Below are positions 1-64,000 of a DNA stretch of 64,000 nt, piece after piece. Below the pieces are notes generated by a model, which saw nothing but the letters and a program-made list of their open reading frames with translations, was not told the origin of the DNA and did not search any database. The translations under genes were made by a program, and so were the position numbers. The DNA comes from Gemmatimonadota bacterium (GTDB lineage: Bacteria > JAAXHH01), in NCBI GenBank assembly GCA_009837395.1, contig VXTP01000015.1, positions 297,986-361,985 on the forward strand, written 5' to 3'. The stretch's first letter is position 1, and each line of letters opens with the position of its first letter.

Positions 1-164
1 ACCCGGTAAATCCGGTCGGCCTGCTCGTGGTAGCGGTCGTAGCTCAGTTCGTGCCCGACATAGAGGAAGATCAGGATGGCACAGGCCAATCCGACCGCCA
101 GGCCCAGGACGTTGACCGTCGTATAGCCCCTGTGCCGGCTCAAGTGCCTTAGTGCGATGGTCAT
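1..164 (-). CDS. ABC transporter permease, FtsX/MacB-like (N-terminal fragment; the gene runs off the left window edge)
   Basis: My own minus-strand translation from ATG at 164 gives MTIALRHLSRHRGYTTVNVLGLAVGLACAILIFLYVGHELSYDRYHEQADRIYR. It has a basic N-terminus, a first TM helix, then a YD..H....IYR stretch, as in FtsX-family permeases. It is absent from the ORF track because fewer than 60 aa fall inside the window. Confidence 0.55.
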   Translation of the reverse strand, partial: MTIALRHLSRHRGYTTVNVLGLAVGLACAILIFLYVGHELSYDRYHEQADRIYR

Positions 165-182
165 GTCGCTGTTCAGCATGTG

Positions 183-1628
<1,446 letters not shown>

Positions 1629-2029
1629 CTCGCCCGCACTGTTCGGGTACGCGTGGGGTAGCAGGCTGTAGAGCAGGATCGCGAGCAGCGGACCCGCGAT
1701 CAGACCGATCCACTGGATGGTGGTTTTGAGGGTTTTGGGATTCGTCGATATGTGAGACCGCCTCCATGTGTAATTGGACTGGAACGACTAAGGAATCGAT
1801 GGAGAGGGCACACCGAAGGAACGGTCATGCCTGAACGGCATGCATGGGTTACTAAAGGAACGATCACGGAGATTAGTCAAGAAATATGACATGCTGGAAC
1901 GACCTGTCCACTCGATCAGGACCGCAAGCGATAATGCTTGCAGATAGGTCGTACTGGGACTAATTTAATACTTCTGTTTTTGGAAAATCAGAAAACCGGC
2001 CCCCATGGCCCAAACCTACCGGAGAACCC

Positions 2030-2425
2030 ATGAAAGACCAGATCGCACACTATGAGAACAAGCTGAAATACGAGACCGATTCCTATGACCTGTGGGAATC
2101 CATCACCCTGGGCAAGGACGTCGTCGTGGTGGACGCGCGGTCCGAGGAAGCCTACGCGGAACGCCATATCCCCGGCGCCGTCAATATACCTCACCGGACC
2201 ATGGATCCGGAAACCACCGGTCACCTGGACAAAAACACCATTTACGTGACCTATTGCGACGGCATCGGGTGCAATGCGTCGACCAAGGGCGCGCTCAACA
2301 TGGCCCGGCTGGGTTTCAACGTGAAGGAACTCATGGGCGGTCTGGACTGGTGGATGAGAGACGGCTACGAAACCGAAGGCCTGCAGGCGACCGAGGGTAA
2401 GGCACTGGTCTGCGGTTGCGGATAG
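2030..2425 (+). CDS. rhodanese-like sulfurtransferase domain protein
   Basis: 131 aa. Has a rhodanese fold signature (VVVDARSEEAYAERHIPGAVNIP) and an active-site Cys loop (YCDGIGCNAST). GGAGA RBS at 2021-2025. The C-terminus ends in VCGCG. Confidence 0.85.
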   Translation: MKDQIAHYENKLKYETDSYDLWESITLGKDVVVVDARSEEAYAERHIPGAVNIPHRTMDPETTGHLDKNTIYVTYCDGIGCNASTKGALNMARLGFNVKELMGGLDWWMRDGYETEGLQATEGKALVCGCG

Positions 2426-2430
2426 AAGCT

Positions 2431-2568
2431 CTAGTCCCGCCTCCCCATCCTCCGGAACAGCGCCCGGATATCCCCCAGGGCGCCCACGCTGACATAGACC
2501 GCCACAACCGCAAACAGCAGCAGGCAAAGCACAAAAACCACCGCCCAGAACGTGCTCCAGAATTCCAT
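2431..2568 (-). CDS. small hydrophobic protein (45 aa), translationally coupled to the SSS transporter
   Basis: My own translation gives MEFWSTFWAVVFVLCLLLFAVVAVYVSVGALGDIRALFRRMGRRD, one TM helix plus a basic tail. Its ATG overlaps the TGA of the upstream transporter gene (ATGA at 2565-2568). It is below the ORF-track length cut-off. Confidence 0.4.
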   Translation of the reverse strand: MEFWSTFWAVVFVLCLLLFAVVAVYVSVGALGDIRALFRRMGRRD

Positions 2569-4154
2569 CACGCCTTCTCCTTCCGTACCGGGCGGGCCGG
2601 ACGGGCCGGTCGCTCCACACGGCCCGAGCGCTCCTGACTCGCCAAGCGATCGGGAAACACCAGCGACCCAACGAACATGAGAACCAGGGCCAGCACGGTG
2701 ATGGCCAGTCCGATCTCGTCACTTTTATACATGCCCAGCCCCAGCGCCTGGTTCACGGGCCCCAGGCCCGCCACGGCGCCGATGCCGGCGGTGAGCGCAA
2801 GGTAGGCCCCCACGGTGCTCGCCCGCTTCCAGTACAGTCCGGCCAGCAGCAGCGTGAAGGCGCCGGTGAAGTAGATGGCGCCGCTCACGGCCATGTAGTC
2901 CCACAGGTCCTGCCCCAGGTCGTACCAGAGTCCCCATACGAGCAGAAAGAGGCCGATCACCAGGATGAAGATGCGCGACAGCGCCAGGCGCCACCGGGTG
3001 GTCAGGCGCTCGTTCGTGGCCGGCGCCACGACGTCGTGGGTCAGCACCGACGCCCAGCAGAGTAGATAACTGTCGTGGGTCGACATGAAGGCGGCGAGAA
3101 GCCCCGCGCCGACGAGTCCGATGATGCCGGTGGGCAGGATCTGCGAGAGAAAGAGGGGCATGGCCTGAAGCGTCATCGTGGGATCGGCGGTGGGCGACCC
3201 GGTTTCATCGAAGAAGAACCCGCGGAACTCGGGGTTGTTGAAGAAAAACGTGAGTGCGCAGATGCCGAGGAACTGGGGGATCATGAACCGGATCAAGAAG
3301 CCGATGGAAGACCACCGGTACAGCCTGCGGACCACTTCCACGCTTTCGGCGGCGCAGGCGCGCATGACCGAGGTCTGCCACACGGCGCAGGATACGAGGC
3401 CCGCCGTGAAGATCATCCACATGATGTAGGAGGGTCCGAAGCCGCTGCCTTCGAGCAGGGGGTTGAAGCCGGACTCGCCGTGGACGGACGCCACGGTTTC
3501 GACGATGGTCGGCCAGCCGAGGGCGTACACCGCCATGCCGCAGGTGAGGATCATGCCGAAGGAGAGGACGACGAACTGGATGTAGTCGGTGATCACCACC
3601 GAGACCATGCCGCCCATGATGGTGTAGGCGATGACCAGCGCGAGCATGACGGTCATGACCACGGCGACGGCGTTGGGATCGGTGAGTCCCGTCAGGCCCG
3701 TCACGAACAGGGCGCCCGCCTTGAGGAACAGGCCCATGTTCAGGATGCCCGCGAAGGCGAGGAGCAGGCCCCCGAAGATCCGCACGCCCCGGCTGAACCG
3801 TTTCTCGTAGAACTCGGGAATCGTCATCACGCCGAGGCGGCGCAGGGGTACGACGATGAAACCTGTCATGCCCACGATGAAGGTGACCACACCGGCGATC
3901 ACCGCGATGTGGAAGGCCGCGAACCCGCCCGTGAACCCCTTCTGGGCCGAGTACATGACCGTCACCAACCCGAGCTCGCTCCCGATCATGGTCGCCACGG
4001 CCAGGCGCGACTTGAGCGACCGGCCCGCCACGATGTAGTCCCCCATGTCCCGGATGTACCGGTTCATGTACAGGCCCACGCCTACGGTGGCCGCCATGTA
4101 AACGGCGACGATCAGCCAGTCCAGGATACCGAAATTCGTGGGGAGAGACGGCAT
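2568..4154 (-). CDS. sodium:solute symporter (SSS/SSF) family transporter
   Basis: 528-aa polytopic ORF of about 13 TM helices. The N-terminal region (DWLIVAVYMAATVGVGLY..GDYIVAGRSL..VATMIGSELG) is typical of the SSF family. Confidence 0.9.
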   Translation of the reverse strand: MPSLPTNFGILDWLIVAVYMAATVGVGLYMNRYIRDMGDYIVAGRSLKSRLAVATMIGSELGLVTVMYSAQKGFTGGFAAFHIAVIAGVVTFIVGMTGFIVVPLRRLGVMTIPEFYEKRFSRGVRIFGGLLLAFAGILNMGLFLKAGALFVTGLTGLTDPNAVAVVMTVMLALVIAYTIMGGMVSVVITDYIQFVVLSFGMILTCGMAVYALGWPTIVETVASVHGESGFNPLLEGSGFGPSYIMWMIFTAGLVSCAVWQTSVMRACAAESVEVVRRLYRWSSIGFLIRFMIPQFLGICALTFFFNNPEFRGFFFDETGSPTADPTMTLQAMPLFLSQILPTGIIGLVGAGLLAAFMSTHDSYLLCWASVLTHDVVAPATNERLTTRWRLALSRIFILVIGLFLLVWGLWYDLGQDLWDYMAVSGAIYFTGAFTLLLAGLYWKRASTVGAYLALTAGIGAVAGLGPVNQALGLGMYKSDEIGLAITVLALVLMFVGSLVFPDRLASQERSGRVERPARPARPVRKEKA

Positions 4155-5519
4155 TTATTGGGCGATGTGCCTGGCCAGTACCGGCGCGAGACCGACGTAG
4201 TCCGGGGGCGTCAGGGCGAGCAGGCGAAGCTTGTCGTCGTCCGGCAGGTCCAGGTCGCGGATCAGGTCCTCCATAATCTCCTGCGTGATGACCTGTCCCC
4301 GGGTCAGCGCCTTCATCCGCTCGTAGGGGTTCTCGTGGCCGGCCTTGCGCATGACCATCTGCACCGCTTCCGCCAGCACCTCCCAGGCCCCGTCGAGGTC
4401 GGCGCTCACCGCGTCCCGGTCCACTTCCACGCGACCCATGCCCTGGATGGCCGAATGGATCGCCAGCAGCGAGTGGCCGATGGCCACGCCGACGTTCCGC
4501 AGGGCGGAGGAGTCGCTCAGGTCGCGCTGCTGCCGCGAGATCTGCAGCTTTCCGGCCAGGTGTTCGAGCAGCGCGTTGCTGACGCCCACGTTGGCCTCGG
4601 AATTCTCGAAATCGATGGGGTTAACCTTGTGGGGCATGACCGAGGAACCCGTCTCGGTCCCCACCACCTTCTGGCGAAAGTAGCCCAGGGAAATGTACGA
4701 CCACATGTCCCGGTCGAAATCGAGCAGCACGGTATTGAAGCGCATCAGCCGGTGGAAAAGCTCCGCCAGGTAGTCGTGGGGCTCGATCTGTATGGTGATC
4801 GGATTGAAGGTCAGTCCGAGGCGGTCCTCGACGAAGTGCCGGGCGACGGCCTCCCACGGCACATCGGGATACACCACAAGGTGGGCGTTGTAGTTGCCCA
4901 CCGCCCCGTTGAACTTGCCGAGGTATTCACTGCGGGAGACCTGGTCGAGCTGGCGCCGCCAGCGGGCGACGAACACGGCGAGTTCCTTGCCCACGGTGGT
5001 AGGTGTGGCGGATTGCCCGTGGGTGTGACTGAGCATCGGGATGTCCGCCGTTTCGCCGGCGAGGTCGGCCGCGGCGGAGATCAGGTCCTGACTCCCAGGC
5101 AGCCACTCCTGCTGGATCCCGTCCCTGAGCATGAGGGCGTAGGCAAGGTTGTTGATGTCTTCGGAAGTACAGCAGAAATGGACCGATTCGGTGACGTCCT
5201 CCACGGAGGTCCCGGCAATGGCTTCCCGTACGTAGTACTCCACCGCCTTGACGTCATGTCGGGTCTCCCGCTCGATTTCCTTGATCCGCTCGGCCTGCGC
5301 GTCGGTGAAATCAAGGACCAGCGACCGCAGGAAACCGGTCTCTTCCTCGGAAAAGGCGCGCACGTGTTCGATCTCGGGCCGCTCCGCCATGGTGATCAGC
5401 CATTCGATCTCCACGTGCAGCCGGTACTTGATCAGCGCCCATTCGGAGAAATAGGAGGAAAGGCCCTGCAGCCGGTCGCCGTATCGGCCGTCCAGGGGAG
5501 ATAGTGATCGCAGAGACAT
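4155..5519 (-). CDS. purB: adenylosuccinate lyase
   Basis: 454 aa. Has the PurB N-terminus (LSPLDGRYG) and a fumarate-lyase signature region (GSSVMPHKVNP). The length matches the long (E. coli-type) PurB. Confidence 0.95.
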   Translation of the reverse strand: MSLRSLSPLDGRYGDRLQGLSSYFSEWALIKYRLHVEIEWLITMAERPEIEHVRAFSEEETGFLRSLVLDFTDAQAERIKEIERETRHDVKAVEYYVREAIAGTSVEDVTESVHFCCTSEDINNLAYALMLRDGIQQEWLPGSQDLISAAADLAGETADIPMLSHTHGQSATPTTVGKELAVFVARWRRQLDQVSRSEYLGKFNGAVGNYNAHLVVYPDVPWEAVARHFVEDRLGLTFNPITIQIEPHDYLAELFHRLMRFNTVLLDFDRDMWSYISLGYFRQKVVGTETGSSVMPHKVNPIDFENSEANVGVSNALLEHLAGKLQISRQQRDLSDSSALRNVGVAIGHSLLAIHSAIQGMGRVEVDRDAVSADLDGAWEVLAEAVQMVMRKAGHENPYERMKALTRGQVITQEIMEDLIRDLDLPDDDKLRLLALTPPDYVGLAPVLARHIAQ

Positions 5520-5787
5520 GAGTCGCCCCGAATCCGGAACCTGCCTGTTTTCGCGTTCCTGCGGTTTCAGTATACTTTACGACCACGGGAATCGGCAAGG
5601 TTCTTTATCCCAGCGGCAGTTGAAACCATCGTTTCGTGGACGTCGATCTGCTTGATTCGGTACGTACCGGTCTCTATATTCAGCCCACTTTATGACTCCG
5701 TACGTGTATACTTTGTGACACCGCGCGTGTACGCTGGGCACCACAAGTGCGCTGGGCTCAGCGCGTGTTCCCTGGAGCGTCTGATCC

Positions 5788-6927
5788 GTGACCCATTCAT
5801 CCTCCACATACGACGTCATCGTGATCGGCGTGGGCGGCATGGGCAGCGCCGCGGCCTGGCACCTTGCCCGGCGCGGCTACCGCGTGCTGGGCCTGGAGCA
5901 GTTCAACATACCGCACGACCTGGGTTCTTCCCACGGACAGACGCGCATCATCCGCCTGGCCTACTCCGAACACCCTTCCTACGTGCCGCTGCTACGGCGC
6001 GCCTATGCGTTGTGGCGGGATATCGAGGAAAGGGCGGGCGAACGGCTGCTGCATATCACGGGCGCCCTCGACGCGGGCCCCGCGGACGATTGGGTCTTCC
6101 AGGGCTCGAAGATTTCCTGCGAAGAGCACGGCCTTCCCCACGAGATCCTAACGGGCGCGGATGTGAACCGGCGGTTTCCGGGCTACCGGTTGCCGGAGGA
6201 CATCATGGCCGTGTTTCAGACGGACGGCGGCTATCTGTTGCCGGAACGGTGTATCGTCGCCCACGTGGAGGTGGCCCAGGAGGAAGGCGCCGAGATCCAC
6301 GGATGCGAACCGGTGCTGGACTGGACGTCCGACGGAAGCGGCATCACCGTTAAGACCGCAAAATCGACTTACACGGCCGGCCGGCTCGTCATCACCGCGG
6401 GCGCCTGGATCGGCAAGGTGGTGAAACCCCTGGATGGGCTGGTGCAACCGGAACGCCAGGTCCTGGGCTGGTTTCAGCCTAAGCGACTGGAGCTTTTCCA
6501 GGCTGACCGGTTCCCGGTGTTCAATCTCCAGGTGGCCGAGGGCCGGTACTACGGTCTTCCGGTGCATGGCGTGCCGGGGTTCAAGATCGGCCGGTACCAT
6601 CACCTGGACGAGCAGATCGACATGGACCGGATCGATCGGTCAGCCCATCCCCGCGACGAGGCCGTGCTCCGGACATTTGCCGAACGCTACTTCCCCGACG
6701 GGTCGGGCCCCACCACGAGCCTGCAGGTCTGCGTCTTCACCAACACTTCCGACGGCCACTTCATTCTGGACGCCCATCCGGAGTATGGAAACGTATTCGT
6801 CGCCTCCCCCTGCTCCGGCCACGGGTTCAAGTTCTGCAGTGTCATCGGAGAGGTCATGGCCGACCTGGCCATTACGGGGGAAACTTCGCACGACATCGCC
6901 CTGCACGGGCTGGCCCGGTTCGCGTAG
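5788..6927 (+). CDS. solA: FAD-dependent N-methyl-L-tryptophan oxidase / monomeric sarcosine oxidase-like
   Basis: 379 aa with a GTG start. Has the dinucleotide fold YDVIVIGVGGMGSAAA and the C-terminal SPCSGHGFKF motif, which holds the covalent-FAD cysteine in MSOX/MTOX enzymes. Confidence 0.8.
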   Translation: MTHSSSTYDVIVIGVGGMGSAAAWHLARRGYRVLGLEQFNIPHDLGSSHGQTRIIRLAYSEHPSYVPLLRRAYALWRDIEERAGERLLHITGALDAGPADDWVFQGSKISCEEHGLPHEILTGADVNRRFPGYRLPEDIMAVFQTDGGYLLPERCIVAHVEVAQEEGAEIHGCEPVLDWTSDGSGITVKTAKSTYTAGRLVITAGAWIGKVVKPLDGLVQPERQVLGWFQPKRLELFQADRFPVFNLQVAEGRYYGLPVHGVPGFKIGRYHHLDEQIDMDRIDRSAHPRDEAVLRTFAERYFPDGSGPTTSLQVCVFTNTSDGHFILDAHPEYGNVFVASPCSGHGFKFCSVIGEVMADLAITGETSHDIALHGLARFA

Positions 6928-6972
6928 GGCGTAGGTGCCTGTCCGCCCGGTTCGTGTAAGACGTTGGTGCCT
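6913..6972. repeat. tandem duplication (2 x 28 bp, period 32) of the solA 3-prime end including the stop codon
   Basis: The copies are gcccggttcgCgtaGgGcgtAggtgcct (6913-6940) and gcccggttcgTgtaAgAcgtTggtgcct (6945-6972), 24/28 identical. The stop is TAG in copy 1 and TAA in copy 2. Confidence 0.9.
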
Positions 6973-7037
6973 ACCCGCGCGGCTCGTAGTCCAGCCTGAC
7001 TGCGGCGCCTACCCGCGCGGCTCGTAGTCCAGCCTGA
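6969..7037. repeat. perfect 31-bp direct repeat (period 38) duplicating the thioesterase 3-prime end including the stop codon
   Basis: gcctacccgcgcggctcgtagtccagcctga occurs at 6969-6999 and again at 7007-7037, 31/31 identical. Confidence 0.95.
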
Positions 7038-7431
7038 GATAGGTGACCGTGGCGTGGGCGACCCGGGTTCCGGCGTCGTTGGTGATCACCACTTCGCCGT
7101 AAAGGACCTTGCGGCCGTTCTTGATGACCCGGGCCTCGGCGTTCAGGGCTTCTTCGCTGGCGGCATAGAGGTATGTGACCGTCAGGTTGGTGGTCACCGT
7201 GTCCCGCGTGATCCCGTTCAGCGTGGCGTGGGCCATGTACGCCATGGTATCAGCCAGGGAGGCCGTCACCCCGCCGTGCACGAGGTTGTAGGATTGGGCG
7301 AACCGGGGCTGATACGGCAACCGGCCGCGGCAGACTCCGTCCTCCACCTCGACGATCCGCAGTCCGAGATCATGGACGAAGGGCACGCCATCTATGAAGT
7401 CCTGTAGTTCGGCTACGGTTACCTTGGGCAT
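7009..7431 (-). CDS. PaaI/4HBT-family hotdog-fold thioesterase
   Basis: 140 aa. Has the motif NLVHGGVTASLADT and the length typical of PaaI-type thioesterases. Confidence 0.8.
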   Translation of the reverse strand: MPKVTVAELQDFIDGVPFVHDLGLRIVEVEDGVCRGRLPYQPRFAQSYNLVHGGVTASLADTMAYMAHATLNGITRDTVTTNLTVTYLYAASEEALNAEARVIKNGRKVLYGEVVITNDAGTRVAHATVTYLRLDYEPRG

Positions 7432-7561
7432 ATTCTAAGGTGGCCTGCTTAAGCTTCCTGCGGGATCGGGACGAGGTCGAAATTGCACGTCGGATGATAA
7501 CCAGAACGCCCTTGCCTGTCCATCACAATATGGATCGGCCGGATCGGGCGGTCCAGGTGGA

Positions 7562-8410
7562 TCAAATCTTCGGTGCGGCCCGGACCGCCCGGTTGAACCC
7601 TTCCTTGCTGTACGCGACACACCCGGCGCCGAGGGAAGCCGTCAGCGCGTCCACCAGGGCGTGATGAGCGCCGAGCCGGTACCATTCCCCGTAACCGAAC
7701 CGCTCGTACATCTCCCGCACCTGGAGTCGTTCGGTCCGCATGCCGCCCGATCCGTCCCCGTCGAAATACGTATCCACGACGACGGAGTGGCAGCGGTCCC
7801 GGAGCGTTTCCACGAAGGTATCCGGGTCGTTGGGCAGCATGGGACTGATCGTGACCCGGACCGGTAGCCCGGTTTCCATGGCGGCGTCGAGGGTCTTGAG
7901 CCGCGAGGCGACGGAGGGGGCATGGGGCGTGAGATTTCGTCTAACGGTCTCGTCGTGGGTTTCGAGCGTCAGGTTCAATTCGACCCCTTCGATGCGCTTC
8001 AGCACGTCGAAGTCCCGATGGACCATGGGGCTGCGGGTCTGCACGACCAGCCGGTCCGGATGCAGGCTGGCGAACACCTCCAGGCACTGGCGCGTGATCC
8101 GGTACTTCGACTCGGCGCCCTGGTAGGGGTCCGTGGCAGAACTCAGGAACACCCGTACCGGTTTGCCCCGCTTCTTCAGACGGGCCATCTCGGCCTCCAG
8201 CCGTTCGGGCGCGTTGATCTTGACGTCCACGTAGTCGCCCCAGGCCCCGCCGTGGTAGAGGTGGACGGGCAGGGCCTGCACGTAGCAGTAGGGGCACCGG
8301 TACACGCAGCCGACGTAGGGCTGCAGGGTGTGGGTATAGCCTTCCAGGAACCCGCCCGTGCGGGTCAGGATCGTCTTGCAGGTTATTTCGCGCACGTCTG
8401 TTGTGGCCAT
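7562..8410 (-). CDS. radical SAM protein (SplB/COG1533-like)
   Basis: Has a CxxxCxxC cluster motif (CVYRCPYC) close to the N-terminus. I trimmed the track ORF (7562..8563) to the ATG at 8410, because the upstream extension is R/G/P-rich and would overlap priA. Confidence 0.75.
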   Translation of the reverse strand: MATTDVREITCKTILTRTGGFLEGYTHTLQPYVGCVYRCPYCYVQALPVHLYHGGAWGDYVDVKINAPERLEAEMARLKKRGKPVRVFLSSATDPYQGAESKYRITRQCLEVFASLHPDRLVVQTRSPMVHRDFDVLKRIEGVELNLTLETHDETVRRNLTPHAPSVASRLKTLDAAMETGLPVRVTISPMLPNDPDTFVETLRDRCHSVVVDTYFDGDGSGGMRTERLQVREMYERFGYGEWYRLGAHHALVDALTASLGAGCVAYSKEGFNRAVRAAPKI

Positions 8411-8493
8411 TCGCTTCGACCTCCGGCGTCCGGGACTTCTCGATGTGCCGGGCCATCCCATTATGCCGGATCTTCCCGCCGGACCGGGTCCGA

Positions 8494-10953
8494 TCACACC
8501 AGCCCCACGGGATCCACATCGACTTTCAGATGAACGCGCCGGCTGTCGGCGGCGCGCTCCCACTGCAGACGGGATTGCCGCACGGCGTCGCGTAGCCGCC
8601 CGGAATGGCAGCTTCGCGCGATGATCTGCCAGCGGTACTGGTTGCGCACCCGGGCGATCACCGGGGGCGCGGGCCCCAGGATATTAAGTCCCCCCGGTTG
8701 TTTCCGCATGAGCTCGGCGAACCGGCGCGCCTCCCGCATCACGTATTCGTCCCGTTCCCCCTGAAACAGGATCCCGACCATGCGTCCGAAGGGCGGATAA
8801 CCCAGTGCCTTGCGGTCGGTGATTTCCCGGGCGTAAAAGGACTCGTAGTCGTGGGCCTGCGCGCTGGCGACGCTGTGATGGCCCTGCGAATAGGTCTGGA
8901 CGATCACCTCGCCGCCCAGCTTTCCCCGCCCGGTCCGGCCGGCCACCTGCGTCAGCAACTGAAAGGTCCGCTCGCTGGCCCTGAAATCCGGGAGATTGAG
9001 CGACGTGTCGGCCGAGATGACGCCCACGAGCGTCACGTTCGGGAAGTCGAACCCCTTGGCCACCATCTGCGTACCGAGCAGGATGTCCGCTTCGCGGTTC
9101 AGCACGCGGTGGAAGATGTCCTGGTGGGATCCCTTCCGCGACGTGGTATCCATGTCCATGCGGACGATCCGGGCGTCCGGGAACCGCTCCTTCAGTTCCT
9201 CCTCGACGCGCTGGGTGCCGACGCCCCGGTATCCGATCGATTGGGAACGGCACTTGGGGCAGACCTCCGGCGCCTGGTCCCTGTGATCGCAGTAGTGGCA
9301 GCGCATGAACAGGCTGTCGGCGTGGTAGGTCATCGTTACGCTGCAGTGGGGACAGGACACGGAGAGCCCGCAGTCGTAGCACTGGACGAAGGGCGAGAAT
9401 CCCCGCCGGTTCAAGAAGAGGATGATCTGCTCCTGCCGGGCGAGCCGGTCCTTGATCCGGTCGGCCAGGGGAGCGGAGAAAATCGAAAAACGGCCCAGCC
9501 GGCGCTCTTCCCGCATGTCCACGATCCGCACGCCCGGCAGGGGGCGCCGGTCCACCCGCTCGGTCAGGCGGCTGCATTCGAATTTGCCGGTCTGCGTATT
9601 GGTGTAGGTCTCCAGGGAAGGCGTTGCGCTGCCCATGACCGTGACGGCGTTCACCGTGCGCGCCCGGACGACCGCCACGTCCCGCGCATGATAGAGCGGG
9701 GGGTCGTCGAACTGCTTGTAGGACGGTTCGTGTTCCTCGTCGATGACGATCAGGCCGAGGTCGGACAGCGGTGCGAACACGGCGGACCGGGCGCCCACGA
9801 CGATGCGGTAGTCCCCGGCGCGGGTCCGCCGCCAGGAGTCGTACCGCTCCCCCGGGGACAGGCCGCTGTGCAAAACGGTTACGAGATCGCCGAAATGGGC
9901 GCGGAACTGCCGCACGGCCTGCGGGGTCAGGGCGAGTTCCGGCACGAGCACGATGGCCGACCGGCCGGCTGCCAGGGTCTTCTCTATGGATTTTACGTAG
10001 ACGTGCGTCTTCCCGCTGCCGGTGACACCGTAGAGCAGCAGGGACTTGAACGCGCCCTGGCCGATGGCGCCATGAATCGTCCGCAGCGCTTCGGCCTGCT
10101 CCGCCGTGGGATCGACCTTTACCGGTTCGGGCAGTTCGGCGTCACGGTAGGGGTCGCGTACCGTCTCCACCTCCCGGAGCGACACCAGGCCCTTCTTCTC
10201 CATTCTCCGCACCACGTCCCGTTCGATCCGCCCCAGGTGACGGAGCTGCTCCGTGGTCAGGCGGCCACCGTGCCGCGCCAGGAGGTTGATGCAACTGGCC
10301 TGCCGGGGCGCGCGGGGGATCAGCCTGGTCACGATCCGGTCCGCCTCCTCCATCGGCGGGACCAGTTCGACCCAGGTCTCGTACCGGATGCCCGGACCGG
10401 TGCTGGTATCTCCGATCGAAATCGTTACCAGGCCCTTCGCCTCGAGGCCGCGAAGGGCGGCGAAGGGCTGCCGGATGCGGGTCCGGCGCCGGAGGATCGA
10501 CAGGGTGACGGCGCCCTGTTCCGGTACCTGGGCGAGCAGTTCGGCCTGCCGGGGCGCGGCGCGACGAAGCCGGTCCATGCACTCGGGGGGGCACGGTTCG
10601 TCCCGGCTGACGATCTGTTCGCTTTCCGACAACATGCCCGCGGGCAGGGCGGCCTTGATCGCTTCGCCCCACGGGCAGAGATAGTACCGGCCGATCCACC
10701 GCGTGAGTTCGAGCAGCGAGGCGTCCAGGACCGCATCGCTGTCGAGGACGTCCGACAGCGGCCTGTACCGCGGCACGGGACAGGTGTCCGAAAGCGCCGT
10801 GATGACGCCGGTCATCCTGCGGTTCGTGAAGGCGACGGATACCCGGCGTCCCGGCAGGGCCGTGTCGAGGAGATTTTCAGGAATGCTGTAGGAGAATACC
10901 TGGTCGACCGGTAGAGGGAGGGCTATTTCGGCAAACCGGACGGAAGCCGCCAT
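8494..10953 (-). CDS. priA: primosomal protein N-prime (replication restart helicase)
   Basis: Has Walker A GVTGSGKT, a DEEH box and the Cys-rich zinc insert (CYDCG..CPHC..CHYC..CPKC). The track start at 10974 is a TTG, so I prefer the ATG at 10953 (MAASVRFAEIALPLP). Confidence 0.95.
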   Translation of the reverse strand: MAASVRFAEIALPLPVDQVFSYSIPENLLDTALPGRRVSVAFTNRRMTGVITALSDTCPVPRYRPLSDVLDSDAVLDASLLELTRWIGRYYLCPWGEAIKAALPAGMLSESEQIVSRDEPCPPECMDRLRRAAPRQAELLAQVPEQGAVTLSILRRRTRIRQPFAALRGLEAKGLVTISIGDTSTGPGIRYETWVELVPPMEEADRIVTRLIPRAPRQASCINLLARHGGRLTTEQLRHLGRIERDVVRRMEKKGLVSLREVETVRDPYRDAELPEPVKVDPTAEQAEALRTIHGAIGQGAFKSLLLYGVTGSGKTHVYVKSIEKTLAAGRSAIVLVPELALTPQAVRQFRAHFGDLVTVLHSGLSPGERYDSWRRTRAGDYRIVVGARSAVFAPLSDLGLIVIDEEHEPSYKQFDDPPLYHARDVAVVRARTVNAVTVMGSATPSLETYTNTQTGKFECSRLTERVDRRPLPGVRIVDMREERRLGRFSIFSAPLADRIKDRLARQEQIILFLNRRGFSPFVQCYDCGLSVSCPHCSVTMTYHADSLFMRCHYCDHRDQAPEVCPKCRSQSIGYRGVGTQRVEEELKERFPDARIVRMDMDTTSRKGSHQDIFHRVLNREADILLGTQMVAKGFDFPNVTLVGVISADTSLNLPDFRASERTFQLLTQVAGRTGRGKLGGEVIVQTYSQGHHSVASAQAHDYESFYAREITDRKALGYPPFGRMVGILFQGERDEYVMREARRFAELMRKQPGGLNILGPAPPVIARVRNQYRWQIIARSCHSGRLRDAVRQSRLQWERAADSRRVHLKVDVDPVGLV

Positions 10954-10970
10954 AGGCTGTGACCGCCGTT

Positions 10971-12377
10971 TCAATAAACCCGGTAGAGCTGATACCTGCC
11001 ATAGCCGTCGAAATCGACGAAGACGAAACTACGGCTTATGTTGTTGTAGTGCCATACCTGGTACGGATGGGAGAAAGATCGGTCCCAAGTATGCCGCTCG
11101 ATCTCGTCCGGCGGTCCGTAGACGATATAGACCCGGCCCTGGTCGCTGCGCCAGCCCTTACGGAGTCCGTCGTCGAAGTTTTCGTTCGCGTACGCGATCC
11201 GCCTGTAATAGGTGATCATGTGCTCGTTCCGGTCCGTTTCGGGCGTGGGGTCCCGGCGTTTCCAGAACGCCTCCAGGGCGACTTTTTGTTCTCCCGCAGG
11301 CGCGTCCCTGTATTTCTTCAACGTATCCAGCTCGTCGTTCTTGGCGATATACCTCAACTGCTCGGTGATCTCCCTGAAGTTCCTGGCCGTCGTCAGGGGC
11401 AGCAGGAACTGCCAGGTGATATGGAATTCCGATTCGGCTTTCGCCCGGTTACGCACGGCGCGGTCATCGACTTCGATCTCGAGGGAGTACACCCCCTGGG
11501 GCAAACCGCTGGTATCGAACCGGCCGCTGTACGCGCCGATATGGCCCTGACGATCCAGGGGTTCCTCCCGTTCCAGCATCACCTTGCCCGACGGCGACTT
11601 GATCTTGTATACCGCCGACAGCGGCAGTTTCGCCTCCCCGGCCGCGTCCGAATACACCTCGTAGTAGATGTACATGTCGGTATGGTCTTCGCCGAAAGCC
11701 CGGGTCAGGTTGGGAACGATCCGGATGCCCCTGCGTTCCAGGCCGACGTTGGACGACCCTTCCAGGACCAACCCGGCGAACTGGATGTCGCTAACGCTCA
11801 GCCGGTCCTTGTAGTAATCTGGGACCTCGAAGGGCCTGGCCATGTCATGCTGGCTGCCGGTATCCTGGTCGTAGAGCTTGATCTCGAGATCGTACTTGCC
11901 GGGGGGAAGGTAGGTGGTGTACAGTTTGGCGCGGGAATGGTCCATCACCCGCATCTCGACTTCCGAGTCCACCAGGACAGAATCCCGGATGGTCTCGGCG
12001 GTAACCTGGTAATCGTCATCGTCGATCACGATCAGCGAGAGTTCGAAACGGGCAGCATAACGGTCCCCGGACCGGACGAAACTGAACAGTTCGTTGGAAA
12101 GGCGGTAGTAGCAGTCGACACGCGTGCTGTCCACCGTATCGCCGCGCGAGGTGACGATGTCCACCACGGCTAGACTCGGATTGATCCTGCCCGATTGATC
12201 GGGAACGCGGTCCGCCGGAGCGGGAGCGTCCGGTGTCGCCACCGCCGCCGGAGCCGCCGGAGCAGCCGGAGCCGCCGGAGCAGCGAGCACGGTTATGGCC
12301 GGCACCGCGAGCAGCATCGCTACGGCCGGCATCGCAAGCCCTGAAAACACCTTGATCCACCTTCCAGCGTCGAACAT
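10971..12377 (-). CDS. GWxTD domain-containing secreted protein
   Basis: The C-terminus reads FWKRRDPTPETD...GWRSDQGRVYIVYGPPDEIE...PYQVWHY, which is the GWxTD domain signature. I set the start to the ATG at 12377, which precedes a signal-peptide-like segment and an (AAP)n linker. Confidence 0.85.
   Translation of the reverse strand: MFDAGRWIKVFSGLAMPAVAMLLAVPAITVLAAPAAPAAPAAPAAVATPDAPAPADRVPDQSGRINPSLAVVDIVTSRGDTVDSTRVDCYYRLSNELFSFVRSGDRYAARFELSLIVIDDDDYQVTAETIRDSVLVDSEVEMRVMDHSRAKLYTTYLPPGKYDLEIKLYDQDTGSQHDMARPFEVPDYYKDRLSVSDIQFAGLVLEGSSNVGLERRGIRIVPNLTRAFGEDHTDMYIYYEVYSDAAGEAKLPLSAVYKIKSPSGKVMLEREEPLDRQGHIGAYSGRFDTSGLPQGVYSLEIEVDDRAVRNRAKAESEFHITWQFLLPLTTARNFREITEQLRYIAKNDELDTLKKYRDAPAGEQKVALEAFWKRRDPTPETDRNEHMITYYRRIAYANENFDDGLRKGWRSDQGRVYIVYGPPDEIERHTWDRSFSHPYQVWHYNNISRSFVFVDFDGYGRYQLYRVY
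12244..12282. repeat. in-frame 9-bp tandem repeat (about 4 units) encoding (AAP)n in the GWxTD protein linker
   Basis: Read directly as gccgccgga/gcagccgga units. The protein reads AAPAAPAAPAAPAA. Confidence 0.9.
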
Positions 12378-12701
12378 CGAAACTCCACTGCGCGTAAAAG
12401 AGGCACGCGGCCTTGCCGGCGCGGACCTCGATCGCAAACGCCCGCCAAAGCGCCTTCCCTGGTGCCTTGATAGAGTTGTGTCGGGGTTTACCTTGCAATA
12501 TATTTGCATTTCGTCGACCGGCAAAAGTATTATTTGCGTTCGCGAGCGTCGCGCATTCGCATCAACGTTCCTTATAGTATTGAATACAAATGCATCGATT
12601 CAGTTCCCCGCATCGGCTTGTCTTTCGGCGACACGGGCGGCGAAACGGTCGTGAAGATTCATTGGGAAACCTGGTCCGCAGCATGAAGAAAGGATGGCGG
12701 T

Positions 12702-13751
12702 GTGCCTAAAACGAAAATCGGTTTCATCGGTGGGGGCGGCATCGCCCGCGAACACATGCAGCACCTGTCCCGTATGGACGACGTGGAATTGGCGGCGGTC
12801 GCCGACATCAGCGGCGCCGCCCTGGATGCCTGCCGGGAATCGTACGGCATCCCCCACTGTTTCGAGGACTACCGGGAAATGCTGGCGATGGATTCGATCG
12901 ACGCGGTCACCGTGGGCACGCCGAACAGCGCCCACTGCGAACCGACCATCGACGCGCTCCGGGCCGGCAAGGACGTCCTGGTGGAGAAGCCCATGGCCAT
13001 CACGGCGGAAGAAGCCGCGGAAATGGTTAAGGCAAGCCGGGACACGGGCCGCATCCTGGTGATCGGGTTTCAGCACCGGTTCGCGCCGGAGGCCCGGATG
13101 CTCAAGCGCTTCATCGACCGGGGAGAGTTCGGGAAGATCCTGTACGGACGATGCCTGGCCCTCCGCCGCCGCGGGATACCGAACTGGGGCGTCTTCGGCC
13201 GCAAAGACCTTCAGGGCGGGGGCGCGTTGATCGATATCGGCGTGCACATGATCGAAGCGGCCCACTATCTCATGGGCTCTCCCCAGCCCGTAAGCGCCTT
13301 TGGGAGCGCCTACACCTACCTGGGAGACCGGCCCAGCGACACGGTTTCCATGTGGCCCGACTGGGACCACGAAACGTACTCGGTCGAGGACCTGGCGGTG
13401 GGGATGATCCGGTTCGACAACGGCGCCACGCTCTCCGTGGAGGCTTCCTTCGCGGCGCATATCGGGAAGGGAGAATGGACGTTCTCGCTGATGGGCGAAA
13501 AGGCCGGCGGCCAGTTCAGTCCGCCACGGGTCTTCAAGGACCAGTCCGGTACCATGATCAACATCAAGCCGGACTATCTACCCGATATGGATGGTTTCCG
13601 TTTCAAAATGGAACATTTCATTAACTGCGTGCGGACCCGGAAACCCTCCGAGGCGCCGGGTGAGCACGGCCTCCTCGTGCAACAGATCCTGAACGGCATC
13701 TACAGGTCCGCCGAAACGGGCCGTGAAGTGCCCATTGAACCCTTGATCTGA
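12702..13751 (+). CDS. Gfo/Idh/MocA-family NAD(P)-dependent oxidoreductase
   Basis: 349 aa with a GTG start and an AAGAAAGGA RBS. Has the N-terminal Rossmann motif KIGFIGGGGIAREH and the EKPMA motif typical of the family. Confidence 0.9.
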   Translation: MPKTKIGFIGGGGIAREHMQHLSRMDDVELAAVADISGAALDACRESYGIPHCFEDYREMLAMDSIDAVTVGTPNSAHCEPTIDALRAGKDVLVEKPMAITAEEAAEMVKASRDTGRILVIGFQHRFAPEARMLKRFIDRGEFGKILYGRCLALRRRGIPNWGVFGRKDLQGGGALIDIGVHMIEAAHYLMGSPQPVSAFGSAYTYLGDRPSDTVSMWPDWDHETYSVEDLAVGMIRFDNGATLSVEASFAAHIGKGEWTFSLMGEKAGGQFSPPRVFKDQSGTMINIKPDYLPDMDGFRFKMEHFINCVRTRKPSEAPGEHGLLVQQILNGIYRSAETGREVPIEPLI

Positions 13752-13846
13752 GCCGCTGGAGATGCCGGGCGTGCTGGATTAAAAGGCGGACCGGGCGCGC
13801 CGGCGCGCCACTTTAGCCTTGTCACGATATTCCGGGAGGGGTTGCG

Positions 13847-14668
13847 TTGTTCACCGACGATCAGTGGTCCTGCTGGGACGAAAACGGTTATGTGATCATT
13901 CCCGATGCCGTACCCGCCGCTCACCGGGAAGCCACGATTTCGGCCATCGCCGCGTTTCTGGACCTGGATCCCCGCGATCCGGAGACCTGGTACGCCGATC
14001 CGCCCCGCCGCCTCGGTTTCGTCGAAATGTACCATCACCAGGCGATGTGGGACAACCGGCAGCATGAGCGGGTGTACGAGGCGTTCAAGACCCTGTGGAA
14101 CGAGGAGAAGCTGTGGGTGAGCATCGACCGGGCCAACATGACGCCGCCGGAACGGGAAGACTGGCCGCACGGGTTCAAGGAGTCACTGATTCACTGGGAT
14201 ATGGACACGTCGGTCCATTCGGAGACGTTCAAGGTCCAGGGCGTGCTGTACCTCACCGATACGGACGTCAACCAGGGCGGTTTCCAGTGCGTACCGGGGT
14301 TCCACAGGCGGTTTTTCGAATGGGTGAAGACCCAGCCTTCCGACCGCGATCCCATGCGGCCGGACATGACTGGACTGGAACCGGTCGCCATCCCCGGCAA
14401 GGCCGGCGACCTGCTCATCTGGCACAGCCTGCTGCCCCACGGGAACAGCCGCAACACCTCCGACCGGCCCCGCTGGTGCCAGTACATTTCCGCGAGCCCG
14501 AGCGCGGAGGAGGACGAGAACCTCCGGCAATACCGCATCTCGCTCTGGAAGAACCGCATGAACCCGGACGCCTTCCCGGGCGATCCGCGCGGCGTCGAGC
14601 GCAGGAGCGGTCCCGCGCGTCTCACCGCGCTGGGACGCCGGCTGCTGGGCCTGGACCGTTGGGCGTAA
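13847..14668 (+). CDS. phytanoyl-CoA dioxygenase (PhyH)-family Fe(II)/2-oxoglutarate oxygenase
   Basis: 273 aa with a TTG start after GGGAGGGG. Has the N-terminal WDENGYVIIPDAV, the facial-triad candidates HWDMD and a distal H (LIWHSLLPHGNS). Confidence 0.75.
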   Translation: MFTDDQWSCWDENGYVIIPDAVPAAHREATISAIAAFLDLDPRDPETWYADPPRRLGFVEMYHHQAMWDNRQHERVYEAFKTLWNEEKLWVSIDRANMTPPEREDWPHGFKESLIHWDMDTSVHSETFKVQGVLYLTDTDVNQGGFQCVPGFHRRFFEWVKTQPSDRDPMRPDMTGLEPVAIPGKAGDLLIWHSLLPHGNSRNTSDRPRWCQYISASPSAEEDENLRQYRISLWKNRMNPDAFPGDPRGVERRSGPARLTALGRRLLGLDRWA

Positions 14669-14687
14669 AGCGCCCGAGCGCCGGGAC

Positions 14688-15710
14688 CTAATCCTTGTTC
14701 CCGCCGCAGGACTCCCGGACGATGAGGCGGGAGCGGAGCGTGACCTGCTCGGTCGTGTCCTCTCCGCCGATCTTGCGCAGCAGCAGATCCATCGCCGTCC
14801 CGGCTATTTCCTGGTAGGGGACGGCCATCGTGGTCAGCGCGGGCGACAGGTAGGCCGAAACGTCTATGTCTCCGAAACCCACCACGGCCACGTCTTCCGG
14901 TATTCGAAGCCCCCCGTCGCGCAGGCCGCGGCATACCCCGATCGCCGTGTAGTCGTCCCTGCAGAGCAAGGCAGTGAACCGGTCCCGCAGGTTCAGTCCC
15001 TGGATATAGCCGCCTTCACCGCGACTGCCCAGGGGAGGGATGATCTCATGGGCCAGGTCGTTGTCCCCCATCGCCCTGCTGTACCCTCTTCCCTTGGATG
15101 AAACCGGGCTTTCGAGGTCCAGGTTCCGGCCGATATACCCGATCCTCCGGTGGCCCAGTTCGATCAGGTGGTTCGTCGCGTGATAGAAGTCGGCCTCGAG
15201 ATCCAGCACGACACCGCTGATATGCTCCGTGGGATAGTGGTACGTCACCACGGGTATGTGGTTCCGCACCATGTCCCGTATCCGGTCCGATTCCCCCCGG
15301 TCGCCCCGCGTGTTGATCAGGAGCCCGTCCACGCCCCTTGAGATCAACTGCCGGATCTGCATGCCCTGGTCGTCCTGCGAAGACCGGGAAGTCCGGTTCA
15401 CGGCCATGCCCATCAGCAACTGATAGTGCTCCCGCTCGGCCGCCCTGAGAATCTGTTCCGTCTGGTTTCCGTAGGTTTCAAGGGAGATCTGGTAGGTGAG
15501 CAGGCCCAGCGTGCCCGTCTTGCCCGTTACGAATCCCTGCGCCATCAGGTTGGGTGTATACTGCATCTCGTCGGCGGTCTGCTTCACGAGCATCCGGGTC
15601 TTCTCGCTGACGAGATAGGCCGCGCTGCGGGACAGGGCCCGCGAAACCGTGGAGTGGGAGATCCCCAGTCTCTGCGCAATGTCCTTGATGGTGACCTGCT
15701 TGACTCTCAT
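14688..15710 (-). CDS. LacI-family transcriptional regulator (paralog 1)
   Basis: Has the HTH VTIKDIAQRLGISHSTVSRAL and a periplasmic-binding-protein-like core. The start is trimmed to the ATG at 15710. Confidence 0.9.
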   Translation of the reverse strand: MRVKQVTIKDIAQRLGISHSTVSRALSRSAAYLVSEKTRMLVKQTADEMQYTPNLMAQGFVTGKTGTLGLLTYQISLETYGNQTEQILRAAEREHYQLLMGMAVNRTSRSSQDDQGMQIRQLISRGVDGLLINTRGDRGESDRIRDMVRNHIPVVTYHYPTEHISGVVLDLEADFYHATNHLIELGHRRIGYIGRNLDLESPVSSKGRGYSRAMGDNDLAHEIIPPLGSRGEGGYIQGLNLRDRFTALLCRDDYTAIGVCRGLRDGGLRIPEDVAVVGFGDIDVSAYLSPALTTMAVPYQEIAGTAMDLLLRKIGGEDTTEQVTLRSRLIVRESCGGNKD

Positions 15711-15861
15711 GGACCGATCCGATCTAACCGAGGGCCGATCTGGCTTGGACTGCAATCCCACGACGGAACGGGCTGGCCGAAATGGGCAGGCCGGAACGGA
15801 CCGTGACCGCGCAGGAAACCAGAACGGCCGAGTTAGGACGTGAACGCACGGGTTGGGATGA

Positions 15862-15876
15862 CGAAACGCGTTTTCG
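15862..15876. promoter_or_regulatory. near-palindrome CGAAACGCGTTTTCG, a candidate LacI-type operator
   Basis: A CG-centred inverted repeat with a one-base asymmetry. It lies about 150 bp upstream of the LacI paralog 1 start. Confidence 0.25.
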
Positions 15877-16070
15877 AATCAGTACGACAGTAGAGAATGA
15901 CACCACCCATAAAGATAGAATGGGGCGGTTCCGTGTCAAGGATGTTGAGACCGCGGCCGGAAGGACGGGCGACTGCGGTAGGAGGGCCTGCGGCGGAAGG
16001 GCGGGCAGTGCCGGAATCCCGGGCAGCGGCGAATGGACGGGCGGCGGCGAAACCCCGGATCCCGCGCGGG

Positions 16071-17114
16071 TCACCACGGCATCGCGGTGGGGTCCACGGC
16101 GGCGGATCCACAGGATTCCCTTACGATCAGATTGGATGCCAGCACGATCTGGCACGCCACCTCCCGACCTTCGAGAATCTTCACCATCAGTTCCATCGCC
16201 GCACGGGCGATACCCCTGGTGGGCGTCGACTGCGTCGTAAGCGCGGGCGTCACGAATGCCGATATGTCCGAATCGCCGTTGCCCACGATGGCCACGTCGT
16301 CGGGCACGCGGATCCCCGATTCGCCCAGGCCGCGGTATACGCCGATGGCCGTGTAGTCGCTGCAACACAGGAGGGCGGAGAACCGGTCCCTTACCTCCCT
16401 GGACAGCCGATAACCGGATTCCGTCTGCTGGCGGCCGACGGGCAGGCAAACGGGGTGAAGACCGTGTTCGGTCATGGCTTTGAAATACCCCCGGCCCCGG
16501 GCGGCGTCATGACCGGGGCCTTCCCAGTTTTCGCCGAGGAACCCTATGCGCCGGTGACCCAGCGCGATCAGGTGTTCCGTCGCCCGGTGGAACCCCGCCG
16601 CGTAGTCCAGCACCACGCCGGGGAAACCCCGGGCGGGATAGTGAAAAGTCACCACGGGCACCCGGTCGTCGACCGCGGCCAGGATACGCTCCGACTCTCC
16701 CGCGTCGCCCATGGTCTGGACCAGGAGACCGTCAATGCCGCTTGATATGAACTGCTCCATCTGCGCGGCCTGACCGGTCTCCGGGGACGAGGTTCCCCAT
16801 TCGGCGGACATGCCCACCAGGAGCCGGTAGTTCCGTTCATCCGCGGCCCTCAGGAAGTTTTCGATCTGCGTGCCGGCCTGCTCCTGGTAGCTTTCGCCGG
16901 CCAGCAGGCCCAGCGTGCCCGTCCTTCCCGTGGCAAATCCCTTGGCCATCAGGTTGGGCCGGTAGGAAAACTCCTCGGCAACCTGTTCCACTTGCCGGCG
17001 GGTTTCCACGCTCACCATGTGCGACTTGTTCCGGGACAGGGCGCGAGAGACCGTGGTGTGGGAGACGCCCAGCGTCTTCGCGATGTCTTTGATCGTCACC
17101 CGCTTCTTTCTCAT
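16071..17114 (-). CDS. LacI-family transcriptional regulator (paralog 2)
   Basis: Has the HTH VTIKDIAKTLGVSHTTVSRAL. It shares the PNLMA.GF and LIVRESCG motifs with the two neighbouring paralogs. The start is trimmed to the ATG at 17114. Confidence 0.9.
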   Translation of the reverse strand: MRKKRVTIKDIAKTLGVSHTTVSRALSRNKSHMVSVETRRQVEQVAEEFSYRPNLMAKGFATGRTGTLGLLAGESYQEQAGTQIENFLRAADERNYRLLVGMSAEWGTSSPETGQAAQMEQFISSGIDGLLVQTMGDAGESERILAAVDDRVPVVTFHYPARGFPGVVLDYAAGFHRATEHLIALGHRRIGFLGENWEGPGHDAARGRGYFKAMTEHGLHPVCLPVGRQQTESGYRLSREVRDRFSALLCCSDYTAIGVYRGLGESGIRVPDDVAIVGNGDSDISAFVTPALTTQSTPTRGIARAAMELMVKILEGREVACQIVLASNLIVRESCGSAAVDPTAMPW

Positions 17115-17271
17115 CGGCCCTTCCGCACCGGTTTCCCGGACGCGTTTCGGGCAGCCGGTTATCCGCCTGAAGTCCGGGAACGGCGCCCGTTTTGCTGATT
17201 TGAGCAGCGTATTACACACGTTTGCAAAACCGAATTTGGCCAAGCCCGTTGCATGTGTCAAACGGTTTTTT

Positions 17272-18384
17272 CTAAGGTATGGTCTTATCCGCGCCGCAGG
17301 ATTCCCGGACGGTGAGATGGGGTTTGAAGACGCTCCGACCCGGGGTGGAATGGCCGTGGATCTGGCGAAGGATGCCCCGTATCGTCCGGGCGGCCATATC
17401 CTCGAAGGGGATGGAAAGCGTAGTCAGGGATGGCCTGACATAAGCCGAGACCTCGCTGTCTCCGAAACCGGTTACCGCCATGTCGTCGGGAACCCGCACC
17501 CCGGATTCGATCAGTCCCCTGCAGACGCCGAGGGCCGTGTAGTCGGAGCAACATACAAGGGCGGTATACCGGCCGCGCAGCGCCCTGCCCAGATTGTAGC
17601 CGGCCCGGGCGTTTCCGGTTTCGACGGGAACGATGCGGGGTGCCAGCCCGTGCCTGCGCATCGCACGGCGATAACCCTCTACATGGGACCGCGGACCGCC
17701 CGAACCGATCGGATCTTCTCCCAGGAAACAGATCCGTTCATGCCCGAGACCGATGAGATGCTCGGTAACCGCCTGCATGCCCGGGGCCGGGTTCAGGAGA
17801 ACGCTCGAGACATCGTCCACGGCGAATCCAAAGGCCGCCACGGGCAGTTGGCCTCCGGCGGCATGGACGATCCGGGCCGACTCGCTTTCGTCGCCGAGAG
17901 CCTGGACCAGGATGCCGTCCACGTCGCGGGCCTTCAGATGCATGAACTGCTCGGCCTGCTCGGCCTGCTCGGCCTGTTCGGCCTGTTCAGACCGTACAGA
18001 CCGTTCGGCCCCTCCGATTTTCCCGGAAGATGCGGTCCGGCTCGAGACCGCCGCGATCAGCACCTGGTAACCGTCCCGGGCGGCGGCCTGCACCAGGTGG
18101 TTGATCTGCCTGCCGGTAAATTCCCGGCCGATCCGGCTGGTCACCAGCCCCAGGACGCCTTCCGTTCCCTGTACGAAAGCCTGGGCCATGAGATTGGGCG
18201 AATAGTCCATCTCCGCCGCGGTCCGTCTCACAAGCAGGCGCGTCTGTTCCTTTACGAGGTGGGACATGCGGGGAGACAGCGCCCTGGAGACCGTGGAGTA
18301 CGAAATGCCCAGCCGCCTGGCGATGTCCTTGATCGTGACCGGCCTGTTCCTCACGGGTCTGGCTCCCGTGACTGTGCGCGGCAC
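17272..18384 (-). CDS. LacI-family transcriptional regulator (paralog 3, with an in-frame AEQ repeat insert)
   Basis: Has the HTH VTIKDIARRLGISYSTVSRAL and ends with LTVRESCG. The start is GTG at 18384, and there is no in-frame ATG upstream of the HTH. Confidence 0.85.
   Translation of the reverse strand: MPRTVTGARPVRNRPVTIKDIARRLGISYSTVSRALSPRMSHLVKEQTRLLVRRTAAEMDYSPNLMAQAFVQGTEGVLGLVTSRIGREFTGRQINHLVQAAARDGYQVLIAAVSSRTASSGKIGGAERSVRSEQAEQAEQAEQAEQFMHLKARDVDGILVQALGDESESARIVHAAGGQLPVAAFGFAVDDVSSVLLNPAPGMQAVTEHLIGLGHERICFLGEDPIGSGGPRSHVEGYRRAMRRHGLAPRIVPVETGNARAGYNLGRALRGRYTALVCCSDYTALGVCRGLIESGVRVPDDMAVTGFGDSEVSAYVRPSLTTLSIPFEDMAARTIRGILRQIHGHSTPGRSVFKPHLTVRESCGADKTIP
17947..17988. repeat. 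in-frame 9-bp tandem repeat (about 4.6 units) encoding (AEQ)n in LacI paralog 3
   Basis: ctgctcggc x3, then ctgttcggc, then ctgttc. The protein reads SEQAEQAEQAEQAEQF. Confidence 0.95.
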
Positions 18385-18421
18385 ACGACGGCAGGTTGAA
18401 TCAATGCCTCTCCCACCCAGC

Positions 18422-18433
18422 GCACACGTGTGC
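18422..18433. promoter_or_regulatory. perfect 12-bp palindrome GCACACGTGTGC, a candidate LacI-type operator
   Basis: The sequence is self-complementary. It lies 38 bp upstream of the LacI paralog 3 start, in the spacer it shares with the divergent APC permease gene. Confidence 0.35.
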
Positions 18434-18663
18434 TTAACTGGCCGTGGCGATATGCTGGTTCATGGATAGTGTATCTCGAGTGCATTTGTGGTGATCCGGA
18501 TCTTGAGGTGTGGGCAAGCGGTATGGGTATCCTGCGAAAGGTAGGTATCTGCCGGGACGCTTGTCAAGCGGCAAGGTGGGGCTGGCGCCCGGCCGGCCGG
18601 CACGTTGCCTGCCGGGAATAAAACTGTGGCGTACCTTTCCCATCGGATGGTATCTTCTTTTCC

Positions 18664-20040
18664 GTGAAACCCGATTCATCCAGTCCTTTCCAACTCGAAA
18701 CCGAACTCAGACGCGATCTGGGCGTGGTATCCGCCACGACCATCATCGTCGGCGGTATTATCGGTTCCGGCATCTTCGGCGCGCCGGCGGGCATCGCCCA
18801 GCAACTCGGCAACCCCGGCCTGTTCCTCCTGGTATGGATCCTGGGCGGAGCGCTGGGCTTCGCCGGAGCCCTGTGCTTCGCCGAGCTCGGTACCATGATG
18901 CCCCGGAGCGGCGGGCAGTTCGTCTACCTCAACGAGGCCTTCCCGCCCATCATCGCCTTCCTCTACGGATGGGTGGAGTTCGTGCTGCTCCAGAGCGCCG
19001 GCATGGCCGCCATCGGCGCCATATGCATCAGCTACATGGGGTATTTCATCCCGGCGATCTCGTCCCAGATCATCGTGCTGGAACTCGGTCCCCTGAGCAT
19101 CTCTTCCCAGCAAGTCGCCGTCTGGGCGCTGATCCTGTTTCTCTGCTATGTCAATTACGTCGGCGTTCGTTTCGGCGGGCTGGTGATGAACCTGACGACC
19201 TTCGCCAAGGTAACGGCCCTGGTCGGCCTGGCGCTGCTGGCCGCCTGGATCGGCGGGAACAGCGAACATTTCGTGCCACTGGTGCCGCCGGACATCGACT
19301 TCAGCATCCTGGCCGTGCTCGGTCCGGCAATGATCGGCGGGCTCTTCGCCTACCAGGGCTGGGTCAACACCAACATGGTCGTGGGCGAAGTGAAGGACCC
19401 GCAGCGTATCCTGCCCCGTGTGATCTTCTTCGGCCTGGGTCTTTGCACCCTCGTTTACCTCGCGGTCAACTGGTCCTACCTGTACGTCCTGAGCATCGAC
19501 GAAATCGCGGCTTCCGAGCGTGTGGCGGCCGACGCAGCGAGCCGGCTGATCGGCCCCGTGGGCGCGTCGCTGATCTCGGCGGCCGTCATGATCTCGACCT
19601 TCGGCACCATGAACGGCACCATGATCATCACCCCCCGGATCCCCTACGCCATGGCGAGAGCGGGCCTGTTCTTCAAGTGGTTCACCCATGTGCACCCCCG
19701 GTACCGGACGCCGTCCCGCGCCGTCGTGGCCGTGTCGATCATGGGATTCGTGTGGACCTTCCTGGGCGGATTCCAGGCCATCATCAACGCCTTCGTCTAC
19801 ATCGTCTACCTGTATTACGGACTCAACGTCCTCGCACTCATCGTGCTCCGGCGCAAGCATCCGGACGCGCACCGTCCGTACAAAGTCCCCGGATATCCCT
19901 ACGTGCCGGTGCTGTTCCTGGTGGTGGTGGCGTGGGTCGTGGTGACGGTCGTCACCCAGAACTTCCTGCAAGCGCTGCCCGGACTGGGATGCCTGGGCCT
20001 GGGGGCCGTGGTGTACCTGGTCTGGTTCCGGAAAGCCTGA
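18664..20040 (+). CDS. APC-superfamily amino acid permease
   Basis: 458 aa with about 12 TM helices and a GTG start. Has the N-terminal signature IIVGGIIGSGIFGAPAGIA...AELGTMMPRSGGQFVY, typical of APC/LAT-type permeases. Confidence 0.9.
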   Translation: MKPDSSSPFQLETELRRDLGVVSATTIIVGGIIGSGIFGAPAGIAQQLGNPGLFLLVWILGGALGFAGALCFAELGTMMPRSGGQFVYLNEAFPPIIAFLYGWVEFVLLQSAGMAAIGAICISYMGYFIPAISSQIIVLELGPLSISSQQVAVWALILFLCYVNYVGVRFGGLVMNLTTFAKVTALVGLALLAAWIGGNSEHFVPLVPPDIDFSILAVLGPAMIGGLFAYQGWVNTNMVVGEVKDPQRILPRVIFFGLGLCTLVYLAVNWSYLYVLSIDEIAASERVAADAASRLIGPVGASLISAAVMISTFGTMNGTMIITPRIPYAMARAGLFFKWFTHVHPRYRTPSRAVVAVSIMGFVWTFLGGFQAIINAFVYIVYLYYGLNVLALIVLRRKHPDAHRPYKVPGYPYVPVLFLVVVAWVVVTVVTQNFLQALPGLGCLGLGAVVYLVWFRKA

Positions 20041-20111
20041 CGCACCCCGGATCCGCCGCACCCCTCTTCCTAATCCTGCCCCAACGGGCGATTTTACACT
20101 GACAGGCGCCT

Positions 20112-20182
20112 CTACCCCGACGGACTCTCCAGCACCGACGGCTCTTCTAGCCCGACGGGCGCTTTTGCCCCGACGAGCTCAT
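20112..20182. repeat. degenerate 17-18-bp tandem repeat (4 units, core CCGACG) spanning the stop codon of the NHS transporter gene
   Basis: CCGACG cores lie at 20117, 20135, 20152 and 20170. The units are ctaccccgacggactctc / cagcaccgacggctcttc / tagcccgacgggcgcttt / tgccccgacgagctcatt. Confidence 0.8.
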
Positions 20183-21379
20183 TTCCGCTTTGAATCCCGC
20201 CGCGAAGAGGATCAGGACCAGTATGACCAGGGCGGCGGGCAGGATCCAGAATACCTGCCAGTCCGACAGGCTGAGGCTCCCCGTCGAACCGAGAAAGGCA
20301 TTGTAGACCCGGCCGGCGATCTGGGCGCCGATCAGCATGCCCAGTCCGCTGGAAACGAGGACGAACAGCCCCTGGGCCTGCCCCCGGTTCGCGGGTGTCG
20401 CCTGCTGGTCCATGTAGACGTGGGCGGTCACGAAGAAGAAGTCGTAGCAGATGCCGTGGAGGATGATCCCCGTGACGATCAGGGTCCACAGGGCGTCCGG
20501 CGCGCCGAGGGAGAACAGCCCGTACCGGACGATCCAGGCGGCCATGGCGATCAGCAGCATGCGCTTCACACCGAGCCGCCGGAAGAAGAAGGGCATGCAC
20601 AGCATCAGGAAGACCTCGGAAAACTGGCCCAGGGTCTGCGTGCCCGCGATGTTCGTGAATTCCGTCGCGCCGAGGTAGATCTGCGTGAAGTTGTAGTAGA
20701 AGGCCAGCGGGATGCACAGGAGCAGGGCACTCAGGATGAACAGGTAGAACGACCGGCTGCCCAGTTCCTGCAGGGCGTCCAGCCCGATCACGGACCGCAG
20801 CGACGCCTTCCTCCCCGCCGCGGCCGGCGGCGTCCGGCCGAGCGTGAAGCTGTACAGCCCCATGACCAGGCCGGCGACCCCCGTCGTGTAGAGCGGCCAG
20901 GCCGTCTCCTCGGGAATGATCCCGCCCGTGAACAGCCCCAGGACGAAGCTGATGAAGAGTCCCGCCGCGATCCAGCCTACCGTGCCGAACACGCGGATCA
21001 GCGGATACTGCGCTTCCCGGTCCTCGATCCTGTGAAACGTGATGGCGTTCACCAGGCCCAGGGTCGGCATGTAGCAGATGTTGTAGGCCAGCAGGAGGAG
21101 GATGAAGAGGAGCGGCGAATCCACGGCCCGGGGTACGAGCAGCATGACACCGCCAGCGAGAATGTGCAGCCAGCCGAGGATCCGTTCCGGCGCGAAATAA
21201 CGGTCCGCCACCAGGCCCAGGAAGAAGGGGGAGATGATCGCGGCCACCGGGTTCACCGTGTAGGGCCAGTGGGTCAGGTCTCCCATCCCGTGGGCGCTCA
21301 TGTAGACGGCGATCGTCGTGAACCAGGCCCCCCAGATGAAGAACTGGAGGAACATCATGAGACAGAGGGATGGGGACAT
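20147..21379 (-). CDS. MFS transporter, nucleoside:H+ symporter (NHS) family-like
   Basis: 410 aa. The N-terminus LMMFLQFFIWGAWFTTIAVYM resembles NupG/XapB/YegT-type transporters. About 12 TM helices. Confidence 0.8.
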   Translation of the reverse strand: MSPSLCLMMFLQFFIWGAWFTTIAVYMSAHGMGDLTHWPYTVNPVAAIISPFFLGLVADRYFAPERILGWLHILAGGVMLLVPRAVDSPLLFILLLLAYNICYMPTLGLVNAITFHRIEDREAQYPLIRVFGTVGWIAAGLFISFVLGLFTGGIIPEETAWPLYTTGVAGLVMGLYSFTLGRTPPAAAGRKASLRSVIGLDALQELGSRSFYLFILSALLLCIPLAFYYNFTQIYLGATEFTNIAGTQTLGQFSEVFLMLCMPFFFRRLGVKRMLLIAMAAWIVRYGLFSLGAPDALWTLIVTGIILHGICYDFFFVTAHVYMDQQATPANRGQAQGLFVLVSSGLGMLIGAQIAGRVYNAFLGSTGSLSLSDWQVFWILPAALVILVLILFAAGFKAEMSSSGQKRPSG

Positions 21380-21402
21380 GGAATCCTGGTTCTATGGGCC
21401 GA

Positions 21403-21450
21403 CCGGGACGCGGCCGGCGACAGACACCGGGACGCGGCCGGCTGTGGACA
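21403..21450. repeat. 24-bp tandem duplication in the tonB-NHS intergenic spacer
   Basis: ccgggacgcggccggcgacagaca followed by ccgggacgcggccggctgtggaca, 20/24 identical. Confidence 0.9.
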
Positions 21451-21456
21451 CCGATA

Positions 21457-22368
21457 CTATCTGCCGACCTTGTAGCCGTAGCCTACGGCGATCCACGCCT
21501 TGACCGGCTGCTGCTTCAAGGTGGCGGGATGATATCGGGAAGCGTAGATCTTCTGGAGCAGCAGATCGTCGATCTCGGCGTATCCGGTCGATTCGATCAT
21601 GGTGGCGTCCACGACCTCCCCTTGTTCATCGATCAGCAGCTCGAACCGGACGATGCTGTCCTTCACGTGGCGCAGATTCCGCGGGATTTCCCTCCGGGAG
21701 ATGCTCATGTTGAGGCGGCGCGGAATGGGCGGCGTGTCGTATTTCCAGGTGCCGTCTCCCCCTTCGCCGAGGCCGCCGGTACCGCCGCTCCCGCTTCCCC
21801 CTTCGACGCCTCCCGCGACACCCGAACCTGCCATGCCCGTCTCGTCGCCGGGTTCGCTTTCGGATTCCATGGCGACGGCCACGGCTCTTTCCATCTCCTC
21901 CTGGGAAGCGATCTCGTGCTCTTCGGCGATCAGGCTGTCGTCGATCGGTTCGGGTATCCCCACGACCACGGGAACGGGCACACCCTGGCTCATGATATCG
22001 TCACCGGGATCCTCCGGCGGCTCGAGCCGTCCGGGACGGCCACCACCCTGCTCCGACGTGAGCAGCCTGGCCGGATCGATGAGGTCGATCAGGTGATCGG
22101 GATAGGGCAGGATCTCGAGCTCCACCATGGGCTCGAAGTCGATCCGGCTGTAGATGTATATGCTACCTGCGGCGAAGAAATGCAGGAAGGCGGCGAACCA
22201 GACTCCGGCGCCGAGAAACCGGCGCGAGAACCGCTTTAGCGGGTGGGGAACCAGATCCTCGAACTCGTACCGATCCAAGTACCGTCCGATCCGGTTTGCG
22301 TACTGTGCGGACCACGCGAACCATGCGGTCCGTTCGGACCGTGCTGACCGCTCAAATCGCCTGTTCAT
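21457..22368 (-). CDS. TonB-family energy transducer
   Basis: 303 aa. It has an N-terminal anchor helix, an acidic/Gly/Pro-rich linker and a C-terminal TonB_C-like domain (VRFELLIDEQGEVVDATMIESTGYAEIDDLLLQKI...AWIAVGYGYKV). Confidence 0.75.
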   Translation of the reverse strand: MNRRFERSARSERTAWFAWSAQYANRIGRYLDRYEFEDLVPHPLKRFSRRFLGAGVWFAAFLHFFAAGSIYIYSRIDFEPMVELEILPYPDHLIDLIDPARLLTSEQGGGRPGRLEPPEDPGDDIMSQGVPVPVVVGIPEPIDDSLIAEEHEIASQEEMERAVAVAMESESEPGDETGMAGSGVAGGVEGGSGSGGTGGLGEGGDGTWKYDTPPIPRRLNMSISRREIPRNLRHVKDSIVRFELLIDEQGEVVDATMIESTGYAEIDDLLLQKIYASRYHPATLKQQPVKAWIAVGYGYKVGR

Positions 22369-22523
22369 GGGAGGTCATCTCGGGGGCCGGCCACGAAGGC
22401 CCGACGGGAGAAAACTGACTGCTCGGTTTATGCCCATAAGTTCCACTGCGCCAGTCGTACTGTCAAGGTTTTTGCCCGTGTCGACTGGGTGCCGGAACCC
22501 CACTGACTGCAACCATAAAACGC

Positions 22524-22552
22524 TTGACAGGGACCCACCCCGGTTTCATCAT
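22524..22552 (+). promoter_or_regulatory. candidate sigma70-type promoter with a long leader upstream of the cyclophilin gene
   Basis: TTGACA (22524-22529), a 17-nt spacer, then CATCAT (22547-22552). It is preceded by an A-rich AAACGC segment. About 170 nt separate it from the ATG at 22723. Confidence 0.3.
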
Positions 22553-22722
22553 GCCTTACGTTTTCAGGTTCGTCCCGCCGTGCCGGGTGAACCGGTATCC
22601 GCTGCTGTTTCCACGTATTCACGACGGTGTTCATCCCACGGTCATCCGGACCGGGCGTCACGGGTGGCCGTGATGCCGTTTACCGGACGGGGATCATGCT
22701 CATGAGAATTCCGGCGACTGGT

Positions 22723-23355
22723 ATGAAACGCATCCTTGCCGGTCTGCTGCTTTGCGGTCTCTTCGGCGGAGCGGGCGGACTGACCGGACCGGGCGGACAG
22801 GTCCACGCCCAGGAAGAGGAAATCACCCTGGAGATGACTACGGAAGCGGGGACCATCGAAATCGTCCTCGACCCGGTCCGGGCGCCGGTTACCGTGGCGA
22901 ACTTCATGCAGTACGTGGATGCCGGACAGTACAACGGCGGGGTGTTCCACCGGACGGTGACCATGGACAACCAGCCGAACAACGACGTGAAGATCGAGGT
23001 GATACAGGGCGCCGTAAACCCCGATTACCGGGACGACAGCTATCCGCCCAACAGCGGATTCGATCCGATTCCCCTGGAACGGACCTCCGCGACCGGACTG
23101 AAGCACGTCGACGGGGCCATCTCCATGGCGCGCATGGGGTCCGATACGGCGACCTCCGGGTTCTTCTTCTGCATCGGCGACCAGCCTGAACTGGATTTCA
23201 GCGGAAAGCGCAACCCGGACGGACAGGGATTCGCCGCATTCGGCCGCGTGACCCGGGGCATGGACGTGATCCGGAAGATCCAGATGTCCCCCCGCGAAAA
23301 CCAGCGTCTCACGCCGCCGGTCGTGATTACCAAAGTGGAGCGTAAGACACAGTAG
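22723..23355 (+). CDS. cyclophilin-type peptidyl-prolyl cis-trans isomerase (secreted)
   Basis: Has the cyclophilin motifs VANFMQYV..YNGGVFHR and GAISMAR..SGFFFCIG. I set the start at the ATG at 22723, which gives the signal peptide MKRILAGLLLCGLFGGAG. Confidence 0.9.
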   Translation: MKRILAGLLLCGLFGGAGGLTGPGGQVHAQEEEITLEMTTEAGTIEIVLDPVRAPVTVANFMQYVDAGQYNGGVFHRTVTMDNQPNNDVKIEVIQGAVNPDYRDDSYPPNSGFDPIPLERTSATGLKHVDGAISMARMGSDTATSGFFFCIGDQPELDFSGKRNPDGQGFAAFGRVTRGMDVIRKIQMSPRENQRLTPPVVITKVERKTQ

Positions 23356-23362
23356 ATAGAAC

Positions 23363-23420
23363 CGACAGGACAATCTCGGACAGGACAACCACGGACAGGA
23401 CAACCACGGACAGGAGCGCT
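23363..23420. repeat. 15-bp tandem repeat (about 4 units) ending 2 nt upstream of the M14 peptidase start codon
   Basis: The units are cgacaggacaatct, cggacaggacaacca, cggacaggacaacca and cggacaggagcgct. The ATG is at 23423. Confidence 0.95.
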
Positions 23421-23422
23421 GT

Positions 23423-25978
23423 ATGGCCGAGCGTGTTGAACGACCGGAATCCTTCTTCGGCTTCCGGCTCGGCGACGACCGCAAGATGGCCCGCTGGGAC
23501 CGCATCGCGGAGTATTTCTACCTGTTGAACCAGCAGAGCGAGAATATACGCGTGGCCAACCTGGGTCCCACGACAGAGGGCAACCCCTTCCTGTTGGCCA
23601 TCATCACCTCCGCGGAGAACCAGGCCAGGCTGGAGGAGCTTCGGGAGGTCAACGGGCGGATCGCCGATCCGAGGGGCCTGTCCGATGCCGAAATCGACGG
23701 CCTGGTGCAGGATGGCAAGGTCATCGTCTGCCAGTCCATGAGCCTCCACGCCAATGAGATTGCCGCGACGCAGATGGCGCCCCAGCTCGCCTACAACCTG
23801 GTGACGGGCGAGGACGAGGCCACGAAGCACATCCTGGAAAACGTTATCTTCCTAATGGTGCCCTGCTTCAATCCGGACGGCCAGCTCATGGTGACCGACT
23901 GGTACAACGAGCACCTGGGCACGGAATTCGAGGGTTGCGACCTGCCCTGGCTGTATCACCGATACTGCGGCCATGACAACAACCGGGACGCCTTCATGCT
24001 GAACCTGGTGGAATCGAAGTACATGGCCCGGATCATGTTCCAGGACTGGCATCCCCATGTCTTCCAGGACCATCACGAGATGGGCGGCTATCAGCCCCGC
24101 CTGTTCGTCTGCCCCTACTGCGAACCCATTCATCCCCACGCCGACCCGCTCGTATGGCGCGAGATTAACTGGTACGGGGCCCACATGGTGTACAAGCTGG
24201 AGGAAGCGGGCCACCAGGGCGTCATCAGCGGCGCCATGTTCCCGGCCTGGTACCACATGGGGTTTCACTGGCTCGGCAACTACCACAACATCGCAAGCCT
24301 GCTTTCCGAAACCGCCCAGGCGAAACTGGCCAGTCCCCTCTACGTGCATCCTCATCAGCTCAGGGGCGAGGACGGGAACACCCTGCACACATTGCCTCAT
24401 TACAAGCCGCAGACCAATTTCCCGAATCCGTGGCCGGGGGGATGGTGGCGGCTGCGCGACATGGTGGACCAGCAGCTCGTCGCCGCCATGGGCATCATGG
24501 ACATCGCGGCGCGGTGCCGGGAAACGGTGCTGCGTAACGCCGTGCAGAAGGCCCTGCATCAGACCCAAAGAGGGCGGGAGGACGATTCAGCGGGTTTCTT
24601 CATTCGCCCGGACCAGCACGATCCGGCGGTCGTGACCCACTTGGTAAACGCCCTTCTACGCCAGGGTATCGACGTGCAGCGCACCCGGACGCGGGCGACG
24701 GTGGGAAGCCGGGTCTATCCCGCGGGTACCTGGTTCATTTCCAACGCCCAGCCCAAGCGCGGCGTGGTCAAGACGCTGCTGGAGCAGACCTTCTGGCCGG
24801 ACGACGCCTGGGCGCGCAAGGCCGACGGCTCGCCCACCAGGATCTTCGACACGACGACGGACACGCTGGCGGAGATGATGGGCGTCCGCGCGGAACCGGC
24901 GGAAGTGTCCCACGCCGCCCTGGACGAGGATGCCCTGAACCTGGACGCCGTGACCGAACCGGCGCCGGCGAACGGTGCGGTGACCGGCGACGGAGCGCAC
25001 GGCATGGCCATCGACCCTCGGTTCAACGCCGCCTTCGCCGCGGTCAACGCGGCCCTCGATGCGGGCGCGGAAGTCTACCGTGCCACTGGCCCCCTTTCCG
25101 TGGGTGGCCAAGGCATGTCGGCCATGCCGGCTGGCGCCTTTATCGTCAGCGGGATCGACCAGGCGAGGTCCGAGGAAATCGTCCGGGATGCCGGCGCCGC
25201 CGGCTACCGCCTCGAAGATCCGGTGGAAGGCGATCCGCTCGCGAAGCCGCGCATCGCCATGTACCAGCGGTACTGGGGCGGCAATATGCCCGAAGGCTGG
25301 ACCCGCATGACGCTGGAACAGTCGGGTTTTTCCTACCGCTCCGTTCGAGACGCCGATATTCAAGGCGATCTCAGCGACCTCTGCGACGTATTCATCCTGC
25401 CGGACGACACGATGGACATGATGGCCGGCACGGAACAGGAGATCGAAAGACGCCTGAAGACCGTGCCCCAGCCCGAAAAGTACCACAGCGCCCTGGGGGA
25501 TTCGGAAATCGAGGCCATCGGCGCTTTCGTGAATAAAGGCGGCACGCTCGTGGCCGTCGGACGCGCGTGCCAGCTACCCATCGAGAAGTTCGGCCTCCAT
25601 ATCACCGACGTAACGGCCGGACTGTCGGAAAGCGCGTTCTTCTGCCCCGGTTCCATGCTGCGGATCCGGGTCGACAATACCCACCCGCTTGGATACGGCA
25701 TGCCGGACCGGGCCCTGGCCATGCACCGCGGCAGCCCGGTGTATTCGATCAACCCTTCGCACTTCAACGACCGGTACGAGGTAGTTGCCGCCTATCCCGA
25801 GAAAGACGTGCTCGAGAGCGGGTGGCTGATCGGCGAGGAACATATCGCCGGCAAGCCCGCCATGATCAGCGTGCGGCACGGCGAAGGCCGCATCGTACTC
25901 TACGGGTTCCAGGTCAATTTCCGCAACCAGACCCACGGTACCTTCAAGCTGCTCTTCAACGCGTTGTACGGGAGCTGA
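23423..25978 (+). CDS. M14-family zinc carboxypeptidase-like protein (large, 851 aa)
   Basis: Has an HxxE zinc motif (LHANE), an NPDG motif (CFNPDGQ) and a downstream HDNNRD, with the spacing expected for an M14 fold. The long C-terminal extension has no assigned function. Confidence 0.7.
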   Translation: MAERVERPESFFGFRLGDDRKMARWDRIAEYFYLLNQQSENIRVANLGPTTEGNPFLLAIITSAENQARLEELREVNGRIADPRGLSDAEIDGLVQDGKVIVCQSMSLHANEIAATQMAPQLAYNLVTGEDEATKHILENVIFLMVPCFNPDGQLMVTDWYNEHLGTEFEGCDLPWLYHRYCGHDNNRDAFMLNLVESKYMARIMFQDWHPHVFQDHHEMGGYQPRLFVCPYCEPIHPHADPLVWREINWYGAHMVYKLEEAGHQGVISGAMFPAWYHMGFHWLGNYHNIASLLSETAQAKLASPLYVHPHQLRGEDGNTLHTLPHYKPQTNFPNPWPGGWWRLRDMVDQQLVAAMGIMDIAARCRETVLRNAVQKALHQTQRGREDDSAGFFIRPDQHDPAVVTHLVNALLRQGIDVQRTRTRATVGSRVYPAGTWFISNAQPKRGVVKTLLEQTFWPDDAWARKADGSPTRIFDTTTDTLAEMMGVRAEPAEVSHAALDEDALNLDAVTEPAPANGAVTGDGAHGMAIDPRFNAAFAAVNAALDAGAEVYRATGPLSVGGQGMSAMPAGAFIVSGIDQARSEEIVRDAGAAGYRLEDPVEGDPLAKPRIAMYQRYWGGNMPEGWTRMTLEQSGFSYRSVRDADIQGDLSDLCDVFILPDDTMDMMAGTEQEIERRLKTVPQPEKYHSALGDSEIEAIGAFVNKGGTLVAVGRACQLPIEKFGLHITDVTAGLSESAFFCPGSMLRIRVDNTHPLGYGMPDRALAMHRGSPVYSINPSHFNDRYEVVAAYPEKDVLESGWLIGEEHIAGKPAMISVRHGEGRIVLYGFQVNFRNQTHGTFKLLFNALYGS

Positions 25979-26011
25979 CGCGCAATCGAGCAGAGAGGAC
26001 AGGCTCACCCC

Positions 26012-26995
26012 ATGCCCATCGTCGATTTTCACAACCACGTCTATCCGCCCCGGTACGTCGAGGAGATCCGGAAGGGTCCCAGCGCGTACACGGTGACCGA
26101 CGACGAAGACGGCAACCCGGTCCTGCACTCTCCCGGCGACTACAACATCCTGGTGCCCGGCCACCGCCTCATGGACGTGCGCCTGGAGGTCATGGACGAG
26201 GCCGGCGTCGATACCCACGTCATCACCTTCACGGCGCCCGGCACGCTCATCGAGACGCCGGACCGGTCCGCCGAACTCAGCAGCAAGGTCAACGATCTCT
26301 TCGCCGAAATACAACAGGCGCATCCGGACCGTCTGCCGGCCCTGGCCACGCTGCCGCTGAACAAGCCGGAGGCCTGTGCCGCCGAACTGGAACGGGCCGT
26401 TGGTTCGCTGGGTTTGAAGGGGGCGTGCGTGTACAGCAACGCTAATGGCGTAGCGCTCAGCGATCCGTGCTTCTGGCCCATGTACGAGATAGCGGACGAT
26501 CGCGCAATGGCCGTCATGATCCACCCCACCTTCCCCCTGGGCGTGGAGGCCATGAAGGACTACATGCTCATGCCCGCGGTGGGGTTTCTCATGGATACGA
26601 CCCTGGCCACGGCCAGCCTGCTCTTCAGCGGCGTGGTGGAGCGCTTTCCGAATATCCGCTGGGTGCTGGGCCACCTGGGCGGCGCCGTGCCCTACCTGGC
26701 CGAGCGCTTTGACCGGTGCTACGAGGCCTTTCCGCAGTGCCGCGCCAACCTGGAGCACCATCCCACGGTCTACCTGAAGAACCAGTTCTACTACGACACG
26801 GTCAATTTCGACGTGGACGCGCTGCATTTCGCCCTGGGCTTCGCCGGCGCGGGACGGATCCTGGCCGGGAGCGACTATCCCCACCAGATCGGCAGCATGC
26901 CGAAGATGATCGAAAGCATCAACGCGATGGATCTGACCGCAGAAGACCGCACCGCTATCCTGGGAGGGAACGCCGTCCGCCTGCTGGGGTTGTGA
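26012..26995 (+). CDS. amidohydrolase_2 family protein (ACMSD-like decarboxylase/hydratase)
   Basis: 327 aa. The N-terminal metal motif is IVDFHNHVYP and the C-terminal motif is GSDYPH, as in the PF04909-type TIM-barrel metal enzymes. Confidence 0.8.
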   Translation: MPIVDFHNHVYPPRYVEEIRKGPSAYTVTDDEDGNPVLHSPGDYNILVPGHRLMDVRLEVMDEAGVDTHVITFTAPGTLIETPDRSAELSSKVNDLFAEIQQAHPDRLPALATLPLNKPEACAAELERAVGSLGLKGACVYSNANGVALSDPCFWPMYEIADDRAMAVMIHPTFPLGVEAMKDYMLMPAVGFLMDTTLATASLLFSGVVERFPNIRWVLGHLGGAVPYLAERFDRCYEAFPQCRANLEHHPTVYLKNQFYYDTVNFDVDALHFALGFAGAGRILAGSDYPHQIGSMPKMIESINAMDLTAEDRTAILGGNAVRLLGL

Positions 26996-27089
26996 TCGAT
27001 CCACCGCCGACCGGGCCGCGGGCGGAGGCAATCCGGTCCCAAGCAACCCGGTCCGATGGGGCGACGGTGTGGTTCCTATCTTCGAGATC

Positions 27090-27117
27090 GGAGCGTTTAA
27101 GCCGGAGCGTTTAAGCC
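27090..27117. repeat. perfect 14-bp tandem duplication of the RBS region abutting the SDR start codon
   Basis: ggagcgtttaagcc occurs twice (27090-27103 and 27104-27117) and is followed directly by the ATG at 27118. Each unit carries GGAG. Confidence 0.95.
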
Positions 27118-27906
27118 ATGGACCTGAAACTCCGCGGGAAAAGAGCGATCGTCACCGGCGCCAGCCGGGGCATCGGACGTTGCTGCGCGCTGGCCCTGGC
27201 CCGGGAGGGCGCCCGCGTGTGCGTCACGGCCCGGAACCTGGACCTGCTGGACGACGTGGTCCGGGAAATCGAAGCAGCGGGCGGCGAGGGACACGCGGTC
27301 ACCGCTGACTTGGTCTCGATGGACGGCTGCCGCAAGGTGGTCCGGGAAGCCGCCGGCACCTTCGGCGGCATCGACATCCTCGTCAACTGCGCCGGCGCGG
27401 CCCGGGGCGGTGACATCCTGGACCTTCCCACGGAACAGATCGACGAGGGGATGGCGCTCAAGGCCCACGGATACCTGCGGATGTCGCAACTGGTGATCCC
27501 GTACATGCGGGAGAACCGGTGGGGGCGCATCGTCCATATCGCCGGCGGCGCGGGGACAAGCCCCGGACGCGGTAACATCCCCTTGAGCCTGGCCAACATC
27601 GCCGTCCTCAACAGCACGCGGGCCTTGACGGACGCGGTATCCGGCGACGGCATCCTGGTCAACGCCATATGTCCCGGCATGACGAACACCCAGCGAGCCC
27701 GGGACCTGCAGCAGGTGGAGGCCGACCGGCAGGGCCGCGACGTCGAGGACCTGCTACGCGAAGCCGGCGAGCGGATTCCCGCCGGCCGCATCGCGGAACC
27801 GGAGGAGGTCGCTACCGTGGCGACTTTCCTCGCGTCCGAACCCTGTTCCTATGTCTTCGGCACCGCCGTCTACATGGATGGAGGAGAGCGGAGGGGCACG
27901 CCCTGA
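27118..27906 (+). CDS. SDR-family oxidoreductase
   Basis: 262 aa. Has TGASRGIG cofactor motif and the length and pattern of a classical short-chain dehydrogenase. Confidence 0.9.
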   Translation: MDLKLRGKRAIVTGASRGIGRCCALALAREGARVCVTARNLDLLDDVVREIEAAGGEGHAVTADLVSMDGCRKVVREAAGTFGGIDILVNCAGAARGGDILDLPTEQIDEGMALKAHGYLRMSQLVIPYMRENRWGRIVHIAGGAGTSPGRGNIPLSLANIAVLNSTRALTDAVSGDGILVNAICPGMTNTQRARDLQQVEADRQGRDVEDLLREAGERIPAGRIAEPEEVATVATFLASEPCSYVFGTAVYMDGGERRGTP

Positions 27907-27932
27907 TGCCGTTTGGGCGAGTGTCCTGTAGC

Positions 27933-27968
27933 GAGGCACGCCCTAAAACCGGGGCACGCCCTAGAACC
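27933..27968. repeat. 18-bp tandem repeat derived from the SDR gene 3-prime end (third copy at 27893-27906)
   Basis: The gene end is ggggcacgcccTGA (27893-27906). It is followed by gaggcacgcccTAAaacc (27933-27950) and ggggcacgcccTAGaacc (27951-27968). Confidence 0.9.
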
Positions 27969-28080
27969 GTCCAGGCGAGCACCCTGGCATCTGTCGTCCG
28001 CGTCGGTCGTCAGTACCTGTCACTCGCCTCTTTCCAACTGTCGTCAGCATTCATCGTTTCCATATAATAGGAGAACCATC

Positions 28081-28467
28081 ATGGCTGAGAACACGTCCAA
28101 GTCCTTCGCGGCCCATGCGGAAGGCGCCGACTGGGTCAAGGGGCTGCGCCCCTATTTCGTATACCGCGACCTGGGCATGAAGTCCGCCACCGAAGGCCGG
28201 GTGATGGCTCACGTCATCCGGGCCGCCCAGTCCTGCGACGGTCCCATGGGCTATCACTCCCACGAACTCGAATTCCAGATGAACTACCTTCTCAAGGGCT
28301 GGGCGCGCATCGACCTGGCGGACGTGGGCGAGATCGAGGTGACCGCGGGCGACGCGTGGTACCAGGCGCCCGGCGTCGCGCATGAGCTGATGGAGTACTC
28401 CGACGATTTCGAAGTCATCGAGATCACCATACCGGGGGACTTCCCGACCATCGACGAAACGCGATAG
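28081..28467 (+). CDS. cupin domain protein
   Basis: 128 aa starting at the ATG at 28081, preceded by AGGAGA. Has the cupin motifs GYHSHELEF and GDAWYQAPGVAHE. The track ORF (from 27913) has an implausible N-terminal extension. Confidence 0.7.
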   Translation: MAENTSKSFAAHAEGADWVKGLRPYFVYRDLGMKSATEGRVMAHVIRAAQSCDGPMGYHSHELEFQMNYLLKGWARIDLADVGEIEVTAGDAWYQAPGVAHELMEYSDDFEVIEITIPGDFPTIDETR

Positions 28468-28475
28468 GGCCGGCC

Positions 28476-29363
28476 ATGAACGTGGGTTTCATCGGGCTGG
28501 GCAACATGGGCAATCCCATGGCCGCCAGCCTCCTGCGCGCCGGACACGCCTTGCGCGTCCACGACCTGGACGAAGATAAAGCCGCTAACCTGGTTGAGGC
28601 CGGGGCGAGTTGGGCTTCGTCCCCTCGCGAGGCGGCCGTGGGCGCCGAAGCGGTCCTCACCTCGCTGCCCGGTCCCGCCGTAGTGGAGACGGTCGTCCTG
28701 GGCGAGGACGGCGTGTTCGAAGGGCTCGCACAAGGGACCGTCTATATCGACACAAGCACGGGTGAACCGGGTCTCGCCCGCCGGATCGCCAGGGAAGGTA
28801 AGGCGCGGGGTATCGACGTGCTCGACGCGCCCATCAGCGGTGGCGTATTCGGCGCCAGGGACGCTACCCTGACCGTGTTCGTCGGCGGTCCGCAGGCGGT
28901 GTTCGGTCGGTACGAACCTCTCTTGCGGGGCGTGGGCGAAACGGTCGTCCGCATGGGAGATACCGGCAGCGGCGTCGCGACCAAGCTGGTGAACAATCTC
29001 ATGATGTTCATCAATTTCATCGGCGCGTGCGAAGGGATGGCCATCGGCATTCAGGCGGGCATCGATCCGCGTAGGTTAATCGACGCCATCCGTCCGAGCA
29101 TGGGCCAGAGCCGGATGATGGAGCGGTGCCTGACCCGCTTCCTGGACGACCAGTCCCTGTATTCCGCCGTCGACCTTGGGGTAAAGGATATGCACCTGGG
29201 CGTCGAGCTCGGCAGGTCGCTCGATGTCCCATTGGAAATCGCCCCGATGGTCGAGGACCTCCTGAGGCGTTACCAGGACCGGGGGAACGCACAGGCCGAC
29301 CTCCTCGAGTACATCGGAGACTACCTGAAACGGGCGGGCGTCGACCCGGCCGGAAAGCCGTGA
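28476..29363 (+). CDS. NAD(P)-dependent beta-hydroxyacid dehydrogenase (3-hydroxyisobutyrate dehydrogenase family)
   Basis: 295 aa. Has the N-terminal VGFIGLGNMGNPMA Rossmann motif and the family-typical DAPISGG. Confidence 0.85.
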   Translation: MNVGFIGLGNMGNPMAASLLRAGHALRVHDLDEDKAANLVEAGASWASSPREAAVGAEAVLTSLPGPAVVETVVLGEDGVFEGLAQGTVYIDTSTGEPGLARRIAREGKARGIDVLDAPISGGVFGARDATLTVFVGGPQAVFGRYEPLLRGVGETVVRMGDTGSGVATKLVNNLMMFINFIGACEGMAIGIQAGIDPRRLIDAIRPSMGQSRMMERCLTRFLDDQSLYSAVDLGVKDMHLGVELGRSLDVPLEIAPMVEDLLRRYQDRGNAQADLLEYIGDYLKRAGVDPAGKP

Positions 29364-29371
29364 GGACAACC

Positions 29372-29887
29372 ATGCACTGGAAAACATCCATCATACTGAC
29401 CTTGTTCCTGGTACCGGGCGCCGTCATGCTGGGCGCCACCGTTCCAGAGGCGGCCGGTACGGGAGCCGCCGCGGCCGCCAGCCCGCAGTCCGAGGCCGGG
29501 TCGCTCGATCTCCGGGGCGCCTGGAAACCGGAAACGTATCGGCTTAAATCCGGACCCGTCCACGAGGTGACCGGGCTGATCTCCTTCACCGAAAAGGACT
29601 GGTCGGTCCTCTTCTTCATCGTGACCGACGAGGGCCCGCGGAGGGGATCGGGCGAGGGGGGCACCTACATGCTGGAAGGAGACAAGCTGACCTTCCGCCA
29701 CCTGTACAACCTCTCCGGCGGCCACGCCGTCGACGGGTTCGAGGCCAGCGAGCTTTCGATGAGAGTGAGGCCGACAGACGCCGAAGACGCACCCGCCGAG
29801 CCCTGCACCATCACGATAGACGAAGATCTCCTTACCATCTTCTTCCCCAGCGGAAACCAGATGACCTTCCGCCGCAGTTCCCGTTGA
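29372..29887 (+). CDS. secreted hypothetical protein, possibly with a lipocalin-like domain
   Basis: 171 aa from the ATG at 29372. It has a signal peptide (MHWKTSIILTLFLVPGAVMLGA) followed by a beta-rich sequence (GAWKPETYRLKSG...GLISFTEKDW...GGTYMLEGDKLTF). It is tightly linked to the upstream dehydrogenase (8-nt gap). Confidence 0.5.
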   Translation: MHWKTSIILTLFLVPGAVMLGATVPEAAGTGAAAAASPQSEAGSLDLRGAWKPETYRLKSGPVHEVTGLISFTEKDWSVLFFIVTDEGPRRGSGEGGTYMLEGDKLTFRHLYNLSGGHAVDGFEASELSMRVRPTDAEDAPAEPCTITIDEDLLTIFFPSGNQMTFRRSSR

Positions 29888-30056
29888 AGTGCGGGCCGTC
29901 TCACGACCCACGACACACCGGAGGCCCCATCCTTCTGCCAGGCCGGTTCGCGCCGCCGGCCCGCATCTTCGGCCCACGGCCCGATCTCACGCCGGCCATC
30001 CCTTGCAGCCTTACGCGCAATCTGTCAGATTCATGTGCTTAAGGAACCGGAATCAG

Positions 30057-30085
30057 TTGACTTAAACAGTCGATCCGGCTTATCT
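30057..30085 (+). promoter_or_regulatory. candidate sigma70-type promoter for rpiA-ccmF
   Basis: TTGACT (30057-30062), a 17-nt spacer, then TTATCT (30080-30085), 45 nt upstream of the rpiA ATG. Confidence 0.3.
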
Positions 30086-30129
30086 TTGGACGCTGTCTAA
30101 TAGCCGGTTCGAGACCCGGAAACCAGTAC

Positions 30130-30840
30130 ATGCCATCCGAAGACCTGACCCGAGACATGAAGAGGACCGTCGGTATCGAGGCCGCCCGTATGGTCGGCCA
30201 GGGCGACGTGGTCGGGCTGGGCACCGGATCGACGGCGGAGTTCATGATCGAGGAACTGGGACGGCGCGTGCGGGAGGAGCAACTGGACATCGTCGGCATC
30301 CCCACGTCCTTCGACGCGTCGGTGCTGGCCCGCGGGAACGGCATCCCGGCGGGCACGCTGGACGACGTGGACCGGGTCGACATCGCCGTGGACGGCGCGG
30401 ACGAGGTCGATCCCGCGATGAACCTGATCAAGGGCCGGGGCGCCGCCCACCTGCGCGAGAAGATCGTGGACAGCATGGCCGAACGGTTCATCGTCATCGT
30501 GGACGAATCGAAACTGGTCCAGTGGCTGGGTACGAAAAGCCCCGTGCCGCTGGAAGTCCTGCCCATGGCCGTCCGGCCCGTCATGCGCGCGGTCGAAGCG
30601 ATGGGCGGGGAACCCGTGCTGCGGATGGCGGTGCACAAGGACGGACCGGTCATCACGGACCAGGGGAACATGGTGGTGGACGCCCGTTTCGACGGGATCG
30701 ACGACCCCGGTGAGATGGAGCGCACGCTCAACAACATACCCGGCATCCTGGAGAACGGTCTCTTCGTCGGACTGGCGACCGAAGTACTCGTCGGGAGGAT
30801 TACCGGCGAGGGCCGGATCGAGGTGGAAAGACGAACCTGA
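30130..30840 (+). CDS. rpiA: ribose-5-phosphate isomerase A
   Basis: 236 aa with the RpiA motifs GLGTGST, DGADEVD and [14 protein letters not shown]. Confidence 0.95.
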
Positions 30841-30879
30841 AACCGCGCGGACCCATCTGGCGGCCATCTGAGTGAATAA

Positions 30880-32847
30880 ATGAACGATATCGGATACTTC
30901 AGTCTCCTGCTCGCCTTCATGGCGGCGGCCTACGGCGGCGTGACCAGCGTGGTCGGCGCCCGGGCGCGGAACCCGCAGATGATCGCCAGCGGGGCCCACG
31001 GCGTCCTCGCCACCTTCGGCCTGCTGACCCTGTCGTCCATCGTGCTGATATACCACCTGTACACGGGCAACTTCCAGGTGGAGTACGTCGCCTCCTACAC
31101 CAGCAGCACCCTGCCCGAGTTCTACCGCGTCACCGCGATGTGGGCCGGGCAGAAGGGCTCCCTGCTCCTGTGGGTATGGACCCTGGCCCTCTTCGCGCTG
31201 GTGGTGCACCTGACGAACCGGGACCGGAACCAGACGCTGATCCCCTATGTACACGCGGTGATGATGTCGGTGGTCCTGTTCTTCATCGCCCTGCTCATCT
31301 TCATGGCCGATCCCTTCGAGCTGCTGCCCTTCGTACCCGCCGAGGGCCGCGGCCTGAACCCGGTGCTGCAGATGCCGCTCATGATCATCCACCCGCCCAT
31401 CCTCTATCAGGGCTACGTGGGGACCGTGGTCCCCTTCGCCTTCGCCATAGCCGCGTTGATCACGGGGGAACTGGGCGACACGTGGATCCGAACGATCCGC
31501 AGATGGACCCTCTACGCCTGGTTCTTCCTCGGTTTCGGCCTGATGCTGGGCGGCCGGTGGGCCTACGTCGAGCTGGGATGGGGCGGTTACTGGGCCTGGG
31601 ACCCGGTGGAGAACGCGGCGCTCATGCCCTGGCTGACCATCACGGCCTTTCTCCATTCCGTGATGATCCAGGAGAAGAAGGGCATGCTGAAGATCTGGAA
31701 CTTCATCCTGATCATCCTGACCTTCGGCCTGGTCTACTTCGGCACCTTTCTCACGCGGAGCGGGGTCGTCTCATCGGTCCATTCCTTCACCACTTCGGGC
31801 ATCGGCCCCATGTTCCTGGGTTTCGTCATCGTCTCGATGGTGTTGTCCTTCGGACTCCTGATCAGCCGGCGCAACGCCCTGAAGGCCCGCAGCGAACTCG
31901 ACTCCTTCGTTTCGCGGGAAAGCAGCTTCCTGCTGAACAACCTTGCCCTCGTCGGCGTGTGCTTCGCCATCCTGTGGGGCACCATATTCCCCGTGCTTTC
32001 CGAGGCGGTCAGCGGGGAGAAGATCACGGTGAGCGCGCCGTACTTCAACCAGATCAACGTGCCCCTGGGCATTTTCCTGCTCTTCCTCACGGGCGCGGGT
32101 CCGCTCTTCGCCTGGCGCAAGACGTCCGTGCAGAGCCTGAAGCGGCATTTCACCATTCCCATAGCCTGCTTCCTCGCCGCGGCCGCCATCCTGCTCGCCT
32201 TCGGCATCCGGCACGTCTACGCCGTGCTTTCCTTCAGCATGTGCGCCTTCGTGGTCGGCGCCATCGGCCTGGAATTCTACCGCGGTGCCCGCGCGCGCCG
32301 GTCGACGAACGAAGAATCCTGGCCCGCGGCGTTCTACCGCCTGGTCATGAGCTACAAGCGCCGGTACGGCGGTTACGTCGTCCACATCGCCATCGTGCTC
32401 CTCTTCGTGGGCTTCACGGGAAAGGCGTTCGACCGGGAGGAGAACTTCGCGGTCCGTGAGGGCGAGTCCTTCCAGATCAAGAACTACACGCTGGACTTCG
32501 ATTCCCTCACCGAGACCAACATGGGCGAGTACGTGTCCTACGCCGGCATGCTCCGACTTTCCGTGGACGGCGAGCCCGTCGTGATGATGGCTCCGGAGAA
32601 GCGTCTCTACCCCATACAGGACCAGGTGACTTCGGAAGTTTCCATCTGGTCGACGGTGAATGAGGACCTGTACGTGGTCCTGGCGGAACTGAACGAAACG
32701 CTTGACGTAGCTACATTTAAGGTCTACATTAATCCATTAGTTAACTGGGTCTGGATCGGTACGGCGCTGCTCATGCTGGGGACGATCATCCTCTTCCTGC
32801 CGGATCGATTCGGAAGAAAATCAGGCACACGCGAGCGGCCCGCATAG
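30880..32847 (+). CDS. ccmF: cytochrome c-type biogenesis heme lyase CcmF
   Basis: 655-aa polytopic protein with the W-rich heme-handling motif WAYVELGWGGYWAWDPVENAALMPWL. Confidence 0.9.
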   Translation: MNDIGYFSLLLAFMAAAYGGVTSVVGARARNPQMIASGAHGVLATFGLLTLSSIVLIYHLYTGNFQVEYVASYTSSTLPEFYRVTAMWAGQKGSLLLWVWTLALFALVVHLTNRDRNQTLIPYVHAVMMSVVLFFIALLIFMADPFELLPFVPAEGRGLNPVLQMPLMIIHPPILYQGYVGTVVPFAFAIAALITGELGDTWIRTIRRWTLYAWFFLGFGLMLGGRWAYVELGWGGYWAWDPVENAALMPWLTITAFLHSVMIQEKKGMLKIWNFILIILTFGLVYFGTFLTRSGVVSSVHSFTTSGIGPMFLGFVIVSMVLSFGLLISRRNALKARSELDSFVSRESSFLLNNLALVGVCFAILWGTIFPVLSEAVSGEKITVSAPYFNQINVPLGIFLLFLTGAGPLFAWRKTSVQSLKRHFTIPIACFLAAAAILLAFGIRHVYAVLSFSMCAFVVGAIGLEFYRGARARRSTNEESWPAAFYRLVMSYKRRYGGYVVHIAIVLLFVGFTGKAFDREENFAVREGESFQIKNYTLDFDSLTETNMGEYVSYAGMLRLSVDGEPVVMMAPEKRLYPIQDQVTSEVSIWSTVNEDLYVVLAELNETLDVATFKVYINPLVNWVWIGTALLMLGTIILFLPDRFGRKSGTRERPA

Positions 32848-33297
32848 CCGCGTCGCAGATTGAAGCACGACTATCCGGATGATGCACCGGTAGCTATATA
32901 ATGTAAGACCTGATTGGGTAACTCGATAAGCAGGATGGGGGCGCTCGGGAGGAAGAACGGGCGCATCGGAACACGGATTTCACAAGCAAAACGCATGACC
33001 GATACCGTTCCTGGCGAACAGGTGGAATCAGAATCAGTTCAACTTCGGATTTTACTTTGCTGAATTATGCACGCACTTTCCCGGCGCCGGATGGCGAAGG
33101 AACTTTCTTAAGCGGAAATCATTGCAAACGCTTGACGACAGATCGTCGGGAATACGCGCATAATCGCCCCTTCGGCGGAACGGTTCGTAAGATACGGGTG
33201 CCATCCCTTCCTCACCCGTAAGCAAAACGCCCCTGCCGGCGAAAGCCGACCCGGTCACCACCCGGTCCGGCGGCCAGCTTATCGACATTAGTCCCGG

Positions 33298-33353
33298 GCT
33301 CGACGCCACTGCTCGACGCCACTGCGCTCGATGCCACTGCGCTCGATGCCGCT
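33298..33353. repeat. 13-15-bp tandem repeat (4 units) 35 nt upstream of the rny start
   Basis: gctcgacgccact x2, then gcgctcgatgccact, then gcgctcgatgccgct. Confidence 0.95.
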
Positions 33354-33388
33354 AAAGGGATAAGCTGCTCTATCGCAGGGGGTGTTGT

Positions 33389-35068
33389 ATGGAATTCCCA
33401 TTGGAAAACCTGAACGGGTTATTGCTGCCCCTGGCCGCGCTGACCGTGATTTCCGGTCTCGTCGGGCTGGTCATCGGCATGCTCTGGCGGCGCAGCAAAG
33501 CCGGCGAAATGGAGGAGAAGGCCCAGAAGCGCGCCCAGCGCCTCTTCAAGGAAATGGAAGTACAGCGCCGGGCGGAGATGCTGGAGGAAAAGCGAAAGTG
33601 GCACGACGCACGGGAGGCCCAGGAGGAGGAAATCAACAGAAGGCAGTCCGCCCTGGTAAGCCAGGAGCAGGATATGATGGACCGGGAGAAGGAGTGCGAG
33701 CAGCGGTATGACAACCTGAAGGACCGCGAAGATCAGACCGGCCTGCGGGAAGACGAACTGGAAAAGACGGAAGAGAGGCTGAACGCGCAGGAAGTCCGCC
33801 TGAAGGAATCGGCATCGGAATACCGCAACCGGCTGGAGTCCCTGGCCCGGCTGACCTCCGAGGAAGCCAAGCAAAAGCTCCACGGCGAACTCATCCGCGA
33901 CGTGAAGCAGGAAGCCGAGCACCAGGTGAGGGACATCATGAAAACCGCGCAGACCAATGCCAACCGGGAAGCGAGAAAGATCGTTACGCTGGCGATCAGC
34001 CGGTGCGCGGTGGATCAGTCCACACAGACCAGCGTCGCGGTGGTCCCCCTGCCCAACGACCAGATAAAGGCCCGAATCATCGGGAAAGACGGCCGCAACA
34101 TCCGGACTTTCGAGGCGGCCAGCGAAGTGAAGGTGATGGTGGACGATACGCCCGAAGCCGTGGTCATCTCCTGTTTCGATCCCATTCGCCGGGAAATCGC
34201 CCGGACCGCCATGGCGGATCTCGTATCCAACGGGAAGATCACCCAGAGCCGCATCGAGGAAATCATCGGGCGGGCACAGGAACAGATCGACAGCCGCCTG
34301 CTCTCGGAAGGTCAGCAGGCCGTCAACGAGCTCAAACTGAAATCCATGCATCCCGAGATGATGAAGCTGGTCGGCCGGCTGCGGTTCCGTTCCAGTTACG
34401 GCCAGAACGCCCTGGATCACTCGAAGGAGGTGGCGTTCCTCACCGGCATGATGGCCGTCGAGATCGGCCTGGACGAACCGCTCGCCCGGCGCTGCGGGCT
34501 CCTGCATGACGTGGGCAAGGCCCTGGACCACGAGATGGAGGGATCCCACCCGGAAATTGGCCTGGCCTTCGCGGAAAAGTACGGCGAACCCGAGGAAGTC
34601 AAGAACGCCATCATCGCCCATCACAACGACGAGAACGAGGAAATCACCTCGCCGATCACCTTTCTGGTCGCCGCGGCGGACGCCATTTCCGGCGCTCGGC
34701 CCGGCGCCCGCCGGAACGATCCCGAAGACTATGTCCGCAGGGTGGTGGAACTGGAAGAACTCGCCCGTGCCTTCGACGGGGTGGCCGACGCCTACGCCAT
34801 CAATGCCGGTCGCGAGATCCGGGTCATGGTCCGTCCGGACCAGGTGGACGACGACCGGACGCACACGCTGGCTTCCGAGATCTCCCAGAAGATCCGCAAC
34901 GACCTGACCTATCCCGGGCACATCAAGGTGACCGTCATCCGGGAGAAGATCGCCCACAGGATGACGAACAAGCGGGACGACCAGCAGCACGGCGGACGTC
35001 GAAGGTCGTACGGACGAAACCGGAACCGGCGTCATGCTCCGGCGTCCAGCGGACAGGCGGCGGGATAG
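33389..35068 (+). CDS. rny: ribonuclease Y
   Basis: 559 aa. Its parts are an N-terminal TM helix, a long charged coiled-coil, a KH domain (IIGKDGRNIRTFE) and an HD domain (HSKEVAFL...LLHDVGKA). It also has an unusual Arg-rich C-terminal tail. Confidence 0.95.
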   Translation: MEFPLENLNGLLLPLAALTVISGLVGLVIGMLWRRSKAGEMEEKAQKRAQRLFKEMEVQRRAEMLEEKRKWHDAREAQEEEINRRQSALVSQEQDMMDREKECEQRYDNLKDREDQTGLREDELEKTEERLNAQEVRLKESASEYRNRLESLARLTSEEAKQKLHGELIRDVKQEAEHQVRDIMKTAQTNANREARKIVTLAISRCAVDQSTQTSVAVVPLPNDQIKARIIGKDGRNIRTFEAASEVKVMVDDTPEAVVISCFDPIRREIARTAMADLVSNGKITQSRIEEIIGRAQEQIDSRLLSEGQQAVNELKLKSMHPEMMKLVGRLRFRSSYGQNALDHSKEVAFLTGMMAVEIGLDEPLARRCGLLHDVGKALDHEMEGSHPEIGLAFAEKYGEPEEVKNAIIAHHNDENEEITSPITFLVAAADAISGARPGARRNDPEDYVRRVVELEELARAFDGVADAYAINAGREIRVMVRPDQVDDDRTHTLASEISQKIRNDLTYPGHIKVTVIREKIAHRMTNKRDDQQHGGRRRSYGRNRNRRHAPASSGQAAG

Positions 35069-36299
35069 CCACTCCGCGCAGCGGATTCCCGTGTCTCTTA
35101 CCGAAGAAATCAAGGCGCATGCCGCGTCGCTCGGATTCGATCTCGCCGGCGTAACGACGGCCGATCCTCCCCGCCACGGGGATTACTACGCCGAATGGGT
35201 CGAGCAAGGCCTGGCCGGCGAGATGGCCTACCTGGAACGCCAGATCGAGAAGCGCCAGGATCCTCGGAAAATCCTGCCGAACGCCCGGTCCCTCGTCGTG
35301 GTCGCCATGAACTACCGTTGTCCGGACCCGGATCCCGTATCCGGCATGCAGGCCGCCGCGCCTGATGACTCGCCCGAAAGCGCGCCGGGCCAGACACGCC
35401 GTGATTCGCCCGAATTCACGCCGGACCGTTCCCCCCGCGGCAAAATCGCCCGCTATGCCCGGGGCGACGATTACCACGACGTGATGAAGGAGAAGCTGCT
35501 GGCGCTGCTTCGATTCGTGCAGGACCGGACCGGCCGCCCCGTGGAAGGGAAAGTATACGTGGACACGGGGCCCGTGCTGGAACGCGAGTTTGCCGTCCGC
35601 GCCGGCCTGGGGTGGTTCGGGAAGCACACCAACCTCATCCACAAGCGCGTGGGTTCGTGGCTGTTGATCGGAGAGATCCTCCTCGACATCGAACTGGACC
35701 CGGACGGGCCCGCGGCCGATCACTGCGGCACGTGCACCCTGTGCCTCGAAGCCTGTCCCACGGACGCCATCGTCGAGCCTTACGTGGTCGATTCGCGCCG
35801 CTGCATTTCCTACCACACCATCGAACTGAAGGGCGCCATTCCCCCGGAGTACCGCGCGGCGATGGGAGACCGCGTGTTCGGGTGCGACGACTGCCAGGAT
35901 GTCTGTCCCTGGAACCGCAGCGCGCCCGAAACCGGCCATCCGGCCTTTGGTGCCCGTCCTTGGAATGAAATGCCCGACCTCATCGAAATGCTGGGGTTGA
36001 CGCCGGAGGCGTTCAGAACCCGGTTCAAGGGCAGTCCCGTTAAACGGACGAAGCGGCGCGGCCTGCTGCGGAACGCCGCCGTAGCCCTGGGCAACACGAA
36101 GGACCCCGGAGCGGTTCCCGCCCTCGCCGATTCGCTGGGCGACGACGAACCGCTGGTCCGGGGCCATGCGGCCTGGGCGCTGGGAAACATCGGCGGCGAC
36201 GGGGCGTTGGCGGAACTGAAGAAAGCGCGGAAGACCGAAGAAGATCCCTGGGTTGTCGAGGAAATAGACCGGGCCCTTGCCGAGTGCGAGGCGCGCTGA
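35034..36299 (+). CDS. queG: tRNA epoxyqueuosine(34) reductase
   Basis: Has the ferredoxin-type motifs CGTCTLCLEACP and CDDCQDVCPWN, plus C-terminal HEAT-like repeats (DDEPLVRGHAAWALG). The start is uncertain. The ATG at 35034 overlaps rny by 35 nt, and GTG at 35091 is the alternative. About 25 extra P/D/S-rich residues lie between the NY and RYARGDDYH segments. Confidence 0.85.
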   Translation: MLRRPADRRRDSHSAQRIPVSLTEEIKAHAASLGFDLAGVTTADPPRHGDYYAEWVEQGLAGEMAYLERQIEKRQDPRKILPNARSLVVVAMNYRCPDPDPVSGMQAAAPDDSPESAPGQTRRDSPEFTPDRSPRGKIARYARGDDYHDVMKEKLLALLRFVQDRTGRPVEGKVYVDTGPVLEREFAVRAGLGWFGKHTNLIHKRVGSWLLIGEILLDIELDPDGPAADHCGTCTLCLEACPTDAIVEPYVVDSRRCISYHTIELKGAIPPEYRAAMGDRVFGCDDCQDVCPWNRSAPETGHPAFGARPWNEMPDLIEMLGLTPEAFRTRFKGSPVKRTKRRGLLRNAAVALGNTKDPGAVPALADSLGDDEPLVRGHAAWALGNIGGDGALAELKKARKTEEDPWVVEEIDRALAECEAR

Positions 36300-36432
36300 T
36301 GAACCATGTTTTTTCCAAAAGCCCTTGCCTCCCCGGAGGTTGACCATATATTTCAGGTGGCTTTGGAGGCAGTTGCCGGGCGGTGGATCGATGTCCGGCG
36401 GCTTCATCGGTATCTGAATCGCAGGCACGGAT

Positions 36433-38169
36433 ATGATTAGACACCTCCCGCTCATAGGCCTTGTATTCGTCGTCGGTTGCGCCGCCCCCCGGACCCTTGA
36501 ACCGGGTGCGCGCACCACGCCCCCGACCGGAACGGCGGATACCTCCGGGAATACCGTCGCGGTGGAGGAACTGCCCGACCCGGATCTTACCCTCGATCAT
36601 GTCGCCCCGGCCGATTCCCTGGCAATACGGGATCCGGCCAGCCTGCTCGCCGACGCCAGGCTGGGTTATGACGAGGCCCTCTCGGCGCTGGAACGTTCCG
36701 ACACTACGGCCGCGCGCGCCGCGGTCGATGAAGTGCTTGAACTGCTCGTCCTGCTGAGCGACGACCAAAAGCACGCCGCCACCCCCGCGCAGGCCGAACT
36801 CCTCAGGAAGCTCGGACCGCTGGTGGACCGTATCCAGGCCAGGCGCCGTGCCGCCGCCGAAGTCCGGGGTTCGATCCCCAGAGTACTCAACCGCCGTGTC
36901 AGGCAACAGATCGATCTTTTACTCAAAGACAGAGGCCTGAACATACTCAAGGCCTCGTACCAGCGGTCCGGGCGCTACACCCCCATGATCCGCGAAGAAC
37001 TGGCGGCCCGGGGGATGCCACCTGAGCTTCAATGGCTGCCCATCGTCGAAAGCGGTTTCAAACCCAGGGCGTTCTCGTGGGCGTCCGCGGCGGGCATGTG
37101 GCAGTTCATTTTCGATACGGGAAAACGGTACGGACTCCAGCGGTCCGGCTGGGTAGACGACCGCTTCGATCCCATTAAGGCCACCCCGGCCGCCCTCGCC
37201 TACCTGGGGGACCTGTACACCATGTTCGACGACTGGTTTCTCGCCATGGCGGCGTACAACTGCGGAGAGAACCGGGTGCTCCGCGAGATCAACCGGACGG
37301 GGAACCGGGATTACTGGAAGATGCGACTGCCCAGGGAGACCCGAAACTACGTGCCCAAGTTCCTCGCGGTGCTGCATATCATAGAGAACGCGGAGAAATA
37401 CGGCGTCGAGTGGCCGGAAACCCATGATCCCCACCTCTTCGAAGAGGTGCGTATCGACAAGTCGGTCGCGCTGCAGCATGTCGCCGATCTGCTCGCCATG
37501 CCGCAGGACGATCTCAAGGCGCTGAATACCGACATCCGGTATGGCGTGACGCCGCCCACCGGGTTTTCGCTGCGCGTGCCCCTGGGTGCGGGTTCAACCC
37601 TTCTCGGCAGTCTCGACGAGCTTCCGGAGTCGAATTTCAAGCCCCCTCCCGAGGTACGCAGGTACCGCGTGCGTCGGGGTGATACACTGGGCCACATCGC
37701 CCGCAGATTCCGGACCTCGGTCAGCAGACTCCGAAGCATGAACCGGATCCGGGGCAGCCTGATCCGTGTCGGCCAGCTCCTCAGCGTGCCCGGAAGGAAC
37801 TACGGTGGACAGCAATGGGCAGGGCAGACGGCTTCGTACGGTACGCCGAGGGACGCCACTACACACACCGTGCGCCGCGGCGACTCGCTGACCCGCATCG
37901 CCCGGTATTACGGGACATCCGTCACCGCGCTGAAGCAGGCTAACGGTTTGCGGCGGGACATCATCCACCCCGGCCAGGTGCTTCGCCTTTCAGGAAATGG
38001 AAGTGGAAGGGGATCAGGCGGTGCGGTGACCTACAACATCCGGTCGGGGGATACGCTGGCGCGGATCGCCCGGGCCTTCAAGGTTACCCTCGCGGCCCTC
38101 ATGCGGGCGAACCCCGACGTGCAGGCCAGGCGGCTGCAAATCGGTCAGCGGATCATCATTCCCGGCTGA
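36433..38169 (+). CDS. lytic murein transglycosylase (MltD-like) with three LysM domains
   Basis: Has a lipoprotein-type signal (LVFVVGC), an SLT catalytic region (LPIVESGFKP..AAGMWQF..AYNCGE) and three C-terminal LysM repeats (Y.VRRGDTL..IA...). Confidence 0.9.
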   Translation: MIRHLPLIGLVFVVGCAAPRTLEPGARTTPPTGTADTSGNTVAVEELPDPDLTLDHVAPADSLAIRDPASLLADARLGYDEALSALERSDTTAARAAVDEVLELLVLLSDDQKHAATPAQAELLRKLGPLVDRIQARRRAAAEVRGSIPRVLNRRVRQQIDLLLKDRGLNILKASYQRSGRYTPMIREELAARGMPPELQWLPIVESGFKPRAFSWASAAGMWQFIFDTGKRYGLQRSGWVDDRFDPIKATPAALAYLGDLYTMFDDWFLAMAAYNCGENRVLREINRTGNRDYWKMRLPRETRNYVPKFLAVLHIIENAEKYGVEWPETHDPHLFEEVRIDKSVALQHVADLLAMPQDDLKALNTDIRYGVTPPTGFSLRVPLGAGSTLLGSLDELPESNFKPPPEVRRYRVRRGDTLGHIARRFRTSVSRLRSMNRIRGSLIRVGQLLSVPGRNYGGQQWAGQTASYGTPRDATTHTVRRGDSLTRIARYYGTSVTALKQANGLRRDIIHPGQVLRLSGNGSGRGSGGAVTYNIRSGDTLARIARAFKVTLAALMRANPDVQARRLQIGQRIIIPG

Positions 38170-38186
38170 TCAAGGAGTATGCGCAC

Positions 38187-38492
38187 ATGGGATACGTCAA
38201 GGCGGCGGAGCTGGATGAGCTGAGTCCGGGCCAGATGAAGATGGTCTCGATCAGCGGGAAGGAGATCGTCCTCTGCAACGTGGACGGGAAGTACTATGCC
38301 GCCGACAATTTCTGCCCCCACATGGGCGCGCCTCTGAGCGAAGGGGAGTTGGACGGCACCGACCTCTGGTGTCCGTTCCACGGCGCGTCTTTCGATGTGA
38401 CCACGGGCGATGTCCTGTCGCCTCCGGCCTACGAAAACCTCACCTGCTTCCCGGTCCGGGTGACCGAAGAAGCCGTGGAAATAGAAATCTAG
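38187..38492 (+). CDS. Rieske [2Fe-2S] ferredoxin-like protein
   Basis: 101 aa with the Rieske ligand motifs CPH (FCPHMG) and CPFH (WCPFHG). AAGGAG RBS. Confidence 0.85.
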   Translation: MGYVKAAELDELSPGQMKMVSISGKEIVLCNVDGKYYAADNFCPHMGAPLSEGELDGTDLWCPFHGASFDVTTGDVLSPPAYENLTCFPVRVTEEAVEIEI

Positions 38493-38497
38493 CCGCC

Positions 38498-38523
38498 AGC
38501 CGCTGACTTCAGCCGCTGACTTC
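38498..38523. repeat. perfect 13-bp tandem duplication that includes the thiL stop codon
   Basis: agccgctgacttc occurs twice (38498-38510 and 38511-38523). The thiL stop (tca on the plus strand) straddles the end of unit 2, and an equivalent tca straddles the unit 1/2 junction. Confidence 0.9.
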
Positions 38524-39598
38524 AACCACTGAAATGTTCGTACCCCTTCGGGCGCAGGGGCCGCGATCCGGTTTGATCCGTAATGGTGTATCCCCGGGCG
38601 GCGGTCACGCATTCGCCAATGGGGGTCAGCGGCGTTCCGGTACGCTCCGCGAGTTCGGCCGCCAGGCGCTCCACCCCCTCCGGCGCTACGGCGCATAGCA
38701 GCTCGAATTCCTCACCGCTTTCCAGGGCCGTCCCGACGGGATCGAGCCGAAGCTCCTCCATGGCCTGCCTGGTTTCCTCCGTGATGGGCAGGGCGTTTCC
38801 ATCCAGGTTCAATCCTACCCCGCTGTCACGAGCCACGTGCAGGGCGTCTGAACTGAGCCCGTCGCTCACGTCGATCATGGCGTGGACCCACCCACTGTTT
38901 GCCAACAGAACGCCTTCGCGGACCCGTGGAACGGGGGTACGGTGACGGCACAACACGCCTTCGAACCGGTCCACCGGCCGCTCCCGAGCCAAACGGAGCA
39001 GGCGGAGGCCGATCTCGCTCGCGCCCAGGTGTCCGGTCACGCACAGGATGTCTCCCGCCCGGGCGCCGCTGCGCCGTGCGATGTGTTCCTCCGAGGCTTC
39101 TCCGCTCACCGTGATGGAGATGACGGTCGGTCCGTCCGTCGAACTCAGATCACCTCCGACGATGGACACCGGGTGGCCTGCGTGCCCGGCCAGGTCCTGA
39201 AAACCCGCGTACAGCGCCTCCACGTCGTCCAATGCGCGATGGCCCGGAAGGCAGAGGGTCGTCAACGCGTGCCGGGGTACGCCGCCCATGGCCGCGATAT
39301 CGCTGAAATTGGCGGCCATGCACTTCCATCCGATCTGCCGCCAGGACGAGAAGGCCAGGTCGAAGTCCACGCCTTCCACGAAGGTGTCGGTCGTCAGCAG
39401 AGTCGTCATGCCGGGCGCTGGAGTGATGGCCGCGGCGTCATCGCCGATCCCCAACAGGACGCTCGGATCCGGCTCCGGCAGCGCGTGCCCGATTCGCTGG
39501 ATCACCTCGAATTCGCCGGGAAGACCCGCACCTTTCTTACGATGCTCCACGTTTCGTCTTTCCCTTCTCGCGCGGCCGACCGCGCCACGCCCGCGCAT
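38522..39598 (-). CDS. thiL: thiamine-monophosphate kinase
   Basis: Has a ThiL/PurM-like N-terminus (GEFEVIQRI...GIGDDAA...TTDTFVEGVDF) and SDIAAMGG. I trimmed the track ORF start. The ATG at 39598 or the GTG at 39550 (preceded by AAGGGA) are plausible, and both avoid overlap with the upstream gene. Confidence 0.9.
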   Translation of the reverse strand: MRGRGAVGRARRERRNVEHRKKGAGLPGEFEVIQRIGHALPEPDPSVLLGIGDDAAAITPAPGMTTLLTTDTFVEGVDFDLAFSSWRQIGWKCMAANFSDIAAMGGVPRHALTTLCLPGHRALDDVEALYAGFQDLAGHAGHPVSIVGGDLSSTDGPTVISITVSGEASEEHIARRSGARAGDILCVTGHLGASEIGLRLLRLARERPVDRFEGVLCRHRTPVPRVREGVLLANSGWVHAMIDVSDGLSSDALHVARDSGVGLNLDGNALPITEETRQAMEELRLDPVGTALESGEEFELLCAVAPEGVERLAAELAERTGTPLTPIGECVTAARGYTITDQTGSRPLRPKGYEHFSG

Positions 39599-39623
39599 AC
39601 GCGCCGCGTCTTCGCGCGCACGC

Positions 39624-42389
39624 CTACCCGCCCTTGCCGAACCGCCCTTCGACGCGCTCCCTCGAGCGCGTGAAGATCTCGATGCCGGCCGTAACGCCCC
39701 CACCGAAGAGCAGTCCCTCCAGGGCGCCCAGGGCGACCTGGGTGGTGCGGCCGAATTCGCCTTCCCCGAAGATTGTCGCGATGGTCTCGAGCCGTATCTG
39801 CGACGCATCGAAGGACTGCCGCAGGGTTTCCAGGCTGGCCGTGAACATGTTGCCGCCCATCACGGTCAATACGATGCTGGCAATCATGCCGCCCAGTGCG
39901 CCGAAGACGATGTAGAGCAGGCTTCGCCACTGCCCGGGCCGCCTGGCCAGATAGTACGTGACGACCGGTCCGAGGGCCACGCCCGCGCCGATGAAGGCGC
40001 CTTCGAGACCGCCGGTCAGGTCCGCGGGCTGCCGGCCGAACAGGGTCTGAATGGTATCGGAACTGTACAGGCTGAACGCGGCGCCTACCATGCCGCCGCC
40101 CAGCGCGCCGCCCAGTACGCCGAGCCACCGGCCGTATTTCCCGGATACGCGCCGCAGCGCGACCATGCCGAAGGACACGCCCGCACCGCCGAATGCTCCG
40201 CCGAACAGGCCCAGGCCTGCCAGGACGAAAATGGGCGTGAGCGCCTCCGACGACAGGCCGGAACTGACGGCGGCCAGGGCGGTTCCGAGAAGAAGCCCGC
40301 CGAACAGGCCGGACACGGCGCCGCCGAACGTTCCTCCGATGCCCTGCTGCATGATGTCGATCCCGCCCTGTTGCAGGCGCATCAGTATGAACCCGACCAT
40401 CACCATGACCCGGTACAGCCGGGAAAGCTTGACCGACCGGTTCTGTTCCCGCAGGAAGGCCAGGCTGACCGCCCGCTGGAGACGGCTTACGGACTCGTTG
40501 CCCGTGGGCCGGGTCAGGACCGATTCCACCGCCGAACCGAACCAATCCGCCAGCTCGATACTTGCCGCCCGGCGCACACTCAACATGGGATCCCGCAACG
40601 CAAGGTGCCGGAGCCGGTTGTTCAGCGCCGCGCAGCGCACGGGCCGGGATGACTCCACCGCCCGCTTGCGTACTTCCCGGCGATCGTTGTACATGGCCTC
40701 CAGGATCACGTTCACCGCATCCGGCACCTTTTCGACCAGCCAGGGCGGCACGGGCCGGTCCCGGTTGAGCATGCTGATGCAAAGCAGGTACGCTTCCTGG
40801 CCGGAGACGCCGATTTCTTCCAGGTAAGGTGCGAGCAGGTCCAGGCTTTCATGGTCCATGATGAGCTGGTAGGTCCTGTAATTCTCCACCGACCGTTCGA
40901 GCAGGCTCCGTGCCTGCTTCGCTTCGTAAACGCTGCCGGTCAGCCAGCGGGACACCTCCGAAATCATGCATTCGTGGGCGAGTTCCAGCCACCCTTCCCC
41001 TTCCTGGTTTCGTCGCCGGACGATACGGGCGTCGACCAGTTCCCCGAGCAGCGTTCCCAGGGTGTCGGCGTCATGCCGATCGCCGGCCTGGATACGCGTT
41101 GCCAGATCGGCCTCCCGCACGACGATGAGCCTCTCCTCCGCGGAGATAAGCGCCAGCAACACCTGCTGCACCACGGACAGGTCGGCCGCCGAAAACCGGC
41201 GGAGGACCCTTGCGAGATAGTCGGCCAGGATCTGCGAAGCGCCGCCCAGCTGGTCGTAGGCCGATTCCGTGATCATGTTTTTCATATCGCGTTGATCGTA
41301 CAGCGTATCGCAAACGATCTGCAGGTGCGGCGGATCGACGGTGTCCTCGTCGGAGAGGTCCTCCAGCAGGCGGTCGACGAGCGTGTCTTCGTACCGGCAG
41401 CCGACCCGCCAGGCGGGACCCGTGATGGCCTGTGCGGCCTGTTCGGAGGTCAACCGGCTGAGGCGGTATTCATGGTGGAAGATCTCCGGGACCGCCGGCT
41501 TGAGTCGGCTCATCTCCGCGAGCATGTCCTCCCGCATCACGAAAACGAACTGCAGGGGCAGCGCATCGTCCTCCATGATCACGGCGAGCTCATCGACGAA
41601 CGCCTCCCGGCCCGGTTCATCGAGCAGGAGAAAGAACTCCTCGAACTGGTCCAGCATGACGACGATCCGGGATGCGGGGCGGGACCAGTTCCGGTGCAGC
41701 AGTTCCTGCAGAGAAACGCCGTCCGGATCGACGAAGCCGCCCGCACTGTTATCCGATACGAGCCTTCGGACCATCCGCCGCATGTGCTGCAGGGGATCGG
41801 TGAAACTCCGGATGATACACGTCAGGTGGCCCTGGTCCTGCAACCGGGGGATGAGGCCGGCCCGGAGGATCGAACTCTTGCCGACGCCGGAACGGCCGTA
41901 GAGGAGAAACGAGCGCCGGGCAAGGATGCGGGAGCAGATGTTCTCGATCTCCTCCTCGCGGCCGAAGAAAAGACCCTGGTCGTTCTCGGTGTAGTAATCG
42001 AGGAACTTGTACGGACGGGTCGGTTTGTCTTTGGCAGCCTGCGGGGACGGTTCGTCCACGATCTCCACCGCGTCGCCGATGAAGACGTATCCATGCTTCG
42101 GCACCGTTTTGACGTAACGGGGATTCGACGCGTCATCCTCCAGCTGCTTCCGGATCGACTTGATACACTGGGTCAGCGCCGTATCGCTGACGATCACGTC
42201 CTCCCAGACTTCGTCGAAGATGCGGTTTTTCTCCACCAGTTGCCCCGCATTGGATACCAGCAGCACCAGCACGTCGAAATACCGGGAACTCAGCGGAAGC
42301 ACGGCGTGTTTCCGGCGGATCTGGCGGTTCTGGATATCCAGCACGAAGTCGTCGAACCGGAAGCCTTTTGCGGCGGTCTGTTGCGTCAT
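39624..42389 (-). CDS. winged-helix (OmpR/CadC-type) - STAND P-loop NTPase - HEAT-like repeats - C-terminal glycine-zipper membrane domain protein
   Basis: 921 aa. Residues 1-105 form a Trans_reg_C-like wHTH (FRFDDFVLD...VSDTALTQCIKSIRKQL...VKTVPKHGYVFIG). The NTPase part has PYKFLDYYTENDQGLFFGREEEI, Walker A GRSGVGKSS and Walker B VVMLDQFEEFF. The last ~265 aa consist of repeated GxxxG/GG-rich hydrophobic segments (GGTFGGAVSGLFGGLLLG, GLFGGAFGGAGVSFG, VLGGALGGGMVGAAF). Confidence 0.85.
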   Translation of the reverse strand: MTQQTAAKGFRFDDFVLDIQNRQIRRKHAVLPLSSRYFDVLVLLVSNAGQLVEKNRIFDEVWEDVIVSDTALTQCIKSIRKQLEDDASNPRYVKTVPKHGYVFIGDAVEIVDEPSPQAAKDKPTRPYKFLDYYTENDQGLFFGREEEIENICSRILARRSFLLYGRSGVGKSSILRAGLIPRLQDQGHLTCIIRSFTDPLQHMRRMVRRLVSDNSAGGFVDPDGVSLQELLHRNWSRPASRIVVMLDQFEEFFLLLDEPGREAFVDELAVIMEDDALPLQFVFVMREDMLAEMSRLKPAVPEIFHHEYRLSRLTSEQAAQAITGPAWRVGCRYEDTLVDRLLEDLSDEDTVDPPHLQIVCDTLYDQRDMKNMITESAYDQLGGASQILADYLARVLRRFSAADLSVVQQVLLALISAEERLIVVREADLATRIQAGDRHDADTLGTLLGELVDARIVRRRNQEGEGWLELAHECMISEVSRWLTGSVYEAKQARSLLERSVENYRTYQLIMDHESLDLLAPYLEEIGVSGQEAYLLCISMLNRDRPVPPWLVEKVPDAVNVILEAMYNDRREVRKRAVESSRPVRCAALNNRLRHLALRDPMLSVRRAASIELADWFGSAVESVLTRPTGNESVSRLQRAVSLAFLREQNRSVKLSRLYRVMVMVGFILMRLQQGGIDIMQQGIGGTFGGAVSGLFGGLLLGTALAAVSSGLSSEALTPIFVLAGLGLFGGAFGGAGVSFGMVALRRVSGKYGRWLGVLGGALGGGMVGAAFSLYSSDTIQTLFGRQPADLTGGLEGAFIGAGVALGPVVTYYLARRPGQWRSLLYIVFGALGGMIASIVLTVMGGNMFTASLETLRQSFDASQIRLETIATIFGEGEFGRTTQVALGALEGLLFGGGVTAGIEIFTRSRERVEGRFGKGG

Positions 42390-42635
42390 TTGGGGCTCAA
42401 ATTGCGGATTCCGACGAAAAAAATGAGGGATTCATACGTTCCTCACAGAATACTCACGGGGACCCCATGCAATTCATACTTGATATGAATATAATCCCCA
42501 TATGAGCATAAGTCTAATTTTCCACCGAGACACGGCGGCCAAAGCGTCCTTCATGAAAACCGATTCACTTGCGAATCCGTTTGTGAGTGCGCGCCGCTCG
42601 TGTTTAATTACACCTTAGAAAAGGGGGTAAGCGAG

Positions 42636-43283
42636 ATGTTATCCCATTTCTGCACCATTCCCGAAGCCGTGGAAGAAGTAAGAGCAGGACGGGTGCTGAT
42701 CGTCATCGATGACGAGAACCGCGAGAACGAAGGCGACTTCATGGTGGCCGCCGAAAAGGTCACGCCCGAAATCATCAACTTCATGTCGAGGCACGGACGG
42801 GGGTTGATCTGCCTGCCCACCACGAAACAGCGGCTCGCAGAGCTGGACATCCCCATCATGGTCGATGGGAAAACGTCGACGGGGGACACACCCTTCACGG
42901 TATCCGTGGATGCGGTAAACGGCGTGACGTCCGGCATTTCCGCCCATGACCGGGCGATAAGCGCTCAGTTGTTCGTGCACCCGGATACGGCGCCGGAGGA
43001 CTTCGAGCGGCCGGGACACCTCTTCCCACTGCAGGCACGCGACGGCGGCGTGCTGGAAAGGGACGGACACACCGAGGCCACGGTCGACCTGATGCGGCTG
43101 GCCGGCCTCTACCCGGCGGGGGTCCTGTGCGAGGTGCTGGACGAGGACGGCTCCATGGCCCGTCTTCCCCGGTTGGTCGAAATCGCCGACGAGCATCACC
43201 TGAAAATCGCAACCATCAAGGACCTCATCGAGTACCGCCTCGAAGAGGAACTCGTACTGGAATTCGCCTGCAGCGGTGGGTAA
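42636..43283 (+). CDS. ribB: 3,4-dihydroxy-2-butanone-4-phosphate synthase
   Basis: 215 aa from the ATG at 42636 (AAGGGGG RBS). Has the RibB motifs DDENRENEGD, GRGLICL and HTEATVDL. No fused GTP cyclohydrolase II domain is present. Confidence 0.95.
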   Translation: MLSHFCTIPEAVEEVRAGRVLIVIDDENRENEGDFMVAAEKVTPEIINFMSRHGRGLICLPTTKQRLAELDIPIMVDGKTSTGDTPFTVSVDAVNGVTSGISAHDRAISAQLFVHPDTAPEDFERPGHLFPLQARDGGVLERDGHTEATVDLMRLAGLYPAGVLCEVLDEDGSMARLPRLVEIADEHHLKIATIKDLIEYRLEEELVLEFACSGG

Positions 43284-43289
43284 GGCGGC

Positions 43290-43316
43290 AGGCGTTCCAG
43301 GCGTTCCAGGCGTTCC
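43290..43316. repeat. 9-bp tandem repeat x3 between ribB and hpnC
   Basis: aggcgttcc x3, read directly. Confidence 0.95.
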
Positions 43317-43360
43317 GGCAGACCAGGCGGGCCGGGAGACGGTCTTTTCGCGTCTTATTC

Positions 43361-44299
43361 ATGTCCCAATTACCCGACTATCTGCCGGAAGCCGTACTTC
43401 GGTTCAATGATCTCGCGCTCGACGCGCTGCCCGGCCCCGGGGACGCCTCCCTGGAGTCCGCCCACAGGTACTGCAGTCACCTCGCGCGCCGGCACTACGA
43501 AAATTTCATCGTCGTTTCCCCCTTTCTGCCCACCGAGCTCCGGCGGCACTTCTACCATGTCTATGCCTACTGCCGGTGGTCCGACGACCTCGCCGACGAA
43601 ACCGGAGACACCGGTCTGTCTCTCGAGCTGCTCGACTGGTGGGACGGCGAATTGCAGGCCTGTTACGAAAACGAATTCCGTCATCCGGTATTCATCGCAC
43701 TTCGGGAAACGATCGACCGGTTCGATATACCGATTGCCCCGTTCCGGGACCTGCTGACCGCCTTCCGCCAGGACCAGGTCGTGACGCGTTACAGGACCTA
43801 CGCGGACGTGCTCGAATACTGTCGCTACTCCGCCAATCCAGTGGGCCGTCTCGTGCTCTACCTGTGCGGCTACCGGGACAGGGAACGCCAGTTACTGTCC
43901 GACGCCACGTGCACCGCGCTCCAATTGGCCAATTTCTGGCAGGATGTGCGGGTAGACCTGGAAAAGGGGCGGATCTACTTGCCCCTGAAGGATCTGGGCC
44001 GGTACCATTACACCGAAGAGGACCTCGAAGCCGGGGTCGTCGACGATCGATTCAGGGGACTGATGTCGTACCAGGTGAACCGGACCCGCAGGCTGTTCGA
44101 CGAGGGACTCGGGCTGTGCGGGATGGTGGACGCAAGGGTCGGGCTGGACATCGAACTGTTCAACCGGTGCGGTTCCGCCCTGCTGGACCAGATCGAAAGA
44201 CGGCGTTTCGACGTGCTGTCCCGGCGCCCCACCCTGTCATCCGCCCGGAAGGCCGGTCTTTTTCTGAAATACGCACTGAAACGACTATGGATTCGCTAG
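43361..44299 (+). CDS. hpnC: squalene synthase HpnC (hydroxysqualene synthase)
   Basis: 312 aa from the ATG at 43361. Has the HpnC-type N-terminal HYENFIVVSPFLP and the Asp-rich motif YCRWSDDLADE of the squalene/phytoene synthase fold. Confidence 0.85.
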   Translation: MSQLPDYLPEAVLRFNDLALDALPGPGDASLESAHRYCSHLARRHYENFIVVSPFLPTELRRHFYHVYAYCRWSDDLADETGDTGLSLELLDWWDGELQACYENEFRHPVFIALRETIDRFDIPIAPFRDLLTAFRQDQVVTRYRTYADVLEYCRYSANPVGRLVLYLCGYRDRERQLLSDATCTALQLANFWQDVRVDLEKGRIYLPLKDLGRYHYTEEDLEAGVVDDRFRGLMSYQVNRTRRLFDEGLGLCGMVDARVGLDIELFNRCGSALLDQIERRRFDVLSRRPTLSSARKAGLFLKYALKRLWIR

Positions 44300-45216
44300 C
44301 ACGTTCCTATGATTTCTGCCGCGCAGTCGCGAAATCTAGGGCGAAGAACTTCTACTATTCCTTCCTCGTCCTGCCGGCCGTAAAAAGGCGGGCCATGTGC
44401 GCGGTCTACGCCTTCATGCGCTACTGCGACGATATCGTCGACGAGGAGTCCGGGGAGGCCGGGACGGTGGACCGTCAATCCCAGCTGAAGGTCTGTCGCG
44501 AGATCCTGGACAGCGCTTACGACGGGATGCCGGCCGGAGACGGCGCCTTTGCCGGGTCGCCGGGCGGAACGCCGGGTGGGTCGCCGGGCGGAACGCCGGG
44601 CGAAGACGGCATGTTGCCGGCGTTCAGCGACACGGTGCGGCGGTTCGACATCCCCAGGGCGTACTTCAACGCCATCATCGACGGCGCGGAAATGGACCTT
44701 ACCGTGACACGATACGCCACCTTCGCGGACCTGTACCAGTACTGCTACCGCGTGGCTTCCGCCGTCGGACTGGTGTGCATACGCATCTTCGGATACCATG
44801 GTGATGAAGCCGAGCGGTACGCCGAGTCCTGCGGCATCGCCTTCCAACTGACCAATATCCTCCGCGACATCCGGGAAGACGCCGGGATGGGCCGCGTATA
44901 CCTGCCGCAGGAGGATCTCGACGCCTTCGGGTACCCGGAAGAGCACCTGCGGAACGGACTGTTCAACGACACGTTCCGGCGGCTGATGGGTTTCCAGGTG
45001 GAACGGGCCAGGAGCTTCTACGACGAGGCGCTGCCGCTCCTTCCGCTCGTTCAACCCTCGAGCCGGGCGTGCCTGGCGACGATGATCGGCATCTACCGGG
45101 CATGCCTCGAGGAAATCCCCCGCCGCCAGTACGACGTCTATAGCCAGCGCATCGGCCTGTCCCCGTGGAAGAAACTCTCCATCACGGCCCGGGCGCTGAT
45201 CCGAAAGCGCGTATGA
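44287..45216 (+). CDS. hpnD: presqualene diphosphate synthase HpnD
   Basis: 309 aa with NFYYSFLVLP..KRRAMCAVYAFMRYCDDIVDE, a phytoene/squalene synthase signature. It overlaps hpnC by 13 nt and contains a duplicated GSPGGTPG insert. Confidence 0.85.
   Translation: MDSLARSYDFCRAVAKSRAKNFYYSFLVLPAVKRRAMCAVYAFMRYCDDIVDEESGEAGTVDRQSQLKVCREILDSAYDGMPAGDGAFAGSPGGTPGGSPGGTPGEDGMLPAFSDTVRRFDIPRAYFNAIIDGAEMDLTVTRYATFADLYQYCYRVASAVGLVCIRIFGYHGDEAERYAESCGIAFQLTNILRDIREDAGMGRVYLPQEDLDAFGYPEEHLRNGLFNDTFRRLMGFQVERARSFYDEALPLLPLVQPSSRACLATMIGIYRACLEEIPRRQYDVYSQRIGLSPWKKLSITARALIRKRV
44554..44601. repeat. in-frame 24-bp tandem duplication in hpnD encoding GSPGGTPG twice
   Basis: gggtcgccgggcggaacgccgggt followed by gggtcgccgggcggaacgccgggc, 23/24 identical. 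Confidence 0.95.
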
Positions 45217-46649
45217 CCCAGGCAATCGTCATCGGAGGAGGGCTGGCCGGACTGGCCGGCGCGGTCGCACTGGCCGATGCCGGCTTACAGGTCGAACTGT
45301 ACGAAAGGCGTCCGATCCTGGGCGGCCGCGCCACCTCCTTCATCCACCCGTCGAGCGGCGAAAGGGTGGACAACTGCCAGCACGTGCTCCTGGGCTGCTG
45401 CGTCAACCTCCTCGACTTCTACACGCGCCTCGGCGTCGCGGAACACATCGATTTCCACGAGGACATCCCGTTCATCGACGAATCCAGCCGGGTCTCGGTC
45501 ATCGGGCCCTCGGCGCTCCCGCCGCCCCTGCACCTGTTTCCATCGTTCCTGCGGCTGAAAACCATGGGCATCCGGGACAAGCTGTCCATCGTCCGCACCG
45601 TGGCCGGCATGATTCGCCACGTTGCCAGACTACGGAGAACCGGCGATCCGGCCGTGGAGCCAACCCCGGTTTCCATGGCCGCCTGGCTCAAGGCCCACGG
45701 GGCAACGGACCGGGCCGTCGAAGCCTTCTGGAAACCCTTCCTGATCAGCGCGCTGAACGACGAACTGGACGACATCGATGCCGACTACGGAATCGGAACG
45801 GCCGTCCGGGCCATGCTGCTTAATCGCAGCGGATACGAGGTGGGACTGCCCGCCGTTCCGCTGGGGGATCTTTACGCGCCCTGCATAGACTACATCGAAC
45901 AGCGGGGCGGCCGCGTGGTATTCAACCGGGGGGTTACCGGCATTTCAGTCCACGACGGCGAAGTGGCCTCCATCTCGCTGCAGGACGGTTCGTCTGTCGA
46001 AGCCGGGGCTTACCTTTCGGCCCTGCCTTTCGACGTCCTGTGCAAGCTGCTTCCTCAAAGCAACGCCTCGGATCCCTACTTCTCGATGCTGGACGGGCTG
46101 TCGGTTTCGCCCATCACGGCCGTGCACGTCTGGTTCGACCGGCCCGTGACGGAACTGGGCTACGCCGCGGTGATCGGCCGGAGGATACAGTGGATATTCA
46201 ACCAGTCCAGCCGGCACGCCGGCGCCTTCTCCGCGGATAACGGCGGCGCCTATCTCGGCCTCGTGGTCAGCGCTTCCGATGACTGGATGAAAACGCCCCG
46301 GCAGGTCATCATCGACCAGGCCATGGAAGACCTCGAATCCCTCTTGCCCGCCGTGCGCCAGGCCAAACTGCTCAAGGCCATCGTCGTCAAGGAGGGCCGG
46401 GCCACCTTCGCGCCCCGTCCCGGCTGCGACGCGCTGCGCCCCGGTCCTTCCAGTCCCCTTGCCAATTTCTCCATCGCCGGCGACTGGGTGCAGACGGGCT
46501 GGCCGGCGACCATGGAAAGCGCCGTGCGCAGCGGTTACCAGGCCGCCGAGGTCCTGTTGCGGGCCCGGGGCGTCCGGACGCCCATCCTGAAACCCGACCT
46601 CCCCGCAGAGGGCCTGATGAAGTGGGTTACGGGACTGCGGGGCTTCTGA
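45213..46649 (+). CDS. hpnE: hydroxysqualene dehydroxylase HpnE (FAD-dependent)
   Basis: 478 aa with the N-terminal FAD fold AIVIGGGLAGLAGAVALADAG..ELYERRPILGGRA. Its start overlaps the hpnD stop as ATGA. It is the third gene of the canonical hpnCDE order. Confidence 0.85.
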   Translation: MTQAIVIGGGLAGLAGAVALADAGLQVELYERRPILGGRATSFIHPSSGERVDNCQHVLLGCCVNLLDFYTRLGVAEHIDFHEDIPFIDESSRVSVIGPSALPPPLHLFPSFLRLKTMGIRDKLSIVRTVAGMIRHVARLRRTGDPAVEPTPVSMAAWLKAHGATDRAVEAFWKPFLISALNDELDDIDADYGIGTAVRAMLLNRSGYEVGLPAVPLGDLYAPCIDYIEQRGGRVVFNRGVTGISVHDGEVASISLQDGSSVEAGAYLSALPFDVLCKLLPQSNASDPYFSMLDGLSVSPITAVHVWFDRPVTELGYAAVIGRRIQWIFNQSSRHAGAFSADNGGAYLGLVVSASDDWMKTPRQVIIDQAMEDLESLLPAVRQAKLLKAIVVKEGRATFAPRPGCDALRPGPSSPLANFSIAGDWVQTGWPATMESAVRSGYQAAEVLLRARGVRTPILKPDLPAEGLMKWVTGLRGF

Positions 46650-46662
46650 CCGCTACGACACC

Positions 46663-46691
46663 TTGACCCTCTTTTGTACTTCCGTTATATT
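46663..46691 (+). promoter_or_regulatory. candidate sigma70-type promoter for the sugar-phosphate isomerase gene
   Basis: TTGACC (46663-46668), a 17-nt spacer, then TATATT (46686-46691), about 75 nt upstream of the ATG at 46766. This is a pattern match only. Confidence 0.4.
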
Positions 46692-46765
46692 TCGAACAGT
46701 ATCCATTCCGGTATCTGTCCGCACCGTTTCCCATTCGTAAGGATCTATCCGAAAGAAGGATCTCT

Positions 46766-47533
46766 ATGCCCGCCAACCTGCTTGCGTGCCGAACGGCAAG
46801 CTACGGAAAGTTCAGTGAATCCGCCTATGCCCATCTGCCCACGACCGGCGTTCACCACGTGGAAATTGACGCACCCGCGCCGGACCAGGTCGCCGGGGTC
46901 AAGTCCAGGCTCGAAGATCACGGGCTTTCGGCCAGCAGCCTGCAGTGCCCGGTGGAGATCCAGTACGACGACGTGGACGCGCGGCTGACCCCGCACCTGG
47001 ACGCCGCCGCGGCCCTGGACGCCGGCGTGCTTTTCGTAAGCGTCCAGGCCGGGGAACTGGATAAGCGCGTGGTTTACGAGCGATTGCACCGTTGTGGCGC
47101 AAAGGCCGCCGGATACGGGATCACCATCGGCATGGAAACCCATCCCGACCTGATCACCAACGCGGCCGTCGCCACGGAGACCATGCGCGGCGTCGACCAT
47201 CCCAACGTCCGCGTGAACTACGACACGGCCAACATCCACTACTACAACCGGGACGTGGACCACGTCGACGAGATGGAAAAGGTCATCGACTATATCGGCA
47301 GCATGCATCTCAAGGATACGGACGGTCAATACAAGACCTGGTGCTTTCCCACTTTCGGCGAGGGCATCGTCGATTTCAAGACGGTATTCGACCGGCTGAA
47401 CGCTCACGGGTTCCACGGACCGTTCACCATGGAAATCGAGGGCGTGGAAGGGGAATCGCTCAACGAAGAGGAGACCTGCCGGCGCGTTGCGGATTCGGTG
47501 GCGCACCTGCGGAGCGTCGGATGTGACGTGTAG
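46766..47533 (+). CDS. sugar phosphate isomerase/epimerase (xylose isomerase-like TIM barrel)
   Basis: 255 aa with the AP_endonuc_2-type motifs (GMETHP, NYDTANIHYY, MHLKD, TMEIEG). GAAGGA RBS. Confidence 0.85.
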   Translation: MPANLLACRTASYGKFSESAYAHLPTTGVHHVEIDAPAPDQVAGVKSRLEDHGLSASSLQCPVEIQYDDVDARLTPHLDAAAALDAGVLFVSVQAGELDKRVVYERLHRCGAKAAGYGITIGMETHPDLITNAAVATETMRGVDHPNVRVNYDTANIHYYNRDVDHVDEMEKVIDYIGSMHLKDTDGQYKTWCFPTFGEGIVDFKTVFDRLNAHGFHGPFTMEIEGVEGESLNEEETCRRVADSVAHLRSVGCDV

Positions 47534-47547
47534 GAAGCGGGGCGTCC

Positions 47548-48081
47548 ATGCCTGAACAACAGCTCCGGATGATGCGCCCCGACCTGGAAGACCTGCCGGA
47601 AATCAGCGTGCCGGACGGGTATGCGCTGAGGACCTACCGGCCCGGCGACGAAGCCGCCTGGTCCGAGATCATGAACACGGGCATCGGGACGGACTGGACG
47701 GCGGAGAAGTGCCGCAAAGAGCTGACGGAAACGGAACCGTTCATGGCGGACGGGTGTTTCTTCGCAACACGATCGGGGGTCGCCGTGGCCACGGCCTGCG
47801 CCTATGACGTCCAGCCCCAAGGCATAAGCGCCGCGCAGGTTCACATGGTATGCGCGAAACCGTCCCACCGCGGAAAGGGACTGGGCCGCCTCGTTACCCT
47901 GGCCGTGCTCCATTACATGCGGGAGCGCGGCTACGCCGCCGCTTTTCTGGGTACGGACGATTTCCGCGTGCCGGCCGTCAAGACCTATCTCGGACTGGGG
48001 TTCATTCCCGACTATATCGAGGACAGTCACCGATCGCGCTGGTCCGCCGTGTTCGCGAAAGTCGGGGAACAACCGTCCTGA
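47548..48081 (+). CDS. GNAT-family N-acetyltransferase
   Basis: 177 aa. Has the acetyl-CoA binding loop HRGKGLGRLV and the length and pattern of a GNAT fold. Confidence 0.8.
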   Translation: MPEQQLRMMRPDLEDLPEISVPDGYALRTYRPGDEAAWSEIMNTGIGTDWTAEKCRKELTETEPFMADGCFFATRSGVAVATACAYDVQPQGISAAQVHMVCAKPSHRGKGLGRLVTLAVLHYMRERGYAAAFLGTDDFRVPAVKTYLGLGFIPDYIEDSHRSRWSAVFAKVGEQPS

Positions 48082-48205
48082 ACCACGACAGGCTCGATTG
48101 TCCCGTGCCCGTGGCCAATCAACATGACGCGAACGACCGCGTGCAAACCAAAACCTTCGACACGGACTTACGCTATGCAATGTATATCCCGCTGTATATT
48201 CAGCC

Positions 48206-48257
48206 GCATATCAGGCCGCGCCCGTAAATCAAACCACGACTGCATATCAGGCCGCGC
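48206..48257. repeat. 16-bp direct repeat (period 36) upstream of the OM beta-barrel gene
   Basis: gcatatcaggccgcgc occurs at 48206-48221 and at 48242-48257. Confidence 0.9.
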
Positions 48258-48273
48258 GACGTATCCCGCGTAC

Positions 48274-49014
48274 ATGACGGCCCTGGCCGTCCTGGCCGTC
48301 CTGGTCGGCCTGGCGCGGACGGCCCCGGCCAACGCGCAGGACGCGGAGATCGTGGACGTGCCTCCCGTCGTCATCACCGGGTTCGGCATCCTCGGCGGTT
48401 TCCCGACGGGCGAGTTCGGGGAGAACGTCAAGAACCCGGGGATCGGCATATCGGGATACGTGGGCTACATGATCCCCCGGACGCCCGCGGTGATCGGCCT
48501 GGACCTGGGCTACCTGATTTACGGCCACGAGCGGCGCACAGAGCAGTTCAGCCTGACGATCCCCGATGTCCTCGTCGGCGTGGTCACCGAGAACAACATC
48601 TTCTCGATGAACGCCTTTCTCCGCCTGCAGACCACTCCCGCCCCGCTGCGTTTTTACGTAGAAGGCGTCGTGGGCTTCCACTACCTTTTCACCAGCACGA
48701 CGATCGAGGACCTCCCCCGGTTCAGCGGCGAGGATATCGCCAGTTCCACGAACCTCGACGACTTCGCCTTTACCAAGGGCGTGGGCGGCGGCGTCCTGAT
48801 CGAAGTCTGGAACGGCGGCGAGGACCGGACGCCGCAGAACCGCAGCCTGCGGTCCGTTTCCCTGGAACTCAGGATGCGCTACCACGACGGCTCGGAAGCG
48901 GATTACCTGAAGCGGGGCGATATCGTCCGCAGGGCGGGTTCGGCCGAACTCAACATCACCAAGTCGACCACCGATCTCATTACGGCCCATTTCGGACTCG
49001 CGATCGACTTCTAG
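48274..49014 (+). CDS. putative outer-membrane beta-barrel protein
   Basis: 246 aa from the ATG at 48274. It has a signal peptide ending ANAQD, alternating amphipathic beta-strand patterns and a C-terminal aromatic residue (GLAIDF). Confidence 0.55.
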   Translation: MTALAVLAVLVGLARTAPANAQDAEIVDVPPVVITGFGILGGFPTGEFGENVKNPGIGISGYVGYMIPRTPAVIGLDLGYLIYGHERRTEQFSLTIPDVLVGVVTENNIFSMNAFLRLQTTPAPLRFYVEGVVGFHYLFTSTTIEDLPRFSGEDIASSTNLDDFAFTKGVGGGVLIEVWNGGEDRTPQNRSLRSVSLELRMRYHDGSEADYLKRGDIVRRAGSAELNITKSTTDLITAHFGLAIDF

Positions 49015-49047
49015 CCTGGACCAACACCCCACATCCGGAGGTTTAGG

Positions 49048-50388
49048 ATGATCCAGAACGATTACGAAATCGAAAGCATACCGGAATCGGCGTGGCAGGT
49101 GTCCCGCCGATCGTTCATAAAACGGCTGGCCGGCGGGATCGCCGCGGGCGGCGCCCTGGTCTACGGCACTTCCGCCTCCGCATCGCCGAAGATTGACGCG
49201 CCCCAGGATCTTGAAACGGCGGTCTCGGACACGGATCCCGGCGACGAACGGTACTGGCACGCGGTCCGTAGCCAGTTCCTCCTCCGGGACAACCTGGCGC
49301 TGATGAACGCCGCGAACCTTTGCCCGTCGCCCTATCCGGTGATGGAGTCGGTCTTCAAGTACACCCGCGACCTGGATTACGACGCGTCGTTTCACAACCG
49401 GACCAAGTACCGGCAGATCAGAGAAGACACGCGAGAGAAGATGGCGCGCCTCCTGGGCGCACACCCCGACGAGATCGCGCTGGTGCGGAACACGAGCGAG
49501 GCCAACAACGCCATCAGCACTGGCTTCCACCTCGGGGCGGACGACGAGGTGCTGCTCTCCGACCTGAACCATCCCTCGAACAGACATGCGTGGGAGGTCA
49601 AGGCCAGGCGGTACGGCTTCAAGATCAACTACGTGACGGTCCCCGTGATTCCCGGCAGCGAGCAGGAAATCATCGATGCCTTCGACCGGGCGTACACCCC
49701 GGCGACGAAGGTCATGTCCTTCACGCACGTCTCCAACACCACCGGGCTGACCATGCCGGCCAAAGCGCTGTGCGCGGCGGCGCGGTCCCGCGGCGTGTTC
49801 TCCCTGGTCGACGGCGCCCAGAGTTTCGGCGCCCTGGAGATCGACCTCGCCGATATGGGCTGCGACGCCTACTCCGGCAGCGCCCACAAGTGGTTTATGG
49901 GGCCGAAGGAGGTCGGCGTGCTCTACGTCCGCAAGGACAGCCAGGACGCAGTCTGGCCGGCCATCGTGAGCGCGGGCTGGCGGGATGAAGTGGAGGGAAG
50001 CGCGCGCAAGTACGAGGTCCTCGGACAGCGGGACGATGCGGCGCTGACGGCCACGGGACGGGGCGTCGAGTTCCACGAGAAGATCGGGCCCGCCCGGGTG
50101 GAGGCCCGCATGCGCCAGGTGGCCACGGCCATCAAGGAAGGGCTGTCCGGCCTGCCGGGCATCGAGCTCAGAACTTCCATGGACCCCGTGCTTTCCGCCG
50201 GCGTCGTCATCTTCAAGCCGGGCGAACTCGATCCGCGCAAGGTCTTCGACAAGCTCTATACGACGTACCATATCGCCGGTGCGGGCATGGGACCCAACGT
50301 CCGGCTTTCTCCCCACATTTACAATACCCTCGACGAGGCGGACCGCGCCGTTACCGCGGTCGCGGAGATGCTGAGGGACGGGGTCTGA
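49048..50388 (+). CDS. class V aminotransferase-fold PLP enzyme with a twin-arginine signal peptide
   Basis: 446 aa. It has the Tat motif SRRSFIK followed by a hydrophobic stretch and ASA. The PLP-lysine context is SGSAHKW. GGAGG RBS. Confidence 0.85.
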   Translation: MIQNDYEIESIPESAWQVSRRSFIKRLAGGIAAGGALVYGTSASASPKIDAPQDLETAVSDTDPGDERYWHAVRSQFLLRDNLALMNAANLCPSPYPVMESVFKYTRDLDYDASFHNRTKYRQIREDTREKMARLLGAHPDEIALVRNTSEANNAISTGFHLGADDEVLLSDLNHPSNRHAWEVKARRYGFKINYVTVPVIPGSEQEIIDAFDRAYTPATKVMSFTHVSNTTGLTMPAKALCAAARSRGVFSLVDGAQSFGALEIDLADMGCDAYSGSAHKWFMGPKEVGVLYVRKDSQDAVWPAIVSAGWRDEVEGSARKYEVLGQRDDAALTATGRGVEFHEKIGPARVEARMRQVATAIKEGLSGLPGIELRTSMDPVLSAGVVIFKPGELDPRKVFDKLYTTYHIAGAGMGPNVRLSPHIYNTLDEADRAVTAVAEMLRDGV

Positions 50389-50426
50389 GCCTACCCGCCG
50401 GTGCAGGCCCACCGCCTGACGGGCCC

Positions 50427-51911
50427 ATGTCAAAACGAAGCGCCGCCGTCATACTCTATGCCGCGCTGCTCATCGCGAGCGTGCTGCAGGTATTCCAGTC
50501 GATCGTCATTGCCCATTTCTTCGACCCGGAATACCTGGCGCCCTACCGCTATGGCATCCTGGCGGCCGGATTCGCCTACCTGTTCGCCACCGGACTGATC
50601 GAGAGCGTCTTCTTCTTCATTTCGGGGAAATACGCCCCGGACGCCCGCAGGTACGTGGGGAACACCCTGGTCAGCTGCACGCTGATCTTCCTGGTCCTCC
50701 TCCTGCTCTTCGAAGGCGTGCTCGACCCCTATGTGCTCATCCACACGGAACTGGGGCCCTATCTCCGGGAGATCGGCGCCTATCTCCTGATTGCCCTGTT
50801 CCTCTTCGTCAACATGACCGCCCACAACGCCCTGGTCGGTAGCGGCCACACGGCCGCCGCCAGCGCCCTGCGCGTGTTCCAGTACCTCCTGCGCATCCTG
50901 GCCATCGCCGGCGCGCTGTTCTCGGGCCTGATCGCGGCCATCCACCCCCTCATCCTGCTGATCGTCGTCCTCGAAGGGATCCAGTCCCTGCTCTACGGAC
51001 TCGTCCTGCTCAACAGGAAGTTGCTGTCCTTCCGGCTTCGGGGCATCGAGACCCGGGCCCAGTACCGCTACGCCTTCGGGCTGGGCGTCGCGGGATTCAT
51101 CCCCTTCATCAACGGGAGCCTGGACAAGATCATGATCAGCGCCTTCCTGGGCGCCTCCAGCTTCGCGATCTACAGCGTGTCGGCCATCGAACTGCCCATT
51201 GCAACCATCCTGATGAGCGTGTTCGGTTCGGTGCTCTTTTCCACCTACGTGGGATACGCCGAAAGCGGCGATCACTCATCCATGGCGGCCCTGTGGCGCA
51301 AGTGTTCCAAATACGGCATGATCGTCATCGTCCCCGCGGGGATCTTCGTCTTTCTTTTCTCGGATGTGCTGTACCGGCTCATCCTCCCGGACGCCTACTT
51401 CGAGGGCCACCGGGTCCTCGGCATCTACGCCCTGCTACTCCTGCTCCGCTTCAACAGCCCGGACGTCCTCGCCCGGGCCCTCAACCGGAACGCGATCATC
51501 GTCCAGGCCGCCACCGCCATGCTGATCGTCAACGTCGCGGGCAACCTGGTGTTCATCAATACCTTCGGCCTGTGGGGCGCGGCCCTGGCCACCCTGTGCG
51601 GGACCGCCGCGGGATGGATCTACTACCTGGCCCGCTACGCCCGACTGCTGAAGCAACCTGTAAGCGCGCTCCTCCCCTGGAAGCCGTATGTAAGTCTGGT
51701 CGTCACTTCGGCGGGCTTCTTCGGTGCGGCGCGTTGGACCTTCGACCGGGTCGAGGTCAGCGCCGTCCCGGTCATCCTGGGCGCCGCCCTAGTCATCCTG
51801 GGCGCCGCCGCCTACCTCTGGTACGCGTTTTCCTTGCTGGAGAAACCGGAGAAGGCGTTCGTTCGGGACCTGGCGAGGAAGATGGGCGTTCCGCTTCGAC
51901 CTACGGACTGA
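50427..51911 (+). CDS. polysaccharide biosynthesis protein / MOP-superfamily flippase (Wzx-like)
   Basis: 494 aa with about 12-14 TM helices and no soluble domains. Its position at the head of a glycosyltransferase cluster supports the call, which is based on topology and context. Confidence 0.6.
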   Translation: MSKRSAAVILYAALLIASVLQVFQSIVIAHFFDPEYLAPYRYGILAAGFAYLFATGLIESVFFFISGKYAPDARRYVGNTLVSCTLIFLVLLLLFEGVLDPYVLIHTELGPYLREIGAYLLIALFLFVNMTAHNALVGSGHTAAASALRVFQYLLRILAIAGALFSGLIAAIHPLILLIVVLEGIQSLLYGLVLLNRKLLSFRLRGIETRAQYRYAFGLGVAGFIPFINGSLDKIMISAFLGASSFAIYSVSAIELPIATILMSVFGSVLFSTYVGYAESGDHSSMAALWRKCSKYGMIVIVPAGIFVFLFSDVLYRLILPDAYFEGHRVLGIYALLLLLRFNSPDVLARALNRNAIIVQAATAMLIVNVAGNLVFINTFGLWGAALATLCGTAAGWIYYLARYARLLKQPVSALLPWKPYVSLVVTSAGFFGAARWTFDRVEVSAVPVILGAALVILGAAAYLWYAFSLLEKPEKAFVRDLARKMGVPLRPTD

Positions 51912-51920
51912 TCTTTGAAT

Positions 51921-52868
51921 ATGAATCCTACCGAGCCTCACGTAACGATCGTCATACTCAACTGGAACCGGGAAGCGGATACGCTGGAGTGCCTGGATTC
52001 CCTGGCGCGAATGAATTACCCTTCCTTTTCAATCGTGGTCGTGGATAATGGCTCGACCGACGGCTCGCCCGAGGCCATCGAGCGGTGGGGATGTGAGCAC
52101 CTGCCCTTGACGCTGATCCGCAACGGGGAAAACAGGGGATTCGTCCGCGGCAGCAACCAGGGCATGCGCCATGCCCTATCCACAGACACCGAGTACGTGT
52201 TCCTGCTGAACAACGACACGGTCGTGGAGCCCGACGCACTTTCGTTACTCGTCGAAACGGCGGAACGCTCCGGCGAACGCTCCGGCCAATGCCCCGGCGA
52301 ACGCTCCTGCGATATCGGCATGGTGGGTCCGAAGATCTACCAGTACGGAAAGGACAACGTGCTCGACAGCGCCGGTACCCGCGCCATCTGGTGGCTGGCC
52401 CAGGGATTCCTGATCGGACATGGTGAAGACGACCGGGGCCAGTACGACAATCCCGGCGAAATGCCCTATGTCACGGGAACGGCGCTCCTGGTGAAGCGCG
52501 CCGTCCTGGAGAAAATCGGACTGATGGACGAGGACTATTTCTGTTATTTCGATGACTTCGACTGGGGACTGAAGGCGCGGAAAGCCGGTTACAGGCTGCT
52601 TTTGGTGCCAGAGGCCGTTGTCCACCACAAGGGGTCGCAGACTGCCGGTTTCAATAGTCCGTTCTACGTGTATCACATGGTACGAAGCCGGATTCTCTTC
52701 GCGAGAAAAAACGTGCCGCTTCTACTGTATCTGTTCGCGTTCCTGCCCTACCTTTTTCTGTATCGTTATCTTCGGCCGGCGGCGCTCCTTCTCGTACATC
52801 GAAAATGGTCCCATCTTCGATCGCTTCATCGTGGACTACATGAAGGGTTCAAGAAACCGGTCAACTGA
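51921..52868 (+). CDS. family 2 glycosyltransferase
   Basis: Has the GT2 N-terminus VTIVILNWN...VVVDNGSTDGS, then ENRGFVRGSNQG and a DED/DxD region (MDEDYFCYFDDFDW). The ATG at 51921 is preferred to the TTG at 51915. Confidence 0.9.
   Translation: MNPTEPHVTIVILNWNREADTLECLDSLARMNYPSFSIVVVDNGSTDGSPEAIERWGCEHLPLTLIRNGENRGFVRGSNQGMRHALSTDTEYVFLLNNDTVVEPDALSLLVETAERSGERSGQCPGERSCDIGMVGPKIYQYGKDNVLDSAGTRAIWWLAQGFLIGHGEDDRGQYDNPGEMPYVTGTALLVKRAVLEKIGLMDEDYFCYFDDFDWGLKARKAGYRLLLVPEAVVHHKGSQTAGFNSPFYVYHMVRSRILFARKNVPLLLYLFAFLPYLFLYRYLRPAALLLVHRKWSHLRSLHRGLHEGFKKPVN
52259..52307. repeat. in-frame 12-bp tandem repeat (4 units) in the GT2 gene encoding ERSGERSGQCPGERS
   Basis: The units are ggcggaacgctcc, ggcgaacgctcc, ggccaatgcccc and ggcgaacgctcc. 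Confidence 0.9.
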
Positions 52869-52886
52869 AGGACGAATACTCAAACG

Positions 52887-53795
52887 ATGAACGATTACAC
52901 ACAGAAAACCAGGGAATGGCTCGACGCCAGATTCAGGCAGACGGATAGCCGTGGTGTCTATTTCGCCCATCAGCCAATCTATGGATTCCGATTGGGGCAT
53001 AGTGAAAAAAGCCTGCTGCACCGTTATATTATCACTTATCACATCATGAATATGCTATCCCACTTCAGTTTCAAAAGTCTCATCGATGTTGGTGGAGCGG
53101 AGGGATATAAAGGCGCGATGGTAAAACATCTGTTCAACGCGGACGTAAAAAGCTGTGATTTGTCTCAAGAAGCATGCAACCGAGCGAATGAGATCTACGG
53201 AATGGATACTCAAGCCATAGATGTTCACGACCTGCCTTTTGAATCAGATTCCTTTGACATCGTACTGTGCAGTGAGGTGCTGGAACATGTACAGGAGTTC
53301 GAAACGGCCGTGGAGCAATTGGTTCGAGTATGCAGGAAAGCCGTTGTCATTACGCTTCCGCATGAATCCATAAAGCATGTCGAAAAACACAGTACTCAAC
53401 CGCATTCTCATCTACGAACTTTTGACTTGAAATCACTTGATTACATTGAATCAAGCGGGTTTAAGATCACGCGACAAAAACTGAACAATCCGTTTATAAA
53501 ACCACTAGGTGTCCTCGTGGAAGCAATGCCGCGTAACCCCAGTCAATTCAAGACTTTGTGGAATCTTTACAACCGCTCATTGCCTTTGTTGCGAGTCCTG
53601 TTTGGGCAACGTTCGATGGGGTTTTTAATCCACCTGGATAGCTATGCCAGTCGCGTTATGTCCTCCTACAATAGTATGATGTTTGTAATATTAAAGGACA
53701 CGACCGCATACTCCACACGTCCATTAAAACAAATCAGAAGCAGCCATATAGTAGACTTTGCGGTGCCGTACCATTATGTTCGTAACCACACGTAA
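52887..53795 (+). CDS. class I SAM-dependent methyltransferase
   Basis: 302 aa. Motif I is LIDVGGAEG, followed by an acidic residue (SCDLS) and the motif FDIVLCSEVLEHV. The gene lies in the AT-rich island. Confidence 0.8.
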   Translation: MNDYTQKTREWLDARFRQTDSRGVYFAHQPIYGFRLGHSEKSLLHRYIITYHIMNMLSHFSFKSLIDVGGAEGYKGAMVKHLFNADVKSCDLSQEACNRANEIYGMDTQAIDVHDLPFESDSFDIVLCSEVLEHVQEFETAVEQLVRVCRKAVVITLPHESIKHVEKHSTQPHSHLRTFDLKSLDYIESSGFKITRQKLNNPFIKPLGVLVEAMPRNPSQFKTLWNLYNRSLPLLRVLFGQRSMGFLIHLDSYASRVMSSYNSMMFVILKDTTAYSTRPLKQIRSSHIVDFAVPYHYVRNHT

Positions 53796-53851
53796 CACCT
53801 ATATCGCCGATAGAAGTTACGTCACACCGGTTGAAAAGAAAAACAAGCAAT

Positions 53852-54679
53852 CTAAACATTTCTGATCAAGTACAGGGCACCTGAATTCGCGACCTCGCTC
53901 AGAACAGGTAAGTTTTTGATTCTGGAAATCCTTGTGCGCCAGCCATATCTGATCTCATGCGTGGGACGAACCAGGTAGTATTGTTCAAACTCAATGCTAA
54001 ATCCCAGACGGACCAGCATCTTTTTGAAATTCCGTATCGTCATTCTGCTGTCTTTGATCTCCTTCAATAGATCATATGCATTAGCATCCTCAGCCAGAAG
54101 CCTGAGAATCGGTTTCAGGCTCCACAACGGCACACAGCCCAGGAATGGAACGAAACGCAGTTTGGTCTTAAGCAGAGACTGCTGATGAAGTCCAAACGGC
54201 GAATAGAAAGGTGGGAATGTCACCAGCATCATGGTGCCGGGATGGCAAAACTGTTTCAATGCGCTTAGAAACTGTTCCTTCTCGACTAGTGGTACATGTT
54301 CGATGACATCGTGCAATACGATGAGATCATAGTTCGTACCCACTTTTCGAGAAGCATTTGCAGATGTGATATCCTCAAAAACGTACTTCAGATTGGGCCT
54401 GTTGTTTATGCTTGGTCTTCTAATTTTGGTGTCTATTTCTACCCCAACACATTCAGCCGCTCCTCTATCGGCCATTGCCGCCGGGCATCCACCCAGCCCG
54501 CATCCGATATCAAGTATCCGCTTTTCCTCAATGCGAAAACCGTGTGCGTTCAGCAAAGGTATGTAGTAACCGGCGGCCAATCTATACTGGTAGGTCCAAT
54601 AATACTCTTCCTGTGTGTCAAAATCCGATCGCTTGAGTGGATGCTCATCTTCAAGGTGAATCGTCATCTCGTCTCCCAT
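53852..54679 (-). CDS. class I SAM-dependent methyltransferase
   Basis: Motif I is ILDIGCGLGG, followed by GVEID and YDLIVLHDVIEHV. The start is either the ATG at 54679 or the ATG at 54667, and the latter has GGAG 7 nt upstream. The gene is AT-rich. Confidence 0.8.
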   Translation of the reverse strand: MGDEMTIHLEDEHPLKRSDFDTQEEYYWTYQYRLAAGYYIPLLNAHGFRIEEKRILDIGCGLGGCPAAMADRGAAECVGVEIDTKIRRPSINNRPNLKYVFEDITSANASRKVGTNYDLIVLHDVIEHVPLVEKEQFLSALKQFCHPGTMMLVTFPPFYSPFGLHQQSLLKTKLRFVPFLGCVPLWSLKPILRLLAEDANAYDLLKEIKDSRMTIRNFKKMLVRLGFSIEFEQYYLVRPTHEIRYGWRTRISRIKNLPVLSEVANSGALYLIRNV

Positions 54680-54769
54680 GAGGAGGTCCTTGTTTCTGCA
54701 ATTCTGTATCGCAAAATGGGACGAAAACAATCATTGCCAGGAACAATCTCTGTTTACCAATATCTGCCT

Positions 54770-54785
54770 ATCAATTTAAATTGAT
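54770..54785. promoter_or_regulatory. perfect 16-bp palindrome ATCAATTTAAATTGAT in a divergent intergenic region
   Basis: The sequence is self-complementary. It lies between the minus-strand methyltransferase gene and the plus-strand YfhO gene. Confidence 0.3.
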
Positions 54786-54858
54786 CCTGACACCTATGTC
54801 ATTCAATTTGACTTTTTTGTATTCAGGCTGATACCAACGCGGGCTTACACCAAACCAC

Positions 54859-57312
54859 ATGGCAAAAAACCTACGTTCACGAACGCGGTCCCGGCGGCCT
54901 GATACACCTTCAGGTGCGGGGCAACTGAGGAAGGACGGAGTCAAAGTACTTCATCCGGCGATTCGCGATGCGCTGATCTGTTTCATCTTCGTGGTGCTGG
55001 GTGTTTTTGTCTACCGCGCCTACATCTTTGAAGGAAAAACGGATATCACCCCGGATATCATCGGGGTAGGCGCCCCTTTCGACCGGTTCGTCCAGGAATA
55101 CCACGATCAATACGACGAGTCGCCGCTGTGGTACCCTCACATTTTCGGCGGTATGCCCTTCCAGGCCAGCGGTTCATACCACCACCTGCAGTATAGCTTC
55201 GAGGCCCTGGTCAATGCCATCTTACCGAAGGGGCTTGTCGACGCGCTGCACGGGCGTTACCTCTTTCACCTGCTCCTCGGCGCGGTTTCCATGTTTTTCC
55301 TGGGACGAGTGCTGTCTCTTTCGCGAAGCGCATGCCTGGTCGCTGCCTCCGCTTTTGTTTTTTCTTCGCACATGATGGGCACAGAGCATGAAAACAGGTT
55401 CATATGCTTCATGCATATTCCGCTAGTCTTCCTTGCCACGTACCGTGTATTCGACCGGGGCAGGCTATTTGACGCTGTGTTGCTCGGCGGGGCCCTCGGA
55501 TCGCAGCTTTGCTCTTTTCATCCGCAGATCGCATTTTATACGGCCATGCTGATAGGTCTTTACGCGGTGTATACATTGGTACACGACTTTCGAGATCGAA
55601 AACCCGTCAGCATGCTTCTGAGGAATTCCGCGCTGTTCACGGGAGGTGTCGCCTTAGCCGTCGCCATCGCGGCTGTACTGGTCTTCCCCTTACAGGAATA
55701 CGCTCAATATTCCGTCCGCGGCCTTTCCGTGGGGGGCAGCGATGTGAACGTACCCTTCGCCACAAGCTGGTCGTTTCCGCCACTGGAAGTACTGACTTTC
55801 ATCATTCCCTCCTTTGCGGGATTCGGCGGACCACTCTACTGGGGCGACATGCCCTTTACCGATTTCCCGAACTACCTGGGCATCGTAGTCCTCGTCATGG
55901 CGGTGGCGGGAATCGTCCTGAACAGATCGCGTATGACGATGTTCCTGGTAATCGCCGCGGTCCTGGCGTTGCTGGTCTCCTTTGGACGGCACCTTCCGCC
56001 CGTGTCTTACGTCATGCTTAACATCGTCCCCTTCTTCGGGAAATTCAGAGCACCGGTCATGATCCTGGTACTTCTGCAGTTCGCAGTCGCCCTGCTCGCG
56101 GGTTACGGTGTGCATGCCCTGGTCGAGCGAATAAAGGCCGGTAAAGACAACCTTCGCCTCTTCGCGGGCAGACTGATTACTGTCGTAGGCGGCGTGCTTC
56201 TGCTTGTTCTGCTGCTGACTATGTTCGAATCCTCCTTTCAGTCCTTCATGACAGGCATCTATGAAAGTGCAGACGCAGCGCACGGATCGCGGGGAGCACT
56301 GGTGAGCAACCCCGATTACCAGTCTCGGATCAACGACACACGTTTCGACTTGCTGATGCAAGATCTGTGGATCATGACACTGTTTTTTTGCGCAGCGGGC
56401 GGACTGATATTTGTGACGCGCAGGAATCCTACCCTGTTCGTGACCGGCATCAGTGTCCTGCTCGTGGTCGATCTGCTGCTGGTAGCCGACAAACTCATCG
56501 ATCCGCAGGACGATCCAATGCGGATCGAAGCCTACTATTCCGCCCGGCAGACCGAAATCGTAAACGCCATGCAGGACGATACCGGTTTGTACCGGATACT
56601 ACCCGTCAATGAGTTCAATTCGAACGAATACGGGTACTTCGGTATTTCGACCATTGGAGGCTATCATCCTGCGAAAATGGGTATTTACCAGGAACTCATG
56701 GACCAGGTCGGGTTCAATTCCTTTCCGGTGCTGGACATGCTGAACACCCGGTACCTGGTGTCCCGGCAACCCCTTCAGGGGACGGAACTTACCTCTGTGG
56801 TCGAGTCCGAAGGCGGTTACCTCTACAGGAACGAGACCGCCCTGCCGAGGGCCTTCCTGGTGGACAGCGTGCGCGTGGTCTCCGAGACGGACGCCATCTT
56901 CGAAGCGATGAGAGATCCCGGGTTCCGTCCGGGCGAATACGCGATTCTGGAGAAACCCGTCGGAAAACGGTTCGGTCCACTGGGAGACTCGTCTGTGGAA
57001 ATCACGCTCCACACGCCGCACCGAATCGAGATGGCCGTGGATGCTGCCGCACCTTGTCTGCTGGTGCTGAGTGAGATATACTACCCAGCCGGGTGGCAGG
57101 CCACGATGGACGGCCAACCCGCCGAGATACTTAAGACCAACTACGTGCTTCGCTCCGTGGCCGTCCCGGAGGGGCGGCATGATGTGGTCATGACGTTCGA
57201 ACCACTGAGCTTCACGGCGGGCCACCTGGTGAGCCGGATCGCCAGCACGCTGGTGCTGGCCGGTTTGATCGCCGCGGGTGCAATGCGCATCAGAAAAACC
57301 CTGAAACCATGA
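54859..57312 (+). CDS. YfhO-family polytopic membrane protein (GT-C-like glycosyltransferase candidate)
   Basis: 817 aa with many TM helices. Has the N-terminal SPLWYPHIFGGMPFQAS and the C-terminal LDMLNTRYLVS motifs typical of the YfhO family (PF09586). It ends with a final TM helix. Confidence 0.75.
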   Translation: MAKNLRSRTRSRRPDTPSGAGQLRKDGVKVLHPAIRDALICFIFVVLGVFVYRAYIFEGKTDITPDIIGVGAPFDRFVQEYHDQYDESPLWYPHIFGGMPFQASGSYHHLQYSFEALVNAILPKGLVDALHGRYLFHLLLGAVSMFFLGRVLSLSRSACLVAASAFVFSSHMMGTEHENRFICFMHIPLVFLATYRVFDRGRLFDAVLLGGALGSQLCSFHPQIAFYTAMLIGLYAVYTLVHDFRDRKPVSMLLRNSALFTGGVALAVAIAAVLVFPLQEYAQYSVRGLSVGGSDVNVPFATSWSFPPLEVLTFIIPSFAGFGGPLYWGDMPFTDFPNYLGIVVLVMAVAGIVLNRSRMTMFLVIAAVLALLVSFGRHLPPVSYVMLNIVPFFGKFRAPVMILVLLQFAVALLAGYGVHALVERIKAGKDNLRLFAGRLITVVGGVLLLVLLLTMFESSFQSFMTGIYESADAAHGSRGALVSNPDYQSRINDTRFDLLMQDLWIMTLFFCAAGGLIFVTRRNPTLFVTGISVLLVVDLLLVADKLIDPQDDPMRIEAYYSARQTEIVNAMQDDTGLYRILPVNEFNSNEYGYFGISTIGGYHPAKMGIYQELMDQVGFNSFPVLDMLNTRYLVSRQPLQGTELTSVVESEGGYLYRNETALPRAFLVDSVRVVSETDAIFEAMRDPGFRPGEYAILEKPVGKRFGPLGDSSVEITLHTPHRIEMAVDAAAPCLLVLSEIYYPAGWQATMDGQPAEILKTNYVLRSVAVPEGRHDVVMTFEPLSFTAGHLVSRIASTLVLAGLIAAGAMRIRKTLKP

Positions 57313-58022
57313 AATCCCTGATCATCGTCCCCACCTACAACGAATTCGAGAACATACAGCGGCTTTTGCCGGAATTGATGGCGCTGGACCCGGATATCAG
57401 GGTGCTCGTGGTGGACGACAACTCGCCGGACGGGACGGGGAGGCTGGCCGATAAACTGGCCGCGGAGAACGAACGGATCAGCGTCCTGCATCGGCCCAAA
57501 AAGCTTGGGTTGGGCTCGGCCTACGTGGCGGGATTCAAGTACGCCATCCAACAGGACGTGGACTGCGTATTTGAAATGGATGCGGACTTTTCCCACGACC
57601 CCGCCATGATTCCTAAGTTCATCGAAGAGATCGCGTCCTACGACGTGGTGATCGGATCCCGGTACATTAGCGGTATCAACGTGGTGAACTGGCCCATGTC
57701 CCGGCTGTTGCTCAGCTATTTCGCCAACATCTATACCCGCGTGGTCACGGGCATGACGATCCGGGACACCACGTCGGGTTTCAAGTGCTTCCGGCGCGAA
57801 GTGCTCGAGCACATCGACCTGGACCGTGTCCGGTCCGACGGGTACGCCTTCCAGATCGAGATAAACTTCCGGTGCTGGCGAAAGGGATACCGCGTGCGTG
57901 AAATCCCCATCATCTTCGTAGACCGGCGTTCGGGTACCTCGAAGCTTTCCCGGGGCGTGATAAACGAAGCGGTCTGGATCGTCTGGTGGCTGCGCCTGCA
58001 GCGCGTACTGCGCCGAATCTAG
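57309..58022 (+). CDS. polyprenol-phosphate hexose synthase (GT2; dolichyl/polyprenol-phosphate mannose synthase-like)
   Basis: 237 aa. Has IIVPTYNE..N, VVDDNSPDGT, EMDADFSHDP, GSRY and TSGFKCFRR, a typical Ppm1/DPM1-like pattern. Its start overlaps the YfhO stop as ATGA. Confidence 0.9.
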   Translation: MKSLIIVPTYNEFENIQRLLPELMALDPDIRVLVVDDNSPDGTGRLADKLAAENERISVLHRPKKLGLGSAYVAGFKYAIQQDVDCVFEMDADFSHDPAMIPKFIEEIASYDVVIGSRYISGINVVNWPMSRLLLSYFANIYTRVVTGMTIRDTTSGFKCFRREVLEHIDLDRVRSDGYAFQIEINFRCWRKGYRVREIPIIFVDRRSGTSKLSRGVINEAVWIVWWLRLQRVLRRI

Positions 58023-58053
58023 TCGCGCTTCATCGTACGGATGGAGGATGCAT

Positions 58054-58851
58054 ATGCTGACCGAACAGCAAGACCTGCACTTCAGGACCTTCGGGTTTGT
58101 CGTCCTGCGGCAGGTCTTCACCCCGGATGAATTGGACATCATCAACAGAGAGTTCGACCACGGTCTGGAAGCCGCCTATCGCCACCTGCCCTTCGACGGT
58201 ACGGTCCGCCACTGGGTCACGATGATGGGGAATTCCACGCCCTTTTTCGCGAGCCTGCTGGAGGATGAGCGGCTTTGCAGTATCGCCGAGCAGCTCTACG
58301 GCGAGGATGCGCTGGGCATCGCCACCGACGCGAACCGGTACGTGGGCAACACGGGATGGCATCCGGATACCCACAGCATACACCAGTACGGCATCAAGTT
58401 CGCCTTCTACCTGCAACCTGTCGGTCCGGAAACCGGGGCGTTGCGCGTCATACCGGGTTCGCACCGCAACCCCTACCACAGCGAGTTGAGACGGTTCATG
58501 TCCGAATTCGACTGCCACAAGGAAGTGCCCTGTTACGTCTGCGACTCGGAACCGGGCGACGTGGTGGGATTCGACCTTCGCCTGTGGCACGCCAGCTACG
58601 GGGGCTCAAGCGACCGGCGCATGTGTACCTGCGTGTACTACAACAACCCGAGAACACCGGAAGAAATCGAAACCACCAGGGATCAGGGGGCGAACAACAG
58701 CAAGGCCACCGCCAAGTATAACCGTCCGAACGACCCCCCAGTCGACCCGTTCTGGCTCACGGATCCGGATCTCAGTCCGAAGCGGAGGCGCTGGCTGGAC
58801 CGCCTTCTCGAGCTAGGTTATTATCAGGACATGGTCAACGACGACTCATGA
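58054..58851 (+). CDS. phytanoyl-CoA dioxygenase (PhyH)-family oxygenase
   Basis: Has FGFVVLRQVFTPDEL at the N-terminus, a GWHPD facial-triad candidate and LRVIPGSHR. The ATG at 58054 sits 6 nt after GGAGG, and the ATG at 58048 is the alternative. Confidence 0.75.
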   Translation: MLTEQQDLHFRTFGFVVLRQVFTPDELDIINREFDHGLEAAYRHLPFDGTVRHWVTMMGNSTPFFASLLEDERLCSIAEQLYGEDALGIATDANRYVGNTGWHPDTHSIHQYGIKFAFYLQPVGPETGALRVIPGSHRNPYHSELRRFMSEFDCHKEVPCYVCDSEPGDVVGFDLRLWHASYGGSSDRRMCTCVYYNNPRTPEEIETTRDQGANNSKATAKYNRPNDPPVDPFWLTDPDLSPKRRRWLDRLLELGYYQDMVNDDS

Positions 58852-59627
58852 TGAACAGCCGCCTCAGGAATCTGCTGGACAACGGGAAACCCGCCTTCGG
58901 CATACAGCTCCGGTTCGGTTCGCCCGCCATCGCGGAACTGGCCGGTATGGCCGGTTTCGACTGGATCCTGATCGACACGGAGCACGCGCCGCAGACGCCG
59001 GTGACCGTCCAGGCCCAGATTCAGGCGGCGGGCTGCACACCGGCCACGCCGATCGTCCGGATCACCCGCACCGACCCTGACCTCATCAAGCTGTACCTCG
59101 ACATGGGTGCCATGGGCATCGTCGTCCCCTTCGTAAACACGCCGGAGGAGGCAAAGCTGGGGGCCGATGCCTGCCGCTATCCGCCGCGCGGCACGAGGGG
59201 ATGGGGTCCTCACCGTGCAGCGGGCTACGGACTGTTCGAAAAGGAATATACCGCTGAGATTGACGACATGGTGATATACGTGCCGATCATCGAGTCGGCT
59301 GAATCAGTCGGAAACATCGACGAAATCATGGCCGTGGAGGGCGTGGACGGCTGTATTGTGGGGCCCGTGGATCTGTGTATTTCCCTGGGAATTCCCTTCC
59401 AGTTCGACCATTCGAAATACTTAGGCGCGCTACGCAGAGTGCGGGAAGCCGGCCAGCGAACAGGTAAGCCCGTGGGCCATCCCCTGCTCGGTTCCATGGA
59501 TGACGAGGAAAACGTCCGTCGCCAGGTGGAAGAGGGCGTGCGCCTGCTGCTCGTGGGAGGCGACGAACCGGTGTTGAAGGACGGGTTCCAGCGGGCGGTT
59601 GAAGCATTGGCGTTTCTGCGGAGCTAG
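58848..59627 (+). CDS. HpcH/HpaI-family (class II, pyruvate-specific) aldolase
   Basis: 259 aa. Has FDWILIDTEHAP, IVRI and VPFVNTPEEA...RYPPRGTRG, which match 2-keto-3-deoxy-acid aldolases of the HpcH family. Its start overlaps the upstream stop as ATGA. Confidence 0.9.
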   Translation: MMNSRLRNLLDNGKPAFGIQLRFGSPAIAELAGMAGFDWILIDTEHAPQTPVTVQAQIQAAGCTPATPIVRITRTDPDLIKLYLDMGAMGIVVPFVNTPEEAKLGADACRYPPRGTRGWGPHRAAGYGLFEKEYTAEIDDMVIYVPIIESAESVGNIDEIMAVEGVDGCIVGPVDLCISLGIPFQFDHSKYLGALRRVREAGQRTGKPVGHPLLGSMDDEENVRRQVEEGVRLLLVGGDEPVLKDGFQRAVEALAFLRS

Positions 59628-60631
59628 GCCGTTGCCGCCGGTTTCCGCGCGATCACTGCCTGGGTCACGGTGGACAGTCCCAGCCAGATGGTCATCAGAT
59701 CGATCATGCAGCTTACACACTTGATCAGGAAGTTATCGTAGCTGATTATGCTGTAAATGAATCCGGTCGAGCGAGGCGCATGGGGTTCCATGCCCAGTTT
59801 GATGCGAAGGCTTACGGACCATTGGCTCGCTTCGACGATGGCGCCGTGGAACGCGATCTCCAGGTCGCCTCCAAGGATACAGGCTGCGAGGGCCTTTCGA
59901 GAGAACAAGTGAAAGTGCCGCGGAGTGCTCAGGGGCTGCCACTGGTTCTTGAAGATGTAACGGGACAGCGCATTCAGATCGGGCGTTTCCAGATACAAAA
60001 CACCTCCCGGCGCCAGATGATCCGAGATCCATCGGACCATCCGGCCGGGATCGGGCACGTGTTCGATGGCATGCTGGCAGATGATGGCATCGAACCGATC
60101 CTCGCTCTGTACTTCCTCGATCGGTCCTTCGATAAGCGTCACGCCGCGGTCGGAAAGATAAGACCGGGCTTCCGGTTCAAACTTGAGGTCATTGGCGAAG
60201 AGTTGGAGTGGAAAAGGCGCAAGTTTCGCCAGGTAGGTCAGGTTCCCGCCGAATCCCGCACCGATGTCCAGCACCTTGGATCCGGGCTGTAGATTCGCGA
60301 TCACTTTTCGGTTCCATCCCCGGTCGAGTACGTTGAGCTTCAGCCACCTGAACGGAGCGAAGGCGGGGTACTCGGTTTCCGTGACGCGAACCGTGTAGTT
60401 CCTGGGATAGATACGATCGATGTCCTCTATCCGGACCCTCGGCGACAGATACACGTGCCCGCAGTCCGTGCACGCGACGAACCGGAACCAGTTGTCGCAG
60501 GTTCGGTACTCGTAGTCGTATCCCTCGAAGACCGGACGCGGTTTCGTTTCCGCGCTTCCACACATCGCGCATGCGACCGGGACGAGGTCCAGTTCGACAC
60601 CACTGCCGATCGGATTCTCCAGTTCGTTCAT
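59624..60631 (-). CDS. class I SAM-dependent methyltransferase with an N-terminal Cys4 zinc-ribbon
   Basis: Has CAMCGS...CTDCGH, then motif I VLDIGAGFGG and FDAIICQHAIEHV. The ATG at 60631 is preferred to the TTG at 60637. Confidence 0.8.
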   Translation of the reverse strand: MNELENPIGSGVELDLVPVACAMCGSAETKPRPVFEGYDYEYRTCDNWFRFVACTDCGHVYLSPRVRIEDIDRIYPRNYTVRVTETEYPAFAPFRWLKLNVLDRGWNRKVIANLQPGSKVLDIGAGFGGNLTYLAKLAPFPLQLFANDLKFEPEARSYLSDRGVTLIEGPIEEVQSEDRFDAIICQHAIEHVPDPGRMVRWISDHLAPGGVLYLETPDLNALSRYIFKNQWQPLSTPRHFHLFSRKALAACILGGDLEIAFHGAIVEASQWSVSLRIKLGMEPHAPRSTGFIYSIISYDNFLIKCVSCMIDLMTIWLGLSTVTQAVIARKPAATA

Positions 60632-60648
60632 TCGCAAGCTTCACGGTC

Positions 60649-61266
60649 CTAGTCAGGTATCTCCACGACGACTTCGATACTCGAGGTTACGGATTCCGAT
60701 TCGGCGGTAATACGCGCGGTGCCGTTCGACACCGCCGTCACGAGTCCGGTCGAGCTGACCGTGGCGACGGTCGGATTACTGCTCGACCAGGTAACGGGCG
60801 CGACGGGGATAGGCGCGTTCCCGCTGTCGTACACCTCGGCCTCGAGCTGGACGTTCTCACCCAATTGAGCCAGCGTGACGGAAGTCGGGGCGATGGCTAC
60901 GCTGACCGCCACCTGCGTGACCTGTACATTCGCAACAGCGGATACGCCGCCCGATGTAGCTTCGATCTGGACGATGCCACCCGACACCACCGTCACGAGA
61001 CCGCTGCTGCTAACCGAGGCGACGGCCGGATTACTGCTCGACCAGGCAACGGTCGAGCCTGTCAGGACGTTGTTGTCCTGATCCAGTACCGTTGCGTTGA
61101 TCTGCAACGTCTGCCCTATGGCGGTGATAATCACGGAATCTGAAGAGAGGACGATGCTTGAAGAAACCCGGGCCGGCTCCGTGGGACTGTCCTTCCCGCA
61201 TGCCGCCAGGGTTGCCACGATCAGAATGACGACATAGCGTGTAAACAGCAATCCATAGCGTTTCAT
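60649..61266 (-). CDS. lipoprotein with two bacterial Ig-like (Big_2) domains
   Basis: 205 aa with the lipobox LAAC. Two about 85-aa repeats each contain W.SSNP.VA.VSS.GLVT.V..G...I.A, the Big_2 signature. Confidence 0.8.
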   Translation of the reverse strand: MKRYGLLFTRYVVILIVATLAACGKDSPTEPARVSSSIVLSSDSVIITAIGQTLQINATVLDQDNNVLTGSTVAWSSSNPAVASVSSSGLVTVVSGGIVQIEATSGGVSAVANVQVTQVAVSVAIAPTSVTLAQLGENVQLEAEVYDSGNAPIPVAPVTWSSSNPTVATVSSTGLVTAVSNGTARITAESESVTSSIEVVVEIPD

Positions 61267-61435
61267 GGTCCGCTTCCTTTTAATGACTGTATTAGAGTAT
61301 TCCTGGAAGAAGTCGTAGAATCGAATCGTCCAGGAAAACTCGTCTGATAGGGGAGACTATGGTCTATACAACGATATTAACGGCTATAAGTTCCGCTTCA
61401 CCAGCCAGGAATAAACGTCGATAGCAAAGGAAGGT

Positions 61436-61837
61436 TTACTGCTGGGTCGCCTTGATGCGGTTGAGCGCACGGTCCAGCGAAGCCCTCGCCCGGTCGACAT
61501 CGACGTCTTCTTCGCCCGATCCCAGGCGCTGGCGCGCCCGTTCCTCGGCCTGCTTCGCCCTATCTATGTCGATGGCGGTGACCTCTTCGATGGTCTCGGC
61601 CAGGACCGTCACCTGGGCCCTGAGCACTTCGACGAAACCACCGGACACGGTATACTCCGTACGGCCCTCGTCGTTCCGGATGGTCAGGAGACCCGGCCGC
61701 AGCGAGGTGAGCATGGGCACGTGGCCGATCAGCACCTCGAAATAGCCGTCCGTGCCGGGTGCGAGCACGCTGCGCGCCTCGCCCTCGAAGGCCATGCTCG
61801 AAGGCGTTACGATAACCAGGGGGAATTCGCCTGCCAT
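61436..61837 (-). CDS. atpC: F0F1 ATP synthase subunit epsilon
   Basis: 133 aa. Has the typical N-terminal beta-sandwich (VVTP...F.GE...V..PG..G.F.VL..H.P) and a C-terminal helical hairpin. It lies directly downstream of atpD. Confidence 0.95.
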   Translation of the reverse strand: MAGEFPLVIVTPSSMAFEGEARSVLAPGTDGYFEVLIGHVPMLTSLRPGLLTIRNDEGRTEYTVSGGFVEVLRAQVTVLAETIEEVTAIDIDRAKQAEERARQRLGSGEEDVDVDRARASLDRALNRIKATQQ

Positions 61838-61840
61838 GAT

Positions 61841-63283
<1,443 letters not shown>

Positions 63284-64000
63284 TTACTTCAGCGCTTCGG
63301 CGCCGCCCACGATGTCCATCAGTTCAGATGTAATGGTTTCCTGGCGGATCTTGTTGGCCGTCAGGGTCAGTTCGTCGATCAGGTCGCTTGCATTTCGCGT
63401 GGCGTTGTCCATGGCCATCATGCGGGCGGCTTCTTCCGCCGTATTGGATTCGAGCAGCACGCGCCAGAGCTGGAAACGGATATGCTGCGGCACCAGGTCG
63501 TTCAGGAGCTGCGGCTGCGACGGTTCGTAGACGTAGCCGGTGAACCCCGGATCGTCCTCCACCGCCATGGGCGGCACCGGGAGCAGCTGCTCGGTCACCA
63601 GGCTCTGCTGCCCGGCGGACTTGAACTCGTTGTAGAGCATGTCCACACGGTCGACCGTGCCGCGCTTGAAGAGCTTGGTCACCTCGTGGGCGATCTCGCC
63701 GGCCTGGGCGTACTCCAGCGCCTGGAACACGTTGGTATGGCGGGCCAGGATCTCCACCCGCTGACGGGAGAGCGTATCGGAACCCTTGCGTCCCACGCAG
63801 AACAACGCGGGCGTGGGCGAACCCTCCCGGACGCTTTCCATTGCGCGGCGCACGACGTTCGAGTTGAACCCGCCGCAGAATCCCCGGTCGGCCGTCACGA
63901 CGATCAGCGCGGTGGCCTTCACCTCGCGGGGGGTCATGAGCGGATGCCGTTCGTCGGCCGTCTGCGCCGCCAGGTGCTTCATCATCTCGTCCAGCTTGCG
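63284..64000 (-). CDS. atpG: F0F1 ATP synthase subunit gamma (N-terminus lies beyond the right window edge)
   Basis: Has the C-terminal consensus ARMMAMDNATRNASDLIDELTL..NK.RQ..IT.EL.DIVGGAEAL. The reading frame stays open to position 64000. Confidence 0.95.
   Translation of the reverse strand, partial: RKLDEMMKHLAAQTADERHPLMTPREVKATALIVVTADRGFCGGFNSNVVRRAMESVREGSPTPALFCVGRKGSDTLSRQRVEILARHTNVFQALEYAQAGEIAHEVTKLFKRGTVDRVDMLYNEFKSAGQQSLVTEQLLPVPPMAVEDDPGFTGYVYEPSQPQLLNDLVPQHIRFQLWRVLLESNTAEEAARMMAMDNATRNASDLIDELTLTANKIRQETITSELMDIVGGAEALK

Follow-up and report, generated by a model that had tools for sequence, protein, structure and literature searches.

The locus and its probable four-part regulator

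The locus analysed here lies in a 64-kb stretch of Gemmatimonadota DNA (the window) and comprises a regulator gene followed by thiL on the minus strand, a divergent operon beginning with ribB on the plus strand and, between the two, a repeat array with two predicted promoters (Table 1).

Table 1. Features of the locus, with positions in the window
Feature	Position	Strand	Description	Basis
Regulator gene	39624..42389	-	921 aa and stop; winged helix (wHTH), nSTAND1, HEAT-like region, 6-TM glycine-zipper domain	ORF; full-length homologues, 49-99% identity
Winged helix	42075..42389	-	OmpR/ToxR/CadC-type, residues 1-105	Pfam, Foldseek, PDB profile
nSTAND1 NTPase	40932..42014	-	P-loop NTPase with helical and winged-helix subdomains, residues 126-486	Pfam PF20703, Foldseek
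HEAT-like region	40425..40931	-	Helical linker and HEAT-like repeats between NTPase and membrane domain, residues 487-655	AF2, profile matches
Membrane domain	39627..40424	-	Glycine-zipper domain, residues 656-921; 1 interfacial helix and 6 predicted TM helices	Composition, hydropathy, AF2
Candidate operator	42428..42471	+	Four in-phase 11-bp units GGATTCATACG TTCCTCACAGA ATACTCACGGG GACCCCATGCA, oriented toward ribB-hpnCDE	Tandem PWM, conservation
-10 box	42490..42495	+	TATAAT, 18 nt past the last repeat unit	Sequence; invariant in alignment A4
Predicted regulator promoter	42488..42516	-	Sigma-70-like; -35 TAGACT, 17 nt, -10 TATATT	Consensus scan, 1 vs 0.3 expected
Divergent operon	42636..46649	+	ribB, hpnC, hpnD, hpnE	Overlapping stop/start codons
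ribB	42636-43283, or GTG start 42600	+		NCBIfam RibB 237 bits, cut-off 177
hpnC	43361-44299	+		NCBIfam HpnC 332 bits, cut-off 250
hpnD	44287-45216	+		NCBIfam HpnD 275.7 bits, just under cut-off 278.6
hpnE	45213-46649	+		NCBIfam HpnE 428 bits, cut-off 283
thiL	38522..39598	-	25 nt downstream of the regulator, same strand	NCBIfam thiL 281 bits, cut-off 184

Every locus with enough sequence holds the winged helix, the nSTAND1 NTPase, the middle region and the transmembrane (TM) domain together, and the whole four-part chain is kept as one unit across several phyla. Full-length homologues (98-100% coverage, 49-60% identity) occur in at least five phyla, the family spanning Gemmatimonadota, KSB1, Latescibacteria, Calditrichia and Acidobacteriota, with nearly all members in this analysis stemming from metagenome-assembled genomes. 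Conservation is strong and uniform between phyla, as reflected in a mean column identity of 62-66% across family alignments. More than 1,400 database proteins match the regulator at E<=1e-5, the best 120 being full-length with two exceptions, which qualifies the description of the architecture as unusual in the initial annotation of this DNA. The annotations among the matches listed go no further than 'wHTH domain protein', 'transcriptional regulator' or 'hypothetical protein', and the four-part architecture is not described in the literature searched on nSTAND1, on combinations of winged helix, STAND and TM domains and on uppS regulation; the family is widely conserved and previously unstudied.

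The winged helix is the best-conserved part of the regulator (mean top-residue frequency 0.81) and matches Pfam Trans_reg_C over residues 31-103 (E=8e-18; 64.7 bits against a cut-off of 26.2). ToxR and CadC are its nearest relatives: Foldseek retrieved ToxR (8b4b; TM-score 0.86-0.88 at 31-33% identity) besides RstA and CadC, a profile search of the PDB gave CadC at E=1e-16 and ToxR at E=7e-16, and the best NCBIfam matches are the N-termini of HilA and CadC. No Pfam match to a BTAD at E<=1 follows the OmpR-type DNA-binding domain; residues 106-124 form a variable, low-confidence linker straight into the NTPase.

The NTPase matches positions 1-354 of the 379 of the nSTAND1 model (E=9e-60; 203.8 bits against a cut-off of 27.1), with intact Walker A (G165-S173, GRSGVGKSS) and Walker B (D247-E251, DQFEE) motifs. 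Across 74 homologues GRSGVGKSS, DQFEEFF and RPYKFLDYY are present and invariant, except that residue 169 is Val or Ala and E251 is kept in at least 90%, and H472 is an invariant MHD-like histidine. The full-length AF2 model, of moderate confidence (pLDDT 77, pTM 0.49), places helices and then a beta-hairpin (457-470) after the NTPase core, in the manner of a NOD module with its helical domain followed by a winged helix; in Foldseek the NTPase aligned with Cdc6/Orc1, CED-4, Apaf-1 and ZAR1 over 370-550 columns (E=1e-7 to 1e-4), and Avs5 was also matched. The adjoining HEAT-like region is modelled as all-helical repeats with a pLDDT of 85-94. While HEAT_2 is weak in the window protein alone (E=0.13), the family profile finds the HEAT-type alphaRep (E=2e-15) and, over residues 558-650, the HEAT protein 6veh (E=8e-5) in the PDB, and several homologues carry a precomputed PF13646 match.

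The membrane domain of about 260 residues is new, pairs with a ToxR-type DNA-binding domain and has no annotated or solved relative. Glycine accounts for 21% of residues 656-921, which contain 21 GxxxG motifs compared with 2 in the first 655 residues. AF2 predicts an all-helical segment (TM-only model: pLDDT 76, pTM 0.71), and the distribution of Lys and Arg is consistent with six TM helices that begin and end on the cytoplasmic side, a topology estimated from charge bias rather than by a dedicated predictor. The largest outer loop, of 37 residues (847-883), is acidic and conserved, as are intramembrane glutamates, of which E796 is nearly invariant and E891 invariant. Neither Pfam (best Pam17, E=0.12, below threshold), nor a PDB sequence profile search (best E=0.26), nor Foldseek against the PDB with the TM-only model (best E=0.12; TM-score at most 0.36 for full-length matches) gave a significant match to this domain, and a glycine-rich relation of the complex I subunit B14.7/Tim17 type was discarded as weak and not significant (E about 0.3-0.6).

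A profile of the TM domain collects 399 cluster representatives, many of them short forms of about 350 aa that lack the NTPase. Trans_reg_C was present at the N-terminus of 10/10 short or intermediate forms tested, with L164 as a further example, and within the adequately covered loci and the short forms tested the membrane domain was found solely in fusion with a ToxR/CadC-type winged helix. The 921-aa ORF of the initial annotation lies on the minus strand, and its reading as an OmpR/PhoB/CadC-type winged helix, a STAND P-loop NTPase with the motifs quoted, HEAT-like repeats and a glycine-zipper tail of about 265 residues turned out correct in all four parts by Pfam, PDB profile search, AF2 and Foldseek.

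The divergent operon and the candidate operator

The window read alone shows no evident partner gene, as had been stated at the outset, while on comparison the divergent ribB-hpnC-hpnD-hpnE unit emerges as a conserved partner. The divergent operons encode polyprenoid enzymes that consume farnesyl diphosphate (FPP), namely HpnC/D/E for squalene and UppS for undecaprenyl diphosphate. By lineage, hpnCDE for squalene synthesis is found in Gemmatimonadota, where it lies divergently upstream of the regulator in 5/5 Gemmatimonadota-type groups, and uppS operons in most other phyla, with uppS in this position in nine groups; four groups have neither neighbour. The first divergent gene varies between ribB, a Zn-dependent dehydrogenase, a radical-SAM protein and small unrelated membrane proteins. 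A conserved small divergent partner protein was considered and dropped, since the small ORFs beside the regulator do not detectably resemble each other in sequence from one lineage to the next. Likewise rejected was the reading of the radical-SAM gene that separates the regulator from uppS as an established hopanoid enzyme: its best match, HpnJ, reaches 82.7 bits against a cut-off of 577.6, and judged by its sequence it encodes a generic B12-binding radical-SAM protein.

Between 46.7 and 53.8 kb, downstream of hpnE, a hopanoid cyclase was not found; the genes there encode a xylose-isomerase-like protein, an aminotransferase, a glycosyltransferase and a methyltransferase. Genes for ribB are often preceded by an FMN riboswitch. 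Rfam returned nothing in 38-47 kb at E<=1, nor in the whole window at gathering thresholds, and the conserved ribB leader is therefore not a known RNA. On the other side, thiL starts about 25 nt from the regulator on the same strand, as originally noted, and since no terminator-like site was detected between the two genes, co-transcription is possible; this neighbour is kept only in Gemmatimonadota-type loci (six close relatives and L136) and not in other lineages.

In the comparative analysis the candidate operator consists of three or four direct repeats with the core TCA, the consensus TTTCTCAC and an 11-bp period. The k-mer TTCTCACA occurs in 12-14 of the 23 non-redundant upstream regions compared with about 0.3 under the null, its copies stand in tandem with the same period, and the array is in most loci the top-scoring site of the entire locus by position weight matrix (PWM). 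Repeats combined with a -10 box were found in the divergent orientation in 19 of 23 non-redundant loci and in the regulator orientation in none; this architecture has a mean of 0.00 in shuffles and 21 matches in 610 kb, with a single match in 128 kb for the window. The window array is degenerate, scoring 12.9 by PWM versus 27-35 in other phyla; it is the best tandem PWM match of the whole window, where CTCAC-N6-CTCAC occurs once against 0.14 expected, and is conserved in six Gemmatimonadota loci. Recurrent PWM matches near +1,426 in the coding region were set aside, as they are due to the conserved peptide DFLT (GAT TTT CTC AC) and not to regulation.

The distance from the last repeat to the TAnnnT box is kept at 17-19 nt across phyla, with the start site toward ribB-hpnCDE predicted at about 42502, and the divergent promoter has no -35 consensus because the last repeat unit occupies that position. 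The sigma-70-like element on the opposite strand presumably is the working promoter of the regulator, and given this promoter the regulator transcript would contain the array from about +10 to +53. Blastocatellia-type loci possess a second, three-unit array 44-75 nt upstream of the operon for a 179-aa protein and uppS, 1.6-1.8 kb from the regulator. Three CTCA units in phase also precede the genes of two short-form members outside the training set (L167 and L168). Co-occurrence and geometry make these repeats the candidate operator of this regulator.

Proposed function and alternative readings

We consider it moderately likely that the protein is a membrane-integral one-component transcription factor which, switched by its STAND module, controls the divergent polyprenoid-lipid genes. 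The ToxR/CadC-like head, the membrane domain coupled to a winged helix and the adjoining direct-repeat operator/promoter agree with the membrane-tethered transcription factor envisaged in the initial annotation, and the sequence features suggest that the regulator most likely turns on the adjoining isoprenoid-lipid genes, for squalene here and, in other phyla, for the lipid carrier of the cell wall. An oligomer would use its cytoplasmic winged helices to occupy the repeats in head-to-tail order along one DNA face, with the last unit standing in for the absent -35 element, and would recruit RNA polymerase to the divergent promoter as with PhoB, SARP/AfsR and ToxR. Activation rather than repression is suggested by a single feature, the absent -35 element. 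Because the regulator transcript would carry the array in its leader, binding there would probably also lower expression of the regulator itself. By switching between ADP and ATP, the STAND module may determine whether the protein is in an oligomeric state competent for DNA binding, while the membrane domain would provide the input, relayed via the HEAT repeats. This input, the least secure step of the scheme, would most likely be a membrane property linked to polyprenoid lipids, be it the supply of lipid carrier or of squalene/hopanoid, or envelope stress. The narrower proposal that the six-TM glycine-zipper domain senses polyprenoid lipid status from within the membrane (undecaprenyl phosphate, lipid-carrier availability, squalene/hopanoid content), tuning UppS or HpnCDE transcription through the HEAT repeats and the STAND switch, is tentative and somewhat doubtful.

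Alternatively, the protein may be a membrane-tethered transcription factor with no real isoprenoid link, the repeats being mainly autoregulatory, the adjacency of uppS or hpnCDE inherited synteny or coincidence, and the true regulon and signal (e.g. pH, ions or generic envelope stress) lying elsewhere, a reading that we regard as rather unlikely. While the array is just 17-70 nt from the regulator start codon, it always faces the divergent gene, with its own -10 box at the fixed spacing, and while the neighbour is missing altogether in four groups, these same four groups also lack the array; autoregulation is therefore not the conserved feature. The inconstant first gene of the divergent unit and the other genes that adjoin the short forms would fit such a reading, in contrast to the second array directly upstream of the uppS operon where another gene intervenes, and to the presence of two different FPP-consuming pathways at the same position in different phyla. 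The uppS/hpnCDE linkage could nevertheless in part be inherited synteny; in the four groups the regulator lies elsewhere.

Another reading, in our view distinctly unlikely, takes the membrane domain as a mere anchor or oligomerisation scaffold and lets the STAND/HEAT part sense a cytoplasmic ligand, as in the pairs maltotriose/MalT and glucitol/GutR. Known STAND regulators have their ligand site in the repeat or arm domain, and the HEAT-like repeats here are well conserved and confidently modelled. However, the membrane domain is conserved like the NTPase (top-residue frequency 0.68 versus 0.71), holds invariant polar and acidic residues within the membrane and in the outer loop, and persists in short forms devoid of STAND and HEAT, so that 266 conserved residues would be expected to do more than anchor.

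Glycine zippers are known in some pore formers, and defence STANDs evolve fast. The nSTAND1 clade was defined in predicted conflict systems (PMC8195603; PMC10907252). The initial annotation had also raised an abortive-infection-like device with a pore-forming tail; in such an abortive-infection or conflict protein the pore would form once an invader is sensed. Yet the regulator has 0 PADLOC defence-system matches, no relative was found on viral contigs, its neighbourhoods contain no defence genes, and the tail keeps its winged helix where the NTPase is missing, which together make this reading highly improbable. Its contexts are instead housekeeping and variable, with serA-like, GCV_T, Rho, Lon, ClpX, bactofilin and cytochrome c genes among the neighbours; sequence and length are conserved uniformly and at an orthologue-like level across phyla, unlike in defence STANDs, and in place of an effector the N-terminus carries a DNA-binding domain, for which a fitting conserved candidate operator exists.

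Comparison with known systems

By analogy, the best reading is a STAND activator of the AfsR kind, anchored in the membrane as ToxR is, that would control polyprenoid lipid synthesis. ToxR-like receptors (ToxR, CadC, PsaE, TcpP) are likewise membrane-tethered one-component regulators with a cytoplasmic N-terminal OmpR-type winged helix for direct repeats. In these receptors a single TM helix leads to a periplasmic sensor domain, whereas six TM helices and a largest outer loop of only 37 residues are predicted here, and the regulator is therefore not a member of that family; a 530-residue ATPase/HEAT module, absent from ToxR-like receptors, moreover separates its DNA-binding domain from the membrane. 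It probably works in a similar way. With anti-phage STANDs (Avs, bNACHT and other nSTAND conflict systems) the regulator has the NTPase core in common, Foldseek matching Avs5 as well as plant and animal NLRs, but it lacks an enzymatic or death effector and a defence neighbourhood and is conserved like a housekeeping regulator.

The means by which bacteria adjust their supply of undecaprenyl carrier and squalene-derived lipids are, to our knowledge, understood mainly in a few model organisms, and a dedicated uppS transcription factor was not found in the literature searched. If the intramembrane lipid-sensor reading is true, the family would represent the first dedicated transcriptional regulator of uppS, the first STAND NTPase with a ligand read inside the membrane and, in logic, a bacterial counterpart of SREBP-SCAP feedback control. 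The latter is a functional analogy only, drawn from gene neighbourhood and not from lipid binding: both would be membrane-embedded sensors that couple isoprenoid lipid level to biosynthesis genes, with no kinship in sequence or fold and no sign of proteolytic release here. STAND NTPases, so far mainly studied as immune receptors, would be extended to a membrane-integrated transcriptional switch, and the family offers a concrete testable candidate in several poorly studied phyla, with a defined protein, a candidate operator of fixed promoter geometry and predicted targets.

The order of N-terminal OmpR-type winged helix, STAND NTPase and helical repeats is shared with AfsR and other large SARPs of Streptomyces, and the STAND transcription regulators MalT and GutR are related more broadly; MalT, GutR and AfsR have been cited as STAND regulators (PMC13581612). 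AfsR combines an OmpR-type DNA-binding domain with a STAND NTPase and a repeat domain; the protein recognises direct repeats of 11 bp, which overlap the -35 element, and ATP need not alter its oligomeric state or DNA binding (PMC10936776). The predicted target here is similar, with 11-bp direct repeats over the -35 position of a promoter without a good -35 element. AfsR on the other hand is soluble, has a BTAD, an NB-ARC NTPase and TPR repeats, while the present chain has no BTAD, an NTPase of the nSTAND1 clade, HEAT-like repeats and a terminal six-TM membrane domain. The arrays differ as well: the two units of AfsR end 8 bp from the -10 box, while the array described here has three or four and stops about 18 nt short of it.

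Domain anatomy and spread of the regulator family

The 921-residue regulator has the four-part anatomy proposed in the initial annotation. The claimed N-terminal winged helix and P-loop STAND NTPase correspond to the Pfam domains Trans_reg_C (residues 31-103, E=8e-18) and nSTAND1 (residues 126-486, E=9e-60), both far over the curated thresholds; the Pfam scan gives no match past residue 486 and elsewhere just weak generic P-loop matches. NCBIfam matches are confined to the N-terminus, with the DNA-binding heads of HilA and CadC on top, and in Foldseek searches the head matches ToxR (TM-score 0.86-0.88), RstA and CadC, and the NTPase Cdc6/Orc1, CED-4, Apaf-1, Avs5 and ZAR1. The proposed HEAT-like repeats, weak for the regulator alone (E=0.13), are a solid assignment at the family level as judged by profile comparison, with the 74-sequence family profile matching HEAT-type alphaRep proteins (2e-15) and one HEAT-repeat protein (8e-5) at residues 558-650. 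The full-length AlphaFold model (pLDDT 76.8) proceeds from the winged helix to an alpha/beta NTPase that includes a helical and a winged-helix subdomain, confidently modelled helical repeats and a C-terminal helical bundle.

By sequence comparison, the regulator is a member of a conserved family and not a one-off fusion. More than 1,400 matches were found among 5.8 billion proteins. Nearly all of the best 120 extend over the full length (98-100% coverage, about 905-968 aa), and among the matches listed the annotation is winged-helix protein, 'transcriptional regulator' or 'hypothetical protein' and nothing further. The window protein, encoded in a Gemmatimonadota metagenome-assembled genome, is 99% identical to its homologue P0001; identity amounts to 73-99% inside Gemmatimonadota, which also contribute a few of the 56-61% matches, and to ~49-60% in Latescibacteria, KSB1, Zixibacteria and Acidobacteriota/Blastocatellia. 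A scan of species-representative genomes, in which all full-length members reside in metagenome-assembled genomes, adds Calditrichia to these groups. The evidence is computational throughout and derives mostly from metagenome-assembled genomes. Conservation is even along the chain (top-residue frequency 0.81 in the winged helix, 0.71 in the NTPase, 0.64-0.71 in the helical region and 0.68 in the membrane domain), with the linker of residues 106-124 as the sole variable stretch.

The glycine-zipper membrane domain and its short forms

The glycine-rich C-terminal segments noted initially are borne out by a glycine content of 21% and 21 GxxxG motifs in the last 266 residues versus two in the first 655. 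The distribution of lysine and arginine in the 74-sequence alignment fits an interfacial helix (657-674) followed by six transmembrane helices with both ends cytoplasmic, the inner loops being positively charged and the outer loops, including a conserved 37-residue loop at 847-883, neutral or acidic. Within predicted transmembrane helices, E891 is invariant and E796 nearly so. An AlphaFold model of the transmembrane part reaches a pTM of 0.71; neither fold comparison (best E=0.12) nor sequence comparison with the PDB gives a significant match, and Pfam has no model of the domain.

A profile of the membrane domain retrieved 399 proteins from 1.84 billion cluster representatives, among them the long form and many proteins of about 345-390 aa. 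In these short forms (P0139-P0269), annotated merely as wHTH proteins or transcriptional regulators, a ToxR-type winged helix is joined directly to the glycine-zipper membrane domain without STAND/HEAT module; 10/10 short or intermediate forms tested carry an N-terminal Trans_reg_C and no other domain. The cultured Sphingomicrobium nitratireducens possesses such a short form, which 3,778 proteins match at E<=1e-10. Wherever a metagenomic locus provides sufficient sequence, the membrane domain comes after wHTH-nSTAND1-HEAT. As short forms and metagenomic loci alike pair the two obligately, winged helix and membrane domain are, from their co-occurrence, taken as the core pair, into which the STAND/HEAT module is inserted.

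Residues 389-560 of the short-form protein P0191 constitute a C-terminal extension homologous (36% identity over 173 aa, E=6e-18) to a small membrane protein encoded divergently and adjacent to another short-form gene in L168. This Rosetta-stone fusion hints that short forms may work with a small membrane-protein neighbour. In the Sphingomicrobium locus L166, the short-form gene overlaps the 3' end of an FAD-dependent oxidoreductase gene, the product of which has a weakly lycopene-cyclase-like N-terminus, and dxs and a DgkA-type kinase gene are located ~5 kb away, a context that may be a further isoprenoid link or coincidence. ORFs of ~80 aa from a single metagenome source, Ga0247727, match just the last ~70 residues of the membrane domain with 69-73% identity (L156, L157, L158, L159 and L160) and may represent remnants of genes or a mini-protein in its own right; a histidine-kinase gene is near the ORF in both loci inspected (L156 and L158), with a LytTR response-regulator gene in addition in L156.

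An oriented repeat array next to uppS and hpnCDE

The gene contexts of the regulator vary by phylum and are housekeeping in character, which, together with the pairing of the tail with Trans_reg_C in all short forms tested, disfavours the abortive-infection or defence role considered initially. Outside Gemmatimonadota, all-against-all comparison of flanking ORFs reveals one shared neighbour, a divergent upstream cis-prenyltransferase gene assigned as uppS (345 bits versus the NCBIfam cut-off of 304). In Gemmatimonadota-type loci, the divergent genes encode HpnC, HpnD and HpnE and are preceded by ribB in close relatives and by a Zn-dependent dehydrogenase gene in deeper ones. Among 23 groups of loci made non-redundant by their upstream sequence, the divergent neighbour is uppS in nine and hpnCDE in five; four have neither although 4 kb or more of sequence is present upstream, and in five the upstream sequence is too short to judge. 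UppS and HpnC/D both use farnesyl diphosphate and yield membrane polyprenoids.

K-mer enrichment picked out TTCTCACA in 12-14 of the 23 upstream regions versus ~0.3 in the null (null maximum 5). Its copies recur in tandem as direct repeats every 11 bp, on the strand opposite to the regulator and 17-70 nt from its start codon, and a two-unit PWM run over the whole 6-22 kb loci has its top site at the repeat position in most loci, including loci outside matrix training. In the direction of the divergent gene, a TAnnnT hexamer comes 17-19 nt after the array, and the -35 position is taken by the last unit. The relaxed pattern TCA-N8-TCA-N8-YCA-N21-23-TAnnn[T/G] is present in 19/23 groups in the divergent orientation and in none in the regulator orientation, versus a mean of 0.00 and a maximum of 1 in 300 shuffles, with 21 matches on both strands of 610 kb of loci plus window; a stricter pattern retains 13/23 groups and zero in shuffles. 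The four groups without array are exactly the four without uppS or hpn neighbour. Three in-phase CTCA units are also found just upstream of the short-form genes of L167 and L168.

In Blastocatellia-type loci, a B12-binding radical-SAM gene intervenes, and there is a second array of three units, 44-75 nt upstream of the gene that directly precedes uppS and encodes a 179-aa membrane protein. This conserved membrane-anchored protein, the first of the uppS operon, has no family match. The radical-SAM gene, too, is preceded by a repeat array; it matches HpnJ, BchE and HpnR best, in each case far under the threshold. Repeat-like PWM sites at ~+1,420 nt on the sense strand of the regulator coding sequence in many loci (L089 1877, L103 4129) were rejected, as they encode the conserved peptide DFLT (GAT TTT CTC AC), a trap for motif scans.

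The operon in the window and a proposed mode of regulation

Over the full 64 kb the PWM scores highest at 42439 (plus strand), and CTCAC-N6-CTCAC occurs once in the window, at 42442, versus 0.14 expected. The block of candidate operator and -10 box is kept in six Gemmatimonadota loci, and the window array is more degenerate than those of other phyla. A transcript from the TATAAT promoter would begin near 42502 and cover ribB (ATG 42636), hpnC, hpnD and hpnE; the overlapping stop and start codons of the hpn genes suggest translational coupling. No squalene-hopene cyclase gene is found within 7 kb after hpnE, and the squalene may be destined for a hopanoid, a C30 carotenoid or another product.

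Features in the window and in loci carrying family members
Sequence	Feature	Position	Strand	Remark
Window	Regulator ORF	39624-42389	minus	921 residues
Window	Four in-phase repeat units	42428-42471	plus	
Window	TATAAT	42490-42495	plus	exactly 18 nt past last unit
Window	Sigma-70-like promoter	42516-42488	minus	regulator's own
Window	Inverted copy of the repeat core in the ribB leader	42580-42602	plus	core TTGTGAG
Window	hpnC-hpnD-hpnE	43361-46649	plus	
Window	queG-like ORF	35034-36299		putative epoxyqueuosine reductase
Window	578-aa protein	36433-38169		
Window	Small Rieske-type ORF	38187-38492		
L088	~179-aa membrane-protein gene	2782-3321	minus	equivalents in L011, L101, L107, L114, L118, L121
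L088	Radical-SAM gene	3394-4929	minus	immediate divergent neighbour of regulator
L164	Short-form gene	6476-7585	plus	
L166	Short-form gene	8001-9062	plus	Sphingomicrobium
L166	FAD-dependent oxidoreductase gene	6817-8025	plus	
L166	dxs and DgkA-type kinase region	741-3043	minus	
L168	Small membrane-protein gene	3946-4518	minus	
L156	~80-aa ORF	7956-8168		
L158	~80-aa ORF	7001-7243		

AfsR, in which an OmpR-type DNA-binding domain is combined with a STAND NTPase and repeats, binds 11-bp direct repeats overlapping the -35 element (PMC10936776) and is by analogy the closest worked-out precedent. The regulator likewise possesses an OmpR-type head, a STAND NTPase and repeats, but it has no BTAD domain; the array beside its gene, with its 11-bp period and its last unit at the -35 position, would be its target; like ToxR and CadC it is membrane-tethered, but without their single transmembrane helix and periplasmic domain. 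On account of these differences it is set outside both families and is best described as joining both principles in one new combination. The winged helices would bind head to tail along the repeats and thereby activate the -35-less promoter, the STAND module would gate this action by its nucleotide state and the membrane domain would provide the input, possibly as a lipid sensor by guilt by association. Given the regulator's own sigma-70-like promoter, the array would fall within its leader, which suggests negative autoregulation.

The inverted copy of the repeat core in the ribB leader is single, conserved in six loci and overlaps a terminator-like hairpin with TTTAATT after it; an FMN riboswitch is absent from this leader, and the element could act in attenuation or serve as an additional binding site. 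The context upstream of thiL (35034-38492), read from translations, includes, next to the queG-like and Rieske-type ORFs, a protein that seems to contain a series of LysM-like segments plus a region resembling lytic transglycosylases.
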